Shown here: one piece after another, positions 1 to 64,000 of the stretch
Layout: each line of letters begins with the position of its first letter
Position numbering within the stretch: the stretch's first letter is position 1
Assembly (NCBI GenBank): GCA_000092065.1
Contig: CP000591.1
Direction: 5' to 3' (one strand)
Length of the DNA stretch: 64,000 nucleotides
From: Ostreococcus lucimarinus
Taxonomy: Eukaryota
Made by a program: the position numbers and the translations under genes
Notes under the pieces: generated by a model
What the model was told of the DNA's origin: nothing
Database searches by the model: none
The model's input: only the letters and a program-made list of their open reading frames with translations

Positions 1-543
1 TGCGTCGTGCACGTGGCGTCGAACGGAGGGTTCATTTTCGCTGGAAATTTAATGCTCAAGGCGGCGAACGGCGACGCGACGGCGCGCACGATTTTTGAGC
101 GGACGAAGGGCGTCGTGTTCGATTGCGCCCCTGGAAATTTGCGGCCCGATATCGTGGCGCGGGCGTTCGCGGCTGTCGTTGGAGGCGCGAGCGCGACGAG
201 TGAGCCATCGCCGTATTTCGAGGTGTTTGCGTCGTGGTTGTTAGGGAGAAGGGTTCTCAGCGAACGTTTGCTGAGGATCGATGAGTTGTGGGGCAAGGCG
301 GGAGCGCCAGAGTCAATCTTGTTGCGTTGCCCGTCGATGTTCATGTACAGCGAAGCCGACGTACTGATTTCCCCACGCGAGATCGAGGCTTTCGCGACGC
401 TCAGACAAGACCAAACCGGTCACAGGAGCACTCTTCACAAGTACGACGACGCTGGGCACTGCGAAATTGGCCGCGACGACTACGAAGATTACAAGAGCAA
501 GGTGACCGATTTCTTAGAGCGCGTCGTGCATTCGGCGGCGTAG
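1..543 (+). CDS. C-terminal fragment of a DUF829/TMEM53-like alpha/beta-hydrolase family protein (5' end lies outside the window)
   Basis: The frame is open from base 1. The ORF-track ORF 7..543 begins with GTG, so it is a continuation rather than a start. The hydrolase-like C-terminal motifs (ILLRCPSMFMYSEADVLI, DDAGHCEIGRDDYEDY) are what I am relying on. Confidence 0.45.
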   Translation, partial: CVVHVASNGGFIFAGNLMLKAANGDATARTIFERTKGVVFDCAPGNLRPDIVARAFAAVVGGASATSEPSPYFEVFASWLLGRRVLSERLLRIDELWGKAGAPESILLRCPSMFMYSEADVLISPREIEAFATLRQDQTGHRSTLHKYDDAGHCEIGRDDYEDYKSKVTDFLERVVHSAA

Positions 544-585
544 CATTTGTTGTATTATTTTCTAGATTTCTAGTCATCGCGGCGT

Positions 586-3555
586 CTAAGTTGATGTTGT
601 TTGCGAGCGCACGCGCACGAGGTCTTTGATTTCTTTCACGAATGATGCGTTTGCGAGTAATTCTTCACACGCAACATGGATTCTGAACCGCCAGTAATGT
701 TTGGGATTCGTTGGGTCGTTGATTGTTTCTTCCAGCGCTGGTCGCTTGGCGTATCGTTCGTCGAGCGCAAGAACGTCTTGAATCGGGAAAATAGCCAGCA
801 CGCTCGGACTTTCGATGTGCTGGGTGAGAATTCGGCGCATCACACTCGGCGTGCACGCGTCGTCATTTCCGCACTGAAACATCTCGTCGTATCGCGCACG
901 GCGTTCGGCGTCTTCTTCCCACCACGCTCGCGTGGTCATGGTGTCGTGACAAGAAGGCGAGCAAACCGTTAAGTATGAATACGTGTGCGGGCGACCGAAT
1001 TCTGAACTTTCGCCCACGGGAGGCATGCGCTGAATGCGTAAACCTAGAATACCAAGTTCATCCATCACAGGCGGCACGCACATCGGTGTGAAGCCGAGGT
1101 CTTCTCCACACACGAGCATTTCCGTCGATTTCAACAGCGCGGGTAACACTTTTCGTGCTTGCTTACGCCATGTGTTCGTTTGACGGCCGAAATAGTAATC
1201 GTTCGACAAATCTCTGAGCGCGTCTCGCATCCAGCCTTCGAGCGCTTGGAAAGACGTCGTCTCTTCGAGCCCGAACCGAGGATAGAAATGGTCGATATTC
1301 TCCACGTCTGTCAAGAGGCATCGGTTTTGAAACAGTTGCATCAATCCAGCGCGAACCAAGAGTTGTTCGTCGTTGAGATGCATCGGGAAATCTCCGCGAG
1401 GTTTCGTTGCGGCAAAAATAGCCTGTTCAGTGTCAAACTCACGTCTGAACTGCCATAATCCGCGCTGATCATCGACCTCGATCATGTATCGATACGCGAT
1501 TTCGTGCACGTTTTCTCCGAAAAGCACCTCTAACTCGTGCCATTGGATATAAGGCTGCGTCAGACGATTGAGATCCCACAACCCACGCGCCGCGAGCTCG
1601 TCGCGCGTGAGCGGTAGCGACGGCCTGAACCGACCCATGCGCCCAGTTGTAGCGCTCGCGGGAAGTTCCCATATTCGGAAGAATCCTAAGATATGATCGA
1701 TACGAATCGCGCTGAAGTACTGCTCCAAGTGTTGCATGCGAGCTCGCCACCAGGCGTAGTCGTCCTCAGCCATAGTTTCCCAGTTGTACGTCGGGAATCC
1801 CCAGTTCTGTCCGTTTGCATCAAAAGCATCGGGCGGCGCGCCCGTGGAAGTATCCATGCGGAACAAACGTGGGTGCATCCACGTATCGACGCTGCGTTTG
1901 TCCACGCCGACCGGAAGATCGCCTTTCAAAATGACACCCTTTGACTTGGCGTATTGCGCCGTCGTAACCAGTTGGGTGTGCAAATTGTACTGGAGGTAAA
2001 AAAAGAATCGTGTCGACTCGTACAAATCGCCTCCCGGGCAATCAATCTTGTCCAAAATTTCTTTCGAGAACGTGGCGAACACACCCCAACGCCAATGTTC
2101 AGCCGTACCGAACAAATCTCGAAGTACGCAAAAGACGCCGTACGGTCGCAGCCACGATTCATTGGCTTTATAAAACGTTTGAAAATCATCAGACGCGAGA
2201 ACCTTTTCGCCGTCGGTATAATAGGCTCGACGCGCGAACGAAAGTTTCTCCTTTACCGTTGCCTCGTAGTCGATCTCTTTCAAGTCCAACGCCACGCGCG
2301 CGGCTTCGATTTCCTCCGCGAGTTCCGCCGTGACGCCGGATAGCTCTTGCACGCGCAGATACATGACGTGAAGCGCGTGCACGGAGAGCGACGAGTACGG
2401 ATAAGAGTCCCAAAAAGTGCCGTACACGCACGTGTCATTTACCGGCAACACCTGCACCACGGACATCCCAGTCGTCGACGCAAAGTCCACCATTTGACGC
2501 AAATCCACAAAGTCGCCGCACCCGACGCTCTGCGCCGTGCGCACGGAGAAGACGGGAAGCGCCATTCCCGAACCTTTCCAAACCCCGCCGTGGGTGAAGA
2601 CGCCATCGCGATGAATCAATCGTCTTTCTACCGCGTTTGCGACGTCCCCGTCGTCGCTCAGCGAACACTCTCGCGCGCCTCGAGCGTCCTCCACGACGTC
2701 GTCGCCGTCCCGAAGGGCGTACGAGTACTCAAACGGCAACTCGGACGCGTCTACTTGGAACTCGATCGTCCACACGTCCGTTCCCGCGCGTTTGCCGAGC
2801 GAGCGCTCACTTTTCAAAGCCGCGCACGACCCACGCACGACGACGCGCTGGGATTTCGTCGCACGAGGCGCCTTAATCTCCAACCGCACGTCTACTCCGG
2901 CGCGCCCGCGCTTCGCCGGCGTCGTCTCCCCATTCGTCTCGCACCGATCTCCCACGACTTCGTGCGCCAAATCCCCGCGTCCCACGTACTCCGGCGTCAC
3001 CACGCTCGCGAACGCCTTGCGTTCGAACACGTGCTCCGCCGTGGCGCGCGAATTCCACTCGTCCGCGCACTCCACGCCTCGCTCGCCGCGCGTCCCGCGC
3101 CCGTCCTCCAACTCCAACGTCCGCACCTCCCCGTCCCACGCGATCACGTGTTCGCGCTCGTCGATCACCGCGTACCTATACTCGATCGTCCTCCTCCCGT
3201 TCGCGCTTTTCCCGCTCCCGAGCCCTCCGTCCTCCGCGCGCGTCTCCGCTCGCCACTCGAGCTCGCGTTCGCCGCGTCCCGCCCGACACCGCATCCGCAG
3301 CCCTCTCGCCGGGTTCCATCGTCCCAGCGCCGCGTCCGCGCCGCACACCACGAGATTCTCCCCCCAATTCGTCCAGTACGACGTTCGAAACGCGATCGTC
3401 GTCCCATCGCGCGCGCGCGTCGCCGTCGCGCCCGACGCCGTTAATCCGTCCGCGTCCTCGTCGGCGTCTTCGCGCCGTCGTTCCGTCGTCACCGTCGCGA
3501 GCGTCGCGTCGAGCGCGCGCGCGAGCGATGCGACGTCGTTCGGCGCGTCTCTCAT
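586..3555 (-). CDS. DPE2: Cytosolic disproportionating enzyme 2-type 4-alpha-glucanotransferase (N-terminal CBM20 starch-binding domains + GH77)
   Basis: The long minus ORF 586..4350 was trimmed to the first plausible ATG (MRDAPNDV, ATG at 3555). It carries CBM20 signatures (YWTNWGENLVVCGADAALGRWNP; VWTIEFQV) and a GH77 amylomaltase core (GFFRIWELP, DHILGF, GEDLGFTP). The R-rich N-terminal extension in the ORF track was judged non-coding. Confidence 0.8.
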   Translation of the reverse strand: MRDAPNDVASLARALDATLATVTTERRREDADEDADGLTASGATATRARDGTTIAFRTSYWTNWGENLVVCGADAALGRWNPARGLRMRCRAGRGERELEWRAETRAEDGGLGSGKSANGRRTIEYRYAVIDEREHVIAWDGEVRTLELEDGRGTRGERGVECADEWNSRATAEHVFERKAFASVVTPEYVGRGDLAHEVVGDRCETNGETTPAKRGRAGVDVRLEIKAPRATKSQRVVVRGSCAALKSERSLGKRAGTDVWTIEFQVDASELPFEYSYALRDGDDVVEDARGARECSLSDDGDVANAVERRLIHRDGVFTHGGVWKGSGMALPVFSVRTAQSVGCGDFVDLRQMVDFASTTGMSVVQVLPVNDTCVYGTFWDSYPYSSLSVHALHVMYLRVQELSGVTAELAEEIEAARVALDLKEIDYEATVKEKLSFARRAYYTDGEKVLASDDFQTFYKANESWLRPYGVFCVLRDLFGTAEHWRWGVFATFSKEILDKIDCPGGDLYESTRFFFYLQYNLHTQLVTTAQYAKSKGVILKGDLPVGVDKRSVDTWMHPRLFRMDTSTGAPPDAFDANGQNWGFPTYNWETMAEDDYAWWRARMQHLEQYFSAIRIDHILGFFRIWELPASATTGRMGRFRPSLPLTRDELAARGLWDLNRLTQPYIQWHELEVLFGENVHEIAYRYMIEVDDQRGLWQFRREFDTEQAIFAATKPRGDFPMHLNDEQLLVRAGLMQLFQNRCLLTDVENIDHFYPRFGLEETTSFQALEGWMRDALRDLSNDYYFGRQTNTWRKQARKVLPALLKSTEMLVCGEDLGFTPMCVPPVMDELGILGLRIQRMPPVGESSEFGRPHTYSYLTVCSPSCHDTMTTRAWWEEDAERRARYDEMFQCGNDDACTPSVMRRILTQHIESPSVLAIFPIQDVLALDERYAKRPALEETINDPTNPKHYWRFRIHVACEELLANASFVKEIKDLVRVRSQTTST

Positions 3556-3648
3556 CTCGCGCGCGCGCGCGATCGACGCCGCGGCGGCGAGTGACGGACG
3601 CGATTCGCGCGCGCGCGATTCGCGATCGGTCGCGCGCGGTCGGTCGTC

Positions 3649-3664
3649 GTATGTGCAAACAGTG
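3649..3664 (+). promoter_or_regulatory. Recurrent 16-nt motif GTATGTGCAAACAGTG (copy 1 of 5)
   Basis: It lies in the DPE2/Der divergent spacer, 84 nt upstream of the Der ATG. See the findings for the other four copies. Confidence 0.4.
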
Positions 3665-3732
3665 AGGAGTTGGTGTTTCGGTGCCGCCGCGCCCGCGCGC
3701 GACGGCACACGTCGACGCCTCGCGCGCGAGCG

Positions 3733-5616
3733 ATGCGCGCGACGACGGCGACGTGCGCGCGCGCGATGCGGTGCGGACTGTCCAGAGCGCTCGACGCGCG
3801 AGGGCCGGGCGCGACGCGCGCGGCGGGCGCGACGCGACGACGCGCGACGACGACGCGGCGCGCCGCCGGCGGCGGGACGACGACGGACGACGACGACGAC
3901 GACGCGCGCGCGCGGGCGAGCGGGACGTCGGCGATCGAGATGGAGCGCATGGACCGCGAGGCGCGGACGTACGCCACGGCGTGGGCGAACGAACTGGCGA
4001 GCACGCTGTCGGAGGACGCGAGGGCGCTGGAGCGAAGGCTGTTCGGCGACGAAGGCGGCGCGAGCGAGCGCGGCGAGGACGAAGACGAAGACGCGAGCGA
4101 GGAAGAGACGGTCGGGACGAGCGGGAGGAAGGGGAAGGCGCGCGCGGACGCGAGAGTGCGAAGGAAGACGCGACGAGATTGGAGTAAAGTGCCGGACGAG
4201 GCGCTGCCAAGAGTCGCCGTCGTGGGACGGCCAAACGTGGGGAAGAGCGCGTTGTTTAATAGACTCACTGGAACGAAACGGGCGATCGTGTACGACGAGC
4301 CGGGGGTGACGCGAGATCGGATGTATGTGCGCGCGTATTGGGGCGAACACGAGTTCATGATGGTGGACACGGGCGGGTTGGAAAATTTACCGGCCAATCC
4401 CGAGGGTGGGCCGAAGACGGACACCGTCGGCGGCGTCGAAATCTTACCTGGGATGATCGAGGCGCAGGCCGCGGAGGCTGTGCGAGAAGCGTCTGTGCTC
4501 ATTTTTGTCGTCGACGGTCAAGTTGGGCTGACGGCGGCGGATATGGATATTTTCGCCTGGTTGCGTCGCACGCACTCGAAAATACCGCTCCATCTGGCGG
4601 TGAACAAGTGCGAGAGCACGACGAAGGGGGAGGACCAAATCCTCGAGTTTTGGTCTTTAGGCGACGTTACCCCACTCGCTGTTTCCGCCATCAGCGGCAC
4701 CGGGACCGGGGAGCTTTTGGATAACATGTGCGCGACTTTGCCGCCGCCTCCGCAAGTCTCCGAGGATGAAAACGCAGAGGAGGAAGATATTCCCGTCACA
4801 GTCGCCATCATCGGCCGACCGAACGTGGGGAAGAGTTCGTTGTTGAATGGTTTGGCCGGTGAAGCGCGATCGATCGTGAGCGACTTTTCTGGTACCACAC
4901 GAGACAGCATCGATACCTTGGTCGAGGACAAGTACACGGGGCGAAAGTTTACACTCATCGATACGGCGGGCATTCGGCGACGAACTCAAGTGAAATCCGG
5001 CACGGATGGAGCCGAAAAACTCAGCGTCGGTCGCGCTTTGCAAGCGATGAAGCGTGCAGACGTAGTGGTGCTAGTTATAGATGGTACTGAAGGACCGAGC
5101 CAACAGGATTTTGTACTCGCCGAGCGCGCCACGCAAGAGGGCTGCGCCATCGTGTTGTGCATCAACAAGTGGGATTTGGTGGACAAGGATACGCACACGA
5201 TGAACAAGTATACGGACGATATGCGATTAAAGTTGCGTGTGTTTGAATATGCCGAAATTGTGTACACGTCTGCGCTCACTGGACAGAGAATCCAAAAGAT
5301 TTTAGACGCCGCGCAGGTGGCGAGCGAGAATCACCGCAAACGTCTCACCACGGCGACGCTCAACTCTGTCGTACAAGAGGCGACTTTGTGGAAGCTCCCG
5401 CCGTCGAGAAACAGCAGAAAGGGTAAGATTTATTACATCACGCAAGCGTCGATACGTCCACCGACGTTCGTCTTTTTCGTGAACGACCCCAAGCTGTTTC
5501 CGGACACGTACCGTCGGTACATGGAGCGCCAACTGAGAGAGAACATCGGCTTCCCGGGAACTCCGATTCGCTTGCTGTGGAGAGGAAAGGGCGTCGAAAA
5601 AGGGCCGAGGAAATAA
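3733..5616 (+). CDS. DER: Double-domain GTPase Der/EngA (plastid-type) with an N-terminal presequence
   Basis: There are two GTP-binding domains with G1 motifs (VAVVGRPNVGKSALFNRL and VAIIGRPNVGKSSLLNGL), DTGG/DTAG and NKWD motifs, and a KH-like C-terminus. The ORF-track start at 3670 is TTG, so the first in-frame ATG at 3733 was used. The N-terminus is rich in R, A and T, like a transit peptide. Confidence 0.8.
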   Translation: MRATTATCARAMRCGLSRALDARGPGATRAAGATRRRATTTRRAAGGGTTTDDDDDDARARASGTSAIEMERMDREARTYATAWANELASTLSEDARALERRLFGDEGGASERGEDEDEDASEEETVGTSGRKGKARADARVRRKTRRDWSKVPDEALPRVAVVGRPNVGKSALFNRLTGTKRAIVYDEPGVTRDRMYVRAYWGEHEFMMVDTGGLENLPANPEGGPKTDTVGGVEILPGMIEAQAAEAVREASVLIFVVDGQVGLTAADMDIFAWLRRTHSKIPLHLAVNKCESTTKGEDQILEFWSLGDVTPLAVSAISGTGTGELLDNMCATLPPPPQVSEDENAEEEDIPVTVAIIGRPNVGKSSLLNGLAGEARSIVSDFSGTTRDSIDTLVEDKYTGRKFTLIDTAGIRRRTQVKSGTDGAEKLSVGRALQAMKRADVVVLVIDGTEGPSQQDFVLAERATQEGCAIVLCINKWDLVDKDTHTMNKYTDDMRLKLRVFEYAEIVYTSALTGQRIQKILDAAQVASENHRKRLTTATLNSVVQEATLWKLPPSRNSRKGKIYYITQASIRPPTFVFFVNDPKLFPDTYRRYMERQLRENIGFPGTPIRLLWRGKGVEKGPRK

Positions 5617-5770
5617 ATAGAAGCGATTGCGTAAATGTATTAAGATGAGAAGCTATGATAATTTTGAATAACCTGACGCGCGCGGCGGTGTTGAGCGCTT
5701 TGCGTTGTACAACAAGAATTGAATCGAAGTCGCCGTCTCGTCGCGCGACGACGCGACGAATCTTCCCTCC

Positions 5771-6403
5771 TCAGATGACCAGTAAGCACACGATCACCAG
5801 GGTTCCGATGGCGAGCAGATATCGCGATAGCAGCAACTGACTCGCCTGTTCCGTGCTCAATTCGTCGCTGCTCCTCAAACCCAGCAACGTCGCCAGTCCC
5901 GCCGCCGATTCCAGCGGCGGCGCGCCGCCTCCCTCGCGCTTCGCCCCCCCCCTCGCGGTGTTCGCCCCGAACCCGTACAGCGGGATCAACATATCCTTCG
6001 TCATCTCTCCCTTGCACACCGGGCACGCCACGTTATCGCCGACGCTCAGCCACGTGTTGATGCATCGCCAGCAGTACAAGTGCCCGCACGGCGTCACCAC
6101 CGGCTCCCGCGCGACTTCGAAGCACACGTTGCACTCAAATTTTTCCTTCGTTCCTCCCTCCCCATCGCCTCGCGCGACGTCCGAATCGAACGACGCGCGC
6201 GACGTTCGCCTCACCGCGCCCGCGCTACGTCTCCGCGCGCCCTCGTCCTCGCCCGCGTCTCGCGTCGTCGTCGCCCCGTCGCCGCGCCCTCGTCCCCGCG
6301 CCGACGTCGTCGCTCGCCCCGACGTCGTCGCGCTCGCGTCCGCGTCCATCGTCCCCGTCGACGCGCTCCGTCGCGACGTTTTTCTCGCCGTCGCGCGCGC
6401 CAT
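5771..6403 (-). CDS. RING-HC E3 ubiquitin ligase with a C-terminal membrane anchor (RMA1/RNF5-like)
   Basis: It carries a C3HC4 RING (CNVCFEVAREPVVTPCGHLYCWRCINTW...CPVCK) and a C-terminal hydrophobic tail (LLAIGTLVIVCLLVI). The start was taken at MARATARK (ATG 6403); an alternative start MDADAS lies at 6349. The upstream 900 nt of the ORF-track ORF is an R-rich artefact overlapping the opposite-strand gene. Confidence 0.7.
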   Translation of the reverse strand: MARATARKTSRRSASTGTMDADASATTSGRATTSARGRGRGDGATTTRDAGEDEGARRRSAGAVRRTSRASFDSDVARGDGEGGTKEKFECNVCFEVAREPVVTPCGHLYCWRCINTWLSVGDNVACPVCKGEMTKDMLIPLYGFGANTARGGAKREGGGAPPLESAAGLATLLGLRSSDELSTEQASQLLLSRYLLAIGTLVIVCLLVI

Positions 6404-6671
6404 GTCGTCGGCGTCGTCGCCGCGCGGCGCGTTCGCGACGCTTCGGATCGCGACGCTTCGGCGCGCGCCGATCGACGCGCCTCGGCGATCCGTCGCGTCG
6501 CGCGTCGCGCGCGCCGATCGAGGTCGACGCGCGGCGATCGCGCGTCGTCGCGCGCGCGCTCGTCGCGCGCGCGCGTGTGTGGACGCGCGCGACGGATTCG
6601 ATTCGCCGCGTCGGACGAGCGTCGCGGCGCGGCGACGCGACAAGGCGACGCGCGACGCGCGCGCATCCTCG

Positions 6672-8255
6672 ATGACGCCGACGACGGCGACGCGCGTCGC
6701 GACGCCGGCGACGCGCGCGACGGACGCGACGCGCGCGCGAGCGACGACGAGGCGCAGAGGCGAGACGGCGCGACGACGCGCGAGCGACGCGCGCGCGCGA
6801 ACGACGACGGCGCGCGGCGCGAGACGCGAGAGCTCGGACGCGCGCGCGACGACGGGGACGGCGGCGAACGACGCGCGCGAAACGGCGGCGCGGCGAGGGA
6901 CGACGCGCGCGAGGGCGAACGCGAGGGCGAACGCGGCGACGACGCGCGAGGACGAGACGACGACGACGAGGTATCGAATGGTGGTGGTGTCGCTCGTGGC
7001 GTTCGCGCTGATGCTGTGCAACGCGGATCGGGTGATCATGGCGGTGGCGGGGGTGCCGCTGGCGGCGGCGAACGGGTGGGGCGAACGCGCCGTCGGGTTG
7101 GTGCAGAGCTCGTTCCTGTGGGGGTACGCGCTGACGCCGCTCGTCGGCGGGATGTTGGCGGATAGATACGGTGGGAAGGTGGTGCTCGGGGCGGGTATCG
7201 CGGTTTGGTCGCTGGCGACCGTGGCGACGCCGTTCGCGGCGACGAGCGGAGGCTTGGCGCCGCTGCTCGTCGCGCGCGCGGTCATGGGGCTGGGGGAGGG
7301 CGTGGCGTTGCCGTGCATGAATAACGTCATCTCCCGGTGGGTGCCGAGGACCGAGCGTTCGCGCGCGGTGGCGATTTCTATGGGAGGATTTCAAAGCGGT
7401 TCGATGATTGGCTTGCTCGCGGCGCCCGCGCTCCTGGCGAGAGGCGGCGTTCCCGGACCGTTCATCCTCTTCGGCGCGCTCGGTTTGGCGTGGGCGGCGA
7501 TTTGGCACTTCGCCGCGACGACGTATCCCAAAGATTGCAAAATGGTGGGCGCCCGCGAGTTGAATTACATCGTCGACTCTCCCGGAGGCGCGCTCACGTC
7601 GTCGTCGTCGACGCTCAAGGACGCGGCGCCTCCGCCCTTTAAATTATTGCTGTCCAAAGCCCCGACCTGGGCGTGCATCATCGCCAACTTTGTCAATAAC
7701 TGGGGTTTTTTCATCCTTCTGGCGTGGATGCCGCTCTATTTCAAGCAAGTCGTCGGTCTTAACCTCAGAGAAGCCGCGTGGTTTAGCGCGCTTCCGTGGG
7801 CCACCATGGCGGCGAGCGGCGTCGTCGCGGGAACATTGGCGGATAACTTGATCAACTCTCGCGGTTGGTCGGTGACTGCGACGCGCAAATTCATTCAAGG
7901 CGTCGGTTTCATCGGTCCTGCGATTTGTTTGATCATTCTGGCCGCGTATGGAGCGCAGATGACGGCGGCGCGCGCGGTGACGACGCTCACCGTCGCGTGC
8001 GGGTGCACGGCGTTTACGCAAGCGGGATTTTTGGTCAACTTTCAAGAGATCGGCCCGAAATACGCAGGCGTGCTGCACGGCATGGCGAACACCGCGGGGA
8101 GTATCGCGGGAATGGTTGGAACGTACGCCACCGGCGCCGTGTTGGAGGCCACGGGTGGGAACTGGAGCGCCGTACTCTACATAACCGCCGTCGTCTACGC
8201 CTTGGGCGCGGCGACGTGGTTGACGATGAGCACGGGCGAGCGCGTATTTGATTGA
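6672..8255 (+). CDS. MFS anion/phosphate transporter of the SLC17/PHT4 (ANTR) type with an N-terminal presequence
   Basis: The 12-TM MFS core begins at MVVVSLVAFALMLCNADRVIMAVAG and includes GYALTPLVGGMLADRYGGK. The first third of the ORF-track ORF 5853..8255 overlaps the RING gene on the other strand and was rejected. The start was set at the ATG at 6672 (MTPTTATR...), preceding a T/R/A-rich presequence. Confidence 0.7.
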   Translation: MTPTTATRVATPATRATDATRARATTRRRGETARRRASDARARTTTARGARRESSDARATTGTAANDARETAARRGTTRARANARANAATTREDETTTTRYRMVVVSLVAFALMLCNADRVIMAVAGVPLAAANGWGERAVGLVQSSFLWGYALTPLVGGMLADRYGGKVVLGAGIAVWSLATVATPFAATSGGLAPLLVARAVMGLGEGVALPCMNNVISRWVPRTERSRAVAISMGGFQSGSMIGLLAAPALLARGGVPGPFILFGALGLAWAAIWHFAATTYPKDCKMVGARELNYIVDSPGGALTSSSSTLKDAAPPPFKLLLSKAPTWACIIANFVNNWGFFILLAWMPLYFKQVVGLNLREAAWFSALPWATMAASGVVAGTLADNLINSRGWSVTATRKFIQGVGFIGPAICLIILAAYGAQMTAARAVTTLTVACGCTAFTQAGFLVNFQEIGPKYAGVLHGMANTAGSIAGMVGTYATGAVLEATGGNWSAVLYITAVVYALGAATWLTMSTGERVFD

Positions 8256-8673
8256 TTTAGTAATAATGCAAACAATGTGATAATATTATCATAAAGTACA
8301 ACATTTGCCGAAGACCGCAAAAATCGCGCGCTGAGCCAACCGTTTACGAGCGCGCCGCGTCGTCGCGCGCGCCATCGTCGATTCCCATCGGCCGAGTTGA
8401 TGAAGCGATAGATCGTGTCACGATCGCACTCGTCCGAGGCGTTCGCGCCGGATCGTCGCGCGTCGAGACGTGACGATTGCAGCGCGTCGCTTTGATCGGC
8501 GGCGCCACGTCAGACACATGGGTTATGGGCGCCTATTTAGCCTATTTACGTGCCGGTGCGCGCGTTTGACGATCGGTTGGTTGACGATTGATGGCGAGCG
8601 CGCGTTCGATTGATTCGAAGTAGTGATGCTCGTTATTTTCGTTCGAAGGGACATGGATCTTTCGCTGGGAGGT

Positions 8674-8692
8674 GGTGTTGAATGAACACCAA
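8674..8692 (-). promoter_or_regulatory. Histone H3 mRNA 3' stem-loop (mRNA sense TGGTGTT-cattc-AACACCA followed by CC)
   Basis: A perfect 6-7 bp stem ggtgtt/aacacc with a 5-nt loop lies about 130 nt downstream of the H3 stop. The same stem sequence is found downstream of H4. It overlaps a longer imperfect palindrome at 8689..8722. Confidence 0.5.
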
Positions 8693-8820
8693 TTTTGCGC
8701 GGTTGACCCGCACAATTGGTTTAAAGACAACCGAGTTTAAAGCTCAGCGGTCTATACTTTTTCTTTTTTGATTGTTTGTTTGAGAGTGAAACACCTTAGA
8801 AAGGATACGTCACCGGGCGC

Positions 8821-9426
<606 letters not shown>

Positions 9427-9532
9427 TCACAAAGACTCGTCACGGGTCATCACTCGTCGATGCACGACGCGATCGCGCTTTTACGAAATCGTTTTTTGTT
9501 AAACGCCGCGTTCGCGGAAAAAGGGGCGATTC

Positions 9533-9548
9533 GTGTGCGCAAACAGTT
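9533..9548 (+). promoter_or_regulatory. Recurrent motif GTGTGCGCAAACAGTT (copy 2 of 5)
   Basis: It lies in the H3/H4 divergent promoter, 114 nt upstream of the H4 ATG. An exact 18-nt repeat CGCCTCACGCCGCGCGCG flanks the promoter at 9301..9318 and 9578..9595. Confidence 0.4.
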
Positions 9549-9655
9549 CGGCGATCGACTCGAGAGGCGTGAGAAATCGCCTCACGCCGCGCGCGCGCGA
9601 TGGAGGCCGCGCGCGTCGTCGCGGGCGCCACAAATCGACTCGTCGTATTTCGTAA

Positions 9656-9973
<318 letters not shown>

Positions 9974-10059
9974 GCGTTTTTTTAAAACGCCGACCGACGT
10001 CTACGTACGCGCAAGCGAAACAAACTCAAGACGCGTCTCTCGACGCGTCTCGAAAACAC

Positions 10060-10082
10060 TGGTGTTCAAAAAATTAACACCA
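10060..10082 (+). promoter_or_regulatory. Histone H4 mRNA 3' stem-loop (TGGTGTT-caaaaaatt-AACACCA followed by CCAATT)
   Basis: A perfect 7-bp stem lies 87 nt downstream of the H4 stop. The stem and the trailing ACC are identical to the H3 element. It is preceded by a GACGCGTC palindrome duplicated at 10031..10052 and by a short hairpin GCGTTTT-TTT-AAAACGC directly after the stop codon. Confidence 0.5.
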
Positions 10083-10209
10083 CCAATTCTAAAAGGTTCC
10101 TTCGTCTCGGCTAAAATCGCGCGTCTCGTTCGTCGCTCGCGTTCTGTCGTTCGCGCTTGAAATTTGAAAATTTGAAATCACCCGACAGCCGGTCGCGTGG
10201 ACGCGCTCC

Positions 10210-10860
10210 ATGGCGCCGCGCGCGTCCGCCGCGGTCGCGACCGTCGCGGTCGTCGCGGCCGCGACGACGATTTGGTATTACCGTCGCCATCGCCGACGCG
10301 AGCGAAGCGACGACGGGCGCGCGTTCGAGCGCGAGCAAATTCGTCTCAAGAGTGCGTTGGCGAAACTCGCGCGCGATGGCAACCTCGCGCGCGCGTCCGA
10401 CACCGGTGCGATGGTGTCGTTGACGAAAGAACAATGCGGTGGAACGACCGCGAGGTACGCTTGGACGCAGAGCGAAGATGAGATCGTCGTGAGCTTCGCC
10501 GCGCCCGCGGACGCGACGTCCCGCGAGTGCGAGGTGACGCTGACGTCCACCGCGGCGACGGTTCGCGTGCGAGGACAGACGCTGCTGGACGGGGAGTTGA
10601 CTCGGGCAATAGTGAAGGATGATTCGTATTGGGAGCTGGAAAGCGACGGTTCGCAGAAGGTGCTGCGACTTTCGCTGACCAAGCTTCGGCGGACGTGCGC
10701 CAAGTTTCACTGGCCGAGCGTGTGCGTCGGGGAACCGGAGATCGACGTCGCCGCGTTCGGCGATCCCGTGATGGGGGTGACGGGAAATTTGAACGGCGAT
10801 GCGATGAAGACGATGATGGAGGACGTGGCGGCGATGCGACGCGACGCCGAGAAAAATTAG
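10210..10860 (+). CDS. CS-domain (p23/NudC-like HSP20-fold) protein with an N-terminal membrane anchor
   Basis: An N-terminal hydrophobic segment (AAVATVAVVAAATTIWYY) is followed by a CS-domain pattern (YAWTQSEDEIVVSF...VTLTSTAATVRVRGQTLLDGEL...DSYWELE...LRLSLTKL). Confidence 0.5.
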   Translation: MAPRASAAVATVAVVAAATTIWYYRRHRRRERSDDGRAFEREQIRLKSALAKLARDGNLARASDTGAMVSLTKEQCGGTTARYAWTQSEDEIVVSFAAPADATSRECEVTLTSTAATVRVRGQTLLDGELTRAIVKDDSYWELESDGSQKVLRLSLTKLRRTCAKFHWPSVCVGEPEIDVAAFGDPVMGVTGNLNGDAMKTMMEDVAAMRRDAEKN

Positions 10861-10905
10861 CGTTAGACGACTCAATAGAAATTTTTTAATACATAGGCGG
10901 ATCGA

Positions 10906-11712
10906 TCAATCGTCGCTCGTTATCGTAGTCACGGGCACCGGAACCGTCTCGCGAAGCGAAACGTTCATCGCGTCATCGAGCCCATCCGCCGCCGACGCGT
11001 GCGCGGCGGCGTATTGTCGTTTCCGCGCGTCTAGCGCGTCGCACGCGCGCCAGACGACGTCGTCGCCCACGAATCTCGCTCCCGCGATCGCGAGCGCCAC
11101 GAACGCGACGCAGACGCAAATCATCCCCAGTGACTGTCTCGGAATCTCCCCAAACTTCCCCGCCGCGAAGAGCGGCTGCACCTCGACGTCGTACGTCACG
11201 TACTCTGGCGCCGTCGCGCCCGCCCAATACACCCCCTCCCGCTCCGCTCGCACCACGACGCGCGCGCGCGTCATCCCCTCCCCGAGCGTCCGTCTGCTCA
11301 ACACTAACTTTTCCACGTTCAGCAGCCTCCTCCGTAGCTCCGTGCGTCCATCCGACGTCGTCCCGCCGACCCAACCGCCGCCGCCGCCGAACCACCCGCC
11401 GCCGCCGAGCCATCCCGAGTCCAACTCCACCGCGATCGCCGCCGCGCTCGTCGCTCGGTACGACACCTTCACCTCGTACGCCGTGTTTGCTTTCAGATCT
11501 CGCACGTCGTACGCGTGCGCGCGTCCGAACGCCAGCTCGACGTCCCGCGCGCGCGTCCCCGGCGTGAGCGTCGTCGGTCGTCGCGCCGTCGCGCGCGCCT
11601 CGGCGCGCGTCACCGCGCGCGCGACGACCGCCGCGAGCAGCGCGAGCAGGCGCGTCGCGCGCGCGCGACGCCGCGCGCGACGCCGCGCCGTCGGCGTCGG
11701 CGGCGTCGACAT
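10906..11712 (-). CDS. Hypothetical secreted/membrane protein with a Gly/Trp-rich repeat
   Basis: The ORF-track ORF 10906..11958 was trimmed to the ATG at 11712 (MSTPPTPT). It has a signal-peptide-like LLALLAAVVARAV, a GWLGGGGWFGGGGGWVGG tract and a C-terminal TM segment (MICVCVAFVALAIAGA). No family was recognised. Confidence 0.35.
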   Translation of the reverse strand: MSTPPTPTARRRARRRARATRLLALLAAVVARAVTRAEARATARRPTTLTPGTRARDVELAFGRAHAYDVRDLKANTAYEVKVSYRATSAAAIAVELDSGWLGGGGWFGGGGGWVGGTTSDGRTELRRRLLNVEKLVLSRRTLGEGMTRARVVVRAEREGVYWAGATAPEYVTYDVEVQPLFAAGKFGEIPRQSLGMICVCVAFVALAIAGARFVGDDVVWRACDALDARKRQYAAAHASAADGLDDAMNVSLRETVPVPVTTITSDD

Positions 11713-11916
11713 CGCCGCGACGCGCTCGACAGTGACGCAGACGCAGACGCAGACCGACGCGACGCGACGCGACGCCGGACGCGACGCGACGTCGGACGCG
11801 CGCGACGCTTCGCGCGTCGCATGCTCGCGCGCGCGCGCGTCGCGGCGTCGTCGAGCGCGAGCGCGCGTCGTCGCGGTGCGTCGACGAAGGCGGAGCGACG
11901 ACGCGACGCGTGCGTC

Positions 11917-13389
11917 ATGCGCGCCGAAAGCGCGCGCGCGACGTTCGAACGTGGACAAGACACCCTGCGCGTGTCGTATGAATTACATCGCGAGAACCGC
12001 GCGCGCGCGGTGGAGGCGATGCGGGCGCGCGGCGACGGCGACGGCGTCGTCGCGATGACGGGCGGCCGGCAGACGCGACGATACTCGACGGATAACGAAC
12101 CGTTGTTTCGACAGGAGTCGTACTTTCACTGGATGTTCGGAGTGCTGGAGGGCGATTGTCACGGCGCGTTGGACGCGAGGACGGGGAAGTCGACGCTGTT
12201 CGTGCCGAGACTACCACAGGAGTACGCGATTTGGATGGGCGCCATCGAGACGCGCGAATCGTTCGCGGAACGGTATCTCGTGGACGAGGTGATGTACGCG
12301 GACGAGTTCGAGGGGTACTTGAAGGCGTTAGACACCAAGATATACGTGTTAAAAGGGGTGAACTCGGACAGTGGGGACGTGACGGACGGTTTGGGGGCGG
12401 AATTGGAAGCCGCGCTGGGGGCGACGAAGATCGACGCCACAGACGCTTTGTTCAACGTCATCACCGAGCTTCGCACGGTGAAGACGGCGCGCGAGCAAGA
12501 GGTTTTGAAATACGCGAGCAAGATTAGTTCCATGGCGCACGTGGAGGTGATTCGCTCGTTAAAGCCGGGAATGATGGAGTATCAACTCGAATCGTTGTTC
12601 AAGCACACGTGTTACAGTCGAGGCGGGATGCGGAACGAATCGTACACGTCGATTTGCGCCGCGGGTAAAAACGGGGCAACGTTGCATTACGGTCACGCTG
12701 GCGCCCCGAACTCGGCGCAAATCAAAGAAGGCGATTTAGTGTTGATGGACATGGGCGCGGAGTACCACTGCTACGCCGCCGACATCACGACGACGGTTCC
12801 GGCTGGTGGAAAGTTCACCCCGGACGCGAAGATCATCTACGAGGGCGTTTTGGCCGCGCATCAAGCGGTGTTGAAAGCGTTGAAGCCTGGATGCGCGTGG
12901 CTCGACTTGCAGCGTCTCGCGGAAACGCATATTCTGCGCGCGTTGGTCGATGGCGGCTTTCTCGTCGGCGACATCGACGAGATGATGGCGAAACGAGTGA
13001 GCGCCACGTTCATGCCGCACGGTCTCGGCCATCACCTCGGCGTGGACACGCACGATGTTGGTGGTTACGGGCTCCCGGGAACACCCGCGCGGAGCACCGA
13101 GCCTGGATTGAAGAATTGCAGAACAGCATCCTTGATGAAGGAAGGCAACGTCATGACGATCGAGCCGGGATGCTATTTCATCGACGTTTTGCTCGACAGG
13201 GCTCTCGCCGACGGATCCGACATCAAGCAATATTTTGTTGCCGATCGCGTGAACGCGTGTCGATCGATGGGTGGCGTACGATTAGAAGATAACGTCGTCG
13301 TCACCGCCGACGGTTGCCAGTCTTGGACGAGCGTTCCTCGCACCGTCGCCGAAGTCGAAGCCGTCATGGCTGGCGCGTCTTGGCCGTGA
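11917..13389 (+). CDS. PEPD: Xaa-Pro dipeptidase (prolidase, peptidase M24B)
   Basis: The ORF aligns along its whole length with prolidases (RQESYFHWMFGV, HYGHAGAPN, DMGAEYHCYAADITTT, HGLGHHLGVDTHDVGGY, GGVRLEDNVVVT). The start was set to the ATG at 11917 (MRAESARATFERGQDTLRV), giving 490 aa. The upstream part of the ORF-track ORF is R-rich and overlaps the opposite-strand gene. Confidence 0.85.
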   Translation: MRAESARATFERGQDTLRVSYELHRENRARAVEAMRARGDGDGVVAMTGGRQTRRYSTDNEPLFRQESYFHWMFGVLEGDCHGALDARTGKSTLFVPRLPQEYAIWMGAIETRESFAERYLVDEVMYADEFEGYLKALDTKIYVLKGVNSDSGDVTDGLGAELEAALGATKIDATDALFNVITELRTVKTAREQEVLKYASKISSMAHVEVIRSLKPGMMEYQLESLFKHTCYSRGGMRNESYTSICAAGKNGATLHYGHAGAPNSAQIKEGDLVLMDMGAEYHCYAADITTTVPAGGKFTPDAKIIYEGVLAAHQAVLKALKPGCAWLDLQRLAETHILRALVDGGFLVGDIDEMMAKRVSATFMPHGLGHHLGVDTHDVGGYGLPGTPARSTEPGLKNCRTASLMKEGNVMTIEPGCYFIDVLLDRALADGSDIKQYFVADRVNACRSMGGVRLEDNVVVTADGCQSWTSVPRTVAEVEAVMAGASWP

Positions 13390-13715
13390 GCTCATCTCTC
13401 GCGCGCATCGTCGCCATCAAATCACAAAAATTTCTACTAGTTTTACACGTCATCGTTATTGCTAATCACCATCGTACACAGTTCACTTTGTCTCCTTTGT
13501 CTCCTTTGTCTCCTTCGTCGACGTCGGCGCCAATCGATCCTCTCGAAAGTTCGGCGCCGGCGTCGTCCTCGGCAGATGTCTGTAATCGTACAGCAAACTA
13601 TCCGCCACGTGTTCCTCCTCCTCATCGTTCTTCCGTTCGCTGTACGTGCGCCACCACGTCTTCAAACTCTCGTCGTACCGCGCCGCTTTCGTCGCCGTCT
13701 CAACCACCGTCGTCT

Positions 13716-13756
<41 letters not shown>

Positions 13757-13757
13757 C
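13716..13757. repeat. (GTC)n trinucleotide microsatellite, about 14 units
   Basis: A perfect run cgtcgtcgtc... lies in the intergenic/5' region between the prolidase and the methyltransferase. It reads as poly-Thr on the minus strand. Confidence 0.8.
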
Positions 13758-13894
13758 CGTAGATGGCCTCCAACACGTGCGCCGGCACCGCGGTTCCGCC
13801 TCGCGCCGTCGCGGGCGCGCGCGTCTCGGCGTCGCGCGCCGACATCGTCGCGAAGTGTCGCGGCGTCCCCGCCGGGACACCGCGCCGCGACGCC

Positions 13895-15022
13895 ATGACG
13901 CGCGCGCAGGCGTCGATCGGCGTCGATCGCGCCGTCGCGCGCGCGCGCGCGACGACGCGAACGCCGCGGTGCGCGCGCGCGGCGTTCGCGTCGCGCTCGG
14001 ACGACGCGCCGTGCGTCGTCGACGACGAAGACGCCGAGGCGAAGCGAATAAAACAGCGCGCGCACCGAAAACGGAACCGCGCGCGGTGCAGGACCCGCGC
14101 GAACGAGCGCGTGGACGCGTTGCTCGAGAAGTTTCGCGCGCTGCGACCGCTCGAACGCGCGAACGACGATGGATCGTGGGAGACGGTGTACGCGGAGGAG
14201 GAGGAAGACCGGGACGACGGCGTCGACTGGGACGGGCTGCCGCCGGGCGCGGACCCGTTCGGGACGAATAAGAAGGGTGGACGAGAGCGAGGGATGCGGA
14301 AGCGGAATCAAGTGATGACGTTCGTGAAACACTTGCGAGCGCTACTTTCGCTGCGAGGGCGAAGGGAGATAAAGAGGTGCGTCGATTTTGGATGCGGTAC
14401 GGGGAACGTTTTGATGACGTGCGCGGCGACGTTTCCGGAAATCGACTTCGTCGGCGTCGATTTGAACGCGACGAGCATTGAGATTTTAAACTCGAGGATT
14501 CGGAAATCGGGGTTGACAAACGTCAGCGCGGTGGTCGGATTGATCGAAGACGGCGATACGTTCGGGGCGGACTGCGCGTTGGCGCTGCACGTGTGCGGGA
14601 GCGCAACGGATCGAGTGTTAAACAGCGCGGTGCGAGCGAGAATCCCGTTCGTCATCGCGCCTTGTTGCGTGGGCAAAGTTCAAGAGGGTGGGATGCGAAG
14701 CTTGAATCGCATGCGTAACGATTTGATTTCGCTCGATAAAATAGAAGACATCGAGCGGCCGAGGTCGAGGCTGATGCGAGCCGCGGGTTTCGATTTCGAA
14801 GCGTACATGTCTGCCGCGACTTTGGCCGATTGGAGCGGGCACCAGGGCGTGGATCCGAGCGATCCGAACGAGCCTCTCGCCGCGCTTCCGAGACGCGCGA
14901 AGAGCGCCATCGAGGCGGATCGTGGGGAGTTTGCACGAGAGCACGCTTACGACGTGACGTTGCACAAGATGCCCGCGCAAAGCGGCATTCGCGATGACGT
15001 CTTGGTCGGGATCCCACTTTGA
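13895..15022 (+). CDS. Class I SAM-dependent methyltransferase (Rossmann fold), function unknown
   Basis: There is a SAM-binding motif I (VDFGCGTGNVL) with a downstream acidic motif (VDLNATSI...GLIEDGD). The ATG at 13895 (MTRAQ) was chosen inside the ORF-track ORF 13763..15022. Confidence 0.55.
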   Translation: MTRAQASIGVDRAVARARATTRTPRCARAAFASRSDDAPCVVDDEDAEAKRIKQRAHRKRNRARCRTRANERVDALLEKFRALRPLERANDDGSWETVYAEEEEDRDDGVDWDGLPPGADPFGTNKKGGRERGMRKRNQVMTFVKHLRALLSLRGRREIKRCVDFGCGTGNVLMTCAATFPEIDFVGVDLNATSIEILNSRIRKSGLTNVSAVVGLIEDGDTFGADCALALHVCGSATDRVLNSAVRARIPFVIAPCCVGKVQEGGMRSLNRMRNDLISLDKIEDIERPRSRLMRAAGFDFEAYMSAATLADWSGHQGVDPSDPNEPLAALPRRAKSAIEADRGEFAREHAYDVTLHKMPAQSGIRDDVLVGIPL

Positions 15023-15181
15023 GCGCTCGCGTGTATTCTTTGTCTAATTGTTTGTCTATTGTTTCTATAGCTAGTCTACGTTGTCATGATTCTTGGTCGG
15101 GATCCCACTTTGAGCGCTCGCGTGTATTCTTTGTCTAATTGTTTGTCTATTGTTTCTATAGCTAGTCTACGTTGTCATGAT
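15000..15181. repeat. Perfect tandem duplication of 2 x 91 bp spanning the two convergent 3' ends
   Basis: Unit 15000..15090 is identical to 15091..15181. The unit runs from the last 7 codons plus stop of the methyltransferase (15020..15022) to the stop codon of the minus-strand pseudouridine synthase (15175..15177). It is AT-richer than its surroundings. Confidence 0.9.
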
Positions 15182-16079
15182 GACTCATCAGTCATCGCCT
15201 CGAGCGTCGACCGCAGCAGCGGTTGATCGTCAAACCAGGCGCCCGAATCTTTCGCCAACGCGCTCGGAAAGTGCCGCTCGAACGCCTCGAGATCCCACGC
15301 CTCGCCCTCATCTGGGCTACATATTATCTGAATCGCCGGTCCCAGGCCTAAAGATTCGGGAATGCGTATCGCGCACGCGTGCAAGTAGCATCGTTCCGCG
15401 ACGGCCCCCGAATACACGTCGTCGCCCAACAGCGGCGCGCCGAGCGATTTCGCGCACACTCGCAACTGATGCGTCTTCCCAGTCAGCGGTCGAAATATGA
15501 ACATTCGTCGCCCTTTCGCTCCGAAGCTCACGAATTTCGTCACCGCCGGATTATCTTTCGTGTTCGTCAGTTTGTACGCCTTTCGCCGCGCTCGCGCCAT
15601 GTCCCCCGTCACCGTCCCCATCTTCTTCTTCGGCTTTTTCCCCGAAATCCCGACGTAATACTTGACGATCGCCCGCGTCGCGAACCCATCGCTCAGTTTC
15701 TTCGCCGCGTCCGCCGTCTTCGCGAACACTAGCGTCCCGCTCGTGCCCTTGTCCAACCTGTGCACGGCGCGAAGGCGCTCTTCGCGCGCGTCGCGACTCG
15801 CGCGCAGCCGCGCCAGCGCCCCAGGTTCGAATTCGCTGTGAAACGACACCCCCGGCGGTTTATTCACGATCACCACCGCGTCGTTTTCGTACAGCACGCG
15901 CGGCGTCTTCGCGTTTTCGCGCGTTGTCCCGCTCGAGGTCGTTACCTCGTCGTCGTCGTCGTCGTCGTCGCGCGCGAGCGCGCGCGCGCGCCGCGGCGCG
16001 CCGACCGCGCGCGACGGTCCAACGAACCCTCGACGATGGACCCGCGCGGCGCGCGCGGCGCGGCGCGGCCCCGCGACGG

Positions 16080-16118
<39 letters not shown>

Positions 16119-16119
16119 T
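15175..16119 (-). CDS. RluA-family RNA pseudouridine synthase with poly-Thr/poly-Asp N-terminal tracts
   Basis: The catalytic core is present (VIVNKPPGVSFHSE, HRLDKGTSGTLVFAKT, YYVGISGKKP). The ORF-track start at 16230 is TTG, so the first ATG at 16119 (MATTTTTTTTT) was used. (GTC)n microsatellites inside the CDS encode the T9 and D7 runs. Confidence 0.7.
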
Positions 16120-16189
16120 CGCAACGCGCGCGTCTGACGCCAGTTCGCGCCGCGTCGTCGAGTCGTCTCGACGCGCGGCGCGCGCGCCG

Positions 16190-17977
16190 ATGGCGTCGCA
16201 AACGGGCGCGATCAAGCGACTCGCGAGCAAGGCGTTTCGAGGCGTGAACGTGGACGGATTCGCGTTCCAATCGCCCGACGTGCGATGCTACGTGCTGACG
16301 CACTTTCACGCGGATCATTACTGCGGCCTGAGCGGCTCGTTCGGTAAGGACGGCGATGAGGCGAAGATATACTGCTCTGAAATAACCGCGCGATTGGTGG
16401 TGGAATTCCTGGGCGTGAAGCGCGAGCGCGTGGTCGGGTGCGAGCTGGGACGGGGGACGACGCTGCGAGGCGCCGGGACGCGCGGGGACGACGTGGAGGC
16501 GACGTTCGTGGACGCGAATCATTGCCCGGGCGCGTGTTTGGTGTTTTTTAGAAATAAAATAACGGGGGAGACGCTGTTGCATACCGGAGATTTTCGAGCG
16601 GCGGCGCGCGTGCGGAACGATGGGACGCTGAGAGAGTTGTTGACGACGTGTCGGGACGGATCGGTGGATGAGGTGATGCTGGATACGACGTATTGCGAAA
16701 AGAAGTGGACGTTTCCCGATCAAGACGTGGTGCTGAATAAGATGAGACAGATCGCGCGGGATGAACTCGCGCGAGAACCGCGGACGCTGTTCTTGTGTGG
16801 GTCGTATTCGATCGGGAAGGAGCGGGCGATTCAAGCCGTGTGTCAGGGGGCGCAGAGTCGAGCGAGCGTCACGGCGAGACGAAAGAAATCGCTCGAATTG
16901 AGCGGGTGGTGGCGCGATGATGCGTTTGTGTGCGAAGACGATGACGCCGAAGAAGCCGCACGATGCCAAGTGCGCGTGTGTGGCCTCGGAAAAGGCTCAA
17001 ATCATCGCGCGATGATGGAAATTATGGCAAAGGAGGCACCGCGATGGCGCGCCGCCGTCGCGTTTTCGCCCACCGGCTGGAGTTATACGAAGAAAATGGA
17101 CGAAGACGGGTTTAACGTGAACCCCTGGATAGAAAACGAAGGACGCACGCGCACGTATGCGATTCCGTACAGCGAGCATTCGAGCTACACCGAGTTGCGG
17201 GAATTTATAAAATTCTTAAAGCCGAAGAAAATCACCCCGACGGTGAACGCGATCACGCCCAAGGATAGAGAAAAGTTGGTGAACAAACACTTTTTGGACT
17301 TGGTGGATTTGAAGCAGGACGTCAATAGGTTGGACTATTACTTCAAAAACAGCGCGTCGTCGATGTTGCGGGCGAAGAAGCAGAAAAAGACGGAGAATGT
17401 CGTCGTAATCATTGATAGCGAAGACGAACGAGACGACGACGTTAAAGTGGAGGCGGAAATCATCTCTGCTCTCGACGGGGACGTCGAAACCGTTCGAAGA
17501 CAGCGCGAGATGTGGAATCAAATAGGTCGCGTGGAGACAAAAAAGCCGCCGAAACCGCTGGAACCTTTCCCTCTCGAGTGCATCGCCGTCGTGCGAAACG
17601 GCGAGTACGACCAGTTTCGTTCTCGAGCGCACGTCGAACAACGACTCAAAGAGCTCGGCGCGACGATCATGTCCCGCGTGACGCCCAACGTCACGCACAT
17701 AATCGTTCCGAACCGAGGTGAGCTCGCGAACGAGGCCAATCGCCTGAGCGCGCTTCGCGAAATGGACGAGTACAAGAACCATCCCACTGCGCTTCGCGTC
17801 ACCGAGGCTTGGTTGATGCGCCACGTGCGCGCGCGCGCCAATGACGTCGCCCCCTCACACAGCGAGGCCGCCGTCGCCGCGTTCGAGGCGAAGAAGCGCG
17901 AAGAAAAACTCGCTCGCCTCGCCGACGCCAAGCGAAAGCGCGACGAGAAGAAGACATTAGCATTAGAAACGCGTTAG
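16190..17977 (+). CDS. SNM1/PSO2-family DNA cross-link repair nuclease (metallo-beta-lactamase + DRMBL) with a C-terminal BRCT-like domain
   Basis: It has an HxHxDH motif (THFHADHYCGL), DANHCPGA and a DRMBL region. The C-terminus (IAVVRNGEYDQF...THIIVPNRGE...WLMRHV) looks BRCT-like. The ATG at 16190 was verified. Confidence 0.7.
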   Translation: MASQTGAIKRLASKAFRGVNVDGFAFQSPDVRCYVLTHFHADHYCGLSGSFGKDGDEAKIYCSEITARLVVEFLGVKRERVVGCELGRGTTLRGAGTRGDDVEATFVDANHCPGACLVFFRNKITGETLLHTGDFRAAARVRNDGTLRELLTTCRDGSVDEVMLDTTYCEKKWTFPDQDVVLNKMRQIARDELAREPRTLFLCGSYSIGKERAIQAVCQGAQSRASVTARRKKSLELSGWWRDDAFVCEDDDAEEAARCQVRVCGLGKGSNHRAMMEIMAKEAPRWRAAVAFSPTGWSYTKKMDEDGFNVNPWIENEGRTRTYAIPYSEHSSYTELREFIKFLKPKKITPTVNAITPKDREKLVNKHFLDLVDLKQDVNRLDYYFKNSASSMLRAKKQKKTENVVVIIDSEDERDDDVKVEAEIISALDGDVETVRRQREMWNQIGRVETKKPPKPLEPFPLECIAVVRNGEYDQFRSRAHVEQRLKELGATIMSRVTPNVTHIIVPNRGELANEANRLSALREMDEYKNHPTALRVTEAWLMRHVRARANDVAPSHSEAAVAAFEAKKREEKLARLADAKRKRDEKKTLALETR

Positions 17978-18058
17978 GACTGTTAAAACGTAGAGACATT
18001 CAACATTCGCTCGCTTGATTCATTTCCTTTTCCTTCACACCGCGGCGCGTCGCCCGAG

Positions 18059-19102
18059 ATGTCCGACGCCGAGCGCGCGGACGACGTGTCGAGCGATGCG
18101 TCGAGCGAGCTCGCGCGCCTTCGCGACGTTGCCGCGCGCGATGATTGGCTCGTCGAGGTCCCATCGTCGAGCTGTGCGTTGGAACGCTCGCTCGGCTGCG
18201 GATCGTCCGGTGAAGCGTTTCTGGCGTCCTGGCGCGGCGCGCGCGTGGTGGTGAAGACCATGAAACTATTACACGACGATGACGCCGCGAGAAGGGCGCT
18301 GGCGCGAAGAGCGTTCGTGAGAGAGTGCGAAATCATGGCGAGGCTGAGACACCCAAACGTGTTGGCGTTTTACGGGGCGAACGCGAACGGGAGAGACGCG
18401 AGCGTGGTGTGCGAGTACGCCCCGGGCGGGACGCTGAAGCAGTGGTTGCACGAAAATAAAGGGAAGAAACGGTCGCTAAGCGCGCGGTTGGGGATGGCGT
18501 TGGATATCGCGAGAGCGTTCGCGTATTTGGAGTCGCGAACGCCTCGCGTGATGCATCGAGATTTGAAACCGAGCAACGTGTTCGTGAGCGTCGATGGACG
18601 AGCGCTCGTGGCGGATTTCGGGTTGGCACGATTTGTTGCGCCAAGAGGAGAAGATCTCACAGGAGAGACCGGGACGTACATATACATGGCGCCGGAGGTG
18701 ATTAAGAGTCAACATTACGACGAACGCGCTGACGTGTTCTCGTATGGGATTTTACTTTACGAGCTGGTCACGGGAATAGAACCGTACCAACCGCATCATT
18801 TCACGGGGATTCAAATCGCAACGGCCGTCGCAGATCGCGCGTTTCGGCCGAAGATTCCGGATTCCACGCACGCCGGATTAACAGCCATCATTGAGATGTG
18901 TTGGCAACAAGACGCAAGCAATCGGCCGTCATTCGAACGTGTTCGTGAATCGATGGAAACCATGGTTCCGGACATTCTCAAAGAGGAAGAGACAAAACTC
19001 GCAGAACAACGTGAGAATCCAAGTTTTCAAGCGAAGACGCTCCAAAATTTATCGAGTACGCTCGCCGATTGGTCGAAAAAGATGTCCGATTTAGCTTCGT
19101 AG
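18059..19102 (+). CDS. Ser/Thr protein kinase (TKL-like)
   Basis: Kinase motifs are present: GxGxxG region, VVKTMK, HRDLKPSNVFV, DFGLARF and YMAPE. The ATG at 18059 was verified. Confidence 0.75.
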   Translation: MSDAERADDVSSDASSELARLRDVAARDDWLVEVPSSSCALERSLGCGSSGEAFLASWRGARVVVKTMKLLHDDDAARRALARRAFVRECEIMARLRHPNVLAFYGANANGRDASVVCEYAPGGTLKQWLHENKGKKRSLSARLGMALDIARAFAYLESRTPRVMHRDLKPSNVFVSVDGRALVADFGLARFVAPRGEDLTGETGTYIYMAPEVIKSQHYDERADVFSYGILLYELVTGIEPYQPHHFTGIQIATAVADRAFRPKIPDSTHAGLTAIIEMCWQQDASNRPSFERVRESMETMVPDILKEEETKLAEQRENPSFQAKTLQNLSSTLADWSKKMSDLAS

Positions 19103-19167
19103 CGCGATTAACAAAGTTTGGTTTCCACACAAAACCACTTCCCTGCGCGCGTCAAACAGCGACGGAC

Positions 19168-20148
19168 ATGCGTCGTCGACACAAACGTATAATATCCCAT
19201 GTGATTGCGACACTCATGCTTAATTGTAGGGGAACGGTGCTCGCCGCGGACGTTCGACCTCGAGACGAAACCGACGCCATCGTCGGTGCGCGAGGCGCAA
19301 TGTCGAGCCGCATCATAGGTGGAGTCATACCTGACTCTCCGTTATCAAAATACGCGCATGTTGTGGCTATTTTTGTTCAATCTGGGATGAGCGAGTACTT
19401 TCGTTGCGGTGGAACGCTCATCTCCAACGTGCACGTCATGTCTGCCGCGCACTGTTTCTTTGACCGCGCCGGCGTGTCGAACGTTGGAGCGTATTCATCG
19501 GTGGTCGTCAGATTCGGCGCACACGCCGACGTGAATGCGGGTGCGATGACGGCGAGCGTTGTCCGCATAGATGGACATCCTGAGTTCAGTGATATTACCT
19601 GGGACAACGACGTTTCAGTCCTCACGCTTTCGTCTCCCGTCGACGTCGCATCGTACCCGCCCGTTGTACTAGCTTGGAATCCGGCCGACATCAACGTCGG
19701 CCAGATCGCACACGTCGTCGGTTGGGGCACTCGAGACGATAACATGTTAAGCAAAGTGATGATGGAAGGTACGGTGCCCATTGTGTCACACGCGCAGTGC
19801 ACCGCCGCCGGCAGTTACGCCCCGAGTGAAATTCTGCCTTCGATGGTCTGCGCCGGTTACGCCCAAGGCGGCGTCGACGCGTGCCAGGGAGATTCCGGCG
19901 GTCCGTTGATTCAGAATTCAAAGCAAATCGGGATCGTCAGTTGGGGCGAAGGATGCGCGCTCCCACAAAAGTACGGCGTGTACTTCGCCGTGCGCGCCGC
20001 GCAAGGCTTTCTGGCTCTCGCCACGGATTCGTCGGTGTATCAATTTTCGCCTTCCGACGACCAAGCATCGCCGCCGCCATCGCCGACGCCGACGCCGACC
20101 CCGCAATTTCCCATTTTCAGTGGACTCTTCGCCTGGCTCTCGGCGTGA
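19168..20148 (+). CDS. Secreted trypsin-like serine protease (S1 family)
   Basis: It has the IIGG maturation site and the catalytic triad motifs SAAHCF, DNDVSVL and GDSGGPL. A signal-peptide-like N-terminus follows the ATG at 19168. There is a Pro-rich region and a hydrophobic C-terminal tail. Confidence 0.75.
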   Translation: MRRRHKRIISHVIATLMLNCRGTVLAADVRPRDETDAIVGARGAMSSRIIGGVIPDSPLSKYAHVVAIFVQSGMSEYFRCGGTLISNVHVMSAAHCFFDRAGVSNVGAYSSVVVRFGAHADVNAGAMTASVVRIDGHPEFSDITWDNDVSVLTLSSPVDVASYPPVVLAWNPADINVGQIAHVVGWGTRDDNMLSKVMMEGTVPIVSHAQCTAAGSYAPSEILPSMVCAGYAQGGVDACQGDSGGPLIQNSKQIGIVSWGEGCALPQKYGVYFAVRAAQGFLALATDSSVYQFSPSDDQASPPPSPTPTPTPQFPIFSGLFAWLSA

Positions 20149-20444
20149 ATAACTAAACTAGAGAAATAATTTTGTCGTCGCGTCGCCACCGCTGGGCGGC
20201 GCACCGCGCCACCGCTGGGCGCTGGTCCGCCCGCGCGTCACCGCACACCCCGACGCTCGCGTCGACCGCCCGTCCACGGATCGCCGGTCGGTACATGCGC
20301 GTCGCCCGCGCCGTCGCTCGCATCAGCGTCGTCGTACGCCCCCCCGCGCGACAAACAGCGCGACGACACGCGGTGCCCGCGACTCGTCCACGCGCGACGA
20401 ATTTCTTCTTCAACGCCTCGCGAGGCGTCGCCGCGAGCGCCGCG

Positions 20445-20802
20445 ATGGGGAACGACGACGTCACGGTGACGTTTAGTCACAACTGAGGTGCGTCGGCGCG
20501 TCACGACGGACGAAGGCTCGAGACGAGGGGAAAGATGGGCGACGCGTGGGTTTTGAGACTGACTGAACGACGCTCGACGCGCAGACGGAGGGATGCAAGA
20601 ATTCGAAGCCGCGAAGTCGGCGATTCTTAAGGTGAAACCCAGCGCGAATGTGATCGCGAATCGCGTGGACGCGTATCCGATCACCGTCAGGGTAAGCGTG
20701 GGCGAACGCGAAGTGTGGAGCGGGAGACAACAGCTGTTGTTCCGGAAAAATGGAAGACCGGCGATGAAGGATATCGAGGAAGCGATGCGAAAGCTCGGTT
20801 GA
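20445..20802 (+). CDS. SELW: Selenoprotein W-like (Rdx family) protein with in-frame UGA (Sec); two exons join(20445..20487,20585..20802)
   Basis: Exon 1 reads ATG...MGNDDVTVTFSHN-TGA-G and runs into a GTGCGT donor. The 97-nt intron 20488..20584 has the GACTGACTGAAC branch motif and a CGCGCAG acceptor. Exon 2 is the ORF-track ORF 20593..20802. The assembled 86-aa protein MGNDDVTVTFSHNUDGGMQEFEAAKSAILKVKP...VRVSVGEREVWSGRQQLLFRKNGRPAMKDIEEAMRKLG aligns with SelW (VxVxYCGGUGYG...FEVEV.GELVHSKK.G.G). A SECIS-like element lies about 55 nt past the stop. Confidence 0.55.
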
Positions 20803-20840
20803 TGCCGGGATGAGATTCCGCGAGATAGGTGTGAAGGCGG

Positions 20841-20934
20841 CGCGCGACGGGGCGAAGGTGATGACGAAGGATTCAACAAACTTGCTCTACGAGCGGGGAG
20901 AATTCTTTTGATGATGCTCGTTTCTTCGCGCGAT
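20841..20934 (+). promoter_or_regulatory. Putative eukaryotic SECIS element (form 2) in the SelW-like 3' UTR
   Basis: The ATGA core is at 20861..20864 and an unpaired AA lies 10 nt downstream (20875..20876). Helix II pairs gaaggattc with gaattcttt, and the 3' quartet TGAT is at 20909..20912. A mini-stem gctc/gagc sits in the apical region. Helix I pairs cgcgcga (20842..20848) with tcgcgcg (20925..20931). Confidence 0.45.
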
Positions 20935-21151
20935 ACCGCGCTTTGCGTCTGGTTATGATTTTTACTGTACCGGTACTATTGTAAGAGTACTCCGTTAGAC
21001 CATATTTATTACTCAACGATGAAGCGTTATACCGAGACGCTCGCGCGGTGCCTTCTCGAACGAAAACACGCGCATCGCGGCTACGAAGAATGTGAATAAT
21101 GCCAAATGTACGACATCGGTATTAAAAAATCGCTCTAACGCGCGCTCGCAC

Positions 21152-22389
21152 TTACACTCCCGTTACCTTGCCCTGAATGGAGTCTTCATCGGGCAAATCC
21201 TCGAACAGCTTCATCCAGTTCGGAATCCCAGCTCCAGACTTCCAAATCGTACCGTTCTTCGCCACGCCGAAGAAGACGTCGCGAACCGTTGGATCAAAAC
21301 CGGACGATTCGATTTGATTGATGATCCAGCGCTTCCAAGCTCCATTGTCCACAGGCATGAGCTTCAGCTTCTTGTCACCGCCGAGCAGCGCAGCCGCCGC
21401 ACTAGCGGTGAGCTCGGTGGTCTTTGAAGTCTTCGCTTTGCGTCTTCGCTGACCAAACGGCAACTCGTCTCCGGATTCTTCGCCGCTCTCGTCCATGGCC
21501 ACCGGTAAGATGACAATCTTATTCTTCGTCAACTTTTCCTTGAACCTCTCCAAACTTTCGAGGGTTTTTGTGATATGCTCTTCGCTCCCCGCGACGATGA
21601 AGACGCGATACGATCCGCGCAAGCGCGAAAACAACACATTCTTATCGCCGTCGCCGAGCGTCACGCCCAAGCGCCCCAACTCTTCCTCGCGCTCAACTTT
21701 CTGAATGATTTTCTCGCGCCCTTGAAGTTCACCGCGCAATAACACCGAGAACGCGAGGAGCCCGACGGTATTGATTCCTAAATTCGTCACCGTCTCGGTC
21801 AAATCGGGCGCGCCCTCGCCCCCCTGCACCGCCTTGATCAGACGCGTGCCGATGATGAACAAACCCAAACCCGCCCCCGCGGCTAATCCTCCGAATAAAT
21901 AAAGCTTGAAGAATCGAAACGGTTCTTGCGCCTCCGCGCGCAAATTCACCATCGTCGACGCGCCTCGACCTCCCTTCACCGCCGCCGCGACTTCTCCGTA
22001 CTGCGTCGACGCTCGAAACGCGTCCAAATCCGGGTCGCTCGTCAGCACCTTGAACTTCAAATTATGCACGTTCACCGCCGCGATGAGATCGTCCTTCGCC
22101 TCGTCGTACATGTTCATCTTGACGTATCCACACGCTCGATTATAACTCGCCGCCCTGGCCTCGTCTTCGTTCGGTTTCATCTCCAGCGCTCGCGTGAACG
22201 CCCGCGTCGCCGCCTCGTGTTCGCCCCTCTCGAACAATCGCAGTCCCTCGTTCACCGCCGTCGCCGCGTCCGCGTACGACGCGCGCGTCGTCGTCGACGA
22301 CGATTCGTCCGACGCGCGCGTTCGAGTCGCCGTTCGCACGCTCCCCGCGCGTCGTCGTCGCCTCGCGCCCGCGTCGTCCATCGTCGTCG

Positions 22390-22422
<33 letters not shown>

Positions 22423-22531
22423 CGCGCGTCGCGCCGGCGCGTCCCGCGTCGCGCGACGTCGCGCGCGCGCGTCGCCCCGCGCGCGTCGCGACGACCCGCG
22501 GCGCGCTCGCGCGGACGCGCGCCGTCGACAT
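21152..22531 (-). CDS. TPR-containing two-TM thylakoid-type protein, LPA1/REP27-like (PSII assembly factor-like)
   Basis: A presequence with a poly-Thr tract is followed by TPR repeats (EGLRLFERGEHEAATRAFTRALEMKPNEDEARAASYNRACGYVKMNMYDEA). There are two hydrophobic helices and a conserved Trp-rich C-terminal domain. The start was trimmed to the ATG at 22531. Confidence 0.5.
22376..22422. repeat. (GTC)n microsatellite inside a CDS, encoding the poly-Thr tract of the LPA1-like presequence
   Basis: It is a run of tcgtcgtcgtcgtcatcgtcgtcgtcgtcgtcgtcgtcgtc. Confidence 0.8.
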
Positions 22532-22590
22532 CGCGCGATGGGCGACGCGATAAGGCGCGGTGTGACGCCGAGGACGGCGATTTCGTCTTC

Positions 22591-22606
22591 GTATGGGCAA
22601 ACAGTG
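22591..22606 (+). promoter_or_regulatory. Recurrent motif GTATGGGCAAACAGTG (copy 3 of 5)
   Basis: It lies in the LPA1-like / O-methyltransferase divergent spacer, 112 nt upstream of the ATG at 22718. Confidence 0.4.
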
Positions 22607-22717
22607 TGATTCCTAAACCCCAGGACGGACGCGACGTCCGGACGCGCCGTCGCCGACCGCGCGCGACGCGCCGCAGGTGGCGACGCGCGCGAACGCGTCG
22701 GCGCGAGAAAGCGCGCG

Positions 22718-23692
22718 ATGGCGGCGCGAGCGACGCGCGCGCGACCGGGACGCGCGGTCGAGCGCGCGAGACGCGACGACGCGCGGAAAGGATGGCGAGG
22801 CAGAGGACGCGCGCGGGGCGCGACGAGGACGAAGACGACGACGACGACGACGACGACGGAGACGAGCGAGGAAGAGGAAGCGACGTGGACGCGAGCGAAA
22901 ATCGCGGTGCGACGACGGATCGAGGGCGGGGACGAAGACGTGTACGCGAACGCGCTGGCGAGCGAGGAGGCGACGACGCGGGACGACGACGAGACGCGAG
23001 CGACGACGTCGACGTCGAGCGCGACGCACGCGATGGATGTGTTGGCGTTCAGACGTCTGAGCGCGATGATGAATACGTTTGAGAAGAATGTGGAGACGCA
23101 CGGGATCGCGAGACAGGTGGTGGTGATCACGGCTGGGGCGGATACGCGGGCGTTTCGATTGCCGTTTCCGAGCGGAACGGCGATTTTCGAGTGCGCGGAC
23201 GGGACGGTGCACACGAAAGCGGCAGCCGTGATGAAGAAAGTTGGGGCGAAACCTTCGAAGGGGTGCTCGCACAGGCGCGTGCCGGTGGATGCGACCGCGA
23301 CAGACGCGGCTTATGGTGATTTAGAGGAACGTTTGGAACGCGCGGGATACCGCCCAGACGTGCGCTCGTTGTGGTTGGTGCAAGACGTACACGCGTGGGA
23401 TCACTCGCGGTTGTCGAATTTCATCACCGAAAGTGCGGATTTGATGACAACCGGGAGCGAACTCATCATAGACGCCAGCGCGTTGACGTCGACGGACGAC
23501 ATCATTCGTCGAGAATTTGCGTCAAACGGCGTCATGCCCGAAGTCGTGCGCATCCCCGCCGACGAAGGTCGAGAGCCCATTCGTTTAGTCTTAGGATGCG
23601 CCCAGCGAGTGTCGCTGAAGGAGTCGGAGTATTATCGTGAGCAATTGCGCGCCGCCGAGGACGAGGCTGACGAAGACGGCTTTGAGGACTGA
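22718..23692 (+). CDS. Leucine-carboxyl-methyltransferase-superfamily O-methyltransferase (bacterial TcmP/ML2640-like)
   Basis: The family signature VVVITAGADTRAFRL is present, with a WLVQDV motif downstream. The ATG at 22718 was verified. Confidence 0.55.
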   Translation: MAARATRARPGRAVERARRDDARKGWRGRGRARGATRTKTTTTTTTTETSEEEEATWTRAKIAVRRRIEGGDEDVYANALASEEATTRDDDETRATTSTSSATHAMDVLAFRRLSAMMNTFEKNVETHGIARQVVVITAGADTRAFRLPFPSGTAIFECADGTVHTKAAAVMKKVGAKPSKGCSHRRVPVDATATDAAYGDLEERLERAGYRPDVRSLWLVQDVHAWDHSRLSNFITESADLMTTGSELIIDASALTSTDDIIRREFASNGVMPEVVRIPADEGREPIRLVLGCAQRVSLKESEYYREQLRAAEDEADEDGFED

Positions 23693-23735
23693 TCAGCTTT
23701 TCACGAGCTTCATTAATGTACAACACGAAATTTGA

Positions 23736-26700
23736 TTACAACTTTGACTTCTTCCCGTCCTTTTCCTTCTTCTCCTTCTTCTCTTTCTTCTCTTTCTTCG
23801 CCTTCTTCGCCTTCTTCTCTTTCTTAAATTCATGCGTTTTACGCTTTTTGTCTTTCACCTCAGCCTCTGGCGCGTCTTCGTCCGCTTCGGAATCCTCGAA
23901 GACCACTTTTTTGCCTTGCGAGTCGCCGCCGCCTTGCTCCATCCAATCGATCGCCGTGTGATCGCTCGTGGAGTCGAGTGGTGAACTTATAGCTTCAGTT
24001 TCGATCAAATCATCTAGCCCTCTCGGATCAGATGCATTTTGAGCGCCGATACCCTTCTCCCGAAGCACTCGAAGCGTCTTTTGCATGTCAAATTCAGCTT
24101 CTCGTTGCGCTTTGCGCGCGGGCTGCAGCGCGAGCGGACTGTGCATCTCTTTCGCCTTTTCGCGCGATCCAACCACCATTCGTGATGAACGACTGAGCAT
24201 TTTTTGCTCAAATATCGGTAGAGCAAAGTCAAATCCAGAGTTTGGGCCGTGCTTTCGTACTCCATCAACCAAGGTGTCGGCAAGAAGGACGGCGTCACTC
24301 ATGGCTTGATTCGCACCTTGCGCCTTGAATGGAGTCATCGGGTGAGCGGCGTCACCAATCAACGTGACGCGACGCTTTGATTCATCAGTAGGGCGGAGTA
24401 ATACCGGATCGAGCAATTCCCTGTCGTACACTGGGTAGCCCGACATACAATCCAGCGGCGTGTTGCGAAGCAAATCTGGAACAGGGTCATGCCACTGCGC
24501 ACAACGCCGAACTATTTCCTCCTTTAGCGTCGTCGCATCTTTCGTGTATTGACGCGCTGTTTCTTCAGAGCATGGAAAAGATAGCTGCCACATAGTCGAA
24601 GTAGTCGTGAAGGGCATGGCATACAACCGTGTGGCGCCGTCGACCGTCTCAAAAATACGTCGATGCGCGAGCGGTACGTTCATTATCTTCTCATCCACGA
24701 TTCCTAGCACGACACACAATCCAACATAGTTCAGACGATCTCCTGGGAGGTCTAAATGACGTCGCACGGTTGAGAATATCCCGTCCGACCCCACGAGTAG
24801 AGCTCCATCGAGCTCGGTACCATCCGTGGACGCGACGGAGACTCCATTTTCGCGAGCCACAAAGCTCTTGAGCTTGCTATTCCAGCGAATAGTTCCCGGT
24901 TGCACAGCTTCGATGATGCGAGATCGAAGCACTTGACGGGGTATATGAATGAATCGTCCAGAATTTTGCACCTCGCGACGTTCACGCGACTTTGCTCCAA
25001 AAGCCTCTCCGAAAAATCCAATAATGTGCCCCTCTGCGTCAAAGGTGTAATGTGACGTCGAAGGAGCATCGTCTTGAGATATGTCAACGCCCATGGCTTG
25101 TATAGCGTCTTGGGCTTGCACAGTGAGCCCATATCCTTGAGCGCGCGCGTCAAAGCTTTCATCTGACTCCAACACGATGACATCGAATCCTTTGCTCTGC
25201 AATGCCACGGCTGCCGCCGCGCCTCCTATGCCCCCACCAGCGATTATAACTCGTCCACATTTCGAAACGTCGACGGGAGGACCGTATTTTTCATTGTTCG
25301 CGCCGTGTCGTTGCTGCTTGAGATGCTTCACCACACTATGCTGTCCAGCCGTCGTAAACGCCCACTCCAAATTGTTCAACTCTTCATCACTGAACTCATC
25401 CATGAGTCTCTTCACTGATCGAGCCAGCGCGGTAAACAACGCATCGTTTACTTGTCCGGAGTTTGCAAACGTCCAAGCGACGTTAACCAGATCTTGAGCG
25501 TTGAAATTATCCGCTTGGTGCTCGGCCGCGGATGCCAATGCGACAAAGAGAGCCTCGCTGAGTTGGCTTGCTTGGTCAAACGTCCAAACTATGTTGGCGA
25601 TATTCGGCGCATCTAAATCGTTCAGTCGATGATCCAATATCGATTTTCGCGCTGCAACAAAAAGTTTGGCATCATATCGACCGAGTTTTGCAAACGCCCA
25701 CGTGGTATTCACGAGGTCTTGGGTGTTGAAATCAGCCAAGCACCGTTCTGACAGGCTCGCCAACGAAGTGAATAACTTTTCGTCGTGATGACACGCCTTC
25801 CCGAAAGCCCAGGCGGTATTGGCAATATCCTGAGAATTAAACTCACTCGCATTCGCGGTCATTCTGCGCTCGATAGAACGACCGAACTTGGAAAAAAGTT
25901 CGGCGTCCAGATGCCCACATTTGGAAAAAGACCAAACCGTGTTCGTCAAGCCTTGCGCGTTCAAGGCGCTCAGGTGCCGCTCTGCGTGCTTGGCGAGCGT
26001 CGTAAACAATTTTGCGTCGTATTGTCCCGCCTTAGCGAACGCGTAGATGAGATTTGAAAAGTCTTGCGCGTTGAAATCATCCAAGCGTTCTTGCGCCTTC
26101 TGCGACATTGCGCGAAACAAACCAACGTCGACAAAGCCCGACTTTGCGAACCCCCAAGCCGTGTTCGACAAACCTTGCGTGTTGAACTCCCCCAAACGTC
26201 TCTCCACACACCGCGCCAGAGCTTTAAACAGCCTCGCGTCGGCGTGTCCCACCGAGGCGAACGCCCAGCAAGTATTCGTGAGCTCTTGCGAATTAAATCG
26301 CTCCGCGTGTCGCTCCGCCATCCTCGCCAACGCGCTAAACAATCGTTCACACTTGTAATCCGCCTTGGCGAACGCCCACGCAATGTTCGCCAACTCTTGC
26401 CCTCGATCGATCCCTCCCAAGTGTCGCTCTATCGCCTTCGCGAGCGCGGCGAACAACTCCTCGCTCCCTCCTCCCTTGGCCGCGCCGTGCGCCACGTTCG
26501 CCAGCTCCCGTCCCCCCATCTTCGATCGCTCATCCCTCACGAATTCGATCGTGTGCGCGATCAATCGTTCGTGCGCATCATTCATCCCGTCCCCATCGCT
26601 CGAGCTCGCCCGTTCACCGTCGCATCGCATCCGTCCGACGCTCGTCCACACCGCCGACAGGTGAATGTGATTCATCCGTCCCGCGCTCTCGTCTCGCAGC

Positions 26701-27008
26701 GCGTACACCTCGCGCAACGATCGCGCGTTCTTCACGTTCGCCGTCAGCAACGCCGGCGAGGGCGCGTTCCCGCGTCTCGCTCCTCCGCTCCCCCCCGTCG
26801 TCGTTCCCATCGTCGTCATCGCGTTCGTTTTCCTCGCCGCCGGCGCCGGCGTCGCGCCCAGTCCGCACGCCGCCCGCGCGTCCGCGCGCGACATCCCTCC
26901 GACCTCGAGCGCGCGCGCGCGCGCCTTCGCGCGCTCCTTCTTCCCCATCTTCTTTTTCTTCGCCGTCGCCGTCGTCGTCGCGTCGCCGTCGCCGTCGCCG
27001 TCGCCCAT
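23736..27008 (-). CDS. Octotricopeptide-repeat (OPR) protein fused to a C-terminal FAD-dependent monooxygenase domain, with a Lys/Glu-rich tail
   Basis: About 12 tandem repeats of roughly 38 aa of the type FNxQ[DE]LxNTxWAFAKxGxxDxxLFxALA form the N-terminal part. They are followed in the same uninterrupted frame by a Rossmann FAD motif (VIIAGGGIGGAAAAVALQSKGFDVIVLE), LVGSDGIFSTVRRHL and DAAHPMTPFKAQGANQAMSDA. The ORF-track start at 27017 is GTG, and the first ATG is at 27008. The tail KKEKKAKKAKKEKKEKKEKKEK is encoded by the polypyrimidine tract at 23749..23825. Confidence 0.65.
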   Translation of the reverse strand: MGDGDGDGDATTTATAKKKKMGKKERAKARARALEVGGMSRADARAACGLGATPAPAARKTNAMTTMGTTTGGSGGARRGNAPSPALLTANVKNARSLREVYALRDESAGRMNHIHLSAVWTSVGRMRCDGERASSSDGDGMNDAHERLIAHTIEFVRDERSKMGGRELANVAHGAAKGGGSEELFAALAKAIERHLGGIDRGQELANIAWAFAKADYKCERLFSALARMAERHAERFNSQELTNTCWAFASVGHADARLFKALARCVERRLGEFNTQGLSNTAWGFAKSGFVDVGLFRAMSQKAQERLDDFNAQDFSNLIYAFAKAGQYDAKLFTTLAKHAERHLSALNAQGLTNTVWSFSKCGHLDAELFSKFGRSIERRMTANASEFNSQDIANTAWAFGKACHHDEKLFTSLASLSERCLADFNTQDLVNTTWAFAKLGRYDAKLFVAARKSILDHRLNDLDAPNIANIVWTFDQASQLSEALFVALASAAEHQADNFNAQDLVNVAWTFANSGQVNDALFTALARSVKRLMDEFSDEELNNLEWAFTTAGQHSVVKHLKQQRHGANNEKYGPPVDVSKCGRVIIAGGGIGGAAAAVALQSKGFDVIVLESDESFDARAQGYGLTVQAQDAIQAMGVDISQDDAPSTSHYTFDAEGHIIGFFGEAFGAKSRERREVQNSGRFIHIPRQVLRSRIIEAVQPGTIRWNSKLKSFVARENGVSVASTDGTELDGALLVGSDGIFSTVRRHLDLPGDRLNYVGLCVVLGIVDEKIMNVPLAHRRIFETVDGATRLYAMPFTTTSTMWQLSFPCSEETARQYTKDATTLKEEIVRRCAQWHDPVPDLLRNTPLDCMSGYPVYDRELLDPVLLRPTDESKRRVTLIGDAAHPMTPFKAQGANQAMSDAVLLADTLVDGVRKHGPNSGFDFALPIFEQKMLSRSSRMVVGSREKAKEMHSPLALQPARKAQREAEFDMQKTLRVLREKGIGAQNASDPRGLDDLIETEAISSPLDSTSDHTAIDWMEQGGGDSQGKKVVFEDSEADEDAPEAEVKDKKRKTHEFKKEKKAKKAKKEKKEKKEKKEKDGKKSKL

Positions 27009-27046
27009 CGTCGCCACTGCGCGTCGCGCACTGCGCGTTCGGCGTC

Positions 27047-27763
27047 ATGGCGCCGGGCGTCGAGATGGTGCGCGTCGAGCGCGCCGAGCGCGCGTACGAT
27101 CGAGAGAAAGCGCTCGGTCGAGACGCCGCGAGCGTGTTCCCGTCGCTCGCGCGCGACGGCGACGGCGCCGCCGACGGAGACGCGCGAAAAGACGACGACG
27201 ACGCGACGCGCAAAAAGTTTGTCACCGAGAGCGAGCTCGAACGACTTCGCGCGCTCGGCGGGAGCGACGGCGGGGACGCGAGCGGCGCGAGCGACGCGCG
27301 AAACGACGACGCGAACGCGGGTAAACCGCTGTATCAAATCCTGGCCGAGCGCCGGGAAGAGAAAGATCGCGAGTTTCAAGAGCAGTGGGCGTCGATGAAG
27401 GTTGGGAAGAATAAACCGCTGGACGAGGAGGAGGTGGAATTTTTAGATGAAATCGAGAGCGAACGACGGGCGGCGGAGACGAAGAGGAAGCGCGAGGAAG
27501 ACGGTGAGTTAGAGGCGTTTAAACGGGCGCAGCGAGGGGACGATCAGGGAGGGATGACGACGACGAAGGGCGACGGAGAGACGGCGACGACGAGCGCGCC
27601 GGCGGCGGTGGTGGCGAGGAAGCGACCGTCCGCGGGCGTGCGAGCGAAACCGAAGACGGCGATCGCGAGCGAGACGAAGGAGACGGACGATGCGAGCGAG
27701 GGGCTCGGCGGTCTTTTGGGCGATTACGGCTCCGATTCGGACGACGACATCGCGGACTCGTAG
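27047..27763 (+). CDS. NIP30/FAM192A-like (PSME3-interacting) protein
   Basis: It is an acidic protein with the conserved NIP30 N-domain pattern (KPLYQILAERREEKDREFQEQW...KNKPLDEEEVEFLDEI). The ATG at 27047 is only 38 nt from the divergent OPR gene ATG. Confidence 0.5.
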   Translation: MAPGVEMVRVERAERAYDREKALGRDAASVFPSLARDGDGAADGDARKDDDDATRKKFVTESELERLRALGGSDGGDASGASDARNDDANAGKPLYQILAERREEKDREFQEQWASMKVGKNKPLDEEEVEFLDEIESERRAAETKRKREEDGELEAFKRAQRGDDQGGMTTTKGDGETATTSAPAAVVARKRPSAGVRAKPKTAIASETKETDDASEGLGGLLGDYGSDSDDDIADS

Positions 27764-27874
27764 TTCGGCGGCGCAAAGGCGGCGCGTCGAATTCGCTTCA
27801 TGTTATTTTGATGAACCAATCAAGCCTCATTCGCGCGCGCGCGTCGTCGTCAGCGTCGTCGACGTCGCGAAGAC

Positions 27875-30874
27875 ATGATCGCATCCTCGCTTGGCGTCGC
27901 CCGAACGTCGTTCGAGCCGCGTCAGAGCGCCGCGGAACGACGAATACGACGCGTTTCTGCGCACCAGTCCACAACCCCCGAAGGCGTTCGCGGATGCGTC
28001 GTCGTGCGACGCCACCGCGGGCGTTCGAGCTCGCGTTGCGTCGCGCGCGCGGTGCATTACGCATGTGATGACGCCACGCCGTCGTGCGTCGCGCGCGATG
28101 CGCACGCGTGCGGACGAAATGGTGCGAGATACGATCCACTCAGGTTGTTGCTTCGGGACGGGACGTCCACGCGCGAGACGACGCGGCGACTGGTGCGATG
28201 TGTGCGATGCGGCGCCGCGGGCGAGAGTCGCGAAAAGAATGAGATGGTAGCGTCGAGCTGTGGGAAAGCGGACGAACGCGTGCGAGGGAAGGTGCGGCGA
28301 GCGTTGCTCGCGAGCGCGGCGAGCGCGGGCGGGTTCGCGGGACGCGCGGGAGCGTTATCGGGAGACGGCGGTTCTGGAGGCGCGGTGGGCGATGGTGGTG
28401 GGGGCGACGACGGTGGTTCGTTCGGTTCAAGTGGAGATAAACCCATATTTGCGTCCAGTGGTCGAAGTGGAGATGGAATTTTGGAGGAAGTGGTGATGCT
28501 TGACGTGCACGGCATGCACTGCGGCGGATGCGCGGCGAGCGTGCGGAAAATCTTGGAGGGCGATGACGCCGTGCGAAGCGCGTCGGTGAATTTGGCCAAT
28601 GAGTCCGCCATGGTACGCATTAATTTAGCGATGGGCAAGCTTGAGGGAGGTGAATTTGAAAATGCCGTGAAGGAGGCGGCAAAGAGTGTCGGCACCAAGT
28701 TGGCTGAGCTCGTCACTGCCGCAGGGTTCCCGACGTCTCTGCGCGACGCTGGTGGAGTCGCTGTTGCGGGAGTTACGGGTGCCGAGGCGACGAAACTAAA
28801 GAGAGACGAACGTTTGCGACGGATTAAAGAAAGCACGCAGCGCGTGATCGTGGCTTGGGCTCTCGCGAGCGCGTGCTTGTTGGGACACGTTTCACATTTT
28901 TTCCACGCGAGCGCGCCGTGGCTCAGAGTCTTGCACAGTAATCCCGTTCACATCACGCTCTCGCTCTTTGCCATGGCAGGACCAGGGCGTCAGATTTTGA
29001 TTGATGGCTGGCAAAGTTTGCGACGAGGAGGTCCGAATATGAACACGTTGGTATCCCTCGGAGCCATGGCATCTTTTTCGATGAGCACGGCGGCCATGAT
29101 GCTCCCAGGCTTAGGTTGGCCCACGTTCTTCGAGGAGCCCGTCATGTTACTAGCATTCGTACTTCTTGGGAGAGCAGTCGAGGAACGTGCCAAGCTTCAA
29201 GCAACGAGTGATATGTCTGCGCTACTGAATCTAGTGCCAGAGACCGCTCGCTTGGTGTCATCGACTTCCACGGCAAACGGAGATGAGCCATACTATCGTA
29301 CAGTTCCGACGTCTGTCATCGAAGTAAAGGATAAAATCATCGTTTTACCTGGAGATAGAATTCCCATCGATGGCACGGTAGTGAGTGGATGCAGTACGGT
29401 GGATGAAGCCGCCATCACTGGCGAGCCAATCCCTCGGCCGAAAAAAGCCGGCGACACGGTAGCGGCGGGAACAGTGAACTGTGATGGCGTTTTGACGATT
29501 GAAGTCGTGTCTTCAGGAGAAGAAACGCAAGTAGCTGGTATCGTTCGCATGGTGGAGTCAGCGCAACAACGCGAAGCGCCAGTGCAGCGACTTGCAGATC
29601 AAGTCTCTGGCAAGTTTGTGTACGGTGTGATGGCAGCGAGCGCGGCGACGTTCACGTTTTGGAGCACCGTCGGCACGAAAGTCTTCCCCGGTGTTCTTGC
29701 GACAGCTGCTTCGGCAACTAATGCACCAATTTTGATTGCACTTCAAATGACGGCGTCAGTCTTAGTCGTTGCGTGCCCGTGTGCTCTTGGTTTGGCGACG
29801 CCGACGGCGGTACTCGTCGGCACGGCGCTCGGCGCCCGCCATGGCCTTCTCATTCGCGGTGGAGACATCTTAGAAAAAGCCAACAATTTAGACACCGTTA
29901 TTTTCGACAAAACTGGAACGTTGACTATTGGTAAACCAGTATTGACGGAAACGCGCACAAGCGGGGGCTTTAGCGACGCTGAAATCATCGCTCTTGCGGG
30001 AGCGGTCGAGCGAAACTGTCGCCACCCGTTGGCGTTAGCCATCACCGAAGCGGCTGATAAGCAAGGAATTCCCCGGCATTCAGTTGATGAAGGAACGTTC
30101 AAGCAGGAGCCCGGCGCTGGAGCGAGTGCTGTGGTGAATAAGAAGCTGGTTTCCGTCGGCACAACCTTCTACATTCAAGGCAACAATACCGTGCCGATGG
30201 AGCTGATCAATGCCGTGGACAACCCAGGTCGCACGCCGGTGTACGTCGGAATCGATGGCAAAATCGTGGGTGTTTTAGAGATGCAAGACGAAATTCGTAA
30301 GGACGCGGCCGAAACCATCAAGCGACTTCATGCGAAGAATATACAAACTATCATGATTTCGGGCGACAGGCTTGAAACGGCCCAAGCAGTAGGCAAACTC
30401 GTGGGCATCGATGAAAAGTACGTATACGGGGATGTACGACCCGAGGGAAAAGCTGAACTCGTACAAGACTTTCAGTCGAAGGGCAAATGCGTCGCAATGG
30501 TCGGTGATGGTATCAACGACGCCGCAGCTTTGGCACAGGCAGACATCGGCATCGCCATGGCGGGCGGCGTCGGCGCCGCAAGCGAAGTCGCTTCCATCGT
30601 CTTGCTCGGCGATAGATTACCGCAAGTCGGCGATGCGATCGACTTGAGCAGAGCAACGTTTAACAAAATTAAGCAGAATCTGTGTTGGGCTTTTGGGTAC
30701 AACCTGATCGGTATTCCGATAGCCGCTGGCGCTTTATTGCCAGCATATGGATTGTCGCTCACGCCATCCGTGGCGGGCGCCATCATGGGATTTTCATCCC
30801 TTGGTGTCATGGGGAACTCTTTACTTTTGAAACTAAAAGGTCGAGAGCTTTCGAAGGCCGAGGAAGATGATTAA
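27875..30874 (+). CDS. Copper-transporting P1B-type ATPase (PAA/HMA, plastid-type) with a presequence and an HMA metal-binding domain
   Basis: An HMA domain (VHGMHCGGCAASVRKILE) is followed by an actuator TGEP motif, the CPC site (VACPCALGLATP), DKTGTLT, GDGINDAAAL and MAGG. Confidence 0.9.
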   Translation: MIASSLGVARTSFEPRQSAAERRIRRVSAHQSTTPEGVRGCVVVRRHRGRSSSRCVARAVHYACDDATPSCVARDAHACGRNGARYDPLRLLLRDGTSTRETTRRLVRCVRCGAAGESREKNEMVASSCGKADERVRGKVRRALLASAASAGGFAGRAGALSGDGGSGGAVGDGGGGDDGGSFGSSGDKPIFASSGRSGDGILEEVVMLDVHGMHCGGCAASVRKILEGDDAVRSASVNLANESAMVRINLAMGKLEGGEFENAVKEAAKSVGTKLAELVTAAGFPTSLRDAGGVAVAGVTGAEATKLKRDERLRRIKESTQRVIVAWALASACLLGHVSHFFHASAPWLRVLHSNPVHITLSLFAMAGPGRQILIDGWQSLRRGGPNMNTLVSLGAMASFSMSTAAMMLPGLGWPTFFEEPVMLLAFVLLGRAVEERAKLQATSDMSALLNLVPETARLVSSTSTANGDEPYYRTVPTSVIEVKDKIIVLPGDRIPIDGTVVSGCSTVDEAAITGEPIPRPKKAGDTVAAGTVNCDGVLTIEVVSSGEETQVAGIVRMVESAQQREAPVQRLADQVSGKFVYGVMAASAATFTFWSTVGTKVFPGVLATAASATNAPILIALQMTASVLVVACPCALGLATPTAVLVGTALGARHGLLIRGGDILEKANNLDTVIFDKTGTLTIGKPVLTETRTSGGFSDAEIIALAGAVERNCRHPLALAITEAADKQGIPRHSVDEGTFKQEPGAGASAVVNKKLVSVGTTFYIQGNNTVPMELINAVDNPGRTPVYVGIDGKIVGVLEMQDEIRKDAAETIKRLHAKNIQTIMISGDRLETAQAVGKLVGIDEKYVYGDVRPEGKAELVQDFQSKGKCVAMVGDGINDAAALAQADIGIAMAGGVGAASEVASIVLLGDRLPQVGDAIDLSRATFNKIKQNLCWAFGYNLIGIPIAAGALLPAYGLSLTPSVAGAIMGFSSLGVMGNSLLLKLKGRELSKAEEDD

Positions 30875-30949
30875 GACAAGTAGAACTCTTAGGATACTGT
30901 TGTAGCAGCAATCAATTGAAATTATTTCTAAGTTGGTGAGCAAACTCCA

Positions 30950-31816
30950 CTACTTTTGCGCTTGAGCGAAGAACTCCTTTCCGCGATCTTCGATCTCCTT
31001 CAAGTATTCCGCCTGCACGCGCTGCGCGTACGATCCGTTCGGAAGATTCAGCACCACACCCTCCATGCGTCGCTGCAGATCCTTCGCGAACGCCGTCTCG
31101 TTGTAGCCTTCATTGGAAATTTCGGCAAAGCTTGTCGGCCACGCCTCGGCATTGGAGCGAATCACCTTGTCGAGCGCGGAAGACTTCTCATCCAGCTCGC
31201 GCGCGGCGTACAATTGCAACAATCTTTGCAAAATATGCACCATACCATCGAGTCCGTTCTCGTCAGACTTACGAATCCACGCGTAGAGCGTGTTCAACGT
31301 GCGCTCATCCACCGTCACCGCTTGGAGCTCATTGCGCATGCGCTCCAACGCGTCGGCTCGCAGAGGCACGTCGAATTCCCCCGAAGACGGGTCCGCGGCC
31401 GCCCCGACGACTCTTTGCAAGCTCTCGCTCGCCTCCTCCATCGTGCTCTCGGTCTTCTCAACCATAGCCTCGATGAGTTTCATGCACTTGGTCGCCGTGT
31501 CCATGATTTTCGTCTTCGTCGCGCTCTCCGTCGCCGTGTCGCTCCTCGACGCGAATCGCATCCACATCTTTTGATCAAACATCAGCACGTTCTCGACGAC
31601 AATCTTCCCTAACTCCTCTTCGCTCGCGCTCGCGAGCATGAGATCGATCACGGCGTCCATCGCCGCGAGTTCGCTCACCGCGTTGTCCTTCCCGGCGGCG
31701 TGCGCGACGACGAACCGTTTCGTCGTCTTCGTTCGCATCGCGCGCGCCGCGCCCCGTCTCGCGCGCGTCGCCGTCGCCGTCGGCGTCTTCACCGCGCGCG
31801 TCGCCATCGTCGTCAT
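30950..31816 (-). CDS. Hypothetical protein (288 aa) with a Thr/Arg-rich N-terminus
   Basis: This is the 3' part of the ORF-track ORF 30950..32404. The start was set at the ATG at 31816 (MTTMATRAV), because the upstream part overlaps the opposite-strand SAT gene. It is a helical acidic protein and no family was recognised. Confidence 0.4.
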   Translation of the reverse strand: MTTMATRAVKTPTATATRARRGAARAMRTKTTKRFVVAHAAGKDNAVSELAAMDAVIDLMLASASEEELGKIVVENVLMFDQKMWMRFASRSDTATESATKTKIMDTATKCMKLIEAMVEKTESTMEEASESLQRVVGAAADPSSGEFDVPLRADALERMRNELQAVTVDERTLNTLYAWIRKSDENGLDGMVHILQRLLQLYAARELDEKSSALDKVIRSNAEAWPTSFAEISNEGYNETAFAKDLQRRMEGVVLNLPNGSYAQRVQAEYLKEIEDRGKEFFAQAQK

Positions 31817-32036
31817 CGCGCGTCGCGTCGCGCGGCGCCTTCTGACGTCCGGCGGCGTCGCTTTATCCGCAGCGACGTCGACGCGCGAGGCGCGGCGCGG
31901 CGAGCGCACAGCGCGACGCGACGCGACGCGGGCGAGCGAGCGCACAGCGCGCGCGACGGACGGACCCGACGCGCGGCCGTCGACGACGAAGGAAGGCAAG
32001 AGACGGAGAGGTCGACGCGCGCGCGAACGACCGCCC

Positions 32037-32849
32037 ATGGCGTCGACGTCGAAATCGCCGCGTGATGATCCCATATGGACGTCCCTGCGCGCCGGCGCGC
32101 AGGCGTTGGTGGATAAAGAACCGTTGATGGGTGGGTTCGTGTACGCCACGATCCTGAACCAACCGACGTTCGAGCGCGCGTTGGGGTTCTTGTTGGCTTC
32201 TAAAATTGCAAACGCCACGATACTCGCGGGGCAGTGGAACGATTTGATTATGGATGCCATGAACGCGACGAACGAGGGAAAAAATCGAGAATATAACGGA
32301 CCTGGAACGGGTTCGATCGGGGACGCCGCGCGAGCGGACCTCAAGGCGATCGTCGAACGCGATCCAGCGTGCCCGTCGTACACGCACGCGTTTTGCTTCT
32401 TCAAAGGGTTTCAGGGACTGCAGGCGCAACGCGTGGCACACTGGCTTTGGGGACATCAGCGAAAAGTTTTGGCGTGTAAGATGCAAAGCTTGATTTCAGA
32501 GGTGTACGGGATGGATCTTCACCCGGCGGCGAGATTCGGGCGAGGGATCATGATCGACCACGGGCACGGAGTCGTCGTCGGCGAGACGGCGGTCGTGGAC
32601 GACGATTGCACGCTCTTGCACGGGGTGACCTTGGGGGGGACAGGGAAAGTGCGAGGTGATAGACATCCAAAGCTCGGCAAGCGCGTCGTCGTCGGGTCGA
32701 ACGCAAGCGTACTCGGGAATATTAAAGTTGGGCACGACTGCAAAATTGGCGCGGGCGCCGCCCTCATGCACGACTTACCACCGAGAACAACAGTCGTTGG
32801 TCACAAAGGACGCGTGGTGACGAAGAAGCAGATAACATCGAAGCTTTAA
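32037..32849 (+). CDS. SAT: Serine O-acetyltransferase (left-handed beta-helix hexapeptide acyltransferase)
   Basis: The SAT N-domain (DPIWTSLRAGAQALVDKEPLMGGFVYATILNQPTFERALGFLLASK) and the hexapeptide core (ERDPACPSYTHAFCFFKGFQGLQAQRVAHWLW, HPAARFGRGIMIDHGHGVVVGETAVV, GGTGKVRGDRHPKLG) are present. The start was set at MASTSK (about 32037, within 1 nt). Confidence 0.8.
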   Translation: MASTSKSPRDDPIWTSLRAGAQALVDKEPLMGGFVYATILNQPTFERALGFLLASKIANATILAGQWNDLIMDAMNATNEGKNREYNGPGTGSIGDAARADLKAIVERDPACPSYTHAFCFFKGFQGLQAQRVAHWLWGHQRKVLACKMQSLISEVYGMDLHPAARFGRGIMIDHGHGVVVGETAVVDDDCTLLHGVTLGGTGKVRGDRHPKLGKRVVVGSNASVLGNIKVGHDCKIGAGAALMHDLPPRTTVVGHKGRVVTKKQITSKL

Positions 32850-32942
32850 TCGGCGCTAGTTATTCCTAAATCTATTAGTTCGTAGCCTAACATAACCTAT
32901 TTTTCATGTAATTGTACATACCACTGACTGCTTTCATTTTGC

Positions 32943-35858
32943 TCATTTCAAATGATCCGCGTTTGGTTCGGCACTGACGTTCTCCCACGCAAGATTACCT
33001 CCCGGGCGCCGCACTGTCCCTTGTAGCCAAAATTCGGCCTTCTCGCTGATTTTCGATCTTGCGCTGAGCGTAGACGCTCCACTCGCTAAAGTTTTCCACG
33101 CGTTCACATCGCCAAGCTTGCCGCGCGCTGGTCCTCCAATGGCCCGCTTCAGGCGCACGCAGACGACGCCGGCCAGGGTTTTGGAATCAATGAACTCCGT
33201 CATTGGAACCATCTTCGACGAAACGTCCCAAAACGGTAGTTTTGGGATGGCTGGCAACCACTGTGGCACTTCGCTCCTCCAGATGACAGAGAACAGAGCG
33301 ATGAGACGGTCCACGAGCGATTCGCCCGCAAATGATTCGGCTACCAAATCTTCCTCAGACTCCTCGACGATCGTTTTACCGATAAATGAGTCGAGGACTT
33401 CGACAATGAGCTGCAAAAAATCATCTTTGAGTTCATTGGACATGAGCACGTAACCAATCAACGGGATGAGTGTTAGAATCTGCACCCAAATGAGGAGTAG
33501 TTTGTGCGAAACGTCTCGCGTCGACAGAGCCAATTCTTTGAGCTGTTGAATCGCACCCTTGACGATTCCTATCGCCGCGTCACGCTTGCGTTTGACGATA
33601 TTATGTAGTAAACATAGCCGAAATTCGACAAGGCTCTGAGCGATTTCCCATCGACGCGCAGCGTTTGAGTCATCCCAGTAAGCACCTTGAAGTACGCCGT
33701 CAACATTCGCATCATCGCAAACTCTGCCACCGACGTACGAAAGGACATCCGTTGTGACGTCGTCGCCTATTCCACCCACGAGTTCGGCAAGTAATCTGAC
33801 TCGAGAGGGCTTTAGCACTAGCGCACCGACAACAACTCGCGAAAAGACTGAGTGCGCATCTCGCGAACATTTGAATTCATCGTGCACACACTTCAATTCC
33901 TCCAGCTTGGAAAGCAAATCAGCGTAGGTGACCGCGTGAAACAATTCAAGCAGTCGCTTTTCCTCGTCTGTAGAGATTTCAAAATGCTTTGACACATCTG
34001 CCGTAGAGTGAGGCGGGGTGAGCGCCCTCGATATTGTGGCGTCTGACATTTCATTCGCCGATTCGAGGAGTTGTTTCAGAGTGCGCACCATCGAGTCGTC
34101 CAGTTTGGACTCTCGCTCGTCATTGTTTCGCACGATCTGGCTCATGTATTCGCGAAACGCCGCGAGCGATTTCTGCGACGCGCCTGAATCTTTGTGCTCG
34201 ACGATACCCTCCACCATAATGAAATTCAACAACTGAGAAAGGTCCACGACTTTGCCCCACAGCAACTCAATCAGCAGTTCTGAGATGCACTTGGTGTAAT
34301 CTTCACGCGCTACTATCATGGTTCTTTCTTTGATCCAGTCAAACACGTATATATTTAATCTAGAAGAAGTTTCCGCGAGTTCGACGAAAAAGATTCGTAC
34401 CGCTGTGCGACGCTTCATTGCCTCGTCTTCCGAAACATCCATGCACCAATCGCACGAAGTCTTCACCATAGACTTCATCGCAAGCTCTTCACTTTCCTCT
34501 CGATCAATGTACTTTCGCGCGATCGTACGCGACGCTACTTGGTCTAGATTACTTTCCAGCAACTTGTGTAACGTCTCAATAAGATTTCGGGCCTTTATGG
34601 TGATCAATTCTGGGCTCGCCGCTTGCGCGAGCGATTTCACGCGATTGTCGACGTCGTCGAGCACACTGCACAGTCGTTGTGACAACGGCATTTTCTTTCT
34701 CTGAAAGTCACGCCGCAAATTAGTGATGATGTTCAGGCCTCCGTCCCGCGGTGCGGCGACGAACGCATCCATATTCGCGGCGGCGACGGAGGCCACGACA
34801 TCACTTAAGCTTATCACGAGATACTTGTCCGACTGTCCCCTCTCTTTCAAAATCTCCTGTAAACACCACGAGACTCTGTCCACCAGACCAACTGAATCTG
34901 CGTGCGACTTTGAAGCCTGAGGCACGAGCGTGCGTAAAGCTGGGCTCAGCGCCCGAGCAAAATCATGAGCGCTTCCAGTTCTCTGCCGCTTTTGTTCATT
35001 CATAAATCGCAGAAACTCGTGCAAGTACTTTTGCTGATCCACCAAGTCTTCCTCGACTGAATAGTTCGCTAACGCTAGGACGTACTTTAATTCCGTCTCG
35101 ACACCTTCGCCACTTTGTGCCACCATTTCCTCGTCGCGCAATACATCGAAGATGTGCGCGAGTAAGTCCTCCGTCCACGCGCGTCGACACGCGTCAAAAT
35201 CTCGTTTACACTGCGATAGATAGTTCACCTTCACCATCCACATCGCGCGATGAATCGGAACGTTGTACCCATGCAAGGTTTCAAACAAATTTCGCTTCCG
35301 CACGCCGTGTGGCACGCGTCGCTCGAGCGCGTGCAATCCGACGTCGCTCGCCAAATCCCGAAAAAACGCCGCCGACTCCTCCGCGCGCGCGTGCACCAAC
35401 TCGGGCGCGCTCCACGTCTTCAACGCCTCCCCGCGTAACTCCACGTCGTAACTCCCATCATCTCTCCGTCCTCGTTTCGGCACTCTGCGCGTTTCCTTCG
35501 CCCCCTCGTTCGCATTCGCTCGTATCGCTTTCAGCGTCTCGCTCGTCGCCATTCGCGTCAACATCTCTTGCAGCGCTCGCGGCGACATAAACGTCCCGTC
35601 ATCGAACGTCGTCTTCCCATCGATCGTCTTCACCGTCCGCGCGATTCGCCACTCGCGATGCTTTTCTTCGTCGTACCCTCGTCTCACCAGCTCTCGCGTC
35701 AGTTTTTCGCTCGGAAATCGCGTCCCGTCTCGCGCCTCCGCGCGCGTCCTCGGCGGCGGTTCGACGTGCGCGCGCACGGGTCGACCGAGCGCGATCGCGG
35801 GTCGCGACGACGACGACGCGCGCGCGCGCGTCGTCGTCGTTTCGCGCGGTTTCGTCAT
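32943..35858 (-). CDS. Mediator complex subunit 12 (MED12)-like protein, short form
   Basis: The MED12 N-domain signature LFETLHGYNVPIHRAMWMVKVNYL matches [22 protein letters not shown], and a long helical body follows. The start was put at the ATG at 35858 (MTKPRE). The upstream ORF-track extension to 36416 overlaps the Toc64-like gene. Confidence 0.45.
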   Translation of the reverse strand: MTKPRETTTTRARASSSSRPAIALGRPVRAHVEPPPRTRAEARDGTRFPSEKLTRELVRRGYDEEKHREWRIARTVKTIDGKTTFDDGTFMSPRALQEMLTRMATSETLKAIRANANEGAKETRRVPKRGRRDDGSYDVELRGEALKTWSAPELVHARAEESAAFFRDLASDVGLHALERRVPHGVRKRNLFETLHGYNVPIHRAMWMVKVNYLSQCKRDFDACRRAWTEDLLAHIFDVLRDEEMVAQSGEGVETELKYVLALANYSVEEDLVDQQKYLHEFLRFMNEQKRQRTGSAHDFARALSPALRTLVPQASKSHADSVGLVDRVSWCLQEILKERGQSDKYLVISLSDVVASVAAANMDAFVAAPRDGGLNIITNLRRDFQRKKMPLSQRLCSVLDDVDNRVKSLAQAASPELITIKARNLIETLHKLLESNLDQVASRTIARKYIDREESEELAMKSMVKTSCDWCMDVSEDEAMKRRTAVRIFFVELAETSSRLNIYVFDWIKERTMIVAREDYTKCISELLIELLWGKVVDLSQLLNFIMVEGIVEHKDSGASQKSLAAFREYMSQIVRNNDERESKLDDSMVRTLKQLLESANEMSDATISRALTPPHSTADVSKHFEISTDEEKRLLELFHAVTYADLLSKLEELKCVHDEFKCSRDAHSVFSRVVVGALVLKPSRVRLLAELVGGIGDDVTTDVLSYVGGRVCDDANVDGVLQGAYWDDSNAARRWEIAQSLVEFRLCLLHNIVKRKRDAAIGIVKGAIQQLKELALSTRDVSHKLLLIWVQILTLIPLIGYVLMSNELKDDFLQLIVEVLDSFIGKTIVEESEEDLVAESFAGESLVDRLIALFSVIWRSEVPQWLPAIPKLPFWDVSSKMVPMTEFIDSKTLAGVVCVRLKRAIGGPARGKLGDVNAWKTLASGASTLSARSKISEKAEFWLQGTVRRPGGNLAWENVSAEPNADHLK

Positions 35859-35921
35859 GTCCTCACGCGCGCATCGAGGGTCGTCGACAAAGTGACGACC
35901 GGGACGCATCGCGACATCCCG

Positions 35922-36147
35922 ATGGATCCATCGGGACGCCACGTCCAGCGGGACATCGCGACGACCATGGGGCGCGTCGCGCGAGGCGCGCGAGGCGCGG
36001 TGGCGGCGATCGTCGCCCTGGCGATCGAACTCGCGCGAAGGCGAAGGTCGAAACGGGCGACGACGACGACGACGACGATGGAAAAGACGACCGAGGCGGA
36101 CGAGCTCGGGGCGTTCGTCGAGGCTGCGGAAGATTTGAGCGAAAGGC

Positions 36148-36186
<39 letters not shown>

Positions 36187-37841
36187 ATCGACCGTTGAAG
36201 AACGTGAAGTTTGTGGTGAAAGATATATTTGATATCGAGGGACGACGATGCGGGTTCGGGTCGCCGGCGTTTAAGCGGACGGGAGGGAAAGGCGGGACGG
36301 CGGGCGCGAAGCGACACGCGCGGTGCGTGCGAACGCTCCTGGAGGCGGGAGCGAGCGCGGTGGGGATGACGACCATGGATGAGCTGGCGTACGCGATTAA
36401 TGGGGAGAACGCACACTATGGAACGCCTATAAACCCGCGAGCGCGAGCGTTAGTGCCGGGAGGGTCGTCCTCGGGATCGGCGGTGGCGTGCGCGGCGGCG
36501 CTTCGAGGATGCGAATTCGCGCTCGGGACGGATACCGGGGGATCGGTGCGAGTGCCGGCGTCGTATTGTGGGGTTTACGGGATACGCACGAGTCATGGAT
36601 CAGTATCTATGCGTGGTGTGCAAGCTTTGGCTCCGAGTTTTGACACCGTGGGGTGGTTTGCGCGATCAATAGATGTCTTGCAGCGCGTGGGAGACGTGTT
36701 GTTGCCAGAGCCCGACAAGCACGCGCCGACGGAACCGAGCCGCTGGCTTTTGCTGGAAGACGCTGTGAGTGCGAAACGCTCTACACCACACTCGCAGTGT
36801 GCTGCGGTTGCCGCGGTGACGGCGCTCCACGAGATTGCGCCGGCGGATTTCAAGCGAATGAATCTCACAGAGCACTTGCTCGTCGGTTGCCCAAAGTTCC
36901 GGTCGCTCGTAAACGGTCGCGAAGACTACGGCTTGGACTGCCTCAGAGAGATGGTTCGCGTGCTCATGGGGGCGGAAATCTGGGAAAATCTGGGAAAATG
37001 GTACACTGAGGAAAAGCCAAAGCTCGGTGCCGCGGTCAAGGCGAGGATGGAAGCCGCGTCAAAGCTCGACGCGGACGAAGTCGAACGCCTCAAGGAAGTG
37101 CGAGAGGAAGTGCGAGAAGAAGTGGATCGCATATTAGACGGTGGCGCCATATTCATACTTCCCACGACGCCTGGCAAGGCCCCTAAACGTGGTCAAAGCG
37201 ATCAGGCGACCGAATCTTGGCGAAGAAAGTGTTTTGAGCTGCTGTGCATCGCGAGCCTGTGCGGTTTGCCGCAGGTGTCGATACCTCTCGAGGCTCCAAA
37301 CATCGAAGGTCCGCAAGGGCTGTCACTAATCGCTGGATACCAAATGGACAAAATGTTGATCGGAGCCGCTCGTCAAATCGTTCCTGCGCTCGTCGAGGCG
37401 TATCCAGATATCCTAGAAGCTGAGTTAGAGCGCCTGAATCCACCCGAGGCTCCTGGCGAATCCGAAAAGACCAAAGGAAATGAAGCCCTGAAGCAGGGCA
37501 AGTATCAAGACGCGATCGAATATTACTCGGTGGCGATTGGAAAGAATCCTAAGAGCAAGATTTTCGTAGCAAACAGAGCCATGGCGCACCTAAAGCTTGG
37601 GAACTACCAGCTCGCCGAAGATGACTGCACTGAAGCCATCAAGCTTGATGCGCGGTACGTGAAGGCGTACCTTCGCCGGGCGGCGGCGAGGTCGGTGGCG
37701 GGGAACTATCTCGAAGCATTGATGGATTACGAAGAAGCGTTACGCTTCGAGCCTAACAACTCGGACGCGAAGAGAGAAGTGTATAGAATGAAAAAAATCA
37801 TAGGAATGGCCGATCCAGGCATGGACGTTGGCGATATGTAG
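35922..37841 (+). CDS. Amidase-signature protein with three C-terminal TPR repeats and an N-terminal membrane anchor (Toc64/OEP64-like)
   Basis: An N-terminal hydrophobic segment (AVAAIVALAIELA) is followed by the amidase signature (GGSSSGSAVACAAALRGCEFALGTDTGGSVRVPASYCGVYGIRTSHG). The C-terminal TPR motifs are KGNEALKQGKYQDAIEYYSVAI..., NRAMAHLKLGNYQLAEDDCTEAIKLD and RRAAARSVAGNYLEALMDYEEAL. Poly-Thr tracts are encoded by (GAC)n repeats at about 36056..36075 and 36150..36185. An alternative ATG lies at 35967. Confidence 0.7.
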
Positions 37842-37875
37842 AGCTCGATACAGTCAGTTGCAATTAATAAGTGAA

Positions 37876-40105
37876 CTAATTCGTCGAACGTCTTGAGAAC
37901 GTTTTACTCGCTAATTCTGACAACCACGACTTCTTGATCGACGAAACGTCGCGCGCGTACATTTTATTCGTCCTAACTAACTCGTTGAAAAGAATCTGCG
38001 CCGCAAGAAAAATTGTCAGCGTGAAATAATTAATTGTAAGGAAATAATTACTCACCGTCTCTGGAGGCGATTGAAACATCACCGAGCTCGGGTGAATCGT
38101 TAGCTTCTGGCCCGTTGTAAAGACTTTGAACGATCCATCCATTTCCTTCGAAGCCGTATTCATGAAAAAGCCCGATACCAGCGATCGTAGCACGAGCGTG
38201 AAGTCGTCTTCACATGAAGTCAAATTAATTCCCTGCGACATTGCTGCTCGTGTCAATTGCTCGTTGATCTTGACCGCTTTTGTCATCGCTCGATGGTTAA
38301 TCTGGTGCTCTCTGCACCAATCGCGACTTCGCTTCGGACTGCAGGCCGAAAATTCGTTGAACACGCGCAGCAACGTCAAATGATCGCCCTCCTGAAATAA
38401 TTGTGTAAGAAAATATTAAATTATTTTTTCTTGGTCGACTCACCTTTCGCTTCAATTTGTGTCTTGCGACATTCTTTTGCCCGTCTGCCTCCCTGGAAAA
38501 CTGAAACACGCTATCTGTTGACAGCATGGACAAAACAGCGAGTGTTTCGATAGCGCACCCTTCGATTTCAGCGGCAATTACGCATCGTGCAGCCATGGGC
38601 TCGAGGGGAAACCTCGCCATTTTTTTTCCGACGTCGTTAAGCTTTCCATCGTCGTCTAAAGCGTCCAGCGAGTACAATAATTCAAGTGATCGTAATAACG
38701 CCTCTTTAGGCGGCGGATCGATGAAAGGAAACGACAAAATGTCGTCAACTTGCATTGCCTGCGAAATAAATAAATAATTCAGTTAATTTTTAATTGTCTC
38801 AGGAAAGCGCTCGATTCGGGCGCGACAGATCCTTACCTTTAGCTGAAGAACTACTCCACTTAAATTTGTACGCAGCAGTTCCGGTTTAACGTATTTTTCC
38901 AGGCTCGGCATGATTTCTTCGGTGTAGAGTCGAAAGCACTTACCAGGCGCTTCGCGCCCGGCTCTACCGGCGCGCTGTTGCGCCTGACTCTGCGCAATCG
39001 GGGTGACCAGGAGCTCGTCCACGCCGCTTCTTGGATGATGCGTTCGTAGTTTACTCAGTCCTGAATCCACAACGTACCGAATCCCATTGATCGTCAACGA
39101 TGTTTCGGCGATATTCGTCGCCAAGACGACTTTGCGCGTTCCCAGAGGCGTCGGCTCGAAGACCTTCATCTGCTCCTCCGGGGGCAGCGCAGCGAACAAG
39201 AGTACCACGTTGAGTTTCAGCACGTTTGAGGGAAGTTCAGACGCTTTCTCTCGCAACATCCTTCCCAACGACTCGATCTCCTCTTGACCAGTTAAGAATA
39301 CTAAGACATCTCCCGCCGCCTCTTCCTCGTTCACTTGAAGCACCGTCCACATCGCGGCGTCCAAGTAGTCCTCCTCCGGCTCCTCTGTGTAGAACATTTC
39401 GACGGGAAACGTGCGGCCACGGGAGTAGATTACGGGCGCACCATCGAAGAATTTACTAAAACTCGACGCTTCAAGCGTAGCAGACATGACGATGACGCGT
39501 AACGGTGGCAACGCGCGTCCGTACTGGTCCTCGCCGAGCGATTCGCGTCGACGACGTTGCACGCCTTTGATCGTGCCCAACAGGAAATCGGTCTGCAACG
39601 TGCGTTCGTGCGCTTCATCAATCATGATAACACCGTACTTTGACAGTAAAGGATCTCCGACCGCCTCTCGCAGGAGCATACCGTCGGTGAGAAACTTTAT
39701 GCGCGTCTCTTCGCTCGAGACATCTTCGAATCGAATGGCGTACCCCACGAGCGTGCCGTGCGCCGTACCGGTTTCATCGGCCACGCGACGCGACACGGAC
39801 ACTGCCGCCACCCGTCTCGGCTGTGTGACGCCTATCATCAACCCATTCGTCAGCGTCATGTCTTCGTACACGTATTGCGGAATTTGCGTCGTCTTCCCGC
39901 TTCCGGTTTCGCCGATGATGATGACGGTTTCGCTCTTCCTAATCTCCTCCATCAATCGATCCTTCGCGCGATATATCGGCAGTGACTTTCGCACTCGGTC
40001 GATTTCTTCTCTCTTCGCTCCCGTGGGTGCCCCGTTCGCCTTCCGCGCGTCGGACGTCGACGCGTCTCCGCCCCCGCGTTCGCGTCCCTCGCGAAGCGTC
40101 TCCAT
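37876..40105 (-). CDS. DEAH-box RNA helicase (DHX33/DHX35-like), four exons: complement join(38837..40105,38444..38758,38056..38391,37876..37995)
   Basis: Exon 1 has the helicase core (GETGSGKTTQIPQY, DEAHER, SATL, TNIAETSLTINGIRYVVD, QRAGRAGR). The three introns are 78, 52 and 60 nt, AT-rich (about 25% GC), with donors GTAAGG, GTGAGT and GTGAGT and acceptors CGCAG, TTTCAG and GCGCAG. Splicing restores the conserved EGDHLTLLRVF, HPSSVMF and ILFNELVRTNKMYARDV blocks that the ORF track splits into three ORFs. Confidence 0.8.
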
Positions 40106-40545
40106 GGCGTCACCCGCGCGTCTCGTCCAGCGCCTCGATCGCCGCCTTGACGTTCGCCGTCGCGCGTTTCTTATCGCTCAGAAAATACAAATCCCCACGT
40201 TTTTCGTACACCTGCTTTGTCGCGCGAGCCCGGTCGTCGTCGTCGTCGTCGTCGTCAGTCTCGCTCGTCGTCGTTCTCGGCGGTTGGTCCGTCGTCTCTT
40301 CACCGTCGCCGTCGGGTCGCACGCACCGCGCGCGCGGACGCTCGCGTCGACTTCGGCAGGCTTTGTAATTCGCTCAGCGCCACCTCGAGGGCGTCTCTCG
40401 ATTCCGTCGTCGTCGTCGTCGCTCGCGCGCGTTCGCTCGCCATGCGCTCGAGCCGCCGACGGGCGGACGCCTTGTGCGGCGACGGGCGACGGGCGAAGGG
40501 CGCGATCGATCGGTCTCGCGTCGCAACGCGGCGCGACGCGAAGGG

Positions 40546-41265
40546 ATGTGGACGATTCGTCGCCGACTGAGAACGACGCGCATCGCGTCGCTGACGCGCG
40601 ACGCGCTCGCGCGCGCGCTCGCGACCGCGCCCGCGGGCGACGACGCGCGCGGCGTCGTCCTGCGATGCGCGCTGAGGGTTGACGGTGGGACGGCGTCGTC
40701 GACGCGCGCGAGGCGCGAGGGACGCGTGCCGGGCGTCGTGTTCGCGCCGGGAAGCGAACGAGGGACGATGATCACGGTGTGCGAGCGAGAGATGAACGCG
40801 GCGGTGCGCAAACACACGCTGGCGGGGGTGGCGTGCGAGGTGTTCGACCTGGAGGTGCAGACGACGACGGCGACGGGCGAGGAGAGCGGGGAGACGAGAC
40901 GAGTGCGAGCGTTGGCGAAGCAAGTGCAGATGCACGCGTATAATCAAATGGTAGATAACGTGTGTTTCTTAGAGGTGAAACCGGAGACGGAGGTCAAGGT
41001 GCGCGTGCCCGTGGCGACGCAAGGCGAAGACGTCAGTCCGGGGGTGAAGCGAGGCGGGTTCGTGCAGATTATGCGACAGACGGTTCCCGTGAGATGCAGG
41101 AGCGATTCCATCCCGAAACGATTTTTGATGGACGTCTCCACGCTCGATGCGGGCAAGGTCATCAAGATTGGCGATGTGACCGTGCCAGAGGGGGTGAAAC
41201 TTTTAGACGCCGACTTGAATCTTCCTTTGGTTCGAATCGGCGGCAGAGTCAAGAGCGCGGAGTAG
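40546..41265 (+). CDS. Organellar 50S ribosomal protein bL25 (L25/Ctc family) with a presequence
   Basis: The L25/Ctc beta-barrel pattern is present (RREGRVPGVVFAPGSE, VQMHAYNQMVDNVCFLEVKP, GVKRGGFVQIMRQTV, IKIGDVTVPEGVKLLD, NLPLVRI). The ORF-track start at 40474 is GTG, so the ATG at 40546 (MWTIRRRL) was used. Confidence 0.65.
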   Translation: MWTIRRRLRTTRIASLTRDALARALATAPAGDDARGVVLRCALRVDGGTASSTRARREGRVPGVVFAPGSERGTMITVCEREMNAAVRKHTLAGVACEVFDLEVQTTTATGEESGETRRVRALAKQVQMHAYNQMVDNVCFLEVKPETEVKVRVPVATQGEDVSPGVKRGGFVQIMRQTVPVRCRSDSIPKRFLMDVSTLDAGKVIKIGDVTVPEGVKLLDADLNLPLVRIGGRVKSAE

Positions 41266-41348
41266 ATGAAGACGAGCAGAATTAGCGATAGCGTAGCAAA
41301 TTTCAATACATGTATCGTGTTGGTACAAATGTTCGTCGAAAAAGTCAA

Positions 41349-43001
41349 TCAATCAGTTTTGTCTATGTTTCTAGCGCCGAGCAAACCTTTAGCCATTTCC
41401 GAAACCAACGTATCCGTGAACTTGCGCAACACGGCAGTGGTGTCGATGAGTCGAGCTTTGTATAGGGCAAAGTCGTTTTCCAGACTCTCTTGCTTTTCGG
41501 GTGCGTACTGGTATTTCCCATCTTGAAGTTCATCAGTTAGCGTCGACGGCGGCGACACGTTTTGTTTCTGTTCATCATCTTCCGGCTCTGGCGGAAGGAA
41601 TGGTTTGATGTCTGATTCAATCATGCGAGACAGGAGCTCGAGACAACGCTCCATGTCACCTTGAATGTACTCAAAGAACTCTTTCTTGCTCTGATCGTCG
41701 GCAAATTCGTAATACGCGTACGCGTAAGTCCATTTCAAAATTTTCCTGCACTCGGTCACTTGCCTGAGCGCATCCATGATGAAAACAACTTGTTGCTTGG
41801 ACGTACGCTGTAAATCGATCAATATGTCAAGCACGCTGTCTTTGAATCTCTCGACGTCTTGTTCGGCTTTTTTACTCGCATCCTCGTGCGCTCTATAGCG
41901 TTCATAGTAGAACACGTAGCGCTCGAGAGAATCTCTGGCTCGTTTCCGCCTGTTTTCGTCGCCGGTTTTGTCTCCACTGTATTTGTTGCAGCGTCTGGCG
42001 CAGGCGTACGGCCCGGAATCCCAAGGTCCGAGACAAAGCCAGCAAAACGAGCAATGGCACTGTGAGCAGTGCATGTGCATACATCCTCCATTCTTCAAGA
42101 TCGGTCGATGACACTTCGGACATCCCTTCGTGTTAGCTAGCATCCACTCCGAGTTCACACCGTCGGAGTTGATTTTGTCCATCCACTTCTTCGCGACTTC
42201 ACAATCATTCACAGGCACGTGGGGCTCACTCTGGCACGAAAAGCAGAATTCGGCACCACAGTTGCATTTCACACTCACGGGATTGGTCGGCAGTTGCTCG
42301 ACGGCGATGGCACATTCGCAATCGACGCCAATGCAAGGGCGCAACTTGGCGTTGTTTTCCAAAAACGACCGCCGCAAGAATGTATCAAACTTCGTTTCAT
42401 CTTCATCACTAAGAAACTTTCGAATCATGGACTCGGGGACTTTGGCAGGACACATAGGACACCGCGTGTTGACCACGGAAAGCCCATCATTCACCTTGCT
42501 CGTCACCCATCCCGACCAACACTCGTCGCAAAATTCATGCGCGCACCCGACCGTCGTCAAAGCATCCCCTGGAAAGTCCTCGAAGCAAATCCCGCACCCT
42601 CGCGTTCCACCCGACGACATCGCTGCTTCGCTATTTTCGCGTCTCGTCTTTGCATCGATCAACCCCGACGTCTCGCGCACCTTTCTCGTGTCCTCGAACC
42701 ACGCCGTCGCGGCGGCTTCGAAATCGTACGAGAAGTGACTCAACAAGGCCTCCGCCTCCTCTGTGCGCACGTCCAGGAGCGCTTTTGCCCGCTCGATCAT
42801 CGTCGATCGCACGTCTAATTGCTTCGTCGCCTCGATGCACACAATCGTGGTCTCATTCGCCGGCTCTACGGGTTGCGACAGCGCGGCGAACGCGTCGTCC
42901 GATGCGCCCAAGATGGGCGTGCCGTCGTCGGAATCGTCGCACCACGCGCAATCGTCGTCGGAATCGCCCGCACCGAAACTATCGTCGGCGTGAAGGGTCA
43001 T
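41349..43001 (-). CDS. Ariadne-type RBR E3 ubiquitin ligase (RING1-IBR-RING2)
   Basis: RING1 (CGICFEDFPGDALTTVGCAHEFCDECW), IBR and the RING2 catalytic region (CPKCHRPILKNGGCMHMHCSQCHCSFCWLC) are present, followed by the Ariadne C-terminal helical domain. The ATG at 43001 was verified. Confidence 0.8.
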   Translation of the reverse strand: MTLHADDSFGAGDSDDDCAWCDDSDDGTPILGASDDAFAALSQPVEPANETTIVCIEATKQLDVRSTMIERAKALLDVRTEEAEALLSHFSYDFEAAATAWFEDTRKVRETSGLIDAKTRRENSEAAMSSGGTRGCGICFEDFPGDALTTVGCAHEFCDECWSGWVTSKVNDGLSVVNTRCPMCPAKVPESMIRKFLSDEDETKFDTFLRRSFLENNAKLRPCIGVDCECAIAVEQLPTNPVSVKCNCGAEFCFSCQSEPHVPVNDCEVAKKWMDKINSDGVNSEWMLANTKGCPKCHRPILKNGGCMHMHCSQCHCSFCWLCLGPWDSGPYACARRCNKYSGDKTGDENRRKRARDSLERYVFYYERYRAHEDASKKAEQDVERFKDSVLDILIDLQRTSKQQVVFIMDALRQVTECRKILKWTYAYAYYEFADDQSKKEFFEYIQGDMERCLELLSRMIESDIKPFLPPEPEDDEQKQNVSPPSTLTDELQDGKYQYAPEKQESLENDFALYKARLIDTTAVLRKFTDTLVSEMAKGLLGARNIDKTD

Positions 43002-43184
43002 TTCTTACGCGCCGTGTCGGTGCGCACGCGAGCGCGCGTCACGGACGCGCGCCGCGATGTGATGCGATGGTGCTCCGACAGTTGACAAGACGCGCGCGCG
43101 GTGAGAGCGGTTTTTAATGGTCTCCATGTTTGATATTTCAGAGCTAACCTCCTATTCGCGCACCGAGAATTAATGTTTACGAGT

Positions 43185-44131
43185 CTAGAAAGACGGAACG
43201 CTCACGCGACCGGCGATGCGATCGAGATCCCGTTGACCGGACGGAGTGATGCGGCGACCACCCTTCGCATCCTTCTCGACGACACCGATGGATTCGAGCT
43301 GCTTGAGCACAGCGCGCGCGACGCTACCGGAACCGATTTGGTGGTGGTGACGACGAACGCCCTTGTTACCCGCACCGCAGTACGACTTGCGCAACGCACC
43401 CACACCCATGTTACCCTTCGTGTAGAGCTTGCGAGCGACCGAGGCAGCGCGAATGTAAAACCAATCCGGGTCGTACGGCGCGAGCTCCTTGTACGTCGCA
43501 GTCTTCACGGTGTCGACCCACTGCGGAACCTCCATCTGTTACGAGCGAACGAAATCATAGCCACGGTCAGTGTCAAATCACGATGGCGCTCTCGCCTCGG
43601 CCCCGACGCGCGCGCGCTCGCGAGGGTTGGCCTCTGAGCCACCGTCGGTCGATCGCGACGTCTCGGTCGCCTGCGTCGCGCGACGTCGCGCACGCGCGCC
43701 GACGAACGCGCACGCGATCGCATAAATGCGATCGCGCGCATCTCTCGTCGACGTCGCACGACGGCACGCGCGCCGTCGCCCTCACAGCGCCGGCCCCCGA
43801 CGCGCGCGGTGAAGCCCTAGCGCTCGACTCGACGCCCACGTCGCGCGCCTTCGTCGACGCCCAAACGCCCGCGCGTCGTCTCGCGCGACGACGATCGATG
43901 CGCACGAATACGTTCGCATTCGTCACCGCCGACGTCGTCGCGTTCGATCGTCCATCGCCGCGCCGTTCGCGCGCGCGCGTCGTCGCTCGATCGCGCCGCG
44001 ATGCGCGAGCGTCGTCGTGCGTTCGATTCTTCGCGTACCTTGCCGGTGGATCGGAAGTATTGCGCCAGAGCGATGACGAACTCCTGCGCGGGGACGTCCT
44101 TGACCGTTCTCGGGGCGTTCTTGGTGGCCAT
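43185..44131 (-). CDS. RPS19: 40S ribosomal protein S19 (eS19), two exons: complement join(44039..44131,43185..43535)
   Basis: Exon 1 encodes MATKNAPRTVKDVPAQEFVIALAQYFRSTGK, followed by a GTACGC donor. The 503-nt GC-rich intron has a CTGAC branch site about 33 nt before the CAG acceptor. Exon 2 is the ORF-track ORF 43185..43535 (MEVPQWVDTVKTATYKELAPYDPDWFYIRAASVARKLY...). The whole protein aligns with eS19. Confidence 0.85.
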
Positions 44132-44200
44132 CTTTCTCTCGTCCGCGGCTCGAAAAGACGGATCGCGCGCGTCGAGCATCGAACACATCACAATCGATCA

Positions 44201-44209
44201 TTAGGGTTT
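44201..44209. promoter_or_regulatory. Telo-box (TTAGGGTTT = AAACCCTAA) in the RPS19/RPL29 bidirectional promoter
   Basis: An exact Arabidopsis-type telomere-repeat motif lies centrally in the 170-bp spacer between the divergent RPS19 ATG (44131) and RPL29 ATG (44302). Confidence 0.5.
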
Positions 44210-44301
44210 TCACGCCCCATCCCGTCGGGCCGACGCGCGCGCATCGAGACGCGCGAGCCGTCTTTATCGAGCGCGCAACGTAGCCTAGCGAGCGTCGAGC
44301 G

Positions 44302-44876
44302 ATGGCGAAGTCTACCAACCACACCGCGCACAACCAATCGTACAAGAACCACCGCAACGGTACGCACGACGCGCGACAAAGGCGCGGTTGCGAGGACACG
44401 GGACGACGCGCGCGAGGGCGACTTTGGGGAGACGTCGACGACGCGTGACGGCGCGGCGAGGGCGTCGAGCGCGATCGACGGCGAACGAAACGGACGATTG
44501 AAATGCTTGACGTCGATCGATGGGGGACGAACGGGCAAACGGCGAGAAGGACGGCGCGAACGGCGAACGAATCGAACGCCGCAAGACCCAGAACCAAACC
44601 CACCAAAACCGCGGCGCGAGAGACTGACTGAGTTGATTTTGCGCGCATCAGGTATCAAGAAGCCGAAGCGCGTTGGGAAGCCGTCCACGAAGGGGGTACG
44701 TATCGCCTTGCTTCGTCGTTCGCGCATCACGGTTCGAAACGCGCTCGCATCGACCCGCCCCGCGCAACCGATCGCTGACCATTTACGTCTCTTCCGCCTC
44801 GCAGATGGATCCGAAGTTCCTCAAGAACCAAAAGTTCGCCAAGAGAGGTAGCTTGAAGGCGGCCGGCAAGAAGTAA
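44302..44876 (+). CDS. RPL29: 60S ribosomal protein L29 (eL29), three exons: join(44302..44359,44652..44695,44805..44876)
   Basis: Exon 1 encodes MAKSTNHTAHNQSYKNHRNG, exon 2 IKKPKRVGKPSTKG and exon 3 MDPKFLKNQKFAKRGSLKAAGKK, matching the eL29 N-terminal region. Intron 1 (292 nt, GTACGC donor) ends ...GAGACTGACTGAGTTG...CATCAG. Intron 2 (109 nt, GTACGT donor) has a CGCTGACC branch site. The ORF track shows only the last exon inside ORF 44673..44876. Confidence 0.8.
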
Positions 44877-45262
44877 CGGGGGCGTGTAGAGAGTCACTAG
44901 AGTCTGAAAGGTGTATAGCACGGAGGAGGACGTTGCGATGGTTGGCTAGAAGTTGTAGTGAGTGCGCAGACAACTTTAACCGCGTCGCGCGCGCCAGCCT
45001 CTCTCACCGTCCGTTCGCGTCGTCGCTCGCGCGCGCGGCGATGACCGCGCACGCGCGCGTTTATTTTCCCGCGTCCTTTCGCCGTGGTCCCGATCGCGCC
45101 GTCTGAAACGTGCGCGATCTCCAAACTCTCTAACCCTGGCGCGCGCGCGTTTGCCCGATTTGATTTTTCGTTTCTGTTGGACGGGAAAGAAGCCCAGCTG
45201 GGTGGTTTCGACGATCGATCGCGCGCCGCAGTCGCTGACGCTCGAAGTCGCGCGCGCGCGGT

Positions 45263-46339
45263 ATGGGTGACTCCGTGCCAAACTTCTTCGGTGGCCAAGG
45301 CGGCGGTGCCTCGGGCCTGAGCTTCGGCGGCGGCGCGTCGTTCGGCGCCGACGCCGGTCCGTTGTTTGAGATGAAGTGTGGGAAACTCGTTCGCGATGGG
45401 GCGAAAATGCGCGCAGATCCGCGTCGAGGGACGCTGAAAATCGTGAAGAGCGAGGTCGATGACACGTTGAAACAGATTCAGTGGGGAGTACGAGATCCAT
45501 CGACCGCGTTCGAGGCTGAGGATGATTTCATCATCTTGCCAGACGAGGCGGTGCTGAAGACGATGAAGCGCGACGGATGTTTCATGTTGGCGTTCATCGA
45601 GGAACGCGATCGAGACATGTACTTTTGGTCGCAAGAGAGCGATGGAAAAGACGCCATGGAGGCGAAATTGCTGAAGTTTAATCGCGCGGTGAACACGAAC
45701 GTCGGCGAAGCGCTCGAAGAGAATATCGCCGCCTCGGAAGCGCAAACGGCGATGGAGACTGGCGATGCCCCGAATGCGGTACCCTCGGAAACTCCTGCGG
45801 CAACGACGTTGATGCCACCGCCGGCGAACGTGATTCCTTCGCCCGTGGATCCGACGCCCGCGCCGACGTCGTTTCCCGCGCAAACGCCGGCGGCGCCCGC
45901 CAAGGTGAGCGAAGGTATGCGAACGCCCGCGAGCGCGGGGAACTTCACTCCGATTGTGAGCAGCGATGCTTTGAAGGGTGTGTTCGCTAGTCTCGGTGGG
46001 GCGACGCCGCAGACGCCTCCCGTTGGTTTGCCTGAGATTTTGACACCAGAACTTGTCGGGCCTTTGCTTCGAGACGAACAAATTCGAGGACGCTTGTTGG
46101 AGTATCTGCCGGAAGAACATCGCGAGACGCAAGACTTGGAGGAGCTCATTCGCACTCCACAATTTCGCAGTCAGTTAGAAACGTTTAGTCAGGCACTGCA
46201 GAGTGGAGAGATGGACATGGCGCAGTTTGGGTTGAAACAAAATGGCGTGGCGAACCTGGAGACCTTTTTAAAGGCGATTCAAGCCGAGGTTGATGAATCT
46301 AGCGGTAAGAACGAAGAAGAGGACGCGATGGAGAGTTGA
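45263..46339 (+). CDS. RPN13: Proteasomal ubiquitin receptor Rpn13/ADRM1 (Pru domain + DEUBAD)
   Basis: The Pru domain is present (LFEMKCGKLVRDG...RGTLKIV...IQWGVRD...EDDFIILPDEAVLKTMKRDGCFMLAFIEERDRDMYFWSQE). The C-terminal DEUBAD-like helical region includes LLEYLPEEH and LIRTPQFRSQLETFSQALQSG. Confidence 0.75.
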   Translation: MGDSVPNFFGGQGGGASGLSFGGGASFGADAGPLFEMKCGKLVRDGAKMRADPRRGTLKIVKSEVDDTLKQIQWGVRDPSTAFEAEDDFIILPDEAVLKTMKRDGCFMLAFIEERDRDMYFWSQESDGKDAMEAKLLKFNRAVNTNVGEALEENIAASEAQTAMETGDAPNAVPSETPAATTLMPPPANVIPSPVDPTPAPTSFPAQTPAAPAKVSEGMRTPASAGNFTPIVSSDALKGVFASLGGATPQTPPVGLPEILTPELVGPLLRDEQIRGRLLEYLPEEHRETQDLEELIRTPQFRSQLETFSQALQSGEMDMAQFGLKQNGVANLETFLKAIQAEVDESSGKNEEEDAMES

Positions 46340-46761
46340 GTAGTTGAGGCGATTAGATTTAATCATGAGCTCACAAATTCGAATCAAAAAGTCAACGCGC
46401 TCGATTCAAGCCGTTCCGACAAACGGCGTCGAGAGTTTTGAGCGCGCGCCGTGCCTTCAATCATCCCTCGGCGCGGCGATGCGCTCCGAGACGAGTCCAC
46501 AAAGAATTTTGTTCGGCATACCGACGCATCCGCGCGAATTCATCCTCCATCACGTCACCGTACGACCTTCTCGCCGTCAACGCCTCTTCGCATCGCCGCA
46601 ACGCCCCGCCGAGCGCTCGCGCGAACGTCTCGTCGTCCAACACCTCCCCATCGCCGTCGCTTTCATCCGCACACGCCACGCCAGCGTTCACGAGCCCTCC
46701 TCGTTCGCTCTGCACCCCTCTTTCGACGGTCTCGTTCTCCACCTGCGCCCCTCTCGCGCGC

Positions 46762-46806
46762 GTCGTCTTCGTCGTCTTCGTCGTCTTCGTCGTCTTCGTC
46801 GTCTTC
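46762..46806. repeat. (GTCGTCTTC)5 minisatellite
   Basis: Five perfect copies of a 9-mer lie in the 1-kb spacer between Rpn13 and the carrier gene. Confidence 0.85.
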
Positions 46807-46992
46807 GTCCCGTCCACCGTCGTCGTCTCCGCTCTCACCGAGACGCCGTCGGCGTCGGCGTCGCGCATTTCGCGCCCCGATCGCGCGCGCCCCGTTCGCC
46901 CCGAACGCGCGCGTCGCCCTCCCGCGTCGCCCTCGCGCGCGTCGCCGCGCGTCCCGACGATTCGCGTCGCCCGCGTTGACTCGACGGTCCGT

Positions 46993-47048
46993 CCGAATGT
47001 CCGAATGTCCGAATGTCCGAATGTCCGAATGTCCGAATGTCCGAATGT
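46993..47048. repeat. (CCGAATGT)7 minisatellite
   Basis: Seven perfect copies of an 8-mer. Confidence 0.9.
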
Positions 47049-47163
47049 CCCAGGGTTGTCTTCTGTTGCCCGGCGCCGCGGCGACGGCGAAGCGCGACGC
47101 GCGATGCTGCGTCGACCGCGGCGGAAGGCGCGCGCGCGAGCGACGCGTCGCGACGAAGACGAC

Positions 47164-47187
47164 GATCTCGATCTCGATCTCGATCTC
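47164..47187. repeat. (GATCTC)4 minisatellite
   Basis: Four perfect hexamer copies. Confidence 0.8.
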
Positions 47188-47382
47188 GACCGAGGCGCGG
47201 TGCGCGTGCGACCGGCGCCGCGCGCGAGCGAAGACGACGAAGAATCCGCGCGCGCGCGACGGGCGTGGACGTTACGCGGCGACGAGGGGGGCGCGACGCG
47301 CGATGGACGGCGAACAGCGACGGGAGGACGCGAACGCGCGAACGATGGGACGCGGACGCGACATCGCGGATTCTTAGCCAAG

Positions 47383-49090
47383 ATGGAATCGACGAAGATG
47401 GACGCCGAGGCGCTGCGAGAGAAGCTCGTCGCGGTGCGAGAGAAGACGCAGGAAGCGATGAAGAAGATCGAGGTGCCCAAGGTGGAAGATTTGAGAATGC
47501 TCATAGAAGACATACGACAAGAGCAAACGGAAGCGAAATATCATCCAGATCGGCGAAGACTGGAGAGCGTGGCGGATTTTTTTGCGTACACGGAGGAAGA
47601 AGGTGATTCTCGCAATCGAATCGAATCGCAACGCGCGCGCGGCGACGCGACTTTGACGCTCCCGATGACTGACTGGTGACGACGCACGAACGTTCGAATG
47701 AGCAGGAAGAAAGTTTTTCGACGAAGTGGATCGATCGAAAAAGGGCAAGCTGACGTTGGATGATTTAAAGTTTGCGATGAAGAAGAGGAATTTGCCGCAG
47801 TCGTACGCAAAGTCATTCATGGAAAAGGCAAAGGGGCCCAAGATTTTCGCGCGAACGATCACGTGGGGCGATTTTCAAAGCGTGATGAACGAGCGAGAGT
47901 CGACTATGTTGCGTACGTTTAACTCGATGTCCGCCTCGCGGAACGGGCTGTTAAAGACGTCCGACGTAAAGCAAGTGCTCGAAGGTTTAGGTTTGGCCGC
48001 CACGGACGAAAACGCACGAGCAATGGTGCGGCATTTGCGAGGAAGTTCGGAGTATTCACGACAGGGCTACGTGACGTACGGTCAGTTTCGTAACTTTTTG
48101 ATGCTCATGCCCCACGAAGTTGCGCGCGAAACTGATCCGTCGAGATTATGGTTCGAGGCGGCGACGATTGTACAGTTCAGCGCTCCGCCAAGAACTGGTA
48201 GCATAGCTATGGCGGCTCGCGCGGCGTTCGCGGGTGGCCTAGCTTCAGCGACGACGACGAGTATGATGCATCCCTTAGATACGCTGAAGACTCGCTTACA
48301 AGCCGCAGTCGGGAAAGGGCCATCGCTCTTGGATTTGATCAAGAGTGTGCCAAAACTCGGTCCTCGGAAAATGTATCAAGGTATCATTCCATCGGTGACT
48401 GGAAACTTTGCCGGGCATGGCTTACGAACGGCTACGTACGAAGTCGTTTGCTTGGCTCTCGCACCGGCAGTCGCGCTTCCGATGATAACAGAGACTACGA
48501 TTCAAGGCGTGGGATCAGGTTTGGGAACGCTATTCGGAACATGCGTGCGGATCCCTTGTGAGGTTTTGAAGCAACGTTTACAAACGGATCAGTACCCCAA
48601 TGTCTTATCCGCATTTAAGGGTATCACATCGACGAATCCGCGTGCGCTGTACGCAGGAACAGCCGCTACGCTGACTCGGGAAATTCCATTTTACGTAACT
48701 GGTCTTATGATTTACGAAAACTTGAAAAAAGGCGCAGTCGCGCTCAAGGGGGGACGCGAACTCGAAAACTATCAGGTAATCATGGTGGGCGCGTGTGCTG
48801 GTGCGCTCGGATCCGTCATGGTGAATCCATTCGACGTTATGAAGACGCGCACGATGACGGGGTCGGTGCCACTCGGACAGTCACTTTGGGTGTCGATGGC
48901 ACACATCGTCAAAACTGAAGGACCACTCGCGCTGATGAAGGGTGCCATACCTCGCATGGCCTGGATCGCACCTCTCGGTGCGATGAACTTTGCGGGCTAC
49001 GAACTTGCAAAGAAGGCGATGAACGCGCCGGAGGGAGAAAAGAAGGCAGAAAAAGAAGAGTCGATGCGCACTGCGCCTCCGGAGGAGTAG
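47383..49090 (+). CDS. Calcium-binding mitochondrial carrier (EF-hand N-domain + three MCF repeats), two exons: join(47383..47602,47706..49090)
   Basis: Exon 1 (MESTKMDAEALREKL...FFAYTEEE) ends at a GGTGAT donor. The 103-nt intron has a GATGACTGACTGG branch motif and a GAGCAG acceptor. Exon 2 begins mid-EF-hand (RKFFDEVDRSKKGKLTLDDLKFAM) and carries MCF signatures (PLDTLKTRLQ, PCEVLKQRLQ, PFDVMKTRTM). Confidence 0.7.
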
Positions 49091-49170
49091 CGATGATGAA
49101 GCATATTTATAGACCGTCGAGCGACTTTTAGACTAAACACTACGATTTTAATGTGGTTACCTAAGCTAAA

Positions 49171-50433
49171 CTAAAGTTCAATCTCATCCGGATCTGCGAC
49201 TTTCGGCGGCGGCGGCGCACGTCTGGGCGGCGCGTTTCCGAACGGTCCAGGCCGAGGGACGGCGTAATACTTCACGTCGTCGTTGTTCCCAGCCCCACTA
49301 GGAGTAGTGATTTTCAGATCAAGCTCGAGTAAATCCATTAAAGCTTTCGTCTGAGGGTTGACGTCGACATCAGCAGGTGCACGCCCTTTACGACGGGTTT
49401 CTGAGGAAGGATCATATGCCGGCCGCGTGGCGACAAACTCGGGCGGAACCGTCGCCGATGATCCAGCCGCTTGCAAACGCTCGCTCACCCATTTCTTGTG
49501 TGGCTCTAAGTCAATTGCCTCGGGAGTTCCGTAGGCTGGCAGCTGTGCCGGTCGATGCGTCACGGAATGGTACTCATGATTGGCCTTTAAAATAGCGAGC
49601 CATTCCTCGTCGAGAGCAAAACCGCCTTCGGCGCTCTTCTCTGGCAAATCAATCACTTGTAAAAAGTCTCTGTGAGGCAAGCATTTATCTAAGGCCAAGA
49701 ATTTTGTCGTTTTTTCGTCTTCGTGTTTGACTAGTGCCGCATACTTGACATGTAAATGCGCGGAGAACCAGTACTTTGGCTTCAACCTTTTCAAAAGTTC
49801 CTCCGCCGGCGGCGAGCCAAGGGTGTTGCTTTCGATCTCGTCCTTCAAAAACTTCTTCTTACGAAACAACTCGTGCTTGTTCCCAAACTGCGCGATCCCA
49901 CGCGGCCAATCGTGGCTAAGGAAGACGTCTATCTCACTCTTTACTTGCTTCAGCTTGAAGACATCAAACTCTCGAACGTGATACGCCGTCTTCACTGCGT
50001 GTCCAGAATACGGCGGTCGCTCGTGATGCCCTTTCTTGTAATCGTGCGTCTTAAAGATCCCAGATAACCCACCGATACGTAAATCACCAAAGTTTACAAC
50101 CCCTGAGTGCCCGACGTAGTAGATATTTGGTGCCACGTAGCCGCCGTAATACAGCTCCCACAAGTAATTGGACGCTTCGTGATTGCCTCCGATGAAAAGT
50201 GTCGGTATAGGCGCCGTCTTCTCACCGCTGTAGTACTTATAAAACGTCCCGAGCTCCTTGTACTTGTCCGGCACGGACATGCATTCCAAATCGTCCAAGT
50301 TTCGCACGGCTTGGAAATCGCCGCAACAAATCAGCAAATCAATTTTCACCTTCTCCACCACCTCCAAGTGCGCGATCGCGGCGTATATCGCATCGAGCTC
50401 GCCGTGACAGCACCCTTCGATCGCGATCTTCAT
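49171..50433 (-). CDS. DBR1: RNA lariat debranching enzyme DBR1
   Basis: The metallophosphoesterase core (MKIAIEGCCHGELD, CCGDFQA, GGNHEASNYLWEL, LSHDWP) and the DBR1 C-terminal domain are present. The ORF-track start is TTG, so the ATG at 50433 was used. Confidence 0.85.
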   Translation of the reverse strand: MKIAIEGCCHGELDAIYAAIAHLEVVEKVKIDLLICCGDFQAVRNLDDLECMSVPDKYKELGTFYKYYSGEKTAPIPTLFIGGNHEASNYLWELYYGGYVAPNIYYVGHSGVVNFGDLRIGGLSGIFKTHDYKKGHHERPPYSGHAVKTAYHVREFDVFKLKQVKSEIDVFLSHDWPRGIAQFGNKHELFRKKKFLKDEIESNTLGSPPAEELLKRLKPKYWFSAHLHVKYAALVKHEDEKTTKFLALDKCLPHRDFLQVIDLPEKSAEGGFALDEEWLAILKANHEYHSVTHRPAQLPAYGTPEAIDLEPHKKWVSERLQAAGSSATVPPEFVATRPAYDPSSETRRKGRAPADVDVNPQTKALMDLLELDLKITTPSGAGNNDDVKYYAVPRPGPFGNAPPRRAPPPPKVADPDEIEL

Positions 50434-50614
50434 CGCGACGTAGTGACACCGACCGATCGAGCGTTTCGACGCCGCAACACGCGCACGAGTGTGCGGGTCG
50501 TCCCCGGGTTTGCTTGGGACAAACGTGGGACAAGTAGTTTGCAACGGTCGCAGGAAGATGATTTAAATCGCGCATGTGCGTATTCTATCGCAATCACTAT
50601 TTTCTAACGTGTGT

Positions 50615-53194
50615 CTAGTTTGACTTGTTCATGATCAATCGATGGCAATGACATAAGAACTCGACGTAGCTCATGCCCGCCGGACTGCGGTCCTCGCTAA
50701 GTCGGTTGTAAAACAATGCCTCGAGCGTGTCCCCGCGTTTGAGGATGCGAGCCCGCATGAAAGCGCCGCGTTGCTTACGAATGGCGTTAATAAAACTATT
50801 CAACGCCTTCGAAGCCGGAGTGTCGAGATTCGGAATCGTCGCTCGCGTAGAGACGATGTCGTCGACGTTTTCGGTGCCAAATAAATCTCGCAACGTCTCG
50901 ACAGGAAGCTGTCGACCGATCCAGATTAAGATTTCTTGGCCATCTTCCAACAAGTACGCGCCATCTTGGTTGAGTTTCTCTGAACTTAGCCACATGCACG
51001 GAGGAATGGGCGGGAACGAAGAATCTTGAGGCAAGTCGTGGATGGAGAAGAGCCGCGGGTACACGGCGGGCGTCGCTAGCTCGGGCGGCGCGTGCAAAGC
51101 TCGGTAGAGCCATGCCGCTCGATCGTCCGGCGACGCGTCCGAGCGTAAGCCGTATGATTTGTGCAAACCCAAAGTGTAAAGCGGAAGCGTCTTCAAACCT
51201 TCGGGTAAGATGAGTTGGCCGCTGCTGTTGTTGCTTGCGCAGAATCGACGATATGCAAACAACGTCGCGATGCACTGTTGCAAAGATGCGTCTTTCGCCG
51301 AGGCGAGCGTGCCGTTCCCCGAAAGTAAGGCGTTCGCCGCTTTACGAACAGCCCAGTCGCTCTGTGCATCCAGATCTGCCGACCGAAACAGCGCACCGAG
51401 AACAGATGTAATCGGAAGAGCGATTGTGTGCACTCGAATTCGACGTTCCATCGACGTCGTTGAGTACAAGAGCGCGCACTGCACGTACGCCTCTCTACCG
51501 TCCACCAACTTATCTTCGTATCTCAGCGTCACCGCAATTGTCTTGTCGCTATCGATAGCCGGTAAATCTATGTCCGTCATCGTTCGTTTGCAGAAGAATC
51601 CATTATAATCTTGAACGCCCAGACCCGAACTCGCTCGAACGCGCATCACGGCTTCGAGTCCTTGCGGGCGGATGAAGTTCCACCTCAAGTCGTTGTGCAG
51701 TTGGGCGAAGTCTTGCTGGACGTTGAACCCTGGGTATCTGTATAACGAACCTCCGGTCAAGCGCGGTAGCACTCCGAGCGTGGCGACATCCACCGCCGAG
51801 GACACGCAGAGGAAGAGATCGATGCAAACTTGATGCTCCGCGGCGTACGTAGCCATGGTGTGATACGCCTTGTCAGCCGGCGCCATACACTTCAATGGCT
51901 CCTTTTCGATGTTCCCAGTGCGCTGCCCGGCAGTGCCCGTGCGAGCTTCGAGCTTGCCAAGGCCGACGTTCGGGATTGTCGCCATGAAAGCCATCACCTT
52001 GCCGCCCGTCGGTTTCAAACACTCAATTCCCGCCTTGATGGCCGCCGTCGACGCATTCGGACCAGGTGCGGTCGACGAGAACGTCTCCGGAATCATCTTT
52101 AGTAGACTTTCAATCGCTTCTCTATTTTTGGCCAAGGAGACGACGAGACCACTCTTCAGCGGCGCGTACGAGTCTTCCACGTCGGGAACGATGAGCATCG
52201 ACGGTTTCTCGGCTCCATCCTTGAGGTGATAGAAGTGAATCGCTGAGTCAACGGTGGCGATCCCCACCTGAGCATCTTTGGGAACGCTATCTAACGTTCG
52301 CATGATGACTTCGCACGCGCTCGTGGTGACACCGCTGTGAATGGCTTGGGACGTGACCTCGATTAAGAATAGATACGTCGGCGCCATGGGCGGTCGCACC
52401 ATGTACTCTTGCGGCGCCACGTACTCAACCGTCCCTCTACACAGCTCTTGTCGCTCCGTCCAATCCGTGCGCTTACCGTTCGCTCCTAAGTTACACATGT
52501 ACTCGTGCGGAACTTCGGTGACGAAATAGCAAAAGTTGCATTCAAATCTCAAGTGGTCCAGGAAGCGCATGTACGGGTTCATGTACGCCTTGCACCGACC
52601 GCATCGAATCGGACCCGTCTTGCCGTTATCTATCAAATGAATCGGCGCTTCCTCGGGATGCGGTAGCGCTAAAGGACGAGTCATGATGCTCAGCGGCATT
52701 CCGCTCGTCGTCAGCAAGTCTCCCGTGTTCGGTAAGCTGCTCAGCGTCGATCGCATGTATCTCGGGTTGGCGCTCCCCAAGTCGCATCCGACGTACTCCA
52801 ACGTCGCCGAAGGCGGATGCGTGGCCTGATCCATCTCGCTTCTCGTGTTATACGTCACCCTTTCCTCGTGACTCGCGTACTGCGGTCGCGGAATCTGCGA
52901 CGGATCTATCCTCGACGTCGCCCCCGTCGCGCTCGCCGCGCCCGGCATCGGCCTGTGCGGATGCGACGCCGGTACCGGCGCCGCGGGTGGCATCACTCCC
53001 ATCCCCACCGCGCCTCCTCCCGCGGGCATCATCATCGTCGGCGCCGGCGGCGCCGTCGTCGTCGCCGTCGTCGTCGCCGCCGCGCCGTCGCCGCGCCACC
53101 CGTACCCCCCGTGCTCCGTCCGATCCGTCGGAATCTGCATCTGCGGGTACGTCCGTCGCTGCGGCGCCGCGCTTCGCGCGTCTCCCGGTCCCAT
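50615..53194 (-). CDS. SEC24: COPII coat protein Sec24
   Basis: The Sec23/24 zinc finger (IRCGRCKAYMNPYMRFLDHLRFECNFC) and the trunk, beta-barrel, helical and gelsolin-like regions are present. The ORF-track start is GTG, so the ATG at 53194 (MGPGDA) was used. Confidence 0.85.
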   Translation of the reverse strand: MGPGDARSAAPQRRTYPQMQIPTDRTEHGGYGWRGDGAAATTTATTTAPPAPTMMMPAGGGAVGMGVMPPAAPVPASHPHRPMPGAASATGATSRIDPSQIPRPQYASHEERVTYNTRSEMDQATHPPSATLEYVGCDLGSANPRYMRSTLSSLPNTGDLLTTSGMPLSIMTRPLALPHPEEAPIHLIDNGKTGPIRCGRCKAYMNPYMRFLDHLRFECNFCYFVTEVPHEYMCNLGANGKRTDWTERQELCRGTVEYVAPQEYMVRPPMAPTYLFLIEVTSQAIHSGVTTSACEVIMRTLDSVPKDAQVGIATVDSAIHFYHLKDGAEKPSMLIVPDVEDSYAPLKSGLVVSLAKNREAIESLLKMIPETFSSTAPGPNASTAAIKAGIECLKPTGGKVMAFMATIPNVGLGKLEARTGTAGQRTGNIEKEPLKCMAPADKAYHTMATYAAEHQVCIDLFLCVSSAVDVATLGVLPRLTGGSLYRYPGFNVQQDFAQLHNDLRWNFIRPQGLEAVMRVRASSGLGVQDYNGFFCKRTMTDIDLPAIDSDKTIAVTLRYEDKLVDGREAYVQCALLYSTTSMERRIRVHTIALPITSVLGALFRSADLDAQSDWAVRKAANALLSGNGTLASAKDASLQQCIATLFAYRRFCASNNSSGQLILPEGLKTLPLYTLGLHKSYGLRSDASPDDRAAWLYRALHAPPELATPAVYPRLFSIHDLPQDSSFPPIPPCMWLSSEKLNQDGAYLLEDGQEILIWIGRQLPVETLRDLFGTENVDDIVSTRATIPNLDTPASKALNSFINAIRKQRGAFMRARILKRGDTLEALFYNRLSEDRSPAGMSYVEFLCHCHRLIMNKSN

Positions 53195-53447
53195 CGTCCC
53201 GTTCGTCTGCGCGCAGATTTCGGTCAGACTTCTATTCAGATTTCCGACGCGTCCCGACGCGCGTCTCCGTCTCGAATCGTTCGACCGCGATCGCGCGACG
53301 CGCGCCCTTCGTTCGCCGCCGTCGCGCGCGTCGCGCACTCGCGCGCGCGCGCGGTCGCGTCGCGCGAATCGCCAATCGCCAATCGCGCGTCGATCGTCGC
53401 GCGGTGTCCCTCAATCGACCGTTCGTGACTCAAAGCGACGATGCAGC

Positions 53448-53463
53448 GTATGCGCAAACAGTT
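53448..53463 (+). promoter_or_regulatory. Recurrent motif GTATGCGCAAACAGTT (copy 4 of 5)
   Basis: It lies in the Sec24/NCKX divergent spacer. Confidence 0.4.
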
Positions 53464-53936
53464 CGACAGTCATTTGAATGCCGTCGCGACGCGCGAATCG
53501 TTCGATTCGCGGCGCGGCGTCGGCGCCGCAGACGTCGCGCGTCGCGCGTCGCGCGTCGGCGAGCGCGCGTCGAGCGCGGGTTCGATCGAGGCGTCCATCG
53601 GCGCGCTCGCGATGGCGCGCGCGATGGGACGGCGGCGCGGGACGACGACGAAGGACGACGGCGCGATCGCGACGCGGGATTCGCGACGCGGGATTCGGGA
53701 CGGCGGGACGCGCGGCGACGCGGCGACGCGGGCGCGGCGACGGCGAAAAGCGATGCGGTGCGAACGCCGACGAGGCGACGCGAACGCGCGACGAGGCGAC
53801 GACGCGACGCGACGGGAGGGAGGGATCGGGGATTCGGGACCGAGGCGAGCGCGGGACGCGATCGCGATCGGGCGAGCGAGGGCGCGGACGAAGACTGACG
53901 GACGCGACGCGCGCGACGCGATGACGCAGAGGGCAA

Positions 53937-55517
53937 ATGGTGTGGATAACCGGGGGGGTGTTGGCGGTGGTGGTGCTGGCGGCGCTGGCGCGAGATTGGA
54001 CGCGAGGGGGAGGCGGGGCGAGCGCGGGGGCGAACGGGAGGAAACTCTTGAGCGCGAGTTCGACGTGCAAACCGACCAAGGATTGGGAATTACCGGGAGG
54101 AATATTTGCGTACTTGGTCGGGGTGATATATCTGTTCATCGGGATCGCGATCGTGTGCGATGACTTCTTCGTCGCTTCGTTGGAAAAGATTTGCGAAGCG
54201 TTGGGTTTGAGCGACGACGTCGCGGGGGCGACGTTCATGGCGGCTGGTTCGTCCGCACCCGAGCTCGCTTCGAGCGCCATGTCGTTGATTAATAGTGGTA
54301 CCGATAACGCTTTGGGCGTCGGTACCATCGTTGGAAGCGCGGTGTTTAACATTCTCGTCATCATCGGCACGACGGTGATCTTCGCGGGGCAAACTTTGAA
54401 GCTGGATTGGAAGCCTCTCGCTCGAGACTGCAGCTTTTACTTCGCCGCCATCGTCGGCATCGTCGCCACTTTCAACGGAGGCAGAGTGAATTGGTGGGAA
54501 GGACTCATTTACGTCTTTCTTTACTGCTTGTACATCGCCTTCATGTGGAAGAATGTGTACTTTATGAAACTTTTGGACGACAAATTCGGCGACTATCTCG
54601 GCCGCCCGGACGCGGCGGTGGAGATGGAAGAAGCTGCGGGCGGCGGTCTCGGTGCCCAGTCGGCGTCTAAGGCTACGACTTCTGCCATGAGTAAGGAACT
54701 GTCTTTCACGGGCTCAATCTACGTCGGCTTCGCCGCGCAGCGATTCAAGGCTGGCTTGGGGAACAAGCAGCACAGGGCAAAGGCGCTGAGTCCCGGGCAA
54801 CTTCGAGCGATTCGAAACGCTACGGAAAAGGTGACTTGGAGTCATCATCACGTGAAGCACGCTCCGACCGAAGATGGCGTGGCGAGTGAAGACGGAGATG
54901 ACGAGACGAATCCGTTCGTCATGCCGGCGGAGTGGAAGGATCGACCGATTTGGGCGCTCAGCCTCCCGTGGTACGCTTTGTTTACGATCTCGATTCCGCC
55001 GTGTCACAATCCGAAGTGGGAGAAGTGGTATTTTGGATCCTTCTTAGCGTCCATAGGTTGGATCGGAATCATTTCGCACTTCATGGTGGAGTGGTGCGCG
55101 AGAATCGGTTGCTTACTGAAGATTCCCGCCATCGTCATGGGGACGACGGTGCTCGCCGCCGGGACGTCGATTCCTGACGCGCTCTCGTCCATCTCAGTCG
55201 CGAAGGATGGCTTCGCAGACATGGCAGTCGCGAACGCGGTGGGATCAAACGTGTTTGATATTTGGCTGGGTTTGGGTCTTCCGTGGCTGTTATACCTTTC
55301 GTGGCAAAAACCGAGCTACATCACCGTGAGTACGACGGAACTCCTGCCGTCGTCGCTCATTCTCCTCGGCGTCTTGATTCTCTACGTCGGCACGGTAGCG
55401 TCGAAGGGATTCACGATAACGAGACAGATGGGTTTCATGTACATAGGCTTTTACATGTTGTACGCCTTCTATAATATCGTCCTCGTGTGGGTCGTGGATA
55501 TCTATAAGCTCGAGTAG
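53937..55517 (+). CDS. K+-dependent Na+/Ca2+ exchanger (NCKX, SLC24 family)
   Basis: There are two alpha-repeat regions (GATFMAAGSSAPELASS and GTSIPDALSSISVAKDG), about 11 TM segments and a central hydrophilic loop. Confidence 0.8.
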   Translation: MVWITGGVLAVVVLAALARDWTRGGGGASAGANGRKLLSASSTCKPTKDWELPGGIFAYLVGVIYLFIGIAIVCDDFFVASLEKICEALGLSDDVAGATFMAAGSSAPELASSAMSLINSGTDNALGVGTIVGSAVFNILVIIGTTVIFAGQTLKLDWKPLARDCSFYFAAIVGIVATFNGGRVNWWEGLIYVFLYCLYIAFMWKNVYFMKLLDDKFGDYLGRPDAAVEMEEAAGGGLGAQSASKATTSAMSKELSFTGSIYVGFAAQRFKAGLGNKQHRAKALSPGQLRAIRNATEKVTWSHHHVKHAPTEDGVASEDGDDETNPFVMPAEWKDRPIWALSLPWYALFTISIPPCHNPKWEKWYFGSFLASIGWIGIISHFMVEWCARIGCLLKIPAIVMGTTVLAAGTSIPDALSSISVAKDGFADMAVANAVGSNVFDIWLGLGLPWLLYLSWQKPSYITVSTTELLPSSLILLGVLILYVGTVASKGFTITRQMGFMYIGFYMLYAFYNIVLVWVVDIYKLE

Positions 55518-55571
55518 GACACAGTAGCAGCGATGTTTCTTTTTAATATCGAGAGAGAAACCTAAGTCGCA

Positions 55572-56807
55572 TCAATAGGGCTTGTGTCGCACGCTCGACC
55601 CTCCCTTCGCGGCTAATCGAGCAGAGATGGCTGCTGCGCGCGCCGCGGCCTCGCTCTGCGCAGCCTTGGCGTCGATGTCAACTTTCGCCGGCGCCGGCGC
55701 CAGGCTAAACGAGCGCGGGTTCAAGAGCTTGGGCGTCTTCGCCAGCTCCACCCGAAGATTCCTCCCGCCCACTTGCATGCCGTTCAAAGCGCACGCCGCG
55801 AGCGCTTCTTTGTTTGATTCAAACTCGATGAAGCAAAAGTTCTTCCCCGGTCCCCCCTCTCGACACTCCGCGATGGAGCCGCAAAACGAAAACAACTGCT
55901 TCACCTGCTCCGTGGTGAGCCCGACGGGGTAGTTGGACACGTGCGCGGTGCGTCTGAGCTCCTCCGGCACGGGCGGCGGCGGCACGTTCACCACGCCCAC
56001 CGCGTCCCCTCCGCTCGCGCCGGGCGGCGGCGGCGGCGGCGGCGGCGGCACGTCGTGCTTGAACTTGCAAATCACCCTGTCGCAGTTGCCGAGCAAAAAG
56101 TCTCGACACACCCCCGCCGGCGCCGGCTCCCCGCGCGCCAACAGAGGCACGCCGCGCGCGCGACGCTCGTTCACCAGCGGCCCGTCCAACGGCGCGCTGT
56201 AAAACACCTCAAACGGCGACCCCTCGATCTCGACCCCGTCCATCCTCACCGTCACTCGATACTCCCCTCGCTCTCGCACCGCGTACGCGCACGCGTGCTC
56301 GCCGTCGCCCTCGTCCCGTCCCTCTCCCGCCGCCACCACCTCCCCCCCTCGCCCCACGACCTCGAACGTCACCCTGTGCGCCCCATCGTTCGTTCGTTCT
56401 CCCTCACCGTCGCGCACGCTTACCGTGAACCCACTTTCCCGTCCCGCCGCGCCGCCGCCGACCCCCGCGCCTCGCGCCGTCGTCCGCCGCGGATCCGCCA
56501 CCCCTCGCGCGTACCCGCTCCCCGTCGTCGCCGGCCCGATCGCCCGCGTCGTTCCCAAAGCGTCTGGGTCCACCCCCCGCGCGCGCAGCGCCTCGCGCGC
56601 CGTCGCGTCGTCGTCGAACCGATCGAATTGTTTCGCATCGCGCACGCGCCGTCCCGTCGGCGCGAGCGTCGGCGGGACGCGATGCGCGCGCTTGAAGGTG
56701 GCCTCGAACGCGGCGCGCGCCTCGGCGTCGCGCTCGGCGGTGGCTTTCTCGGTCTCGCGAAGCGCCGCGGACTCGGAGGGGCCGACGCCGAAGCGACGAA
56801 GCGCCAT
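55572..56807 (-). CDS. RNA-binding protein with a filamin-type Ig repeat, CCCH-like zinc finger, Pro-rich linker and C-terminal RRM
   Basis: It has a filamin repeat (YRVTVRMDGVEIEGSPFEV), a C-x-C-x-H region (CRDFLLGNCDRVICKFKHD), a P10 run and an RRM (VSNYPVGLTTEQVKQLFSFCGSIAECR...FCFIEFESNKEALAA...GRNLRVELA). The ORF-track start is GTG, so the ATG at 56807 was used. Confidence 0.5.
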   Translation of the reverse strand: MALRRFGVGPSESAALRETEKATAERDAEARAAFEATFKRAHRVPPTLAPTGRRVRDAKQFDRFDDDATAREALRARGVDPDALGTTRAIGPATTGSGYARGVADPRRTTARGAGVGGGAAGRESGFTVSVRDGEGERTNDGAHRVTFEVVGRGGEVVAAGEGRDEGDGEHACAYAVRERGEYRVTVRMDGVEIEGSPFEVFYSAPLDGPLVNERRARGVPLLARGEPAPAGVCRDFLLGNCDRVICKFKHDVPPPPPPPPPGASGGDAVGVVNVPPPPVPEELRRTAHVSNYPVGLTTEQVKQLFSFCGSIAECREGGPGKNFCFIEFESNKEALAACALNGMQVGGRNLRVELAKTPKLLNPRSFSLAPAPAKVDIDAKAAQSEAAARAAAISARLAAKGGSSVRHKPY

Positions 56808-57034
56808 GGCGGCCGACAGTGGGGACGCGGACGCGCGCGCACATGTGCACACGTCGCTTTATTTGCTGACATTTTTTATATAGCGTCATTGGAGGTATTC
56901 TAGTACCTCAGCGTTCATATAAGGACGGTGCGTATACCTATTTACCAGAGAAATGGCAAAGGCCCTTTCGTCAACACGTGCGTCTTTCGCGGGACGACGG
57001 AATCATTCATGTGAGCGAGGGACGAATGCGTGCG

Positions 57035-57088
57035 TGAATGAATGAATGCATGAATGAATGAATGAATGCATGAATGCGCAATGAATGG
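57035..57088. repeat. (AATG)n / GAATGAAT microsatellite
   Basis: The run tgaatgaatgaatgcatgaatgaatgaatgaatgcatgaatg lies in the 3' UTR of the WRKY gene. Confidence 0.8.
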
Positions 57089-57163
57089 GCGCGATGCGTG
57101 CGATGACAAACTGACAAACGACGGCGCGATGGCGACGACGGCGACACAACGCGAGCGGCGACG

Positions 57164-58522
57164 TCAACCGAATAAGGAAAAGGAGCACCGCGGACGACGC
57201 GCGGGCGAAGGCGCGCCGGGCGAGGGCTCGCGCCGACCGCGAACGGTTTTGGAGAGCGACGCCAGGAGAGGGGTGCCGGTGACGATGGCCTCGAGGGGAG
57301 ATTTGAGGAGATCGCCGATGGACCAGTCGTCGCGGGGGGAGCGGCGCGCCGAGGGGTCGTCGGCGACGACGCGAAGCGCGGGGGGACGCGCGGGAAAGTC
57401 GTCGCGGCGGCGGCGGTCGAGAGATGATCTCGGCGGTGCTGAGGTGCGATCTTCCGCGGTCGGCGGATGGGGGGACGATTGGAGCAATCGAGCCTCGAGA
57501 TCGGCGTCGCCGAACGGCCACGTGGGCGAGAGAGGCGACGCGGGCATGAAGTCAAACCAATGACGCGGCGTCGGCGCGGAGCGATCGGCGACGGCTTCGC
57601 GATGGACGCGGGCGGCGTCGTCCATTCGCGTGCGCGCGTGCGCGTGAATGAGCGCGTTTTCCAGCGCCAAGGCGTCGTAATCCGAGCTCCATCGCTCGCT
57701 CGCGGTCAAGTACTCGTCAAAACACGTCAAGACGTCACCCATGGCGGCGAACGACGGGCTCAGCGGATTCACGGCGCGTCTCGGCTTCTTCGCCGCGACG
57801 GCGCTGCACGAGGATTCTCGGCGCTCGCGCGCGGACTGTCCGGATCCGCTGGACGTCGTCAGTAATCGACGACCACTTCGCGATTTTCCTGACGCCGAGC
57901 GCTTCGGTTTCGTCGTGCTCGACCGCGGTTCGAGTGGAATCTTCTTCGCTCGCGGCGGAGTCTTCGGCGTCGCTCTCCGTCGCTTGCCCGCTCGAAGATT
58001 TTCCTCCTCCTCCTCCTCCTCCGCAGACGTCGTGAAATCGCTATTCATCGTCGTCAAGTCACATTCATCTTGAACGTCCGCGCCTCGTCGCACCGTCGTC
58101 CCTCGTCGCGCGTTCGTCGCCGTGGAATCTCCGCTCGCGCGCGTCCCGAAAGATTTCGTCGACCCGGGCGCGAGCGTCTCCGCCCGACCGCCACCCCCGC
58201 TCGGTTTCGCGTGCGTGTGTTCGCCCTCGTAGCACACCACCGTCTCCATTTCTCCATCCTCACTCGCGCGTCGCAATTCCGTCTTCTTCCTCGCCGGACA
58301 CCCTCGCTCCGTGCACCGGTAATACGACCGCGGAAACGACGATCCCTTGATGTTCTTTTGCCCGTACTTGCGCCATCGGTACCCATCGGCGTGCGCGCTC
58401 GACGGCGCGTGCGCCGCGACCGTCGTCGTCGACCTCGACGTCGAGTGCGGATACGATCGTCGCGGTCGATCGCCGGCGTCGTCGTCGTAAACGCGCGTCC
58501 CGTGCGTCGTCGTCGTCGCCAT
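57164..58522 (-). CDS. WRKY-domain transcription factor
   Basis: The canonical WRKY domain is present ([37 protein letters not shown]...EGEHTHA). The ORF-track start is GTG, so the ATG at 58522 was used. Confidence 0.8.
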
Positions 58523-58944
58523 CGTCACCGAGAAAAGTCAACCCGCGCGCCCTCGCCTCGATTCGATCGCCGTTCGTCGCGCGTCGCGCGTCGCGCGTCG
58601 CGCGTCGCTCGCGCGCGCGTCGCTCGCGCGCGTCGCGCGCGTCGATCGCTCCCGCCGTCGCCTCGCCGTCGTCCGCGCGCGTCGCTCGACGACGCGACGC
58701 TCCACCGCCGCGCGCGCGACGTTCTGTCGTCCGCCCGTCGTCGCGCGCGCGCGCGTCTCCGGGCGCCCTCGCGCGCGCCTCGCGCGCGCGCACTCACGCG
58801 CCAGCGCCGAATGTCTGTTTTTGCCCCGCCCCGCCCGATCGTCGCGCGCGCGCGATCGCCGGCGTCCCGGCGCGCGGTCTCCGGGCAGACGAATCGCCGT
58901 TCGCGCGTCCGAGTCATCCGTCCGCGGCGACGGGTCTACAGTTT

Positions 58945-58994
58945 CAGAGAGTCCCCCGACTGACGAGTCATGATTCGTCGACGGGGACTCTCTG
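58945..58994. repeat. Inverted repeat / hairpin (12-bp perfect arms CAGAGAGTCCCC...GGGGACTCTCTG with a 26-nt quasi-palindromic spacer)
   Basis: The left arm is at 58945..58956 and the right arm at 58983..58994. The spacer is centred on TCATGA. It sits in the WRKY upstream region at the left edge of a low-GC island. Confidence 0.6.
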
Positions 58995-59078
58995 AACCGG
59001 GACGTGGGATTTTTACCGTATGGGTCACGACTCCTCGTTCGGGGGTACTCGTATGAAACGCCGTAATTTTATTGATGC

Positions 59079-59100
59079 TAGGGTTTAGAAATTAGGGTTT
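59079..59100. promoter_or_regulatory. Two adjacent telo-box motifs (TAGGGTTTAG aaat TAGGGTTT); a third copy lies at 59173..59180
   Basis: They are Arabidopsis-type telomere-repeat units (TTTAGGG) lying 110-210 nt upstream of the ATG at 59291. Confidence 0.5.
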
Positions 59101-59290
59101 ACACGTCAAAAATCGCCGAGGTTCGATTACAAACGTGTCAAAAACGTGGCTTTTCTGAAACTCGATTTTTGCTAGGGTTTAGCGACTCCGGTTTTCCGGC
59201 GGAATTGCGTGCGGGCGGTTGGGGGCGGCGGCGTCGTCACTCCTCGCCGACGTGTCGGCAAAAGACAGAGAACAGTTCGCCCCCGTCGAA

Positions 59291-59959
59291 ATGAGCGACG
59301 GTGCGATGCGCCCGTGGTTTCTTCGCGACGAGGATAGGCGCAGGAGCCTCGTATACGGCGTGGGTGCGGTCGCTTTCGCCCTCTTGGGGTTGGTCGTGAC
59401 TACTGGTTCGAGGACGGAGTATAAGGTGGTTGCGTACAAGCCAAGTCTTTATGAACACGTCGGGTCGCATCAAGTCAAAGCCCACTATGACATTTACCCG
59501 GATACACATGACATTCACCAGGCAGATCACCCTTCTGAGGATCCTGCAGATCCTGAAGAGGAACTAGTTTACAAATATAATGGTAAGCATGTTTCTTCAG
59601 CAAACGAGAATCGGATTCGGGCACTGTACTCGCCATCAGGCTCGTCCTTCATAGATGTGGTCAAACGGGAAGGTGTGGACGACGCTACCATTTTCGAGAC
59701 GTGTCTGTATCCAACAGTGACAGCTGAATTCAGGACGTACTACGGCCACGATCTGACAATCGAACCAGATACGACGAGCAAGGATCTAGGGAAGCCGGTG
59801 AACCAAGTCGAAGCACACCAATTTGGTTGCGTGTGGGAGAAGTTGTTGAATAAACTAGCGGAGTCGAACTGGAAATTCGTCACGTCCGAAACGATTATGA
59901 CTGAAAAGACGTTCTATGAGATGCATATGATTACGTTCTCACGAAAAAAGACTACGTAA
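59291..59959 (+). CDS. Hypothetical single-pass membrane protein (222 aa) in a low-GC gene
   Basis: The ORF-track start at 59219 is TTG, so the ATG at 59291 (MSDGAMRPWF) was used. There is one TM helix (LVYGVGAVAFALLGLVVTT). GC drops to about 50% across the body, against about 68% in the flanks. No family was recognised. Confidence 0.4.
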   Translation: MSDGAMRPWFLRDEDRRRSLVYGVGAVAFALLGLVVTTGSRTEYKVVAYKPSLYEHVGSHQVKAHYDIYPDTHDIHQADHPSEDPADPEEELVYKYNGKHVSSANENRIRALYSPSGSSFIDVVKREGVDDATIFETCLYPTVTAEFRTYYGHDLTIEPDTTSKDLGKPVNQVEAHQFGCVWEKLLNKLAESNWKFVTSETIMTEKTFYEMHMITFSRKKTT

Positions 59960-59986
59960 AATAGTTTTGATGTTGTTTAGATTGTC

Positions 59987-60002
59987 GTATGGGCAAACAG
60001 TT
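59987..60002 (+). promoter_or_regulatory. Recurrent motif GTATGGGCAAACAGTT (copy 5 of 5)
   Basis: It lies 28 nt after the stop of the low-GC ORF and about 660 nt upstream of the RPL38 ATG. Confidence 0.4.
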
Positions 60003-60106
60003 AGACATTCTCCACAGCTTCCATTCGCGCGACCAGAGCGTTGACGCGCTCTTCGAGTTCGTCGATGCGGCGCCTTGCGGGAACCTAAACCGGATACGCG
60101 CAAACC

Positions 60107-60134
60107 CGTGGGACAAGATTCGTCTCGCCGCGGC
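60107..60134. repeat. Perfect 28-bp palindrome GATTCGTCTCGCCG|CGGCGAGACGAATC
   Basis: It is a loop-less perfect palindrome (cruciform potential) at the right edge of the low-GC island. A partial telo-box CCCTAGGGTT follows at about 60163. Confidence 0.7.
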
Positions 60135-60664
60135 GAGACGAATCGGACCGCCCGTTTCGAATTTCTAGGAACCCCCTAGGGTTGTGACGGGGCGGTCCGT
60201 GTTTCGTCGTCAGTCTCGAAGGCGGGCGCCCCTCGGCGCGCGCGCGACGCGCGCGCGCCGTCTCTTCGTGACGCACATAGACGCATCATGGTGCGTGCGA
60301 CGCGCGACGGCGACGAGGCGACGCGCGCGAAATAGACGCTCGATGCGCGCGCGCGCGATCGGGCGTCGGCGCGCGATGGACGGCGCGGACGACGCGCGGA
60401 CGACGCGCGATGGCGATGGCTCTAGGGCTTGAAGCGCGATCGCGCGTTCGGGACGCGCGCGCGCGGAGAGAGACGCGCGAAGGGCGATCGCGCGTCGCGA
60501 GCGCGAGCGGTGATATCGTCGTCGGCGGCGGTGCGGTGCGAGCGGTGATGGGGGGGTCGACGGCGCGGGGAGCGCGGGGGAGACGGGACGACGCTGGCGC
60601 ACTAGGGTCGCGCGAGTGGATGATGAAAGAGAGACGACTGACGATCGAGCGACGACTTGGCGCG

Positions 60665-60886
60665 ATGCGAAAACAGCCTAAAGAAATTAGCGAAATTAAG
60701 GACTTCTTGCACACGGCGCGCCGGAAGGATGCGCGATCGGTGAAGATCAAGAAGACGGCGGGCGTGACCAAGTTCAAGGTGCGCTGCTCCAAGTACTTGT
60801 ACACGCTCTGCGTGAAGGACTCCGATAAGGCGTCCAAGCTCAAGCAGTCGTTGCCCCCGGGACTTCAAGTGATGGAGGTCGCTTAG
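60665..60886 (+). CDS. RPL38: 60S ribosomal protein L38 (eL38)
   Basis: [73 protein letters not shown] aligns over its whole length with eL38. It sits inside the ORF-track ORF 60410..60886. The body is lower in GC than the flanks. Confidence 0.8.
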
Positions 60887-61053
60887 AGTTTGAAGGTCAC
60901 ACACACTAGTCGGAGTTATTAGCGCGAGAATGGAAGACGGCGCGAAGCGCCTTGTAAAGAGAGTTCGATCCGTCTCACATTTCATTTCGTTTACTCATTC
61001 GTTCGGCTATCGCTCTCACAATGCGCTAAGCGTAATTCACGACTCGGCTCGAT

Positions 61054-62227
61054 TCACGCCACGACGCTGGTGCGACGCGGAAGGTTGAACATGAAATCGA
61101 CTTCGAGCTCGCCGTCTTCCGTCAAGTCGGCGCAATGCACGGCGTTGCGCTGTTTGTCCTCCCCGAAACGCGCGCGAAGGGATTCGGGACGTAACACGCG
61201 GGCAATTTCGGGGTCTCTCGGTCCGACGATTTCTCTGATGTCGTCCACGAGCGTCTCCGGGGACCTCAAGCGCGAGAGTTGCAGCGCCACGCAAGCGCCG
61301 CAACTCAGTTCATCGATCATCATCTTCACCTCTTCCTTGTCTAAAACGTCCACGTAAACGGCGTAAAATGCCTCTGCCTCGAGGCGCGTTAGCGCTAATG
61401 TTCGAGCCTGGATTAAATCCAGTCCTTTCTTCTCGCACAGGAAATCTAAAATCGCTCCGAGATGCGCCATACCGCTGGGTTTGACCACGACGAGCGACGA
61501 ATGCTCGGTGGGTGATTTCGACGACGATCCCGTCGCCAGCTCTCCTAACGCTCGAGCGTGCTCTTCGTCCATCGATCGCACCACATCGTTCGTGTGAGCG
61601 AATAATCTGGCCAAAATTGCATTCGCCTCGCATCCAATCGCGCGTATCGCGCACGACGTCCCAGACGCGAGCGCCCTCGCGTTCCTCGGCAGCGCCGTCT
61701 CGAGCTCTTCCAACCGACTCGTCCCGAACGCCACCGTCTTCATCTCTGCGATCGTCAACCCGTTCTCCTGCATCGCGTGCACGATTCTACCGATGCGGCA
61801 CACGTTTTCACTCGACACCAAGGCGAACGATTCCTCGCGCTTCGTCTTCATCGCCGTCGCCGTGCGTTCGTCCGCGTACCCGCGCACGGTCAACCGCCTC
61901 GACCAAATCGTCACCGTCGCGCCTATGAATAGCTCGTCCAGCGCGATCGGCGTTTCCGGCGCGCATTTCCGCAAAAATGCTTTCTTTCGTTTATCCTCAA
62001 TCTGCGCCGCGTCGTCGCGTCGCCTCCGTCAGTCATCGTCGCGCTCGCGCGCTCGCCTCCCACAGAGCACCAACCATCCATCCAGACGTCGCGCTTTACT
62101 CGCGCGCTCAACGCACCAATTCCACGTCGCCATCCTCGGGGTAATAAAACAACGTAAACGCTCGCTCGAAGTCTTGCGCGGGGTCCACCCAGACCGCCTG
62201 AAATCCAAGTCTGGACTCGGTGCGCAT
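61054..62227 (-). CDS. NME7-like protein (DM10 domain + nucleoside diphosphate kinase-like domains), two exons: complement join(62117..62227,61054..62001)
   Basis: Exon 1 encodes MRTESRLGFQAVWVDPAQDFERAFTLFYYPEDGDVEL, ending at a GTGCGT donor. The 115-nt intron has a GATGACTGACGG branch motif and a GGCGCAG acceptor. Exon 2 begins IEDKRKKAFLRKCAPETPIALDELFIGATVTIWSRRLTV, completing the DM10 domain (compare human NME7 ...LLFYPGDGSVEMHDVKNHRTFLKR...LEDLFIGNKVNVFSRQLV). NDK-like domains follow (VVVKPSGMAHLGAILDFL...LALTRLEAEAFYAVY). Confidence 0.65.
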
Positions 62228-62344
62228 CGAAAGATTTAAACTCGCGAGCGTCAGAGTGGGGTGTATTTTTAGCGCGCGGCGAACGCGGTCGGTGAAATCG
62301 AACGCGGACGCGTCGCGAACGCGGATGAAGATGACGATTGATTA

Positions 62345-63673
62345 TTATTTCAAAATGGATAAAAATCGGAGGTAGGCCTCGGCGGCGCGCTTGCGCGAGG
62401 CGCGGTAGCGCACGGCGAGCAGCGCGCGAGGCGAGAGCGACGCGGCTTCGGCGGAAGCTAATAAGGCTTCGTCCTCGGCCAGTGTCGTCGGACAGGCGGA
62501 TAAGTACGAATCAACGGCCTGACGTAAGGCTTGAATGACTTCAGGGTCGGTTTCTGGGGGAGCTGGGGCGTCAGCGACGCCCGGGGGCGGACCGCGCGAG
62601 GCGACCATGAGGAGATTGGAACCCGCGAGCGCGGCGGCTTTGTCGCCGGCGTCGTCGAGGGCTTTGCATGCGTCGGCAACGCGAGATCCGTGCACACGTC
62701 GAGCGCCCGGGGCGATAAATTCCATGGGCAATCGTTCGTTACGATTTTCATCGTCGATGAAACCGTAGTGAAGCATGAGCAAGGCGTTGTTCATTCTGTC
62801 GCCGTACGAGATGAAAACCTCGGTGTTCGCCACCGGCGTCGGGCCCTCGATTGAATCTTCGTTCCACGTGAGCTCGAAGTTCTTACCATCCGCGCTGACG
62901 CCATACTTTGCCGTAGATTCCACTCTGTGATTCGCCAAATCGATCGTCGGCGCCAAGAACGCGCAATCCGCGTCGCCCAGTTTACCGCTAATCGCTCGCG
63001 TGTGCACCCACGAGCGACACCATCGGAGTTCGTCTTCGCTCGACGTCCCCAGCGCGGCTTTCACGTCCGGAAACGCCTCCATCGCGGCGTTCCAAGTCGC
63101 TTCGTACCCAGCCTTCGAGCGTTCGGCCATGACGCGTATCTCAGCGTCTTGCAACATCTCCAACTCCTCCTCGTTCGCCAAGTACCCGCAATCGAACGCC
63201 GCCGGCACCACCTCCGCGCCGTACGCCCGCCACGCCTCCGCGTTCTTCACCGCCCACGCCAGCATCGCCGCCAATCGCACGTCCTTCGCGAACGGCGCCG
63301 ATATCACGAATTCAATCAGGCACTCCGGCACGTCCACGCCGAAATGTCTTCGCCAGCCCTCCCGATACGTCTCGCGAATCGCCGTCGCCGCGCGTCCCTC
63401 CGCGCCCTCCCCGACCGCCGCCGGCGCGCACACCAGTGCGTCGATCGCGACGCTCACCAGCGCGCTTCCGGTGCCGGTGACGAACAGTCCGCGCCCGTGC
63501 GCGCCGACGTCCACGCGCGCGTGTCGCAGCGTCGACGCCGGGTCGAACGTCGTCGTCCCGCGCGCGTCCGCGTCCGCGACGGCGCGGCGCGTCGACGCGC
63601 GTCGCGCGCGCGTCGATCGCGCGCGAGAGGGGCGCGCGAGGCGCGCGTCGACGCGAGCGGCGGTCGCGGGCAT
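62345..63673 (-). CDS. SET-domain lysine methyltransferase of the Rubisco-LSMT/SETD3 type with an N-terminal presequence
   Basis: The SET core (RGLFVTG, FAPTIDLANH, ELTWN, EVFISYG) is followed by an LSMT-type substrate-binding C-terminal helical domain. The ATG at 63673 was verified. Confidence 0.7.
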   Translation of the reverse strand: MPATAARVDARLARPSRARSTRARRASTRRAVADADARGTTTFDPASTLRHARVDVGAHGRGLFVTGTGSALVSVAIDALVCAPAAVGEGAEGRAATAIRETYREGWRRHFGVDVPECLIEFVISAPFAKDVRLAAMLAWAVKNAEAWRAYGAEVVPAAFDCGYLANEEELEMLQDAEIRVMAERSKAGYEATWNAAMEAFPDVKAALGTSSEDELRWCRSWVHTRAISGKLGDADCAFLAPTIDLANHRVESTAKYGVSADGKNFELTWNEDSIEGPTPVANTEVFISYGDRMNNALLMLHYGFIDDENRNERLPMEFIAPGARRVHGSRVADACKALDDAGDKAAALAGSNLLMVASRGPPPGVADAPAPPETDPEVIQALRQAVDSYLSACPTTLAEDEALLASAEAASLSPRALLAVRYRASRKRAAEAYLRFLSILK

Positions 63674-64000
63674 CGTCGCGACGCGCGCGCGCGAGTGGGG
63701 GCGCGACGCGCCGGGCGCGACGGTGGGCCCTTGAAAACACCCGGAAATTGTGTCGGCGACGAGCGCGGCGTCGGCGTCGAGCGCGGCGTCGGATTCGCGC
63801 GGTTCGGTGCGATCGAGTTCGGTGGATCACGCGGTGGATTAAAACAAGATTACACGGAGAGTCACGCGATGGGGGTGCGCGGGCGAGGGGCGACGGCGGG
63901 AATGACGAAGGCGTGCGACGCGCGCTCGAGAGCGGCGACGAGGAAAGCGTCGGGGGCGGCGGCGGACGCGCGCGCGACGGCGGCGGGGCGACGCGCGCGG

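Follow-up and report, generated by a model that had tools for sequence, protein, structure and literature searches.

The window, a stretch of 64,000 nucleotides from contig CP000591.1 of Ostreococcus lucimarinus (assembly GCA_000092065.1), carries on its minus strand one long gene in which a helical repeat array, a flavin monooxygenase and a charged tail are encoded in a single uninterrupted frame (Table 1). The frame begins at a GTG in the ORF listing, and translation from its first ATG gives a protein of 1090 amino acids. An in-frame stop 13 codons before this ATG means that the N-terminus cannot extend further within this exon. An earlier, sequence-only reading of the same DNA had recognised the continuous frame and its span correctly; the strand is here corrected to minus. 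The AlphaFold model of the whole chain has a pLDDT of 83 and a pTM of 0.77.

Table 1. Features of the fused gene, with residues of its product and positions in the window.
Feature	Residues	Positions	Strand	Basis
Open reading frame from GTG start		23736..27017	-	ORF listing of the window
Complete CDS, 1090 codons + stop, uninterrupted		23736..27008	-	ORF, translation
Variable leader	1-85	26754..27008	-	translation, predicted structure, leader comparison, microsatellite scan
(TCGCCG)n microsatellite encoding the acidic GDGDGD run		26960-27005		
KKKK-GKKERAKARARALEVGGMSRADARAACGL segment of the leader	17-50	26859-26960		
Solenoid N-terminal cap, conserved, degenerate helical hairpins (ALLTANVKNA ... 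NHIHLSAVW)	86-162	26523..26753	-	conservation, model
11 HPR/FAST_1-type repeats of 37 aa	163-566	25311..26522	-	profile, spacing, fold
Array-enzyme linker, short, conserved, ungapped	567-585	25254..25310	-	family alignment
Class-A FAD-dependent monooxygenase domain	586-960	24129..25253	-	profiles, motifs, fold
GGGIGG (GxGxxG)	591-596	25221-25238	-	translated coordinates
GSDG (DG motif)	740-743	24780-24791	-	translated coordinates
GDAAHPMTPFKAQGAN (GD(x6)P-type motif)	885-900	24309-24356	-	translated coordinates
Helical C-terminal extension of the enzyme, conserved	961-1010	23979..24128	-	conservation, model
Disordered tail	1011-1090	23739..23978	-	translation, model, microsatellite scan
Period-9 (CTTCTTCTC)x8.7 repeat encoding KKEKKAKKAKKEKKEKKEKKEKDGKKSKL		23748-23825	+	microsatellite scan

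The repeats follow the consensus FNxQ(D/E)LxNTAWAFAKxGxxDxxLFxxLAxxxExxLxx. The W/Y/H anchors of the WAFAK motif fall at residues 174, 211, 248, 285, 322, 359, 400, 437, 475, 512 and 549, with spacings of 37, 37, 37, 37, 37, 41, 37, 38, 37 and 37, so that 11 clear repeats can be counted, and the model folds residues 85-572 into 28 helices, or 14 hairpins. The earlier estimate of about 12 repeats is fair in the light of both figures, but the period is 37 residues and not 38, and the assignment of the repeats to the OPR class has to be abandoned. HPR proteins are defined by tandem helical-hairpin repeats of 37 residues, and OPR proteins in the strict sense by repeats of 38-40 residues with a conserved PPPEW (PMC6212722). 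Inspection of all the repeats in the array found PPPEW in none, and since they are also 37 residues long, the array is not OPR in the strict sense. The ‘HPR protein’ of a lobster preprint is a different thing, a peptide repeat of 37 residues without relation to this family.

Rather, the array is of the HPR/FAST_1/RESC6 type. It matches Pfam FAST_1 with 75.2 bits against a cut-off of 27.4, and in sequence-level searches it matches RESC6 (E = 1e-22) and the Chlamydomonas mitoribosomal protein mL115 (E = 5e-6); its fold agrees with that of RESC6 at a target-normalised TM-score of 0.75 (Foldseek). The HPR/FASTK family to which these proteins belong also includes human FASTK and FASTKD1-5, Plasmodium PbHPR1 and the Toxoplasma mitoribosomal HPR proteins. 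The window protein resembles them in its tandem hairpins, its WAFAK-type core and its FAST_1 score. Unlike them it has no RAP or FAST_2 domain (no Pfam match at E up to 1 in the whole protein), a flavin monooxygenase stands in place of the nuclease-like domain, there is no organellar presequence, and the array varies far less between lineages than is usual in the family. The solenoid of about 480 residues shows 66% column conservation across supergroups. Repeat positions 6, 8, 11, 13 and 17 vary between repeats and are conserved among orthologues, a pattern that would fit a fixed ligand. The charge of the array was rejected as a test of RNA binding, as the fusion arrays (pI 5.1-6.7, median 5.78) and control HPR/FAST-RAP arrays from the same search (median pI 5.81) are equally acidic.

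The second half of the protein is a complete class-A FAD monooxygenase, as had been proposed. Pfam FAD_binding_3 covers residues 587-926 with 73.1 bits against a cut-off of 22, the three signature motifs are invariant or almost so across 54 family members, and the domain is of the p-hydroxybenzoate-hydroxylase type by profile and by fold (target-normalised Foldseek TM-scores of about 0.75-0.84 with TetX, PhzS, NicC and HpxO). With the cofactor and catalytic motifs all kept, it is apparently an active, catalytically intact enzyme. The label ‘zeaxanthin-epoxidase/salicylate-hydroxylase-like’ given to it previously holds for the broad class and not for a specific enzyme family, in a comparison that included no zeaxanthin epoxidase model. 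The enzyme misses the curated equivalog cut-offs for salicylate hydroxylase (52 vs 446 bits), 3-hydroxybenzoate 6-monooxygenase, HpxO (102 vs 500), UbiH/COQ6 and Tet(X) (49 vs 750), and its best enzyme-family match, PRK06753, reaches 118.6 bits against a cut-off of 365. It thus shares fold and motifs with NicC, HpxO, TetX, PhzS and 3-hydroxybenzoate 6-hydroxylase (E about 1e-8 to 1e-23), but at 21-25% identity only and with all NCBIfam equivalog scores far below cut-off, and to the architecture of these small-molecule monooxygenases it adds a 560-residue N-terminal solenoid and a helical C-terminal extension of 50 residues. This extension ends in the family motif DPRGLD; it is a feature of the HPR-fused clade, has a partial counterpart in the class with leucine-rich repeats (LRRs) and is lacking in the bacterial relatives. 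Two identities considered for C-terminal modules were discarded. A LYAR-type winged helix, considered for a ‘WWEAHP’ C-terminal module, found no Pfam match, and for a Tudor/SH3 barrel a beta-rich C-terminal module gave sub-threshold matches only (SH3-C_UBE2O 0.0027, Tudor-knot 0.007).

The fusion of these two halves is real, arose once and is under strong purifying selection. Both Pfam domains are present in about 60 full-length relatives, whose identity is 50-72% and whose coverage is about 85%. Single ORFs or complete transcripts that contain the fusion come from Bathycoccus, Cymbomonas, Pycnococcus, a cryptophyte, dinoflagellates and a bolidophyte, and haptophytes have it as partial gene models only. 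For example, Bathycoccus prasinos, the closest named relative (61%), encodes it on a chromosome as a single ORF of 1091 amino acids among neighbour genes unlike those in the window, and Teleaulax and Gymnodinium have complete transcriptome ORFs. The closest relative overall is an ENA metagenomic contig (95% identity) with the same neighbouring genes, and a single Bathycoccus cluster comprises 398 public sequences. The HPR-fused enzymes group together in a single clade, with 100% bootstrap and an average identity of 72%. The linker is without gaps across the family (mean conservation 0.53), and together with the pLDDT and pTM of the model this indicates that array and enzyme probably form a rigid unit. 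A joining of adjacent genes by a sequencing or assembly frameshift or a lost stop codon could draw on the frameshift-prone microsatellite ends and on the 95%-identical relative P0001, which reads the tail in a different frame. However, the 19-residue conserved linker at the junction leaves no room for a terminator or promoter, and dozens of assemblies made independently, from genomes and from transcriptomes, show the same architecture; the artefact reading is effectively refuted and retains next to no probability. As the sequence-only reading had supposed, literature searches aimed at the architecture yielded no published description of an HPR-type array joined to a redox enzyme.

The two ends of the protein bear on where it acts. 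The leader opens with the acidic GDGDGD run, its KKKK-GKKERAKARARALEVGGMSRADARAACGL segment is modelled as two helices (pLDDT about 90), and the rest is disordered and Thr/Gly-rich. A SAP/HeH motif considered for the helical segment is unsupported, with sub-threshold Pfam matches only, mainly to DUF2011. A KKKK-GKKER motif is kept in Mamiellophyceae-like relatives, and leaders of other lineages are RGG/GKG-rich. The tail is disordered in the AlphaFold model over its 80 residues, an acidic stretch followed by a Lys/Glu-rich run; the microsatellite origin claimed for this run is borne out by the period-9 repeat listed in Table 1. Relatives have K/R-rich tails of similar character, and the tails carry NLS-like basic clusters about 50 times denser than in control HPR-RAP proteins.

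Every HPR, FASTK and OPR protein characterised so far is organellar (PMC6212722), and the named members of the fusion come almost all from plastid-bearing algae. Both facts would suit a factor that enters the plastid or mitochondrion to work on the transcripts there, as OPR, HPR and FASTK proteins do, a setting that the earlier assignment had implied. Against this, the leaders are acidic, Lys-rich or Gly/Arg-rich: in a comparison of 39 sequences, 29 are RG/KG-rich or have a KKK run, two have a hydrophobic N-terminal stretch, and signal peptides are absent from those of complex-plastid lineages. The upstream stop also excludes a hidden presequence in this exon. Moreover, the full repeat-enzyme unit is present in Amoebophrya AT5.2, which is without a plastid and has no detectable mtDNA (PMC6482013). 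Leaders, NLS-like clusters and the Amoebophrya member contradict an organellar setting, and such a role for the window protein is highly improbable. Lacking organellar targeting features, the protein seems to act outside organelles, and a nuclear localisation is predicted from sequence composition alone.

The enzyme subfamily as a whole bears four mutually exclusive N-terminal modules, each in a clade of its own. One is the HPR array of the fusion clade; two sister clades carry, respectively, a Bmt2/SAMTOR domain (PF11968, which has no Pfam match in the window protein) and LRRs; and the fourth, in Bacteroidota, is a double CxxCxGxG zinc finger with a basic linker. The uncharacterised Bacteroidota proteins of about 480 amino acids (e.g. 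Tenacibaculum bernardetii P0257) are the closest non-fused relatives. They share 40-42% identity with the window protein over the enzyme domain and 139 of the 245 fusion-conserved positions, all signature motifs included, but an 88-residue zinc-finger-like module with its linker replaces the HPR array, and the C-terminal helical extension is missing. The swapping of four binding-type modules on one enzyme suggests that it is targeted to a macromolecule. The Bmt2 fusion was rejected as clean evidence for rRNA; its partner domain matches solved structures of the SAM sensor SAMTOR (E = 4e-16), which makes the link ambiguous. The gene context of the bacterial relatives was likewise rejected as a clue to the substrate. 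Across 80 loci there is no conserved operon, the commonest neighbour cluster occurs in just 11, and the neighbours are generic (a beta-lactamase-like hydrolase, Crp or AraC regulators, SDR), with nothing related to RNA.

The flavin domain may instead act on a soluble or lipid aromatic metabolite, the solenoid being a scaffold, a regulatory lid or an anchor and not an RNA binder. All characterised neighbours in sequence and fold are such small-molecule hydroxylases (NicC, HpxO, TetX, PhzS, TrlE, AbsH3), the bacterial relatives stand alone, now and then beside AraC/Crp regulators and SDR, and a hydroxylase with a SAM-binding methyltransferase-fold domain is a classic pathway pairing. Hard to explain in this way are a solenoid so conserved across supergroups, the RGG/KKKK leaders and NLS-like tails, and the exchange of four binding-type modules within the subfamily; nor does any curated small-molecule enzyme family match at its cut-off. 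A metabolite hydroxylase is therefore possible though on the whole doubtful.

The best explanation at present is a nucleocytoplasmic oxygenase tethered to RNA or to an RNP, held tentatively and at somewhat less than even probability. HPR/FASTK proteins are RNA-binding and ribosome-associated (PMC6212722; PMC11652630). In the same search, arrays homologous to that of the window protein occur in one chain with pseudouridine synthase, RRM, RAP and peptidase-U32 domains, and these fusions, with the FAST_1, RESC6 and mL115 matches, may be counted toward a link with RNA. The HPR solenoid of about 14 hairpins, helped by the basic leader and tail, would dock the enzyme on a specific conserved RNA or RNP in the nucleus, nucleolus or cytosol, and the flavin domain, with NAD(P)H and O2, would oxygenate a site on that particle, which could lie on a nucleobase or on a residue of an associated protein. 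A reasonable candidate for the particle would be pre-ribosomal or ribosomal RNA. Several points weigh against the tethered oxygenase: class-A flavin monooxygenases are overwhelmingly small-molecule hydroxylases and, to our knowledge, none acts on RNA; the nearest solved structures are antibiotic and natural-product enzymes; the bacterial gene context is not RNA-related; and the array is acidic, although no more so than the controls. The suggestion of an RNA-tethered or RNA-modifying oxidase, made in the earlier reading, is thus plausible but unproven. One relative has a DDX21-type DEAD-box helicase within the same ORF; this too would speak for a link with RNA, but it is a single sequence and could reflect a lost stop codon.

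A macromolecular target could also be a protein. MICAL, in which a class-A monooxygenase fold is fused to binding domains and acts on a macromolecule, is a precedent for this, and the window protein could likewise bind a protein partner through its solenoid and oxidise a residue of it or make local H2O2. The LRRs of the sister clade are typically protein-binding, and RESC6-like solenoids also serve as protein scaffolds inside complexes. However, a Pfam search found no CH, LIM or other MICAL domain, those relatives of the array that have been characterised associate with RNA, and there is no pointer to a specific protein target, so that a protein-directed redox enzyme is decidedly unlikely. The two proteins are alike in tying the same fold to binding modules; the window protein differs in its RNA-type solenoid partner and in an enzyme nearest to the NicC/HpxO/TetX-like branch, and MICAL may serve as an analogy of mechanism only.

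The tethered oxygenase can be taken further, to a reading that is itself unlikely though slightly less so than the protein-directed one. The protein would then be the first class-A flavin monooxygenase on RNA and the first HPR/FAST-type protein outside an organelle, a nucleolar or nucleocytoplasmic, HPR-guided enzyme that hydroxylates or otherwise oxygenates a base of an RNA conserved in marine algae, whether cytosolic rRNA or a different non-coding RNA, and the Bmt2/SAMTOR, LRR and zinc-finger modules would lead the sister clades to this target or to related ones.

PPR, OPR and HPR/FASTK repeat binders have so far been regarded as instruments of gene expression in organelles, and the catalytic domains found on them have been deaminases or nucleases. 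An array kept with an oxygen-activating flavoenzyme at 50-72% identity in green algae, cryptophytes, dinoflagellates and stramenopiles would, if the target is RNA or the ribosome, represent a new enzymatic route to RNA/RNP oxidation, a compartment of the cell new to HPR proteins and a natural programmable solenoid that delivers redox chemistry. Should the target be a metabolite, the algal enzyme family would still be widespread, abundant and wholly uncharacterised. The swapping of the N-terminal modules makes the question of function approachable by comparison of the clades.

Among known systems, PPR-DYW and OPR-RAP proteins offer a similar division of labour, in which N-terminal repeats would choose a target and a C-terminal enzyme would act on it. 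The window protein differs from them in having neither PPR motifs nor PPPEW-type OPR repeats of 38-40 residues, in carrying a redox flavoprotein and not a deaminase or nuclease, and in being apparently not organellar. Oxygenases or hydroxylases joined to RNA-binding modules are found in ALKBH8 (RRM, AlkB oxygenase and methyltransferase) and in RlhA/TrhP (peptidase-U32), which act on tRNA or rRNA. Unlike these, the window protein has a FAD/NAD(P)H enzyme in place of a 2-oxoglutarate/Fe or U32 one, and no RRM or methyltransferase domain. The parallel with RlhA/TrhP extends to Chrysophaeum, in which a peptidase-U32 domain is joined to an HPR array of this kind (P0064).

The fusion gene lies on the minus strand, a correction to the sequence-only reading, and its first ATG, at 27008, opens 1090 codons followed by a stop (Table). 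A longer N-terminus in that exon is ruled out because an in-frame stop sits 13 codons upstream of the ATG. The Pfam search, a check which that reading had proposed, matched FAST_1 (75.2 bits against a cut-off of 27.4) and FAD_binding_3 (73.1 bits against 22), and together with the uninterrupted frame and the three class-A motifs it bears out the claim that repeats run into a complete monooxygenase. An AlphaFold2 model built from a 54-sequence family alignment (mean pLDDT 83.2, pTM 0.77) comprises 28 helices arranged as 14 hairpins, followed by an alpha/beta flavoenzyme fold, with disorder limited to four regions. As had been noted, the Lys/Glu tail stems from a microsatellite. A metagenomic relative, P0001 (95% identical), reads the corresponding purine-rich microsatellite in a different frame, giving KKERRKRRKRRRKR in place of KKEKKEKKEKK. 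This repeat yields mostly K, E or R whatever the frame, so a frameshift would likely leave the tail charged, as in P0001.

Table. Positions of the fusion gene, its neighbours and its protein features
Feature	Position	Strand	Remark
Convergent LCM methyltransferase-like ORF	22718-23692
Gap from its end to the fusion-gene stop codon	23693-23735		43 bp
Fusion ORF	23736-27017	minus	one long ORF
Microsatellite (CTTCTTCTC)x8.7	23748-23825		encodes the Lys/Glu tail
(TCGCCG)x7.8 repeat	26960-27005		encodes the N-terminal GDGDGD run
Gap from the fusion-gene start codon to the Fyv6-like start	27009-27046		38 bp
Divergent Fyv6-like ORF	27047-27763
G+C-rich zones	~22000-23250, 26250-28500		G+C 65-76%
FAST_1 match	residues ~160-560		Pfam
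Helical hairpins	residues 85-572		AlphaFold2 model
FAD_binding_3 match	residues 587-926		Pfam
Class-A motif GGGIGG	residues 591-596
Class-A motif GSDG	residues 740-743
Class-A motif GDAAHPMTPFKAQGAN	residues 885-900
Disordered regions	residues 1-18, 56-79, 623-625, 1012-1090		AlphaFold2 model

A search of the whole window protein against 5.8 billion proteins recovered about 60 full-length relatives carrying both domains at 50-72% identity across some 85% of the query, plus the one metagenomic relative at 95%. Named sources include the green algae Bathycoccus prasinos (61%), Cymbomonas tetramitiformis and Pycnococcus provasolii, the bolidophyte Triparma laevis, several Symbiodinium species, the cryptophyte Teleaulax amphioxeia and Gymnodinium smaydae; the haptophytes Emiliania, Chrysochromulina and Prymnesium contribute truncated gene models. 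For Teleaulax and Gymnodinium the sequences are transcriptome-assembly ORFs flagged complete, which gives single-transcript evidence in relatives. Synteny had been suggested as a means of finding two separate genes in related Mamiellophyceae; on the Bathycoccus chromosome both halves lie in one 1091-aa ORF, flanked by genes that differ from those in the window. The 95% relative shares the window's neighbours (HMA ATPase, Fyv6-like gene, LCM methyltransferase, TPR/DUF3493). Conservation within the family extends from residue 86 to about 1002, with variation only at the extreme termini; columns average a conservation of 0.66 across the repeats and 0.79 across the enzyme, and not one gap falls in the 19-residue linker. 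The many two-domain relatives, the complete transcriptome ORFs and the ungapped linker dismiss an artificial fusion, which is now scarcely credible.

The array had been called OPR. Registered on the conserved WAFAK aromatic, successive repeats are spaced by 37, 37, 37, 37, 37, 41, 37, 38, 37 and 37 residues, which gives 11 clear units with a period of 37, a second correction to the sequence-only reading. Helical HPR repeats are defined as 37-residue units that lack the PPPEW of the 38-40-residue OPR and overlap Pfam FAST_1 (PMC6212722). The window array has this length, has no PPPEW and matches FAST_1; it also resembles trypanosome RESC6 (sequence E = 1e-22, fold target-normalised TM-score 0.75) and matches the Chlamydomonas mitoribosomal protein mL115, and Pfam finds no RAP domain in the window protein. 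Hence, a repeat array is present as proposed, but it is of the HPR/FAST type, a sister class of OPR, and not strict OPR.

Fold and motifs place the enzyme half among the class-A flavoprotein monooxygenases. Among solved structures, NicC, TrlE, PhzS, TetX and HpxO lie closest, at 21-25% identity, and every NCBIfam equivalog falls far short of its cut-off (best 118.6 bits against 365). Searching the enzyme half by itself placed nearest to it a compact family of non-fused proteins of roughly 480 aa from Bacteroidota (Tenacibaculum, Flavobacterium, Formosa, Saprospiraceae), to which a few eukaryotic proteins belong, for example in the diatom Epithemia. Identity between these relatives and the query is 40-42%, and 139 of the 245 fusion-conserved positions are common to both, every signature motif included. 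No curated family or solved structure matched them closely, and no conserved operon appeared across 80 sampled loci. The enzyme subfamily is uncharacterised.

The N-termini of this subfamily are varied. An exhaustive HMMER search of the enzyme half against 1.84 billion cluster representatives gave 507 proteins at E <= 1e-30, and extensions were classified for the best 150. These were bare (<40 residues) in 38, of 40-119 residues and unclassified in 15 (some being truncated HPR fusions), Cys-rich and of zinc-finger type in 33, full HPR arrays in 3 (at the 50% clustering level) and otherwise long (at least 120 residues) in 25, while 36 were fragments without the GxGxxG motif. Bacterial and diatom relatives (P0254-P0324; P0246, P0247) carry an 88-residue N-terminal module in which two CxxCxGxG motifs flank the strongly basic stretch KKxxRxxKKVRLxYQ; its sequence resembles a zinc finger, and Pfam DnaJ_CXXCXGXG matches it only below threshold. 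PF11968 (Bmt2) is found in six long extensions, scoring 31-42 bits where the cut-off is 20; this architecture, a sister clade within the subfamily, proved to be a family of about 30 clusters (P0347, P0404, P0429, P0453, P0388, P0419 and P0463, the last from Ochromonas danica, and about 25 more). LRR_6-type leucine-rich repeats are the second recurrent partner, Pfam-confirmed in P0442 and P0394; P0391, P0412, P0443 and P0383 have LRR-type N-termini by eye only, and Pfam finds no LRR in P0391.

A neighbour-joining tree built on the enzyme domain recovers the four module classes as separate clades, each in 100/100 bootstraps, implying that each fusion arose once and was then retained. Mean within-clade identity is by far the highest in the HPR-fused clade (72%), followed by the zinc finger (67%), LRR (49%) and Bmt2/SAMTOR (47%) clades. 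A catalytic core that repeatedly gains binding-type N-terminal modules shows the pattern that would be expected of a macromolecule-directed enzyme. A soluble catabolic hydroxylase is not expected to show it, and a small-molecule hydroxylase whose repeats serve as a scaffold domain, in keeping with the class-A fold, is a less likely reading that still deserves real weight. MICAL shows the pattern too; a MICAL-like, protein-directed oxidase is improbable here.

The Bmt2-type partner requires care. Yeast Bmt2 is a nucleolar, pre-ribosome-associated methyltransferase that makes m1A2142 in 25S rRNA (PMC3664796). Alone, such a partner would be strong guilt by association. The partner domain, however, matches solved SAMTOR structures (E = 4e-16). 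SAMTOR is a SAM sensor upstream of mTORC1 and belongs to the same Pfam family as Bmt2. The honest reading of its sequence is a 'Bmt2/SAMTOR-family SAM-binding domain', and the link is compatible with rRNA methylation, SAM sensing, or a hydroxylate-then-methylate pair on any substrate.

HPR proteins are RNA binders (PMC6212722), and five of them lie at the periphery of the Toxoplasma mitoribosome (PMC11652630). The whole-protein search also found homologous, algal HPR arrays fused to pseudouridine synthase (with SAP), RRM, RAP and peptidase-U32 (P0064, P0086, P0110, P0115, P0068, P0073, P0084, P0114), which looks like a wider toolkit of putative HPR-guided RNA enzymes outside Apicomplexa. The RNA hydroxylases RlhA and TrhP belong to the peptidase U32 family. 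In Chrysophaeum the array is joined to peptidase U32 plus RAP, and the pseudouridine synthase fusion occurs once with SAP domains. Within the array, helix-A positions N9, W12, F14 and K16 are uniform in nearly all repeats, and positions 6, 8, 11, 13 and 17 vary between repeats and are conserved across orthologues, as a fixed, specific ligand would impose. P0007, on an ENA metagenome scaffold (L081 121-5658), is a continuous 5538-nt ORF of 1845 codons encoding a DEAD-box helicase with a DDX21/DDX50-type dimerisation domain, then a KKKK leader, the HPR array and the monooxygenase. Either three parts are fused here or a stop codon has been lost between two head-to-tail genes; as a singleton, P0007 carries little weight.

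Organelles are the setting of every HPR, FASTK and OPR protein yet characterised (PMC6212722), and the sequence-only reading had implied the same here. To judge from its sequences, the HPR-monooxygenase family does not look organellar because of its leaders, its basic tail clusters and an Amoebophrya member. The window protein and its Mamiellophyceae-like relatives open with an acidic GDGDGD run, and KKKK-GKKER comes next; across the 39 members whose start is intact, the leader is RG/KG-rich (GAR/RGG-like) or contains KKK in 29, and just 2 show any hydrophobic N-terminal stretch. In dinoflagellates, cryptophytes, haptophytes and stramenopiles a signal peptide is needed for plastid import. Family tails contain strong basic clusters, defined as at least 5 K/R in 6 residues, at 4.35 per 1000 residues versus 0.08 in 57 ordinary HPR/FAST-RAP control proteins from the same search. 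Amoebophrya sp. AT5.2, whose plastid has been lost and in which nothing points to a mitochondrial genome (PMC6482013), has the complete leader, HPR and enzyme unit, aligned to query residues 73-999, in P0326 (gene model g2397.t1). This 2871-aa model may join adjacent genes, and host contamination is improbable but conceivable. An organellar RNA factor thus has the precedent of its repeat class and is otherwise very doubtful.

Upstream of its HPR-monooxygenase, P0326 carries zf-C2HC5, TRIP4_3rd and ASCH (TRIP4/ASC-1-type) and an AlkB-like 2OG-Fe(II) oxygenase; this layout may stem from a merged gene model or reflect clustered genes for RNA repair and RNA modification. Relatives outside the Mamiellophyceae-like group have, in place of the K/E tail, either of two small conserved C-terminal modules, each preceded by NLS-like K/R stretches and neither matched by Pfam above threshold. 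One is beta-rich (WHKCVLLKxKKSGKHKVxWxDG...QPR; P0011, P0017, P0020, P0026, P0028, P0029, P0032, P0036, P0039, P0043, P0053 and P0057, the last with two copies) and the other reads GFxW...LRKxVL...WWEAHPxELKALF (P0008, P0015, P0021, P0031, P0037, P0040, P0042, P0047).

From sequence and predicted structure, the analysis shows a single, rigid, conserved polypeptide that joins an intact flavin monooxygenase to an HPR solenoid and lacks recognisable organellar targeting features. We tentatively propose, with somewhat less than even confidence, that the solenoid, together with the basic disordered termini, would anchor the enzyme on a conserved RNA or RNP, whether nuclear, nucleolar or cytosolic, and that the flavin domain would then oxygenate a group on that particle.

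Literature searches aimed at the HPR-array-monooxygenase architecture found no published description, in line with the earlier remark that no described coupling of such repeats to a redox enzyme was known. The main text of a 2026 survey of green-lineage alpha-solenoid proteins contains neither 'monooxygenase' nor 'FAD', and databases label the family sequences only 'FAD-binding domain-containing protein', 'auaG' or 'hydroxylase-like'. We rate the architecture as a combination of already-known kinds, either a helical-repeat binder with a catalytic domain or a class-A monooxygenase with a targeting module, with a real chance of something more unusual. In the literature consulted on other aspects of the family, no description of the SAMTOR-like domain-monooxygenase fusion was met.

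The fusion gene is very tightly packed between its neighbours (Table), and the 95% relative shows the same packing. The G+C-rich zones, at gene 5' ends and between genes, contain many short CG-rich tandem repeats, as against a G+C of 50-53% in the fusion-gene body, and strand skews reverse at the divergent gene starts.

What the first reader, a model, noticed from the sequence alone, without database searches (positions are those of the whole stretch)
37876..40105. DEAH helicase gene is a compositional outlier with three AT-rich mini-introns, unlike the GC-rich introns elsewhere in the window
The helicase introns are 78, 52 and 60 nt and about 25% GC, with donors GTAAGG/GTGAGT and T-rich acceptors. 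The exons drift from about 60% GC at the 5' end to about 47% GC at the 3' end. Every other intron found (SelW, NME7, carrier, RPS19, RPL29 x2) is as GC-rich as the exons and uses GTGCGT/GTACGC/GTACGT donors. Two co-existing intron populations are reminiscent of the low-GC outlier regions described in Mamiellales genomes. Here the pattern is confined to one gene inside a high-GC neighbourhood. That raises the possibilities of a recent transfer, a relocated gene from a low-GC chromosome, or gene-specific mutational bias.
Basis: seen in the sequence. Interest (0 to 1): 0.5.

Follow-up and report, generated by a model that had tools for sequence, protein, structure and literature searches.

The report
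Conserved AT-rich mini-introns in helicase gene
A normal, vertically inherited RNA-helicase gene of a tiny green alga carries three very short AT-rich introns that are conserved in related species and belong to an intron type already described in this algal group, so the gene is neither foreign nor relocated.

Summary
The three introns are real. They lie on the minus strand: 78, 52 and 60 nt, all phase 0, GC 38.5%, 25% and 35%. Splicing them out gives a complete 679-aa DEAH helicase of the DHX33/Dhr2/DEAH10 type. The protein aligns without gaps at all three junctions to intronless orthologues.

The "compositional outlier" claim is weak. Nearly every gene in the window falls from about 68% GC at the 5' end to about 54-58% at the 3' end. 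The helicase ranks 3rd of 31 for GC and 6th of 31 for GC3. Only its last ~1 kb is the window's GC minimum.

All eight GC-rich introns I located lie within about 400 nt of their start codon. The helicase introns lie 1.27-2.05 kb downstream.

Three related species carry the same three introns at identical positions, with nearly identical lengths and AT-richness, in the same gene order. More distant relatives keep that gene order without these introns. Intron 1 shares position and phase with a Chlamydomonas intron. Recent transfer and relocation are therefore refuted.

The introns fit the sequence criteria of the small AT-rich "BOC1" introns of Mamiellophyceae. They also share a sense-strand AATTAATTATTT-like motif found nowhere else in the window. 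This is a new member of a known kind, of modest interest.

The parts
38837..40105 (-). Helicase exon 1 (ATG at 40105; 1269 nt; GC 56.4%). It encodes the DEAD/DEAH and Helicase_C domains, including GETGSGKT and DEAH.
38759..38836 (-). Intron 1: 78 nt, phase 0, GC 38.5%, GTAAGG...CGCAG. The position is ancient and is shared with the Chlamydomonas orthologue (VVLQLK|AM).
38444..38758 (-). Helicase exon 2 (315 nt, GC 48.3%; HA2 winged-helix and ratchet). The length is identical in L002, L003 and L004.
38392..38443 (-). Intron 2: 52 nt, phase 0, GC 25%, GTGAGT...TCTTACACAATTATTTCAG. It has no counterpart in Chlamydomonas or Selaginella.
38056..38391 (-). Helicase exon 3 (336 nt, GC 50.3%). The length is identical in L002, L003 and L004.
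37996..38055 (-). Intron 3: 60 nt, phase 0, GC 35%, GTGAGT...GCTGACAATTTTTCTTGCGGCGCAG. It contains an exact AATTAATTATTT. The orthologous introns are 60, 63 and 62 nt, so the segment is not a coding insert.
37876..37995 (-). Helicase exon 4 (120 nt including the TAG stop at 37878-37876; GC 42.5%; end of the OB fold).
40110..40443 (-). Small gene on the same strand directly upstream of the helicase. The best model gives 73 aa with one GC-rich GTGCGT intron at 40326-40215. Its stop codon lies 4 nt before the helicase ATG. It is conserved upstream of the helicase in all related loci and gives weak Prefoldin_2 / ASDURF-like matches.
43536..44038 (-). Comparison: RPS19 intron, 503 nt, GC 70%, donor GTACGC, 93 nt after the ATG.
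44360..44651 (+). Comparison: RPL29 intron 1, 292 nt, GC 64%, donor GTACGC, 58 nt after the ATG.
44696..44804 (+). Comparison: RPL29 intron 2, 109 nt, GC 62%, donor GTACGT, 394 nt (genomic) after the ATG.
47603..47705 (+). Comparison: intron of the EF-hand mitochondrial carrier gene, 103 nt, GC 59%, donor GTGATT, 220 nt after the ATG. Its flanking exons are only 45-48% GC.
62002..62116 (-). Comparison: NME7 intron, 115 nt, GC 69%, donor GTGCGT, 111 nt after the ATG.
60291..60676 (+). Comparison: RPL38 intron, 386 nt, GC 72%, donor GTGCGT, starting directly after the ATG.
20488..20584 (+). Comparison: intron of the SelW/Rdx-like gene, 97 nt, GC 65%, donor GTGCGT, 43 nt after the ATG.

Best explanation
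The locus is an ordinary, vertically inherited nuclear gene for a core-only DEAH-box RNA helicase of the DHX33/Dhr2/DEAH10 type. The host is an unsequenced green-algal lineage that branches as sister to crown Mamiellales.

The gene carries three short, phase-0, AU-rich spliceosomal introns in its 3' 40%. These belong, by sequence criteria, to the small AT-rich intron class already described in Mamiellophyceae ("BOC1-type"). The long GC-rich introns near the 5' ends of neighbouring genes are the canonical class, with GTGCGT/GTACGY donors and CTGAC branch sites.

The falling GC of the exons is the window-wide 5'->3' gradient, not a property of this gene.

Inferred mechanism: the mini-introns are recognised by intron definition. 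The sharp GC drop against the exons, together with a shared sense-strand AAUUAAUUAUUU-like element upstream of the 3' splice site, marks them for the spliceosome. This is comparable to UA-rich intron recognition in plants.

Shown: the intron positions, their conservation, gene order, phylogenetic placement, the composition statistics and the motif enrichment. Inferred: actual splicing in vivo and the role of the motif.
For: - Splicing restores a 2040-nt ORF carrying DEAD, Helicase_C, HA2_N, HA2_C and OB_NTP_bind.
- The protein aligns with no indel at any of the three junctions to the intronless orthologues P0007 (M. pusilla cluster) and P0008.
- The same three introns occur at identical positions in L002, L003 and L004/L005. 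Lengths are 78/79/76/75, 52/52/53/51 and 60/60/63/62 nt, and GC is 0.24-0.40. The length differences are not multiples of 3, and intron identity is 46-73%.
- Exons 2 and 3 have identical lengths in all four species.
- L25p-helicase-Toc64 gene order holds in L002-L008.
- The NJ tree places the protein as sister to clusters that include M. pusilla XP_003061534.1.
- Intron 1 matches a Chlamydomonas intron in position and phase.
- Window-wide gradient: mean GC per 300-nt bin from the ATG is 0.685, 0.624, 0.600, 0.575, 0.551, 0.539. The 200 nt upstream of start codons average 0.648 GC and the 80 nt downstream of stop codons average 0.44.
- The motif AATTAATTATTT (up to 2 mismatches) hits only the three introns: 8 of 8 window hits (1.08 expected), 7 of 7 in L002, 8 of 8 in L003 and 6 of 9 in L004.
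- AATTA/TAATT is 5-8 times more frequent than in dinucleotide shuffles in each species, and about 13 times denser than in the other AT-rich patches of the window.
- Published descriptions of the two intron classes match (PMC3879977, PMC3491373).
Against: - There is no RNA evidence. No transcript-derived protein spanning the junctions was found.
- BOC1 introns are defined partly by lying in the low-GC region of the big outlier chromosome. This 64-kb window (59.6% GC, about 30 intronless genes, canonical introns in neighbours) does not look like such a region, so class membership rests on sequence features only.
- Intron 1 is 78 nt, just over the published 75-nt limit.
- BOC1 introns are reported to lack conserved motifs, whereas these introns share one.
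- Intron GC and distance from the start codon are completely confounded in this window (Spearman rho = -0.88, n = 10). A pure position effect therefore cannot be separated from an intron-class effect.
Confidence: 0.8

Rival explanations
1. Pure position effect. In this genome all non-coding DNA near transcription starts is GC-rich and all non-coding DNA far downstream is AT-rich, through a mutational or gene-conversion gradient. The helicase introns are AT-rich only because they lie 1.3-2 kb from the start. There is no separate intron class.
For: - Intron GC correlates with distance from the ATG (rho = -0.88).
- All eight GC-rich introns lie within about 400 nt of their ATG.
- Upstream 200-nt GC averages 0.648 and downstream 80-nt GC averages 0.44.
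- GC and GC3 decline along nearly all genes.
Against: - The introns (25-38.5% GC) are well below the GC3 of their flanking exons (about 0.5-0.6) and below typical 3' flanks (0.44).
- They carry a specific motif that is about 13 times denser than in the other AT-rich patches and absent elsewhere in the window.
- Their length and AT-rich core are conserved across four species while the rest of each intron diverges.
- In relative L006 a helicase intron 1.7 kb from the ATG is 214 nt long with 53% GC.
Confidence: 0.25
2. The gene, or its 3' part, was recently acquired by horizontal transfer or relocated from a low-GC outlier chromosome and has kept the composition and intron type of its former location.
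For: - The 3' 1 kb is the GC minimum of the window.
- The intron type resembles BOC1 introns (PMC3879977).
Against: - Gene order with L25p and Toc64 is conserved in seven related loci, including intronless crown-Mamiellales-like ones.
- The tree is consistent with vertical descent.
- The same introns and the same composition occur in three related species at about 74% DNA identity.
- Intron 1 is shared with Chlamydomonas.
- The M. pusilla orthologue lies on a 1.12-Mb scaffold, too short to be the BOC1-bearing one (PMC3879977).
- Exon GC3 lies within the window's range.
Confidence: 0.03
3. The AT-rich segments are not introns. They would be frame-disrupting insertions in a pseudogene, or in-frame coding inserts.
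For: - Intron 3 (60 nt) has no in-frame stop, so it could be read through.
- No RNA data are available.
Against: - Introns 1 and 2 stop or shift the reading frame.
- GT...AG borders are conserved in four species.
- Orthologous lengths differ by non-multiples of 3.
- Exons are conserved at 74-87% identity and keep intact domains.
- Intronless orthologues have no insertion at these sites.
Confidence: 0.02

Closest known systems
BOC1 introns of Mamiellophyceae: the small AT-rich introns of the low-GC region of the big outlier chromosome (Derelle 2006 as cited there; Moreau 2012 PMC3491373; Verhelst 2013 PMC3879977)
   Same: They are short (52-78 nt here, against 40-65 or <75 nt) and AT-rich (25-38.5% GC, against <43%). 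They obey the GT-AG rule, show a sharp GC drop relative to their exons, and have positions well conserved between related species. They coexist with canonical GTGCGT/CTGAC introns in the same genome.
   Different: Here they are confined to one gene within 64 kb. That stretch is 59.6% GC, almost intron-free, and has canonical introns in neighbouring genes, so it is not a BOC1-like region. The host lineage lies outside crown Mamiellales. The three introns share a conserved AATTAATTATTT-like motif and plausible CTRAC branch sites, whereas BOC1 introns are reported to have no conserved motif. Intron 1 is 78 nt.
Canonical Mamiellophyceae introns (donor AG|GTGCGT, branch point NCTGAC; PMC3879977)
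   Same: The neighbouring genes' introns fit this class: RPS19, RPL29, RPL38, NME7, SelW-like, carrier and the small upstream gene. Orthologues of helicase introns 1 and 3 in L002-L004 use GTGCGT, GTACGG or GTGCGA donors, so the same spliceosome evidently handles both classes.
   Different: The helicase introns are 2-10 times shorter and 20-45 GC points lower. In this species they use GTAAGG/GTGAGT donors. Their branch-like motifs lie about 12-25 nt from the acceptor, not 43-52 nt.
DHX33 (animals) / Dhr2 (fungi) / DEAH10 (plants) nucleolar DEAH-box helicases
   Same: The domain set is the same (DEAD/DEAH, Helicase_C, HA2 winged-helix and ratchet, OB fold) with no long N-terminal extension. The best named hits are DEAH10 and Dhr2 at 46-51% identity.
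   Different: Subfamily orthology rests on best hits and an NJ tree only. The closest solved structures are DHX8/Prp22 helicase cores. No functional test was made.
UA-rich intron recognition in land plants (recalled from Goodall and Filipowicz 1989; not checked here)
   Same: Introns are distinguished from GC-richer exons by AU-richness and short U/A-rich elements rather than by strong consensus sites.
   Different: This is an analogy only. No protein factor or splicing assay is available for this alga.

Membership tests
DEAH/RHA RNA helicase (DHX33/Dhr2/DEAH10-like) | Helicase core with motif I (GxGKT) and motif II (DEAH), plus the Helicase_C domain | tested here: met
   GETGSGKT and DEAH are present in the translation. 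Pfam DEAD and Helicase_C score above their cut-offs.
DEAH/RHA RNA helicase (DHX33/Dhr2/DEAH10-like) | C-terminal HA2 winged-helix, ratchet and OB-fold domains | tested here: met
   HA2_N, HA2_C and OB_NTP_bind score above their cut-offs, but only after the three introns are removed.
DEAH/RHA RNA helicase (DHX33/Dhr2/DEAH10-like) | Orthology to the DHX33/Dhr2/DEAH10 subgroup rather than Prp2/16/22/43 | tested here: inconclusive
   The best named full-length hits are DEAH10 and Dhr2. No reciprocal or subfamily-wide phylogeny was made. PDB holds no DHX33 structure, and the best matches are DHX8 cores.
BOC1 introns (Verhelst 2013 definition) | Length <75 nt | tested here: inconclusive
   Introns 2 and 3 (52 and 60 nt) meet it. 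Intron 1 (78 nt; 75-79 nt in relatives) is marginally over.
BOC1 introns (Verhelst 2013 definition) | GC <43% | tested here: met
   GC is 38.5%, 25% and 35% here, and 23.5-40% in the three relatives.
BOC1 introns (Verhelst 2013 definition) | Located in the low-GC BOC1 region of the big outlier chromosome, among genes with many introns | tested here: not met
   As far as 64 kb shows, the window is 59.6% GC, about 30 neighbouring genes are intronless, and the other introns are canonical. The chromosome itself is unknown, so a position on a BOC flank cannot be excluded.
BOC1 introns (Verhelst 2013 definition) | No conserved sequence motif or branch point | tested here: not met
   A shared AATTAATTATTT-like motif is present in all three introns in four species. 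CTRAC-like motifs occur in introns 2 and 3.
Canonical Mamiellophyceae introns | Donor AG|GTGCGT and an NCTGAC branch point 43-52 nt upstream of the acceptor | tested here: not met
   Donors here are GTAAGG, GTGAGT and GTGAGT. Introns 2 and 3 are too short for a branch point at -43 to -52. The orthologous introns do use GTGCGT or GTACGG.
Introner elements (repeat introns of Micromonas) | Introns are copies of a repeated element and lie at novel positions | tested here: not met
   No repeat beyond the short AT motif links the three introns or matches elsewhere in the window. Intron 1 is at an ancient position. Genome-wide copy number could not be tested.

The most novel reading that the evidence does not exclude
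AU-rich mini-introns carrying a conserved sense-strand AAUUAAUUAUUU-like element form a distinct, selectively maintained intron class that exists outside any low-GC outlier region, in a lineage sister to crown Mamiellales. If so, the "BOC1-type" mode of intron recognition is older than, and independent of, the outlier chromosome. The shared element would be a functional intronic signal, for example a splicing enhancer or a site for regulated retention in this helicase pre-mRNA. This would run against the published view that such introns lack motifs and are restricted to BOC1.
Probability: 0.2. Interest if true: 0.45.

Novelty: new member of a known kind. Interest (0 to 1): 0.27.

Why it matters
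The result removes a candidate for horizontal transfer or relocation: the gene is resident and ordinary.

What remains is a clean comparative example of the small AT-rich intron type of Mamiellophyceae, seen in four species and seven syntenic loci. It sits in a normal GC-rich, nearly intron-free neighbourhood and carries a shared motif.

If this holds genome-wide, it would loosen the supposed tie between that intron type and the outlier chromosome. It would also give a concrete cis-element to test for how very short introns are recognised in GC-rich compact genomes.

The three introns lie in the 3' 40% of the gene. That is opposite to the 5' bias expected in intron-poor genomes, which hints at constraint or gain. 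Introns 2 and 3 have no counterpart in Chlamydomonas or Selaginella.

Tried and rejected
- I searched the protein database with the spliced C-terminal 285 aa to find transcript-derived proteins spanning the junctions, as a proxy for RNA-seq. The best hits were only 58-60% identical and none came from this lineage.
- An Rfam scan of 37700-40400 at E <= 1 gave no match, so the introns are not known snoRNA or other RNA hosts.
- A repeat search found no introner-like repeated element, only GTC microsatellites upstream.
- The look-up of the Chlorella sorokiniana orthologue locus failed because it is not on record.
- The scaffold from the same species (L001) has an N gap over exon 2 and intron 2, so it adds nothing there.
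- An automatic scan for further AT-rich mini-introns in the window and the loci had thresholds so strict that it missed introns 1 and 3. It gave no convincing extra candidate in the window. It did find a 67-nt, 40%-GC intron in the L006 Toc64 gene.
- The 38 AT-rich 50-nt patches of the window were checked against the gene map. Apart from the three introns, they lie at gene 3' ends, in intergenic DNA, or inside uninterrupted ORFs.
A 12-15-nt AT-only pattern would be swamped by AT-rich genomes.
Full report
**1. What is at the coordinates**

The gene lies on the minus strand. Joining 40105-38837, 38758-38444, 38391-38056 and 37995-37876 gives a 2040-nt ORF of 679 aa. It carries DEAD/DEAH (GETGSGKT, DEAH), Helicase_C, HA2_N, HA2_C and OB_NTP_bind.

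The removed segments are:

| Intron | Coordinates | Length | Donor | GC |
|---|---|---|---|---|
| 1 | 38836-38759 | 78 nt | GTAAGG | 38.5% |
| 2 | 38443-38392 | 52 nt | GTGAGT | 25% |
| 3 | 38055-37996 | 60 nt | GTGAGT | 35% |

All three are phase 0. Exon GC is 56.4, 48.3, 50.3 and 42.5%. Its "about 25% GC" holds only for intron 2.

**2. Are they introns?**

No RNA data could be found, but the comparative evidence is strong.

- The spliced protein aligns to intronless orthologues (the M. pusilla cluster P0007, and P0008) with no indel at any junction.
- Three related species have GT...AG segments at exactly the same three sites. These are L002, L003 and L004/L005, with 80-87% amino-acid identity in exon 1 and about 74% DNA identity between L002 and the window (the only pair measured at DNA level).
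- The segment lengths are 78/79/76/75, 52/52/53/51 and 60/60/63/62 nt, with GC 0.235-0.40.
- The length differences are not multiples of three, and intron identity is 46-73%.
- Exons 2 and 3 are exactly 315 and 336 nt in all four species.
- Introns 1 and 2 stop or shift the reading frame.

**3. Is the gene a compositional outlier?**

I mapped about 35 genes with Pfam. Nearly all of them lose GC from 5' to 3'.

- Mean GC per 300-nt bin from the ATG is 0.685, 0.624, 0.600, 0.575, 0.551, 0.539.
- Mean GC3 per bin is 0.80, 0.745, 0.708, 0.682, 0.638, 0.611.
- Upstream 200-nt segments average 0.648 GC, and 80-nt segments after stop codons average 0.44.
- Longer genes have lower GC (Spearman rho = -0.39 for GC and -0.47 for GC3).

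The helicase CDS has GC 0.534 (rank 3 of 31; z about -1.5) and GC3 0.623 (rank 6 of 31). Ariadne, DBR1, the carrier, Med12, FAST/FAD and the P-type ATPase are similar.

The gene span (GC 0.517) falls in the lowest 4.2% of equal-sized windows, and three other stretches are comparable. Only its 3' 961 nt (45.4% GC) is the window's minimum. That stretch includes 190 nt of intron and abuts the convergent 3' end of Toc64.

The gene is therefore the low end of a continuum, and the drift is not gene-specific. The same holds in L002-L004, where Med12 and Ariadne are as low as the helicase.

**4. The other introns**

| Gene | Coordinates | Length | GC | Donor | Distance from ATG |
|---|---|---|---|---|---|
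| SelW-like | 20488-20584 | 97 nt | 0.65 | GTGCGT | +43 |
| RPS19 | 44038-43536 | 503 nt | 0.70 | GTACGC | +93 |
| RPL29 intron 1 | 44360-44651 | 292 nt | 0.64 | GTACGC | +58 |
| RPL29 intron 2 | 44696-44804 | 109 nt | 0.62 | GTACGT | +394 |
| Carrier | 47603-47705 | 103 nt | 0.59 | GTGATT | +220 |
| NME7 | 62116-62002 | 115 nt | 0.69 | GTGCGT | +111 |
| RPL38 | 60291-60676 | 386 nt | 0.72 | GTGCGT | +3 |
| Small upstream gene | 40326-40215 | 112 nt | 0.68 | GTGCGT | about +117 |

- These introns are richer in GC than their own exons.
- Their tails carry CTGAC-type branch sites.
- They fit the published canonical Mamiellophyceae intron, with an AG|GTGCGT donor and an NCTGAC branch point (PMC3879977).

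The helicase introns do not overlap them in GC or length (Mann-Whitney p = 0.017). However, they are also the only introns far from a start codon (+1269, +1662, +2050). Class and position are therefore fully confounded in this window (rho = -0.88).

**5. Origin of the gene**

- The best named relatives are plant DEAH10 and fungal Dhr2 at 46-51% identity. Unnamed full-length single-ORF proteins reach 63-67% identity.
- One of those clusters contains Micromonas pusilla CCMP1545 XP_003061534.1.
- An NJ tree places the window protein as sister to these crown-Mamiellales-like clusters and inside the green algae.
- The gene order L25p-helicase-Toc64 (amidase + TPR) is kept in L002-L005 (with the introns), L007 and L008 (no introns), and L006. 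L006 has two different, canonical-type introns of 106 nt and 214 nt, the latter with GC 0.53.
- L008 is 69% GC with GC3 0.92, so it is not a low-GC outlier region.
- The M. pusilla orthologue lies on a 1,116,513-bp scaffold. That is shorter than the BOC1 interval given for either Micromonas strain (PMC3879977).

To date the introns, I mapped exon structures of the Selaginella orthologue (L009, 10 introns) and the Chlamydomonas orthologue (L010, 18 introns).

- Window intron 1 coincides in alignment column and phase with a Chlamydomonas intron (VVLQLK|AM).
- Introns 2 and 3 have no counterpart in either species.

Transfer and relocation are thus excluded. Intron 1 is ancient. Introns 2 and 3 are either gains in this lineage or losses elsewhere.

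**6. What kind of introns**

The literature describes Mamiellophyceae "BOC1 introns" as follows (PMC3491373, PMC3879977):

- small (40-65 nt, or <75 nt) and AT-rich (<43% GC);
- following the GT-AG rule, with no conserved motif;
- presumably recognised through the GC drop at the splice sites;
- restricted to the low-GC part of the big outlier chromosome.

The helicase introns meet the sequence criteria, with intron 1 three nucleotides too long. The 64-kb neighbourhood is not BOC1-like.

They also share a motif.

- AATTAATTATTT with up to 2 mismatches occurs 8 times in the window. All 8 hits are inside the three introns, and 6 of 8 are on the sense strand. 1.08 +/- 1.12 hits are expected by chance.
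- The same holds in the relatives: 7 of 7 hits in L002, 8 of 8 in L003 and 6 of 9 in L004.
- AATTA/TAATT pentamers are 5-8 times more frequent than in dinucleotide shuffles in each species. They are about 13 times denser than in the window's other AT-rich patches, which have the same GC.
- 17 of the window's 50 pentamer occurrences lie in this 2.2-kb gene.
- The motif block is the best-conserved part of each intron alignment.

I infer, but have not shown, that this is an RNA-level signal aiding definition of very short introns. No Rfam family matches, and there is no introner-like repeat.

**7. Verdict**

The gene is a resident DEAH helicase. Its introns are a new example of a known intron type, stable across at least four species. 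Two mildly novel aspects remain:

- They lie outside a BOC1-like region.
- They share a conserved motif.

A pure distance-from-start effect on intron composition cannot be excluded with this window alone. I give it about 0.25.

Noticed in passing
window 40110-40443 (-); L006 9337-9526; L007 7770-7952; L008 7740-7952: A small conserved ORF lies directly upstream of the helicase on the same strand. It is 60-73 aa with the pattern ...AEL.SLP..R.VY.KR.G.FF..DK.... In the window its stop codon is only 4 nt before the helicase ATG, and it contains a 112-nt GC-rich GTGCGT intron. Pfam gives weak sub-threshold matches to Prefoldin_2 (E = 2.5e-4 to 1.4e-3) and to the ASNSD1-uORF protein ASDURF (E = 0.016-0.036). 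This may be a conserved bicistronic microprotein + helicase locus.
   Followed up: partly
whole window, e.g. GC peaks at 3-4 kb, 6-7 kb, 11-12 kb, 22-23 kb, 40-41 kb, 53-54 kb, 56-59 kb, 63-64 kb: There is a strong polarity of composition along transcription units. Promoters and 5' coding regions are 65-80% GC, often with GTC/GAC microsatellites and low-complexity N-termini. 3' ends and regions downstream of stop codons are 35-45% GC. GC3 falls from about 0.80 to about 0.61 along genes. I did not look for a published description of this gradient.
   Followed up: partly
window 59060-59190 and 60175-60185; L006 ~9945-9980: Telomere-repeat-like TAGGGTTT (telo-box) motifs cluster between the gene at 59292-59956 and the RPL38 promoter. 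In L006 a (TTTAGGG)5 run sits inside the first intron of the helicase orthologue.
   Followed up: no
window 15026-15090 and 15117-15181: A 65-nt AT-rich segment (CTCGCGTGTATTCTTTGTCTAATTGTTTGTCTATTGTTTCTATAGCTAGTCTACGTTGTCATGAT) is duplicated exactly, 91 nt apart. It lies between the convergent 3' ends of a methyltransferase gene and a pseudouridine synthase gene.
   Followed up: no
window 20455-20790 (+): A SelW/Rdx-like gene has an in-frame TGA (probable selenocysteine) as the last codon before its 97-nt intron (…TVTFSHN-TGA-G|GTGCGT). I did not look for a SECIS element.
   Followed up: no
window 46700-47200: A GC-rich stretch upstream of the carrier gene holds several tandem repeats: (GTCGTCTTC)n, (GTCCGAAT)n and (CGATCT)n.
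   Followed up: no
L006 13744-13810 (-): In this more distant relative the Toc64 (amidase-TPR) orthologue contains a 67-nt intron with 40% GC and a GACTGAC branch motif, between exons of about 68% GC. Short introns with lower GC therefore also occur in ordinary GC-rich context in another lineage.
   Followed up: no
window 23739-27044 (-): One uninterrupted 1102-codon ORF combines a FAST-kinase-like domain (aa 218-275) with a FAD_binding_3 monooxygenase domain (aa 599-938). It is either a fusion protein or two adjacent genes with no stop codon between them.
   Followed up: no

Follow-up and report, generated by a model that had tools for sequence, protein, structure and literature searches.

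Endogenous insertions of polinton-like viruses (PLVs) and virophage-like elements have been described from protists, and Ostreococcus sp. was found to have one to two copies of the major capsid protein (MCP) (Bellas et al., 2023; PMC10120064). The locus described here lies in a stretch of 64,000 nucleotides from Ostreococcus lucimarinus (contig CP000591.1), called the window below, in which all coordinates are given. It resembles such insertions in that DNA apparently akin to that of small viruses whose capsid is of the double jelly-roll type stands in an algal nuclear genome, varies between strains, and has a GC content below that of its surroundings. Unlike them, it is only a 1.1-kb fragment in which a single cargo gene is intact and genes for a capsid, an ATPase, or replication are lacking. 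Its unit of promoter and gene is found again elsewhere with other end points, more in the manner of a shuttled cassette than of a whole integrated virus. The island is probably a strain-variable 1.1-kb insertion, either derived as a fragment from a lineage of integrating PLVs that infect Ostreococcus or shuttled by that lineage as a cassette.

Modular viral fibre and tail-fibre proteins, which bind receptors, combine a conserved N-terminal anchor with exchangeable C-terminal heads, and the Peptidase_S74 chaperone domain is typical of viral fibres. The group B proteins of environmental contigs are similar in build, with a near-identical N-terminal module of ~80 amino acids (aa) that is common to proteins with FG-GAP, DUF285, and coiled-coil C-termini. 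Their genes adjoin capsid genes, and the gene next to the open reading frame (ORF) of the island has the Peptidase_S74 domain. The window protein differs from viral fibre proteins in having a transmembrane (TM) anchor in place of the viral anchor, and a fibre role for group B is itself suggested by architecture alone. Co-opted receptor-interference genes, such as mouse Fv-4 and sheep enJSRV env, likewise place a virus-related attachment-type domain in a host-encoded membrane protein, an analogy that extends to possible function only. The plant telo-box (AAACCCTA) is a classic element in the promoters of plant genes for ribosomal proteins and translation; the same core is found in the island and in two host TAGGGTT copies 70–110 nt before the RPS19e and RPL38 starts. 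The three island copies are unlike the plant element in belonging to a virus-related cassette and not to a ribosomal-protein gene. To our knowledge, the motif has so far been undescribed for Mamiellales or for PLV promoters.

The syntenic site is covered by ten O. lucimarinus-like environmental contigs, each from a different sample (L013–L022), all of which lack window 58999–60128. In megablast, they match 57000–58998 and 60129–62000 only, at an identity of 95.5–99.8% (at least 97.7% in nine of ten), and have just 5–88 nt between the two matched flanks, with at least five different junction alleles among the ten haplotypes sampled. Since ten of ten contigs are ~99% identical to both flanks and lack the island, it is, as read from these alignments, an insertion that is either present or absent between two palindromes of the host. 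The inserted segment (58999..60072, plus strand) has no counterpart in the ten environmental alleles and is 97–100% identical to cassette copies elsewhere. One filled allele was also found in the environment: L027, possibly a chimeric assembly, is 100% identical over 58838–60072, including the left junction. The locus thus shows the insertion polymorphism of endogenous elements, with ten empty alleles against the filled reference and L027. An insertion was among the options of the first-pass annotation, and this part of it stands, given the absence of the island from collinear, ~99% identical alleles; a search for ordinary syntenic orthologues, which it had named as counter-evidence, turned up the opposite.

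On the left, a host WRKY transcription factor gene (57164..58528, minus strand; Pfam WRKY, E = 1.5e-23) has its 5' end facing the island and adjoins the empty site in all ten environmental contigs. On the right, the host RPL38 gene (60289..60886, plus strand) is composed of the ATG, an intron at 60292–60676, and exon 2 at 60677–60886, and matches Pfam Ribosomal_L38e over its full length (E = 4e-35). The insert would have landed in the divergent WRKY–RPL38 promoter region, in a spacer of ~12 nt between the two palindromes, and this spot would be hypervariable in the wild population.

Hairpin 1 (58943..58996) has 14-bp arms, TTCAGAGAGTCCCC at 58943–58956 and GGGGACTCTCTGAA at 58983–58996, around a 26-nt loop; its single-stranded DNA has a folding energy of -19.5 kcal/mol (z = -4.9), and the insertion starts 2 nt downstream of it. 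This inverted repeat had been recognized from the outset, but with arms of 12 bp. Hairpin 1 is host sequence outside the insert because it is also found in the empty alleles, eight of ten, where the right arm is complete in six and has its end deleted in two (L014 and L022). Palindrome 2, the perfect 28-mer GATTCGTCTCGCCGCGGCGAGACGAATC, also exists as reported, but at 60117..60144, 10 nt off the 60107–60134 originally given. Its right arm is present in nine of ten empty alleles (L017 diverges), and the empty alleles vary in how far its left arm is eroded. Either palindrome is complementary to itself and not to the other, and both are host sequence that is also present in empty alleles. The idea that palindrome 2 was an inverted flank copy made by the insertion was dropped, as empty alleles retain parts of its left arm (ATTCG in L013 and GAT..C in L019).

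The right junction (60073..60116) consists of ~30 nt of uncertain origin followed by AACCCGTGGGA (60103–60113), a host target sequence that repeats the CGTGGGA of 59003. This direct repeat around the insert is imperfectly placed; a target-site duplication was considered for it and dropped in favour of host target sequence together with microhomology to the donor GGGACGTGGTA. Kinship of the junction filler with the group C upstream region was also considered, with an exact core of 12 nt that is too weak to use. The hallmarks of cut-and-paste transposons and MITEs were looked for at the island ends, and neither terminal inverted repeats nor a clean target-site duplication was found. The fragment may have been captured while a break at the palindromes was repaired, and the original insert may have been longer and truncated later, as one environmental contig suggests.

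The GC content of window 58999–60128 is 0.509 vs. 0.696 in 58000–58998 and 0.691 in 60129–60700, and the immediate flanks of the island range over 0.69–0.75. The drop is real, but the contrast of 50% with 68% drawn in the first-pass annotation holds only against GC-rich intergenic and intron flanks, the mean of the whole window being 0.596. As many as 5.7% of equal-sized windows are as GC-poor as the island, and four non-overlapping window segments are GC-poorer (0.444–0.501). The GC3 of the ORF (59291–59959) is 0.57 vs. 0.73–0.81 in three neighbouring genes, which is low among the ORFs of the window, yet within their range. Rfam and tRNA scans of the island region gave no matches.

The intact ORF (59291..59959, plus strand) encodes 222 aa and corresponds to XP_001420353.1, annotated as "predicted protein" in O. 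lucimarinus CCE9901, to which the product of one neighbouring gene also belongs. A conserved in-frame stretch without an ATG lies upstream of the ORF, from 59219. In the protein, a short and basic tail at the N-terminus precedes one TM helix (~residues 19–40) and a C-terminal part of ~180 aa that ends in an alpha/beta domain with two invariant cysteines. It is predicted to be a type II single-pass membrane protein. It had been called an unrecognisable orphan with a single TM segment; its 222 aa, its one hydrophobic segment, and the lack of a match in the Pfam search agree with this, but the protein is annotated and has a family in marine metagenomes, with 21 word-indexed and 69 profile matches. 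Its C-terminal domain is 36–45% identical to group B proteins; it is predicted to be extracytoplasmic and to share ancestry with the head that PLV fibre-like proteins carry. A trimeric TM protein of O. lucimarinus related to an outlier-chromosome repeat ORF, known from a recent paper, was also considered, and no link to XP_001420353.1 was established.

The cassette was found at an identity of at least 97% in two other genomic contexts, with differing boundaries. L023–25 and L029 match 58998–60066 at 97%; in L023–26 and L029, which have a GC content of 0.49, the match stops at the limits of 58998–60066, and the contigs run on into other genes. L028, which is GC-rich and host-like, matches 59152–60011 only, at 98%. 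The copies differ from each other at 0–7 nt only, mostly non-synonymously, and dN/dS is not usable at this number of differences. In addition to the ORF, the island carries on the minus strand (60001..60072) the truncated 3' end of a Peptidase_S74/SlyX-like coiled-coil fibre-type gene, namely, its last 23 codons, ending in RRIDELEERVNALVARMEAVENV, and the stop. As it carries the last 23 codons of this neighbouring gene, the window copy is recognizable as a copied fragment. The full fibre-type gene is present in L023–25 (Pfam SlyX, 29–30 bits; Peptidase_S74, 23.3 bits vs. a cutoff of 22) and is homologous to the S74 gene of the virus contig L032. Next to these genes, the group A donors have a dynamin-like gene with more distant orthologues on eukaryote contigs of 150–210 kb, so the group A donor contigs may be host loci with an integrated element and not free virus.

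The virus contig L032 (24,999 bp) encodes an MCP, a putative P-loop ATPase, Prim-Pol+DUF5906, methylases, and the S74 protein. In blastn, it matches the S74 gene of the group A donors at 66–67% DNA identity, the group C contexts at 88% (L003) and 74% (L010), and the group B contexts at 76–78% (L002) and 93% (L001). In L010, a PLV-like block adjoins a host gene grouped at ≥90% with a protein of O. lucimarinus. The double jelly-roll MCP, by which a PLV is recognized, was found in contigs L002 and L032 and not in the island. PLV genomes span about 15–40 kb and carry a packaging ATPase, a minor capsid protein, and a replication gene; the longest contigs of the L002/L032 type are 20–25 kb, with Prim-Pol+DUF5906 taken from precomputed Pfam, a P-loop protein with only weak Pfam matches, and a 327-aa candidate penton. 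The homology of the island to a virus genome comes by way of its copies, as 97%-identical copies run into the S74 gene that is 66–67% like that of L032; furthermore, the C-terminal domain and a 30-nt promoter module of the island are common to the virus contig L002. Within the island, no viral hallmark gene (capsid, packaging ATPase, or replicase) was found, but only the ORF and the 23-codon fibre-gene fragment. Judging from these matches, the viral link runs via the neighbours of near-identical copies and DNA matches of 66–93%, not via a complete virus genome with the ORF. In the search for a prasinovirus homologue of the ORF, Foldseek against BFVD, an incomplete library, gave no match at E ≤ 0.001, and IMG/VR, also incomplete, gave no matches for the family alignment, the group B protein, the L002 capsid protein, or a 26-nt promoter module. 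The suggestion of a horizontally or virally acquired gene has proved largely right in view of the empty sites, the mobile cassette, and the link to capsid contigs, but the relatives point to small polinton-like viruses, not to prasinoviruses.

The Arabidopsis-type telomere unit TAGGGTTT occurs at 59079, 59093, and 59173, just where three telo-boxes had been noted, and the further motif copies GCAAACAGT at 59993 and CCCTAGGG at 60174 were also confirmed. The window has four copies of TAGGGTTT, three of them in the island, vs. 0.23 expected, and 0 of 100 shuffles reached four. Two telo-box-like units, GCTAGGGTTTAG and ATTAGGGTTTAC (59079..59100, plus strand), are kept in the donor-context copies L023–25. 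The third telo-box is held by the 30-nt promoter-like module TTCTGAAACTCGATTTTTGCTAGGGTTTAG (59153..59182, plus strand), which is also where the shorter cassette of L028 has its left edge, with homology beginning at 59152, and matches L002 588–617, intergenic between two divergent genes, at 29 of 30 nt. Telo-box units are also present upstream of group C genes and in intergenic regions of L002 and L032. The three island telo-boxes came with the insert and would serve as the cassette's own promoter, built on CTAGGGTTTAG units; because these are similar to the motif that the host has upstream of its ribosomal-protein genes, the ORF would be transcribed by host factors.

The host has a telo-box-like CCTAGGGTTGTGA (60175..60187, plus strand) ~110 nt upstream of the RPL38 ATG, which is kept in nine empty alleles and replaced by CTAGGGTTGTGA in the tenth, L013. 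A 13-mer identical to CCTAGGGTTGTGA is found in the divergent promoter of the virus contig L032. The host CCTAGGGTTG at this place, conserved in all alleles, may be RPL38's own telo-box. Host TAGGGTT sites are located at 44202, 71–78 nt upstream of the RPS19e ATG, and at 60177 for RPL38; they have the position of plant telo-boxes in the only two ribosomal-protein genes identified in the window, a very small sample.

The first-pass annotation had proposed to read the TAGGGTTT copies as an interstitial telomeric tract of an ancient chromosome fusion, which is now next to impossible. The unit is indeed of the Arabidopsis telomere type and enriched in the island, but the TAGGGTTTAG units are single, with gaps of 6 and 72 nt between successive TAGGGTTT, and not tandem as in an interstitial telomere, and a TTTAGGG-pattern search in the island gave no match. 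They sit inside a 1.1-kb insert that is missing from closely related collinear haplotypes, they travel with the cassette in other contexts, and the flanks, collinear and ~99% identical in the ten island-less contigs, have no synteny break of the kind a fusion point would leave. A role of the island as a cis-regulatory module for RPL38, which had been offered as another option, is also highly improbable. Telo-boxes are classic in such promoters, and the island ends ~160 nt upstream of the RPL38 ATG; however, RPL38 exists without the island boxes in every empty allele, and all ten keep the proximal CCTAGGGTTGTGA or, in L013, CTAGGGTTGTGA.

An old resident host gene, with the ten environmental alleles arising as deletions between flanking CGTGGGA repeats, is decidedly unlikely. 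CGTGGGA is present at 59003 and 60107 in the filled allele and only once in the empty alleles, a flanking direct repeat that makes the junctions by themselves compatible with loss by deletion, and the ORF is intact in every cassette copy. However, repeat-mediated deletion predicts CGTGGGA followed by CAAGATTCG, while the empty alleles read CGTGGGATCCCG and other variants, and all ten haplotypes are empty with several junction alleles. The island also contains the truncated piece of another gene, its cassette occurs in two further contexts with different end points, and its composition is unlike that of the neighbouring genes. Movement within host genomes only, by segmental copying out of a low-GC region on an outlier chromosome of Ostreococcus, the viruses having gained the domain from the host independently, is an unlikely alternative. 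It is in keeping with the dynamin-like gene of donors L023–26 and its eukaryotic orthologues on long contigs, with the TM anchors and Pro-rich stalks of many family members, which are typical of host surface proteins, and with the existence of low-GC host genes (the L031 dynamin gene; window 37769–38898). Against this, the donor neighbour of the ORF is the S74 fibre-type gene homologous to that of the PLV contig L032, the group C sister genes adjoin PLV-like primase and methylase blocks, and the 30-nt promoter module is common to L002.

Ostreococcus is a model for the smallest eukaryotes living alongside viruses, and its virus resistance has been connected with hypervariable parts of the genome, without identified genes. 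A PLV-derived island would provide a concrete case on an ordinary chromosome, with a defined strain-specific insertion for which the empty site, the relatives, and a tie to an uncultured PLV lineage are available, and would place the annotated "predicted protein" XP_001420353.1 in accessory DNA outside the core genome. It also offers leads in a surface-protein domain common to host and virus, a telo-box-type promoter in viral cassettes, and a palindrome-flanked hotspot of DNA capture. The most likely role of the protein, put speculatively, is that of a cell-surface protein at the virus–host interface, for instance, occupying or mimicking a virus attachment partner. In a bolder and quite unlikely version, Ostreococcus PLVs would swap self-contained promoter-plus-gene cassettes with host chromosomes under promoters copying the ribosomal-protein telo-box, and this cassette would be a membrane-anchored viral fibre head kept by the alga for hindering virus attachment, through receptor interference or as a decoy.

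The GTATGGGCAAACAGT motif (59987..60001, plus strand), which came with the insert, also occurs in L028 and in the copies of the donors. It is found five times in the window, always on the plus strand, vs. 0.14 expected.

The ORF at 59291-59959 corresponds, by exact-sequence look-up, to XP_001420353.1 / ABO98646.1, a "predicted protein" of O. lucimarinus CCE9901. Its neighbours are a WRKY gene on the left (57164-58528, minus strand) and RPL38 on the right (ATG at 60289, intron 60292-60676, exon 2 to 60886), followed by an NDK-like gene (61054-61974, minus strand) and a SET/LSMT-like gene (62345-63673) found to be XP_001420521.1 by the same look-up. When contigs with an exact match to the neighbouring NDK protein were looked up, ten were obtained, all environmental and each from a different sample (L013-L022). 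The gene order SET, NDK, RPL38, WRKY is shared by all ten, with an RPL38-WRKY interval that is ~1 kb shorter than that of the window and contains no called gene. In megablast, they are 95.5-99.8% identical (nine of the ten at ≥97.7%) to window 57000-58998 and 60129-62000, and the island between 58998 and 60129 has no match in any of them. Across the junction, the sequence of the most frequent empty allele is ...GGGGACTCTCTGAACC/CGTGGGATCCCG/CGCGGCGAGACGAATCGG...; that of the window is ...CTCTGAACC/GGGACGTGGGATTTTTACCG... at the left end of the insert and ...GCAAACCCGTGGGACAAGATTCGTCTCGC/CGCGGCGAGACGAATC... at its right end. Host sequence thus includes hairpin 1 (the inverted repeat on the left) as well as palindrome 2's right arm, and the insert occupies the short spacer between the two. 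The filled allele is evidently no artefact of the reference, as L027, a JGI metagenome contig, is 100% identical over 58838-60072, left junction included.

The first-pass annotation of this island was largely right, apart from its palindrome coordinates and GC contrast. The inverted repeat is present, with arms of 14 bp (58943-58996) rather than 12 bp, and the perfect 28-bp palindrome exists at 60117-60144, 10 nt from where it had been placed. Both fold far better than shuffled sequence and are the only hairpins of the window with perfect arms of at least 11 bp and arm GC below 0.64; the remaining ones are GC-rich, and many are CG or ACG low-complexity repeats. Between the host palindromes, the spacer (~12 nt) is hypervariable: the ten empty contigs show at least five forms of it, and the right half of hairpin 1 differs in two of them (L017 and L021); the junction spacer (equivalent to 58996-60130) looks like a local mutational hotspot. 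Parts of the left arm of palindrome 2 are kept in some empty alleles, for which reason the perfect palindrome is read as an ancestral host feature, variably eroded, and the idea that it was a product of the insertion was dropped. Separately, GACGAATC/GATTCGTC occurs ten times in the window, including four copies in the WRKY-RPL38 spacer (58888, 58972, 60117, and 60137) that comprise the hairpin 1 loop and each arm of palindrome 2; it may be a factor-binding site of the divergent promoter.

The drop in GC is real (0.509 across 58999-60128 against flanks of 0.69-0.75), but the contrast had been overstated, the window mean being 0.596. Equal-sized windows as low as the island make up 5.7%, and four other segments of the window show lower GC. 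The GC-rich part of this genome consists of intergenic and intron stretches, and GC3 is near 0.6 in several ordinary genes of the window. The lowest-GC kilobase (37769-38898; 0.444) spans a pair of neighbouring ORFs on the minus strand, with GC3 of 0.46-0.56, and shows that foreign DNA in this window is not marked by GC alone.

The insert has copies of 97% identity or more in two further contexts. In five contigs (L023-L026 and L029; GC ~0.49), the match is confined to window 58998-60066 and is followed rightward by a convergent gene with a Peptidase_S74 domain (23.3 bits; cutoff 22) and a SlyX-like coiled coil, and then by a dynamin-like gene. The other is L028, a 13.7-kb GC-rich host-like contig with sulfotransferase, NDK, rhodanese, and DnaJ-like genes, on which the cassette covers window 59152-60011 only. 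On this evidence, the insert is a mobile cassette. The window retains the last 23 codons and stop of the S74/coiled-coil gene (60001-60072, minus strand), and because of this truncated piece of a neighbouring gene, its insert is considered a copied fragment. L027 has the left junction of the window, yet extends further into in-frame S74/coiled-coil sequence, suggesting that a longer insertion was cut down to give the CCE9901 allele, unless the L027 contig is a chimera. The ORF is intact in all copies, which differ by 0-7 nt and in-frame indels, a divergence too small for selection to be measurable. The dynamin-like gene near the cassette (L023 1804-4080) has a 65%-identical orthologue at L031 408-3002, a low-GC gene (0.47-0.51) within a GC-rich eukaryote contig (0.60-0.67); no cassette lies beside it on L031.

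The relatives of the ORF form three groups. Group A comprises the window ORF and its close copies. Members of group C match the ORF at the 5' end (89% DNA identity over 59226-59399) and have a divergent C-terminal domain, while group B shares the C-terminal domain (36-45% amino acid identity, with DNA patches of 75-85%) and has a different, nearly invariant N-terminal module of ~80 amino acids. In a profile search of 1.8 billion proteins, this module was found to head proteins with FG-GAP propellers, DUF285 repeats, or long coiled coils, which is how fibre or spike proteins with exchangeable parts are built. A stretch of ~65 amino acids of the module, …NRVTLNNHDGDVYxESTGxxSEIVxKTQKVRVDGDVY…, heads proteins of 500-860 amino acids (P0084, P0092, P0098, P0105, P0108, P0124, and others); it may serve to anchor an uncharacterised family of fibres to the capsid.

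The group B gene of the virus contig L002 lies between P-loop ATPase and C5-methylase genes, upstream of two capsid-like genes. A 446-amino acid protein of L002 was modelled with a pLDDT of 86.6 (alignment of 27 homologues). The longest contigs bearing such genes are 20-25 kb. L032 (17.9 kb covered of a 24,999-bp contig; GC 0.45) encodes an S74 protein, an ATPase, variable cargo, methylases, a 327-amino acid protein, a major capsid protein (MCP), and a Prim-Pol+DUF5906 primase-helicase, which by content appears to be a polinton-like virus gene set. In blastn, L032 is matched by L002 (76-78%), by the S74 gene of the group A donors (66-67%, the proteins also being clearly homologous), by L003 from the group C context (88% over a cargo gene), by L010 (74% over the methylase), and by L001 (93%), which ties groups A, B, and C to its lineage. 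L010 is a 40-kb contig in which one host gene clusters at ≥90% with an O. lucimarinus protein. Its end (1-4300) is a low-GC block, adjoining a rhodanese/AAA gene, with an N6_N4 methylase-DUF5906 fusion (methylase/D5-like), a group C gene with the double telomere-like unit AAACCCTAAACCCTAG ~50 nt upstream, and a short palindrome common to L032. As this block ends a contig with host genes, it is probably a polinton-like element integrated in an O. lucimarinus-like genome. On L001, a group B cassette and a methylase fragment form a ~1-kb low-GC patch within GC-rich host-like DNA, a second island of the same kind. The cassette there (5859-6904) is nearly identical to that of L002 (2235-3628) over a stretch that starts ~130 nt before the ORF and runs ~55 nt past it, except for two short hypervariable patches within the coding region, one Cys-rich stretch included; conserved synonymous sites around these patches suggest cassette exchange or targeted diversification.

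The window protein has no match in Pfam and one hydrophobic helix (about residues 19-40). With a basic N-terminal stretch ahead of this helix, the protein is predicted to adopt a type II orientation. In the structure model, its last ~110 residues form a small alpha/beta domain (pLDDT 70-90) that contains two invariant cysteines, and no informative structural neighbours of the protein were found. TM anchors and Pro-rich stalks occur elsewhere in the family, so the domain is likely a surface-exposed module common to membrane and virion-type proteins; a role at the virus-host surface interface is tentatively proposed. In the metagenomic protein P0021, the N-terminal tail and TM module of the ORF and group C are fused to a fatty-acid-desaturase-type domain (PF00487), either by chimeric assembly or by further module shuffling.

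Three origins had been proposed for the island: a telomere-like relic of chromosome fusion or insertion, a regulatory module of RPL38, and a virally or horizontally acquired gene. The three telo-boxes were confirmed, as TAGGGTTT has four copies in the 64 kb (0.23 expected), three of them within the island. The telo-box is a promoter element known from ribosomal-protein genes in plants. The sole copy outside the island (44202-44209) is 71-78 nt upstream of the start codon of RPS19e (exon 2 at 43185-43535, minus strand) and fits a plant-like telo-box of Ostreococcus ribosomal-protein promoters. Only two host TAGGGTT sites occur in the window, upstream of the RPS19e and RPL38 starts. The latter, ~110 nt from the start, reads CCTAGGGTTGTGA, is conserved in nine empty alleles (CTAGGGTTGTGA being kept in L013), and is found again, as the same 13-mer, in one of the divergent promoters of L032. 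All three island telo-boxes are present in L023-L025, and only the third in the shorter L028 cassette; it belongs to the 30-nt module TTCTGAAACTCGATTTTTGCTAGGGTTTAG, which is the exact left edge of that cassette and matches 29/30 nt in L002, between two divergent genes. CTAGGGTTTAGGGTTTAG is found 50-100 nt upstream of group C genes in the opposite orientation. We infer that TAGGGTT is a host promoter element of plant telo-box type, which the viral cassettes would also employ. The motif is no telomere relic and the island copies are no module of RPL38; the telomere/fusion and RPL38 readings are unsupported.

Viral acquisition is supported in modified form, the island being most plausibly an endogenous fragment related to polinton-like viruses. 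Such fragments are of a known kind, one to two integrated MCP copies having been reported in Ostreococcus sp. (PMC10120064). What is unusual here is the shuttled promoter-plus-gene cassette with its proposed telo-box promoter; no description of this cassette was found in the literature. Regarding the mode of entry, transposition or site-specific integration fits less well than capture during repair, since the insert is flanked by two palindromes that form strong hairpins, occupies a spacer whose sequence differs from haplotype to haplotype, and has no terminal inverted repeats and no clean target-site duplication. On its left side, donor GGGACGTGGTA and host CGTGGGAT share microhomology; on its right side there are about 30 nt of filler. 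A break at the fragile palindromic site would have been followed by the capture of a DNA fragment during its repair.

Another motif, the 15-nt GTATGNGCAAACAGT, has five copies in the window, all on the plus strand (3649-3663, 9533-9547, 22591-22605, 53448-53462, and 59987-60001; 0.14 expected). It may be a core-promoter or TSS-proximal element. Four of the five copies are in divergent intergenic regions upstream of plus-strand genes, including histone H4, and the fifth (59987-60001) arrived with the insert.
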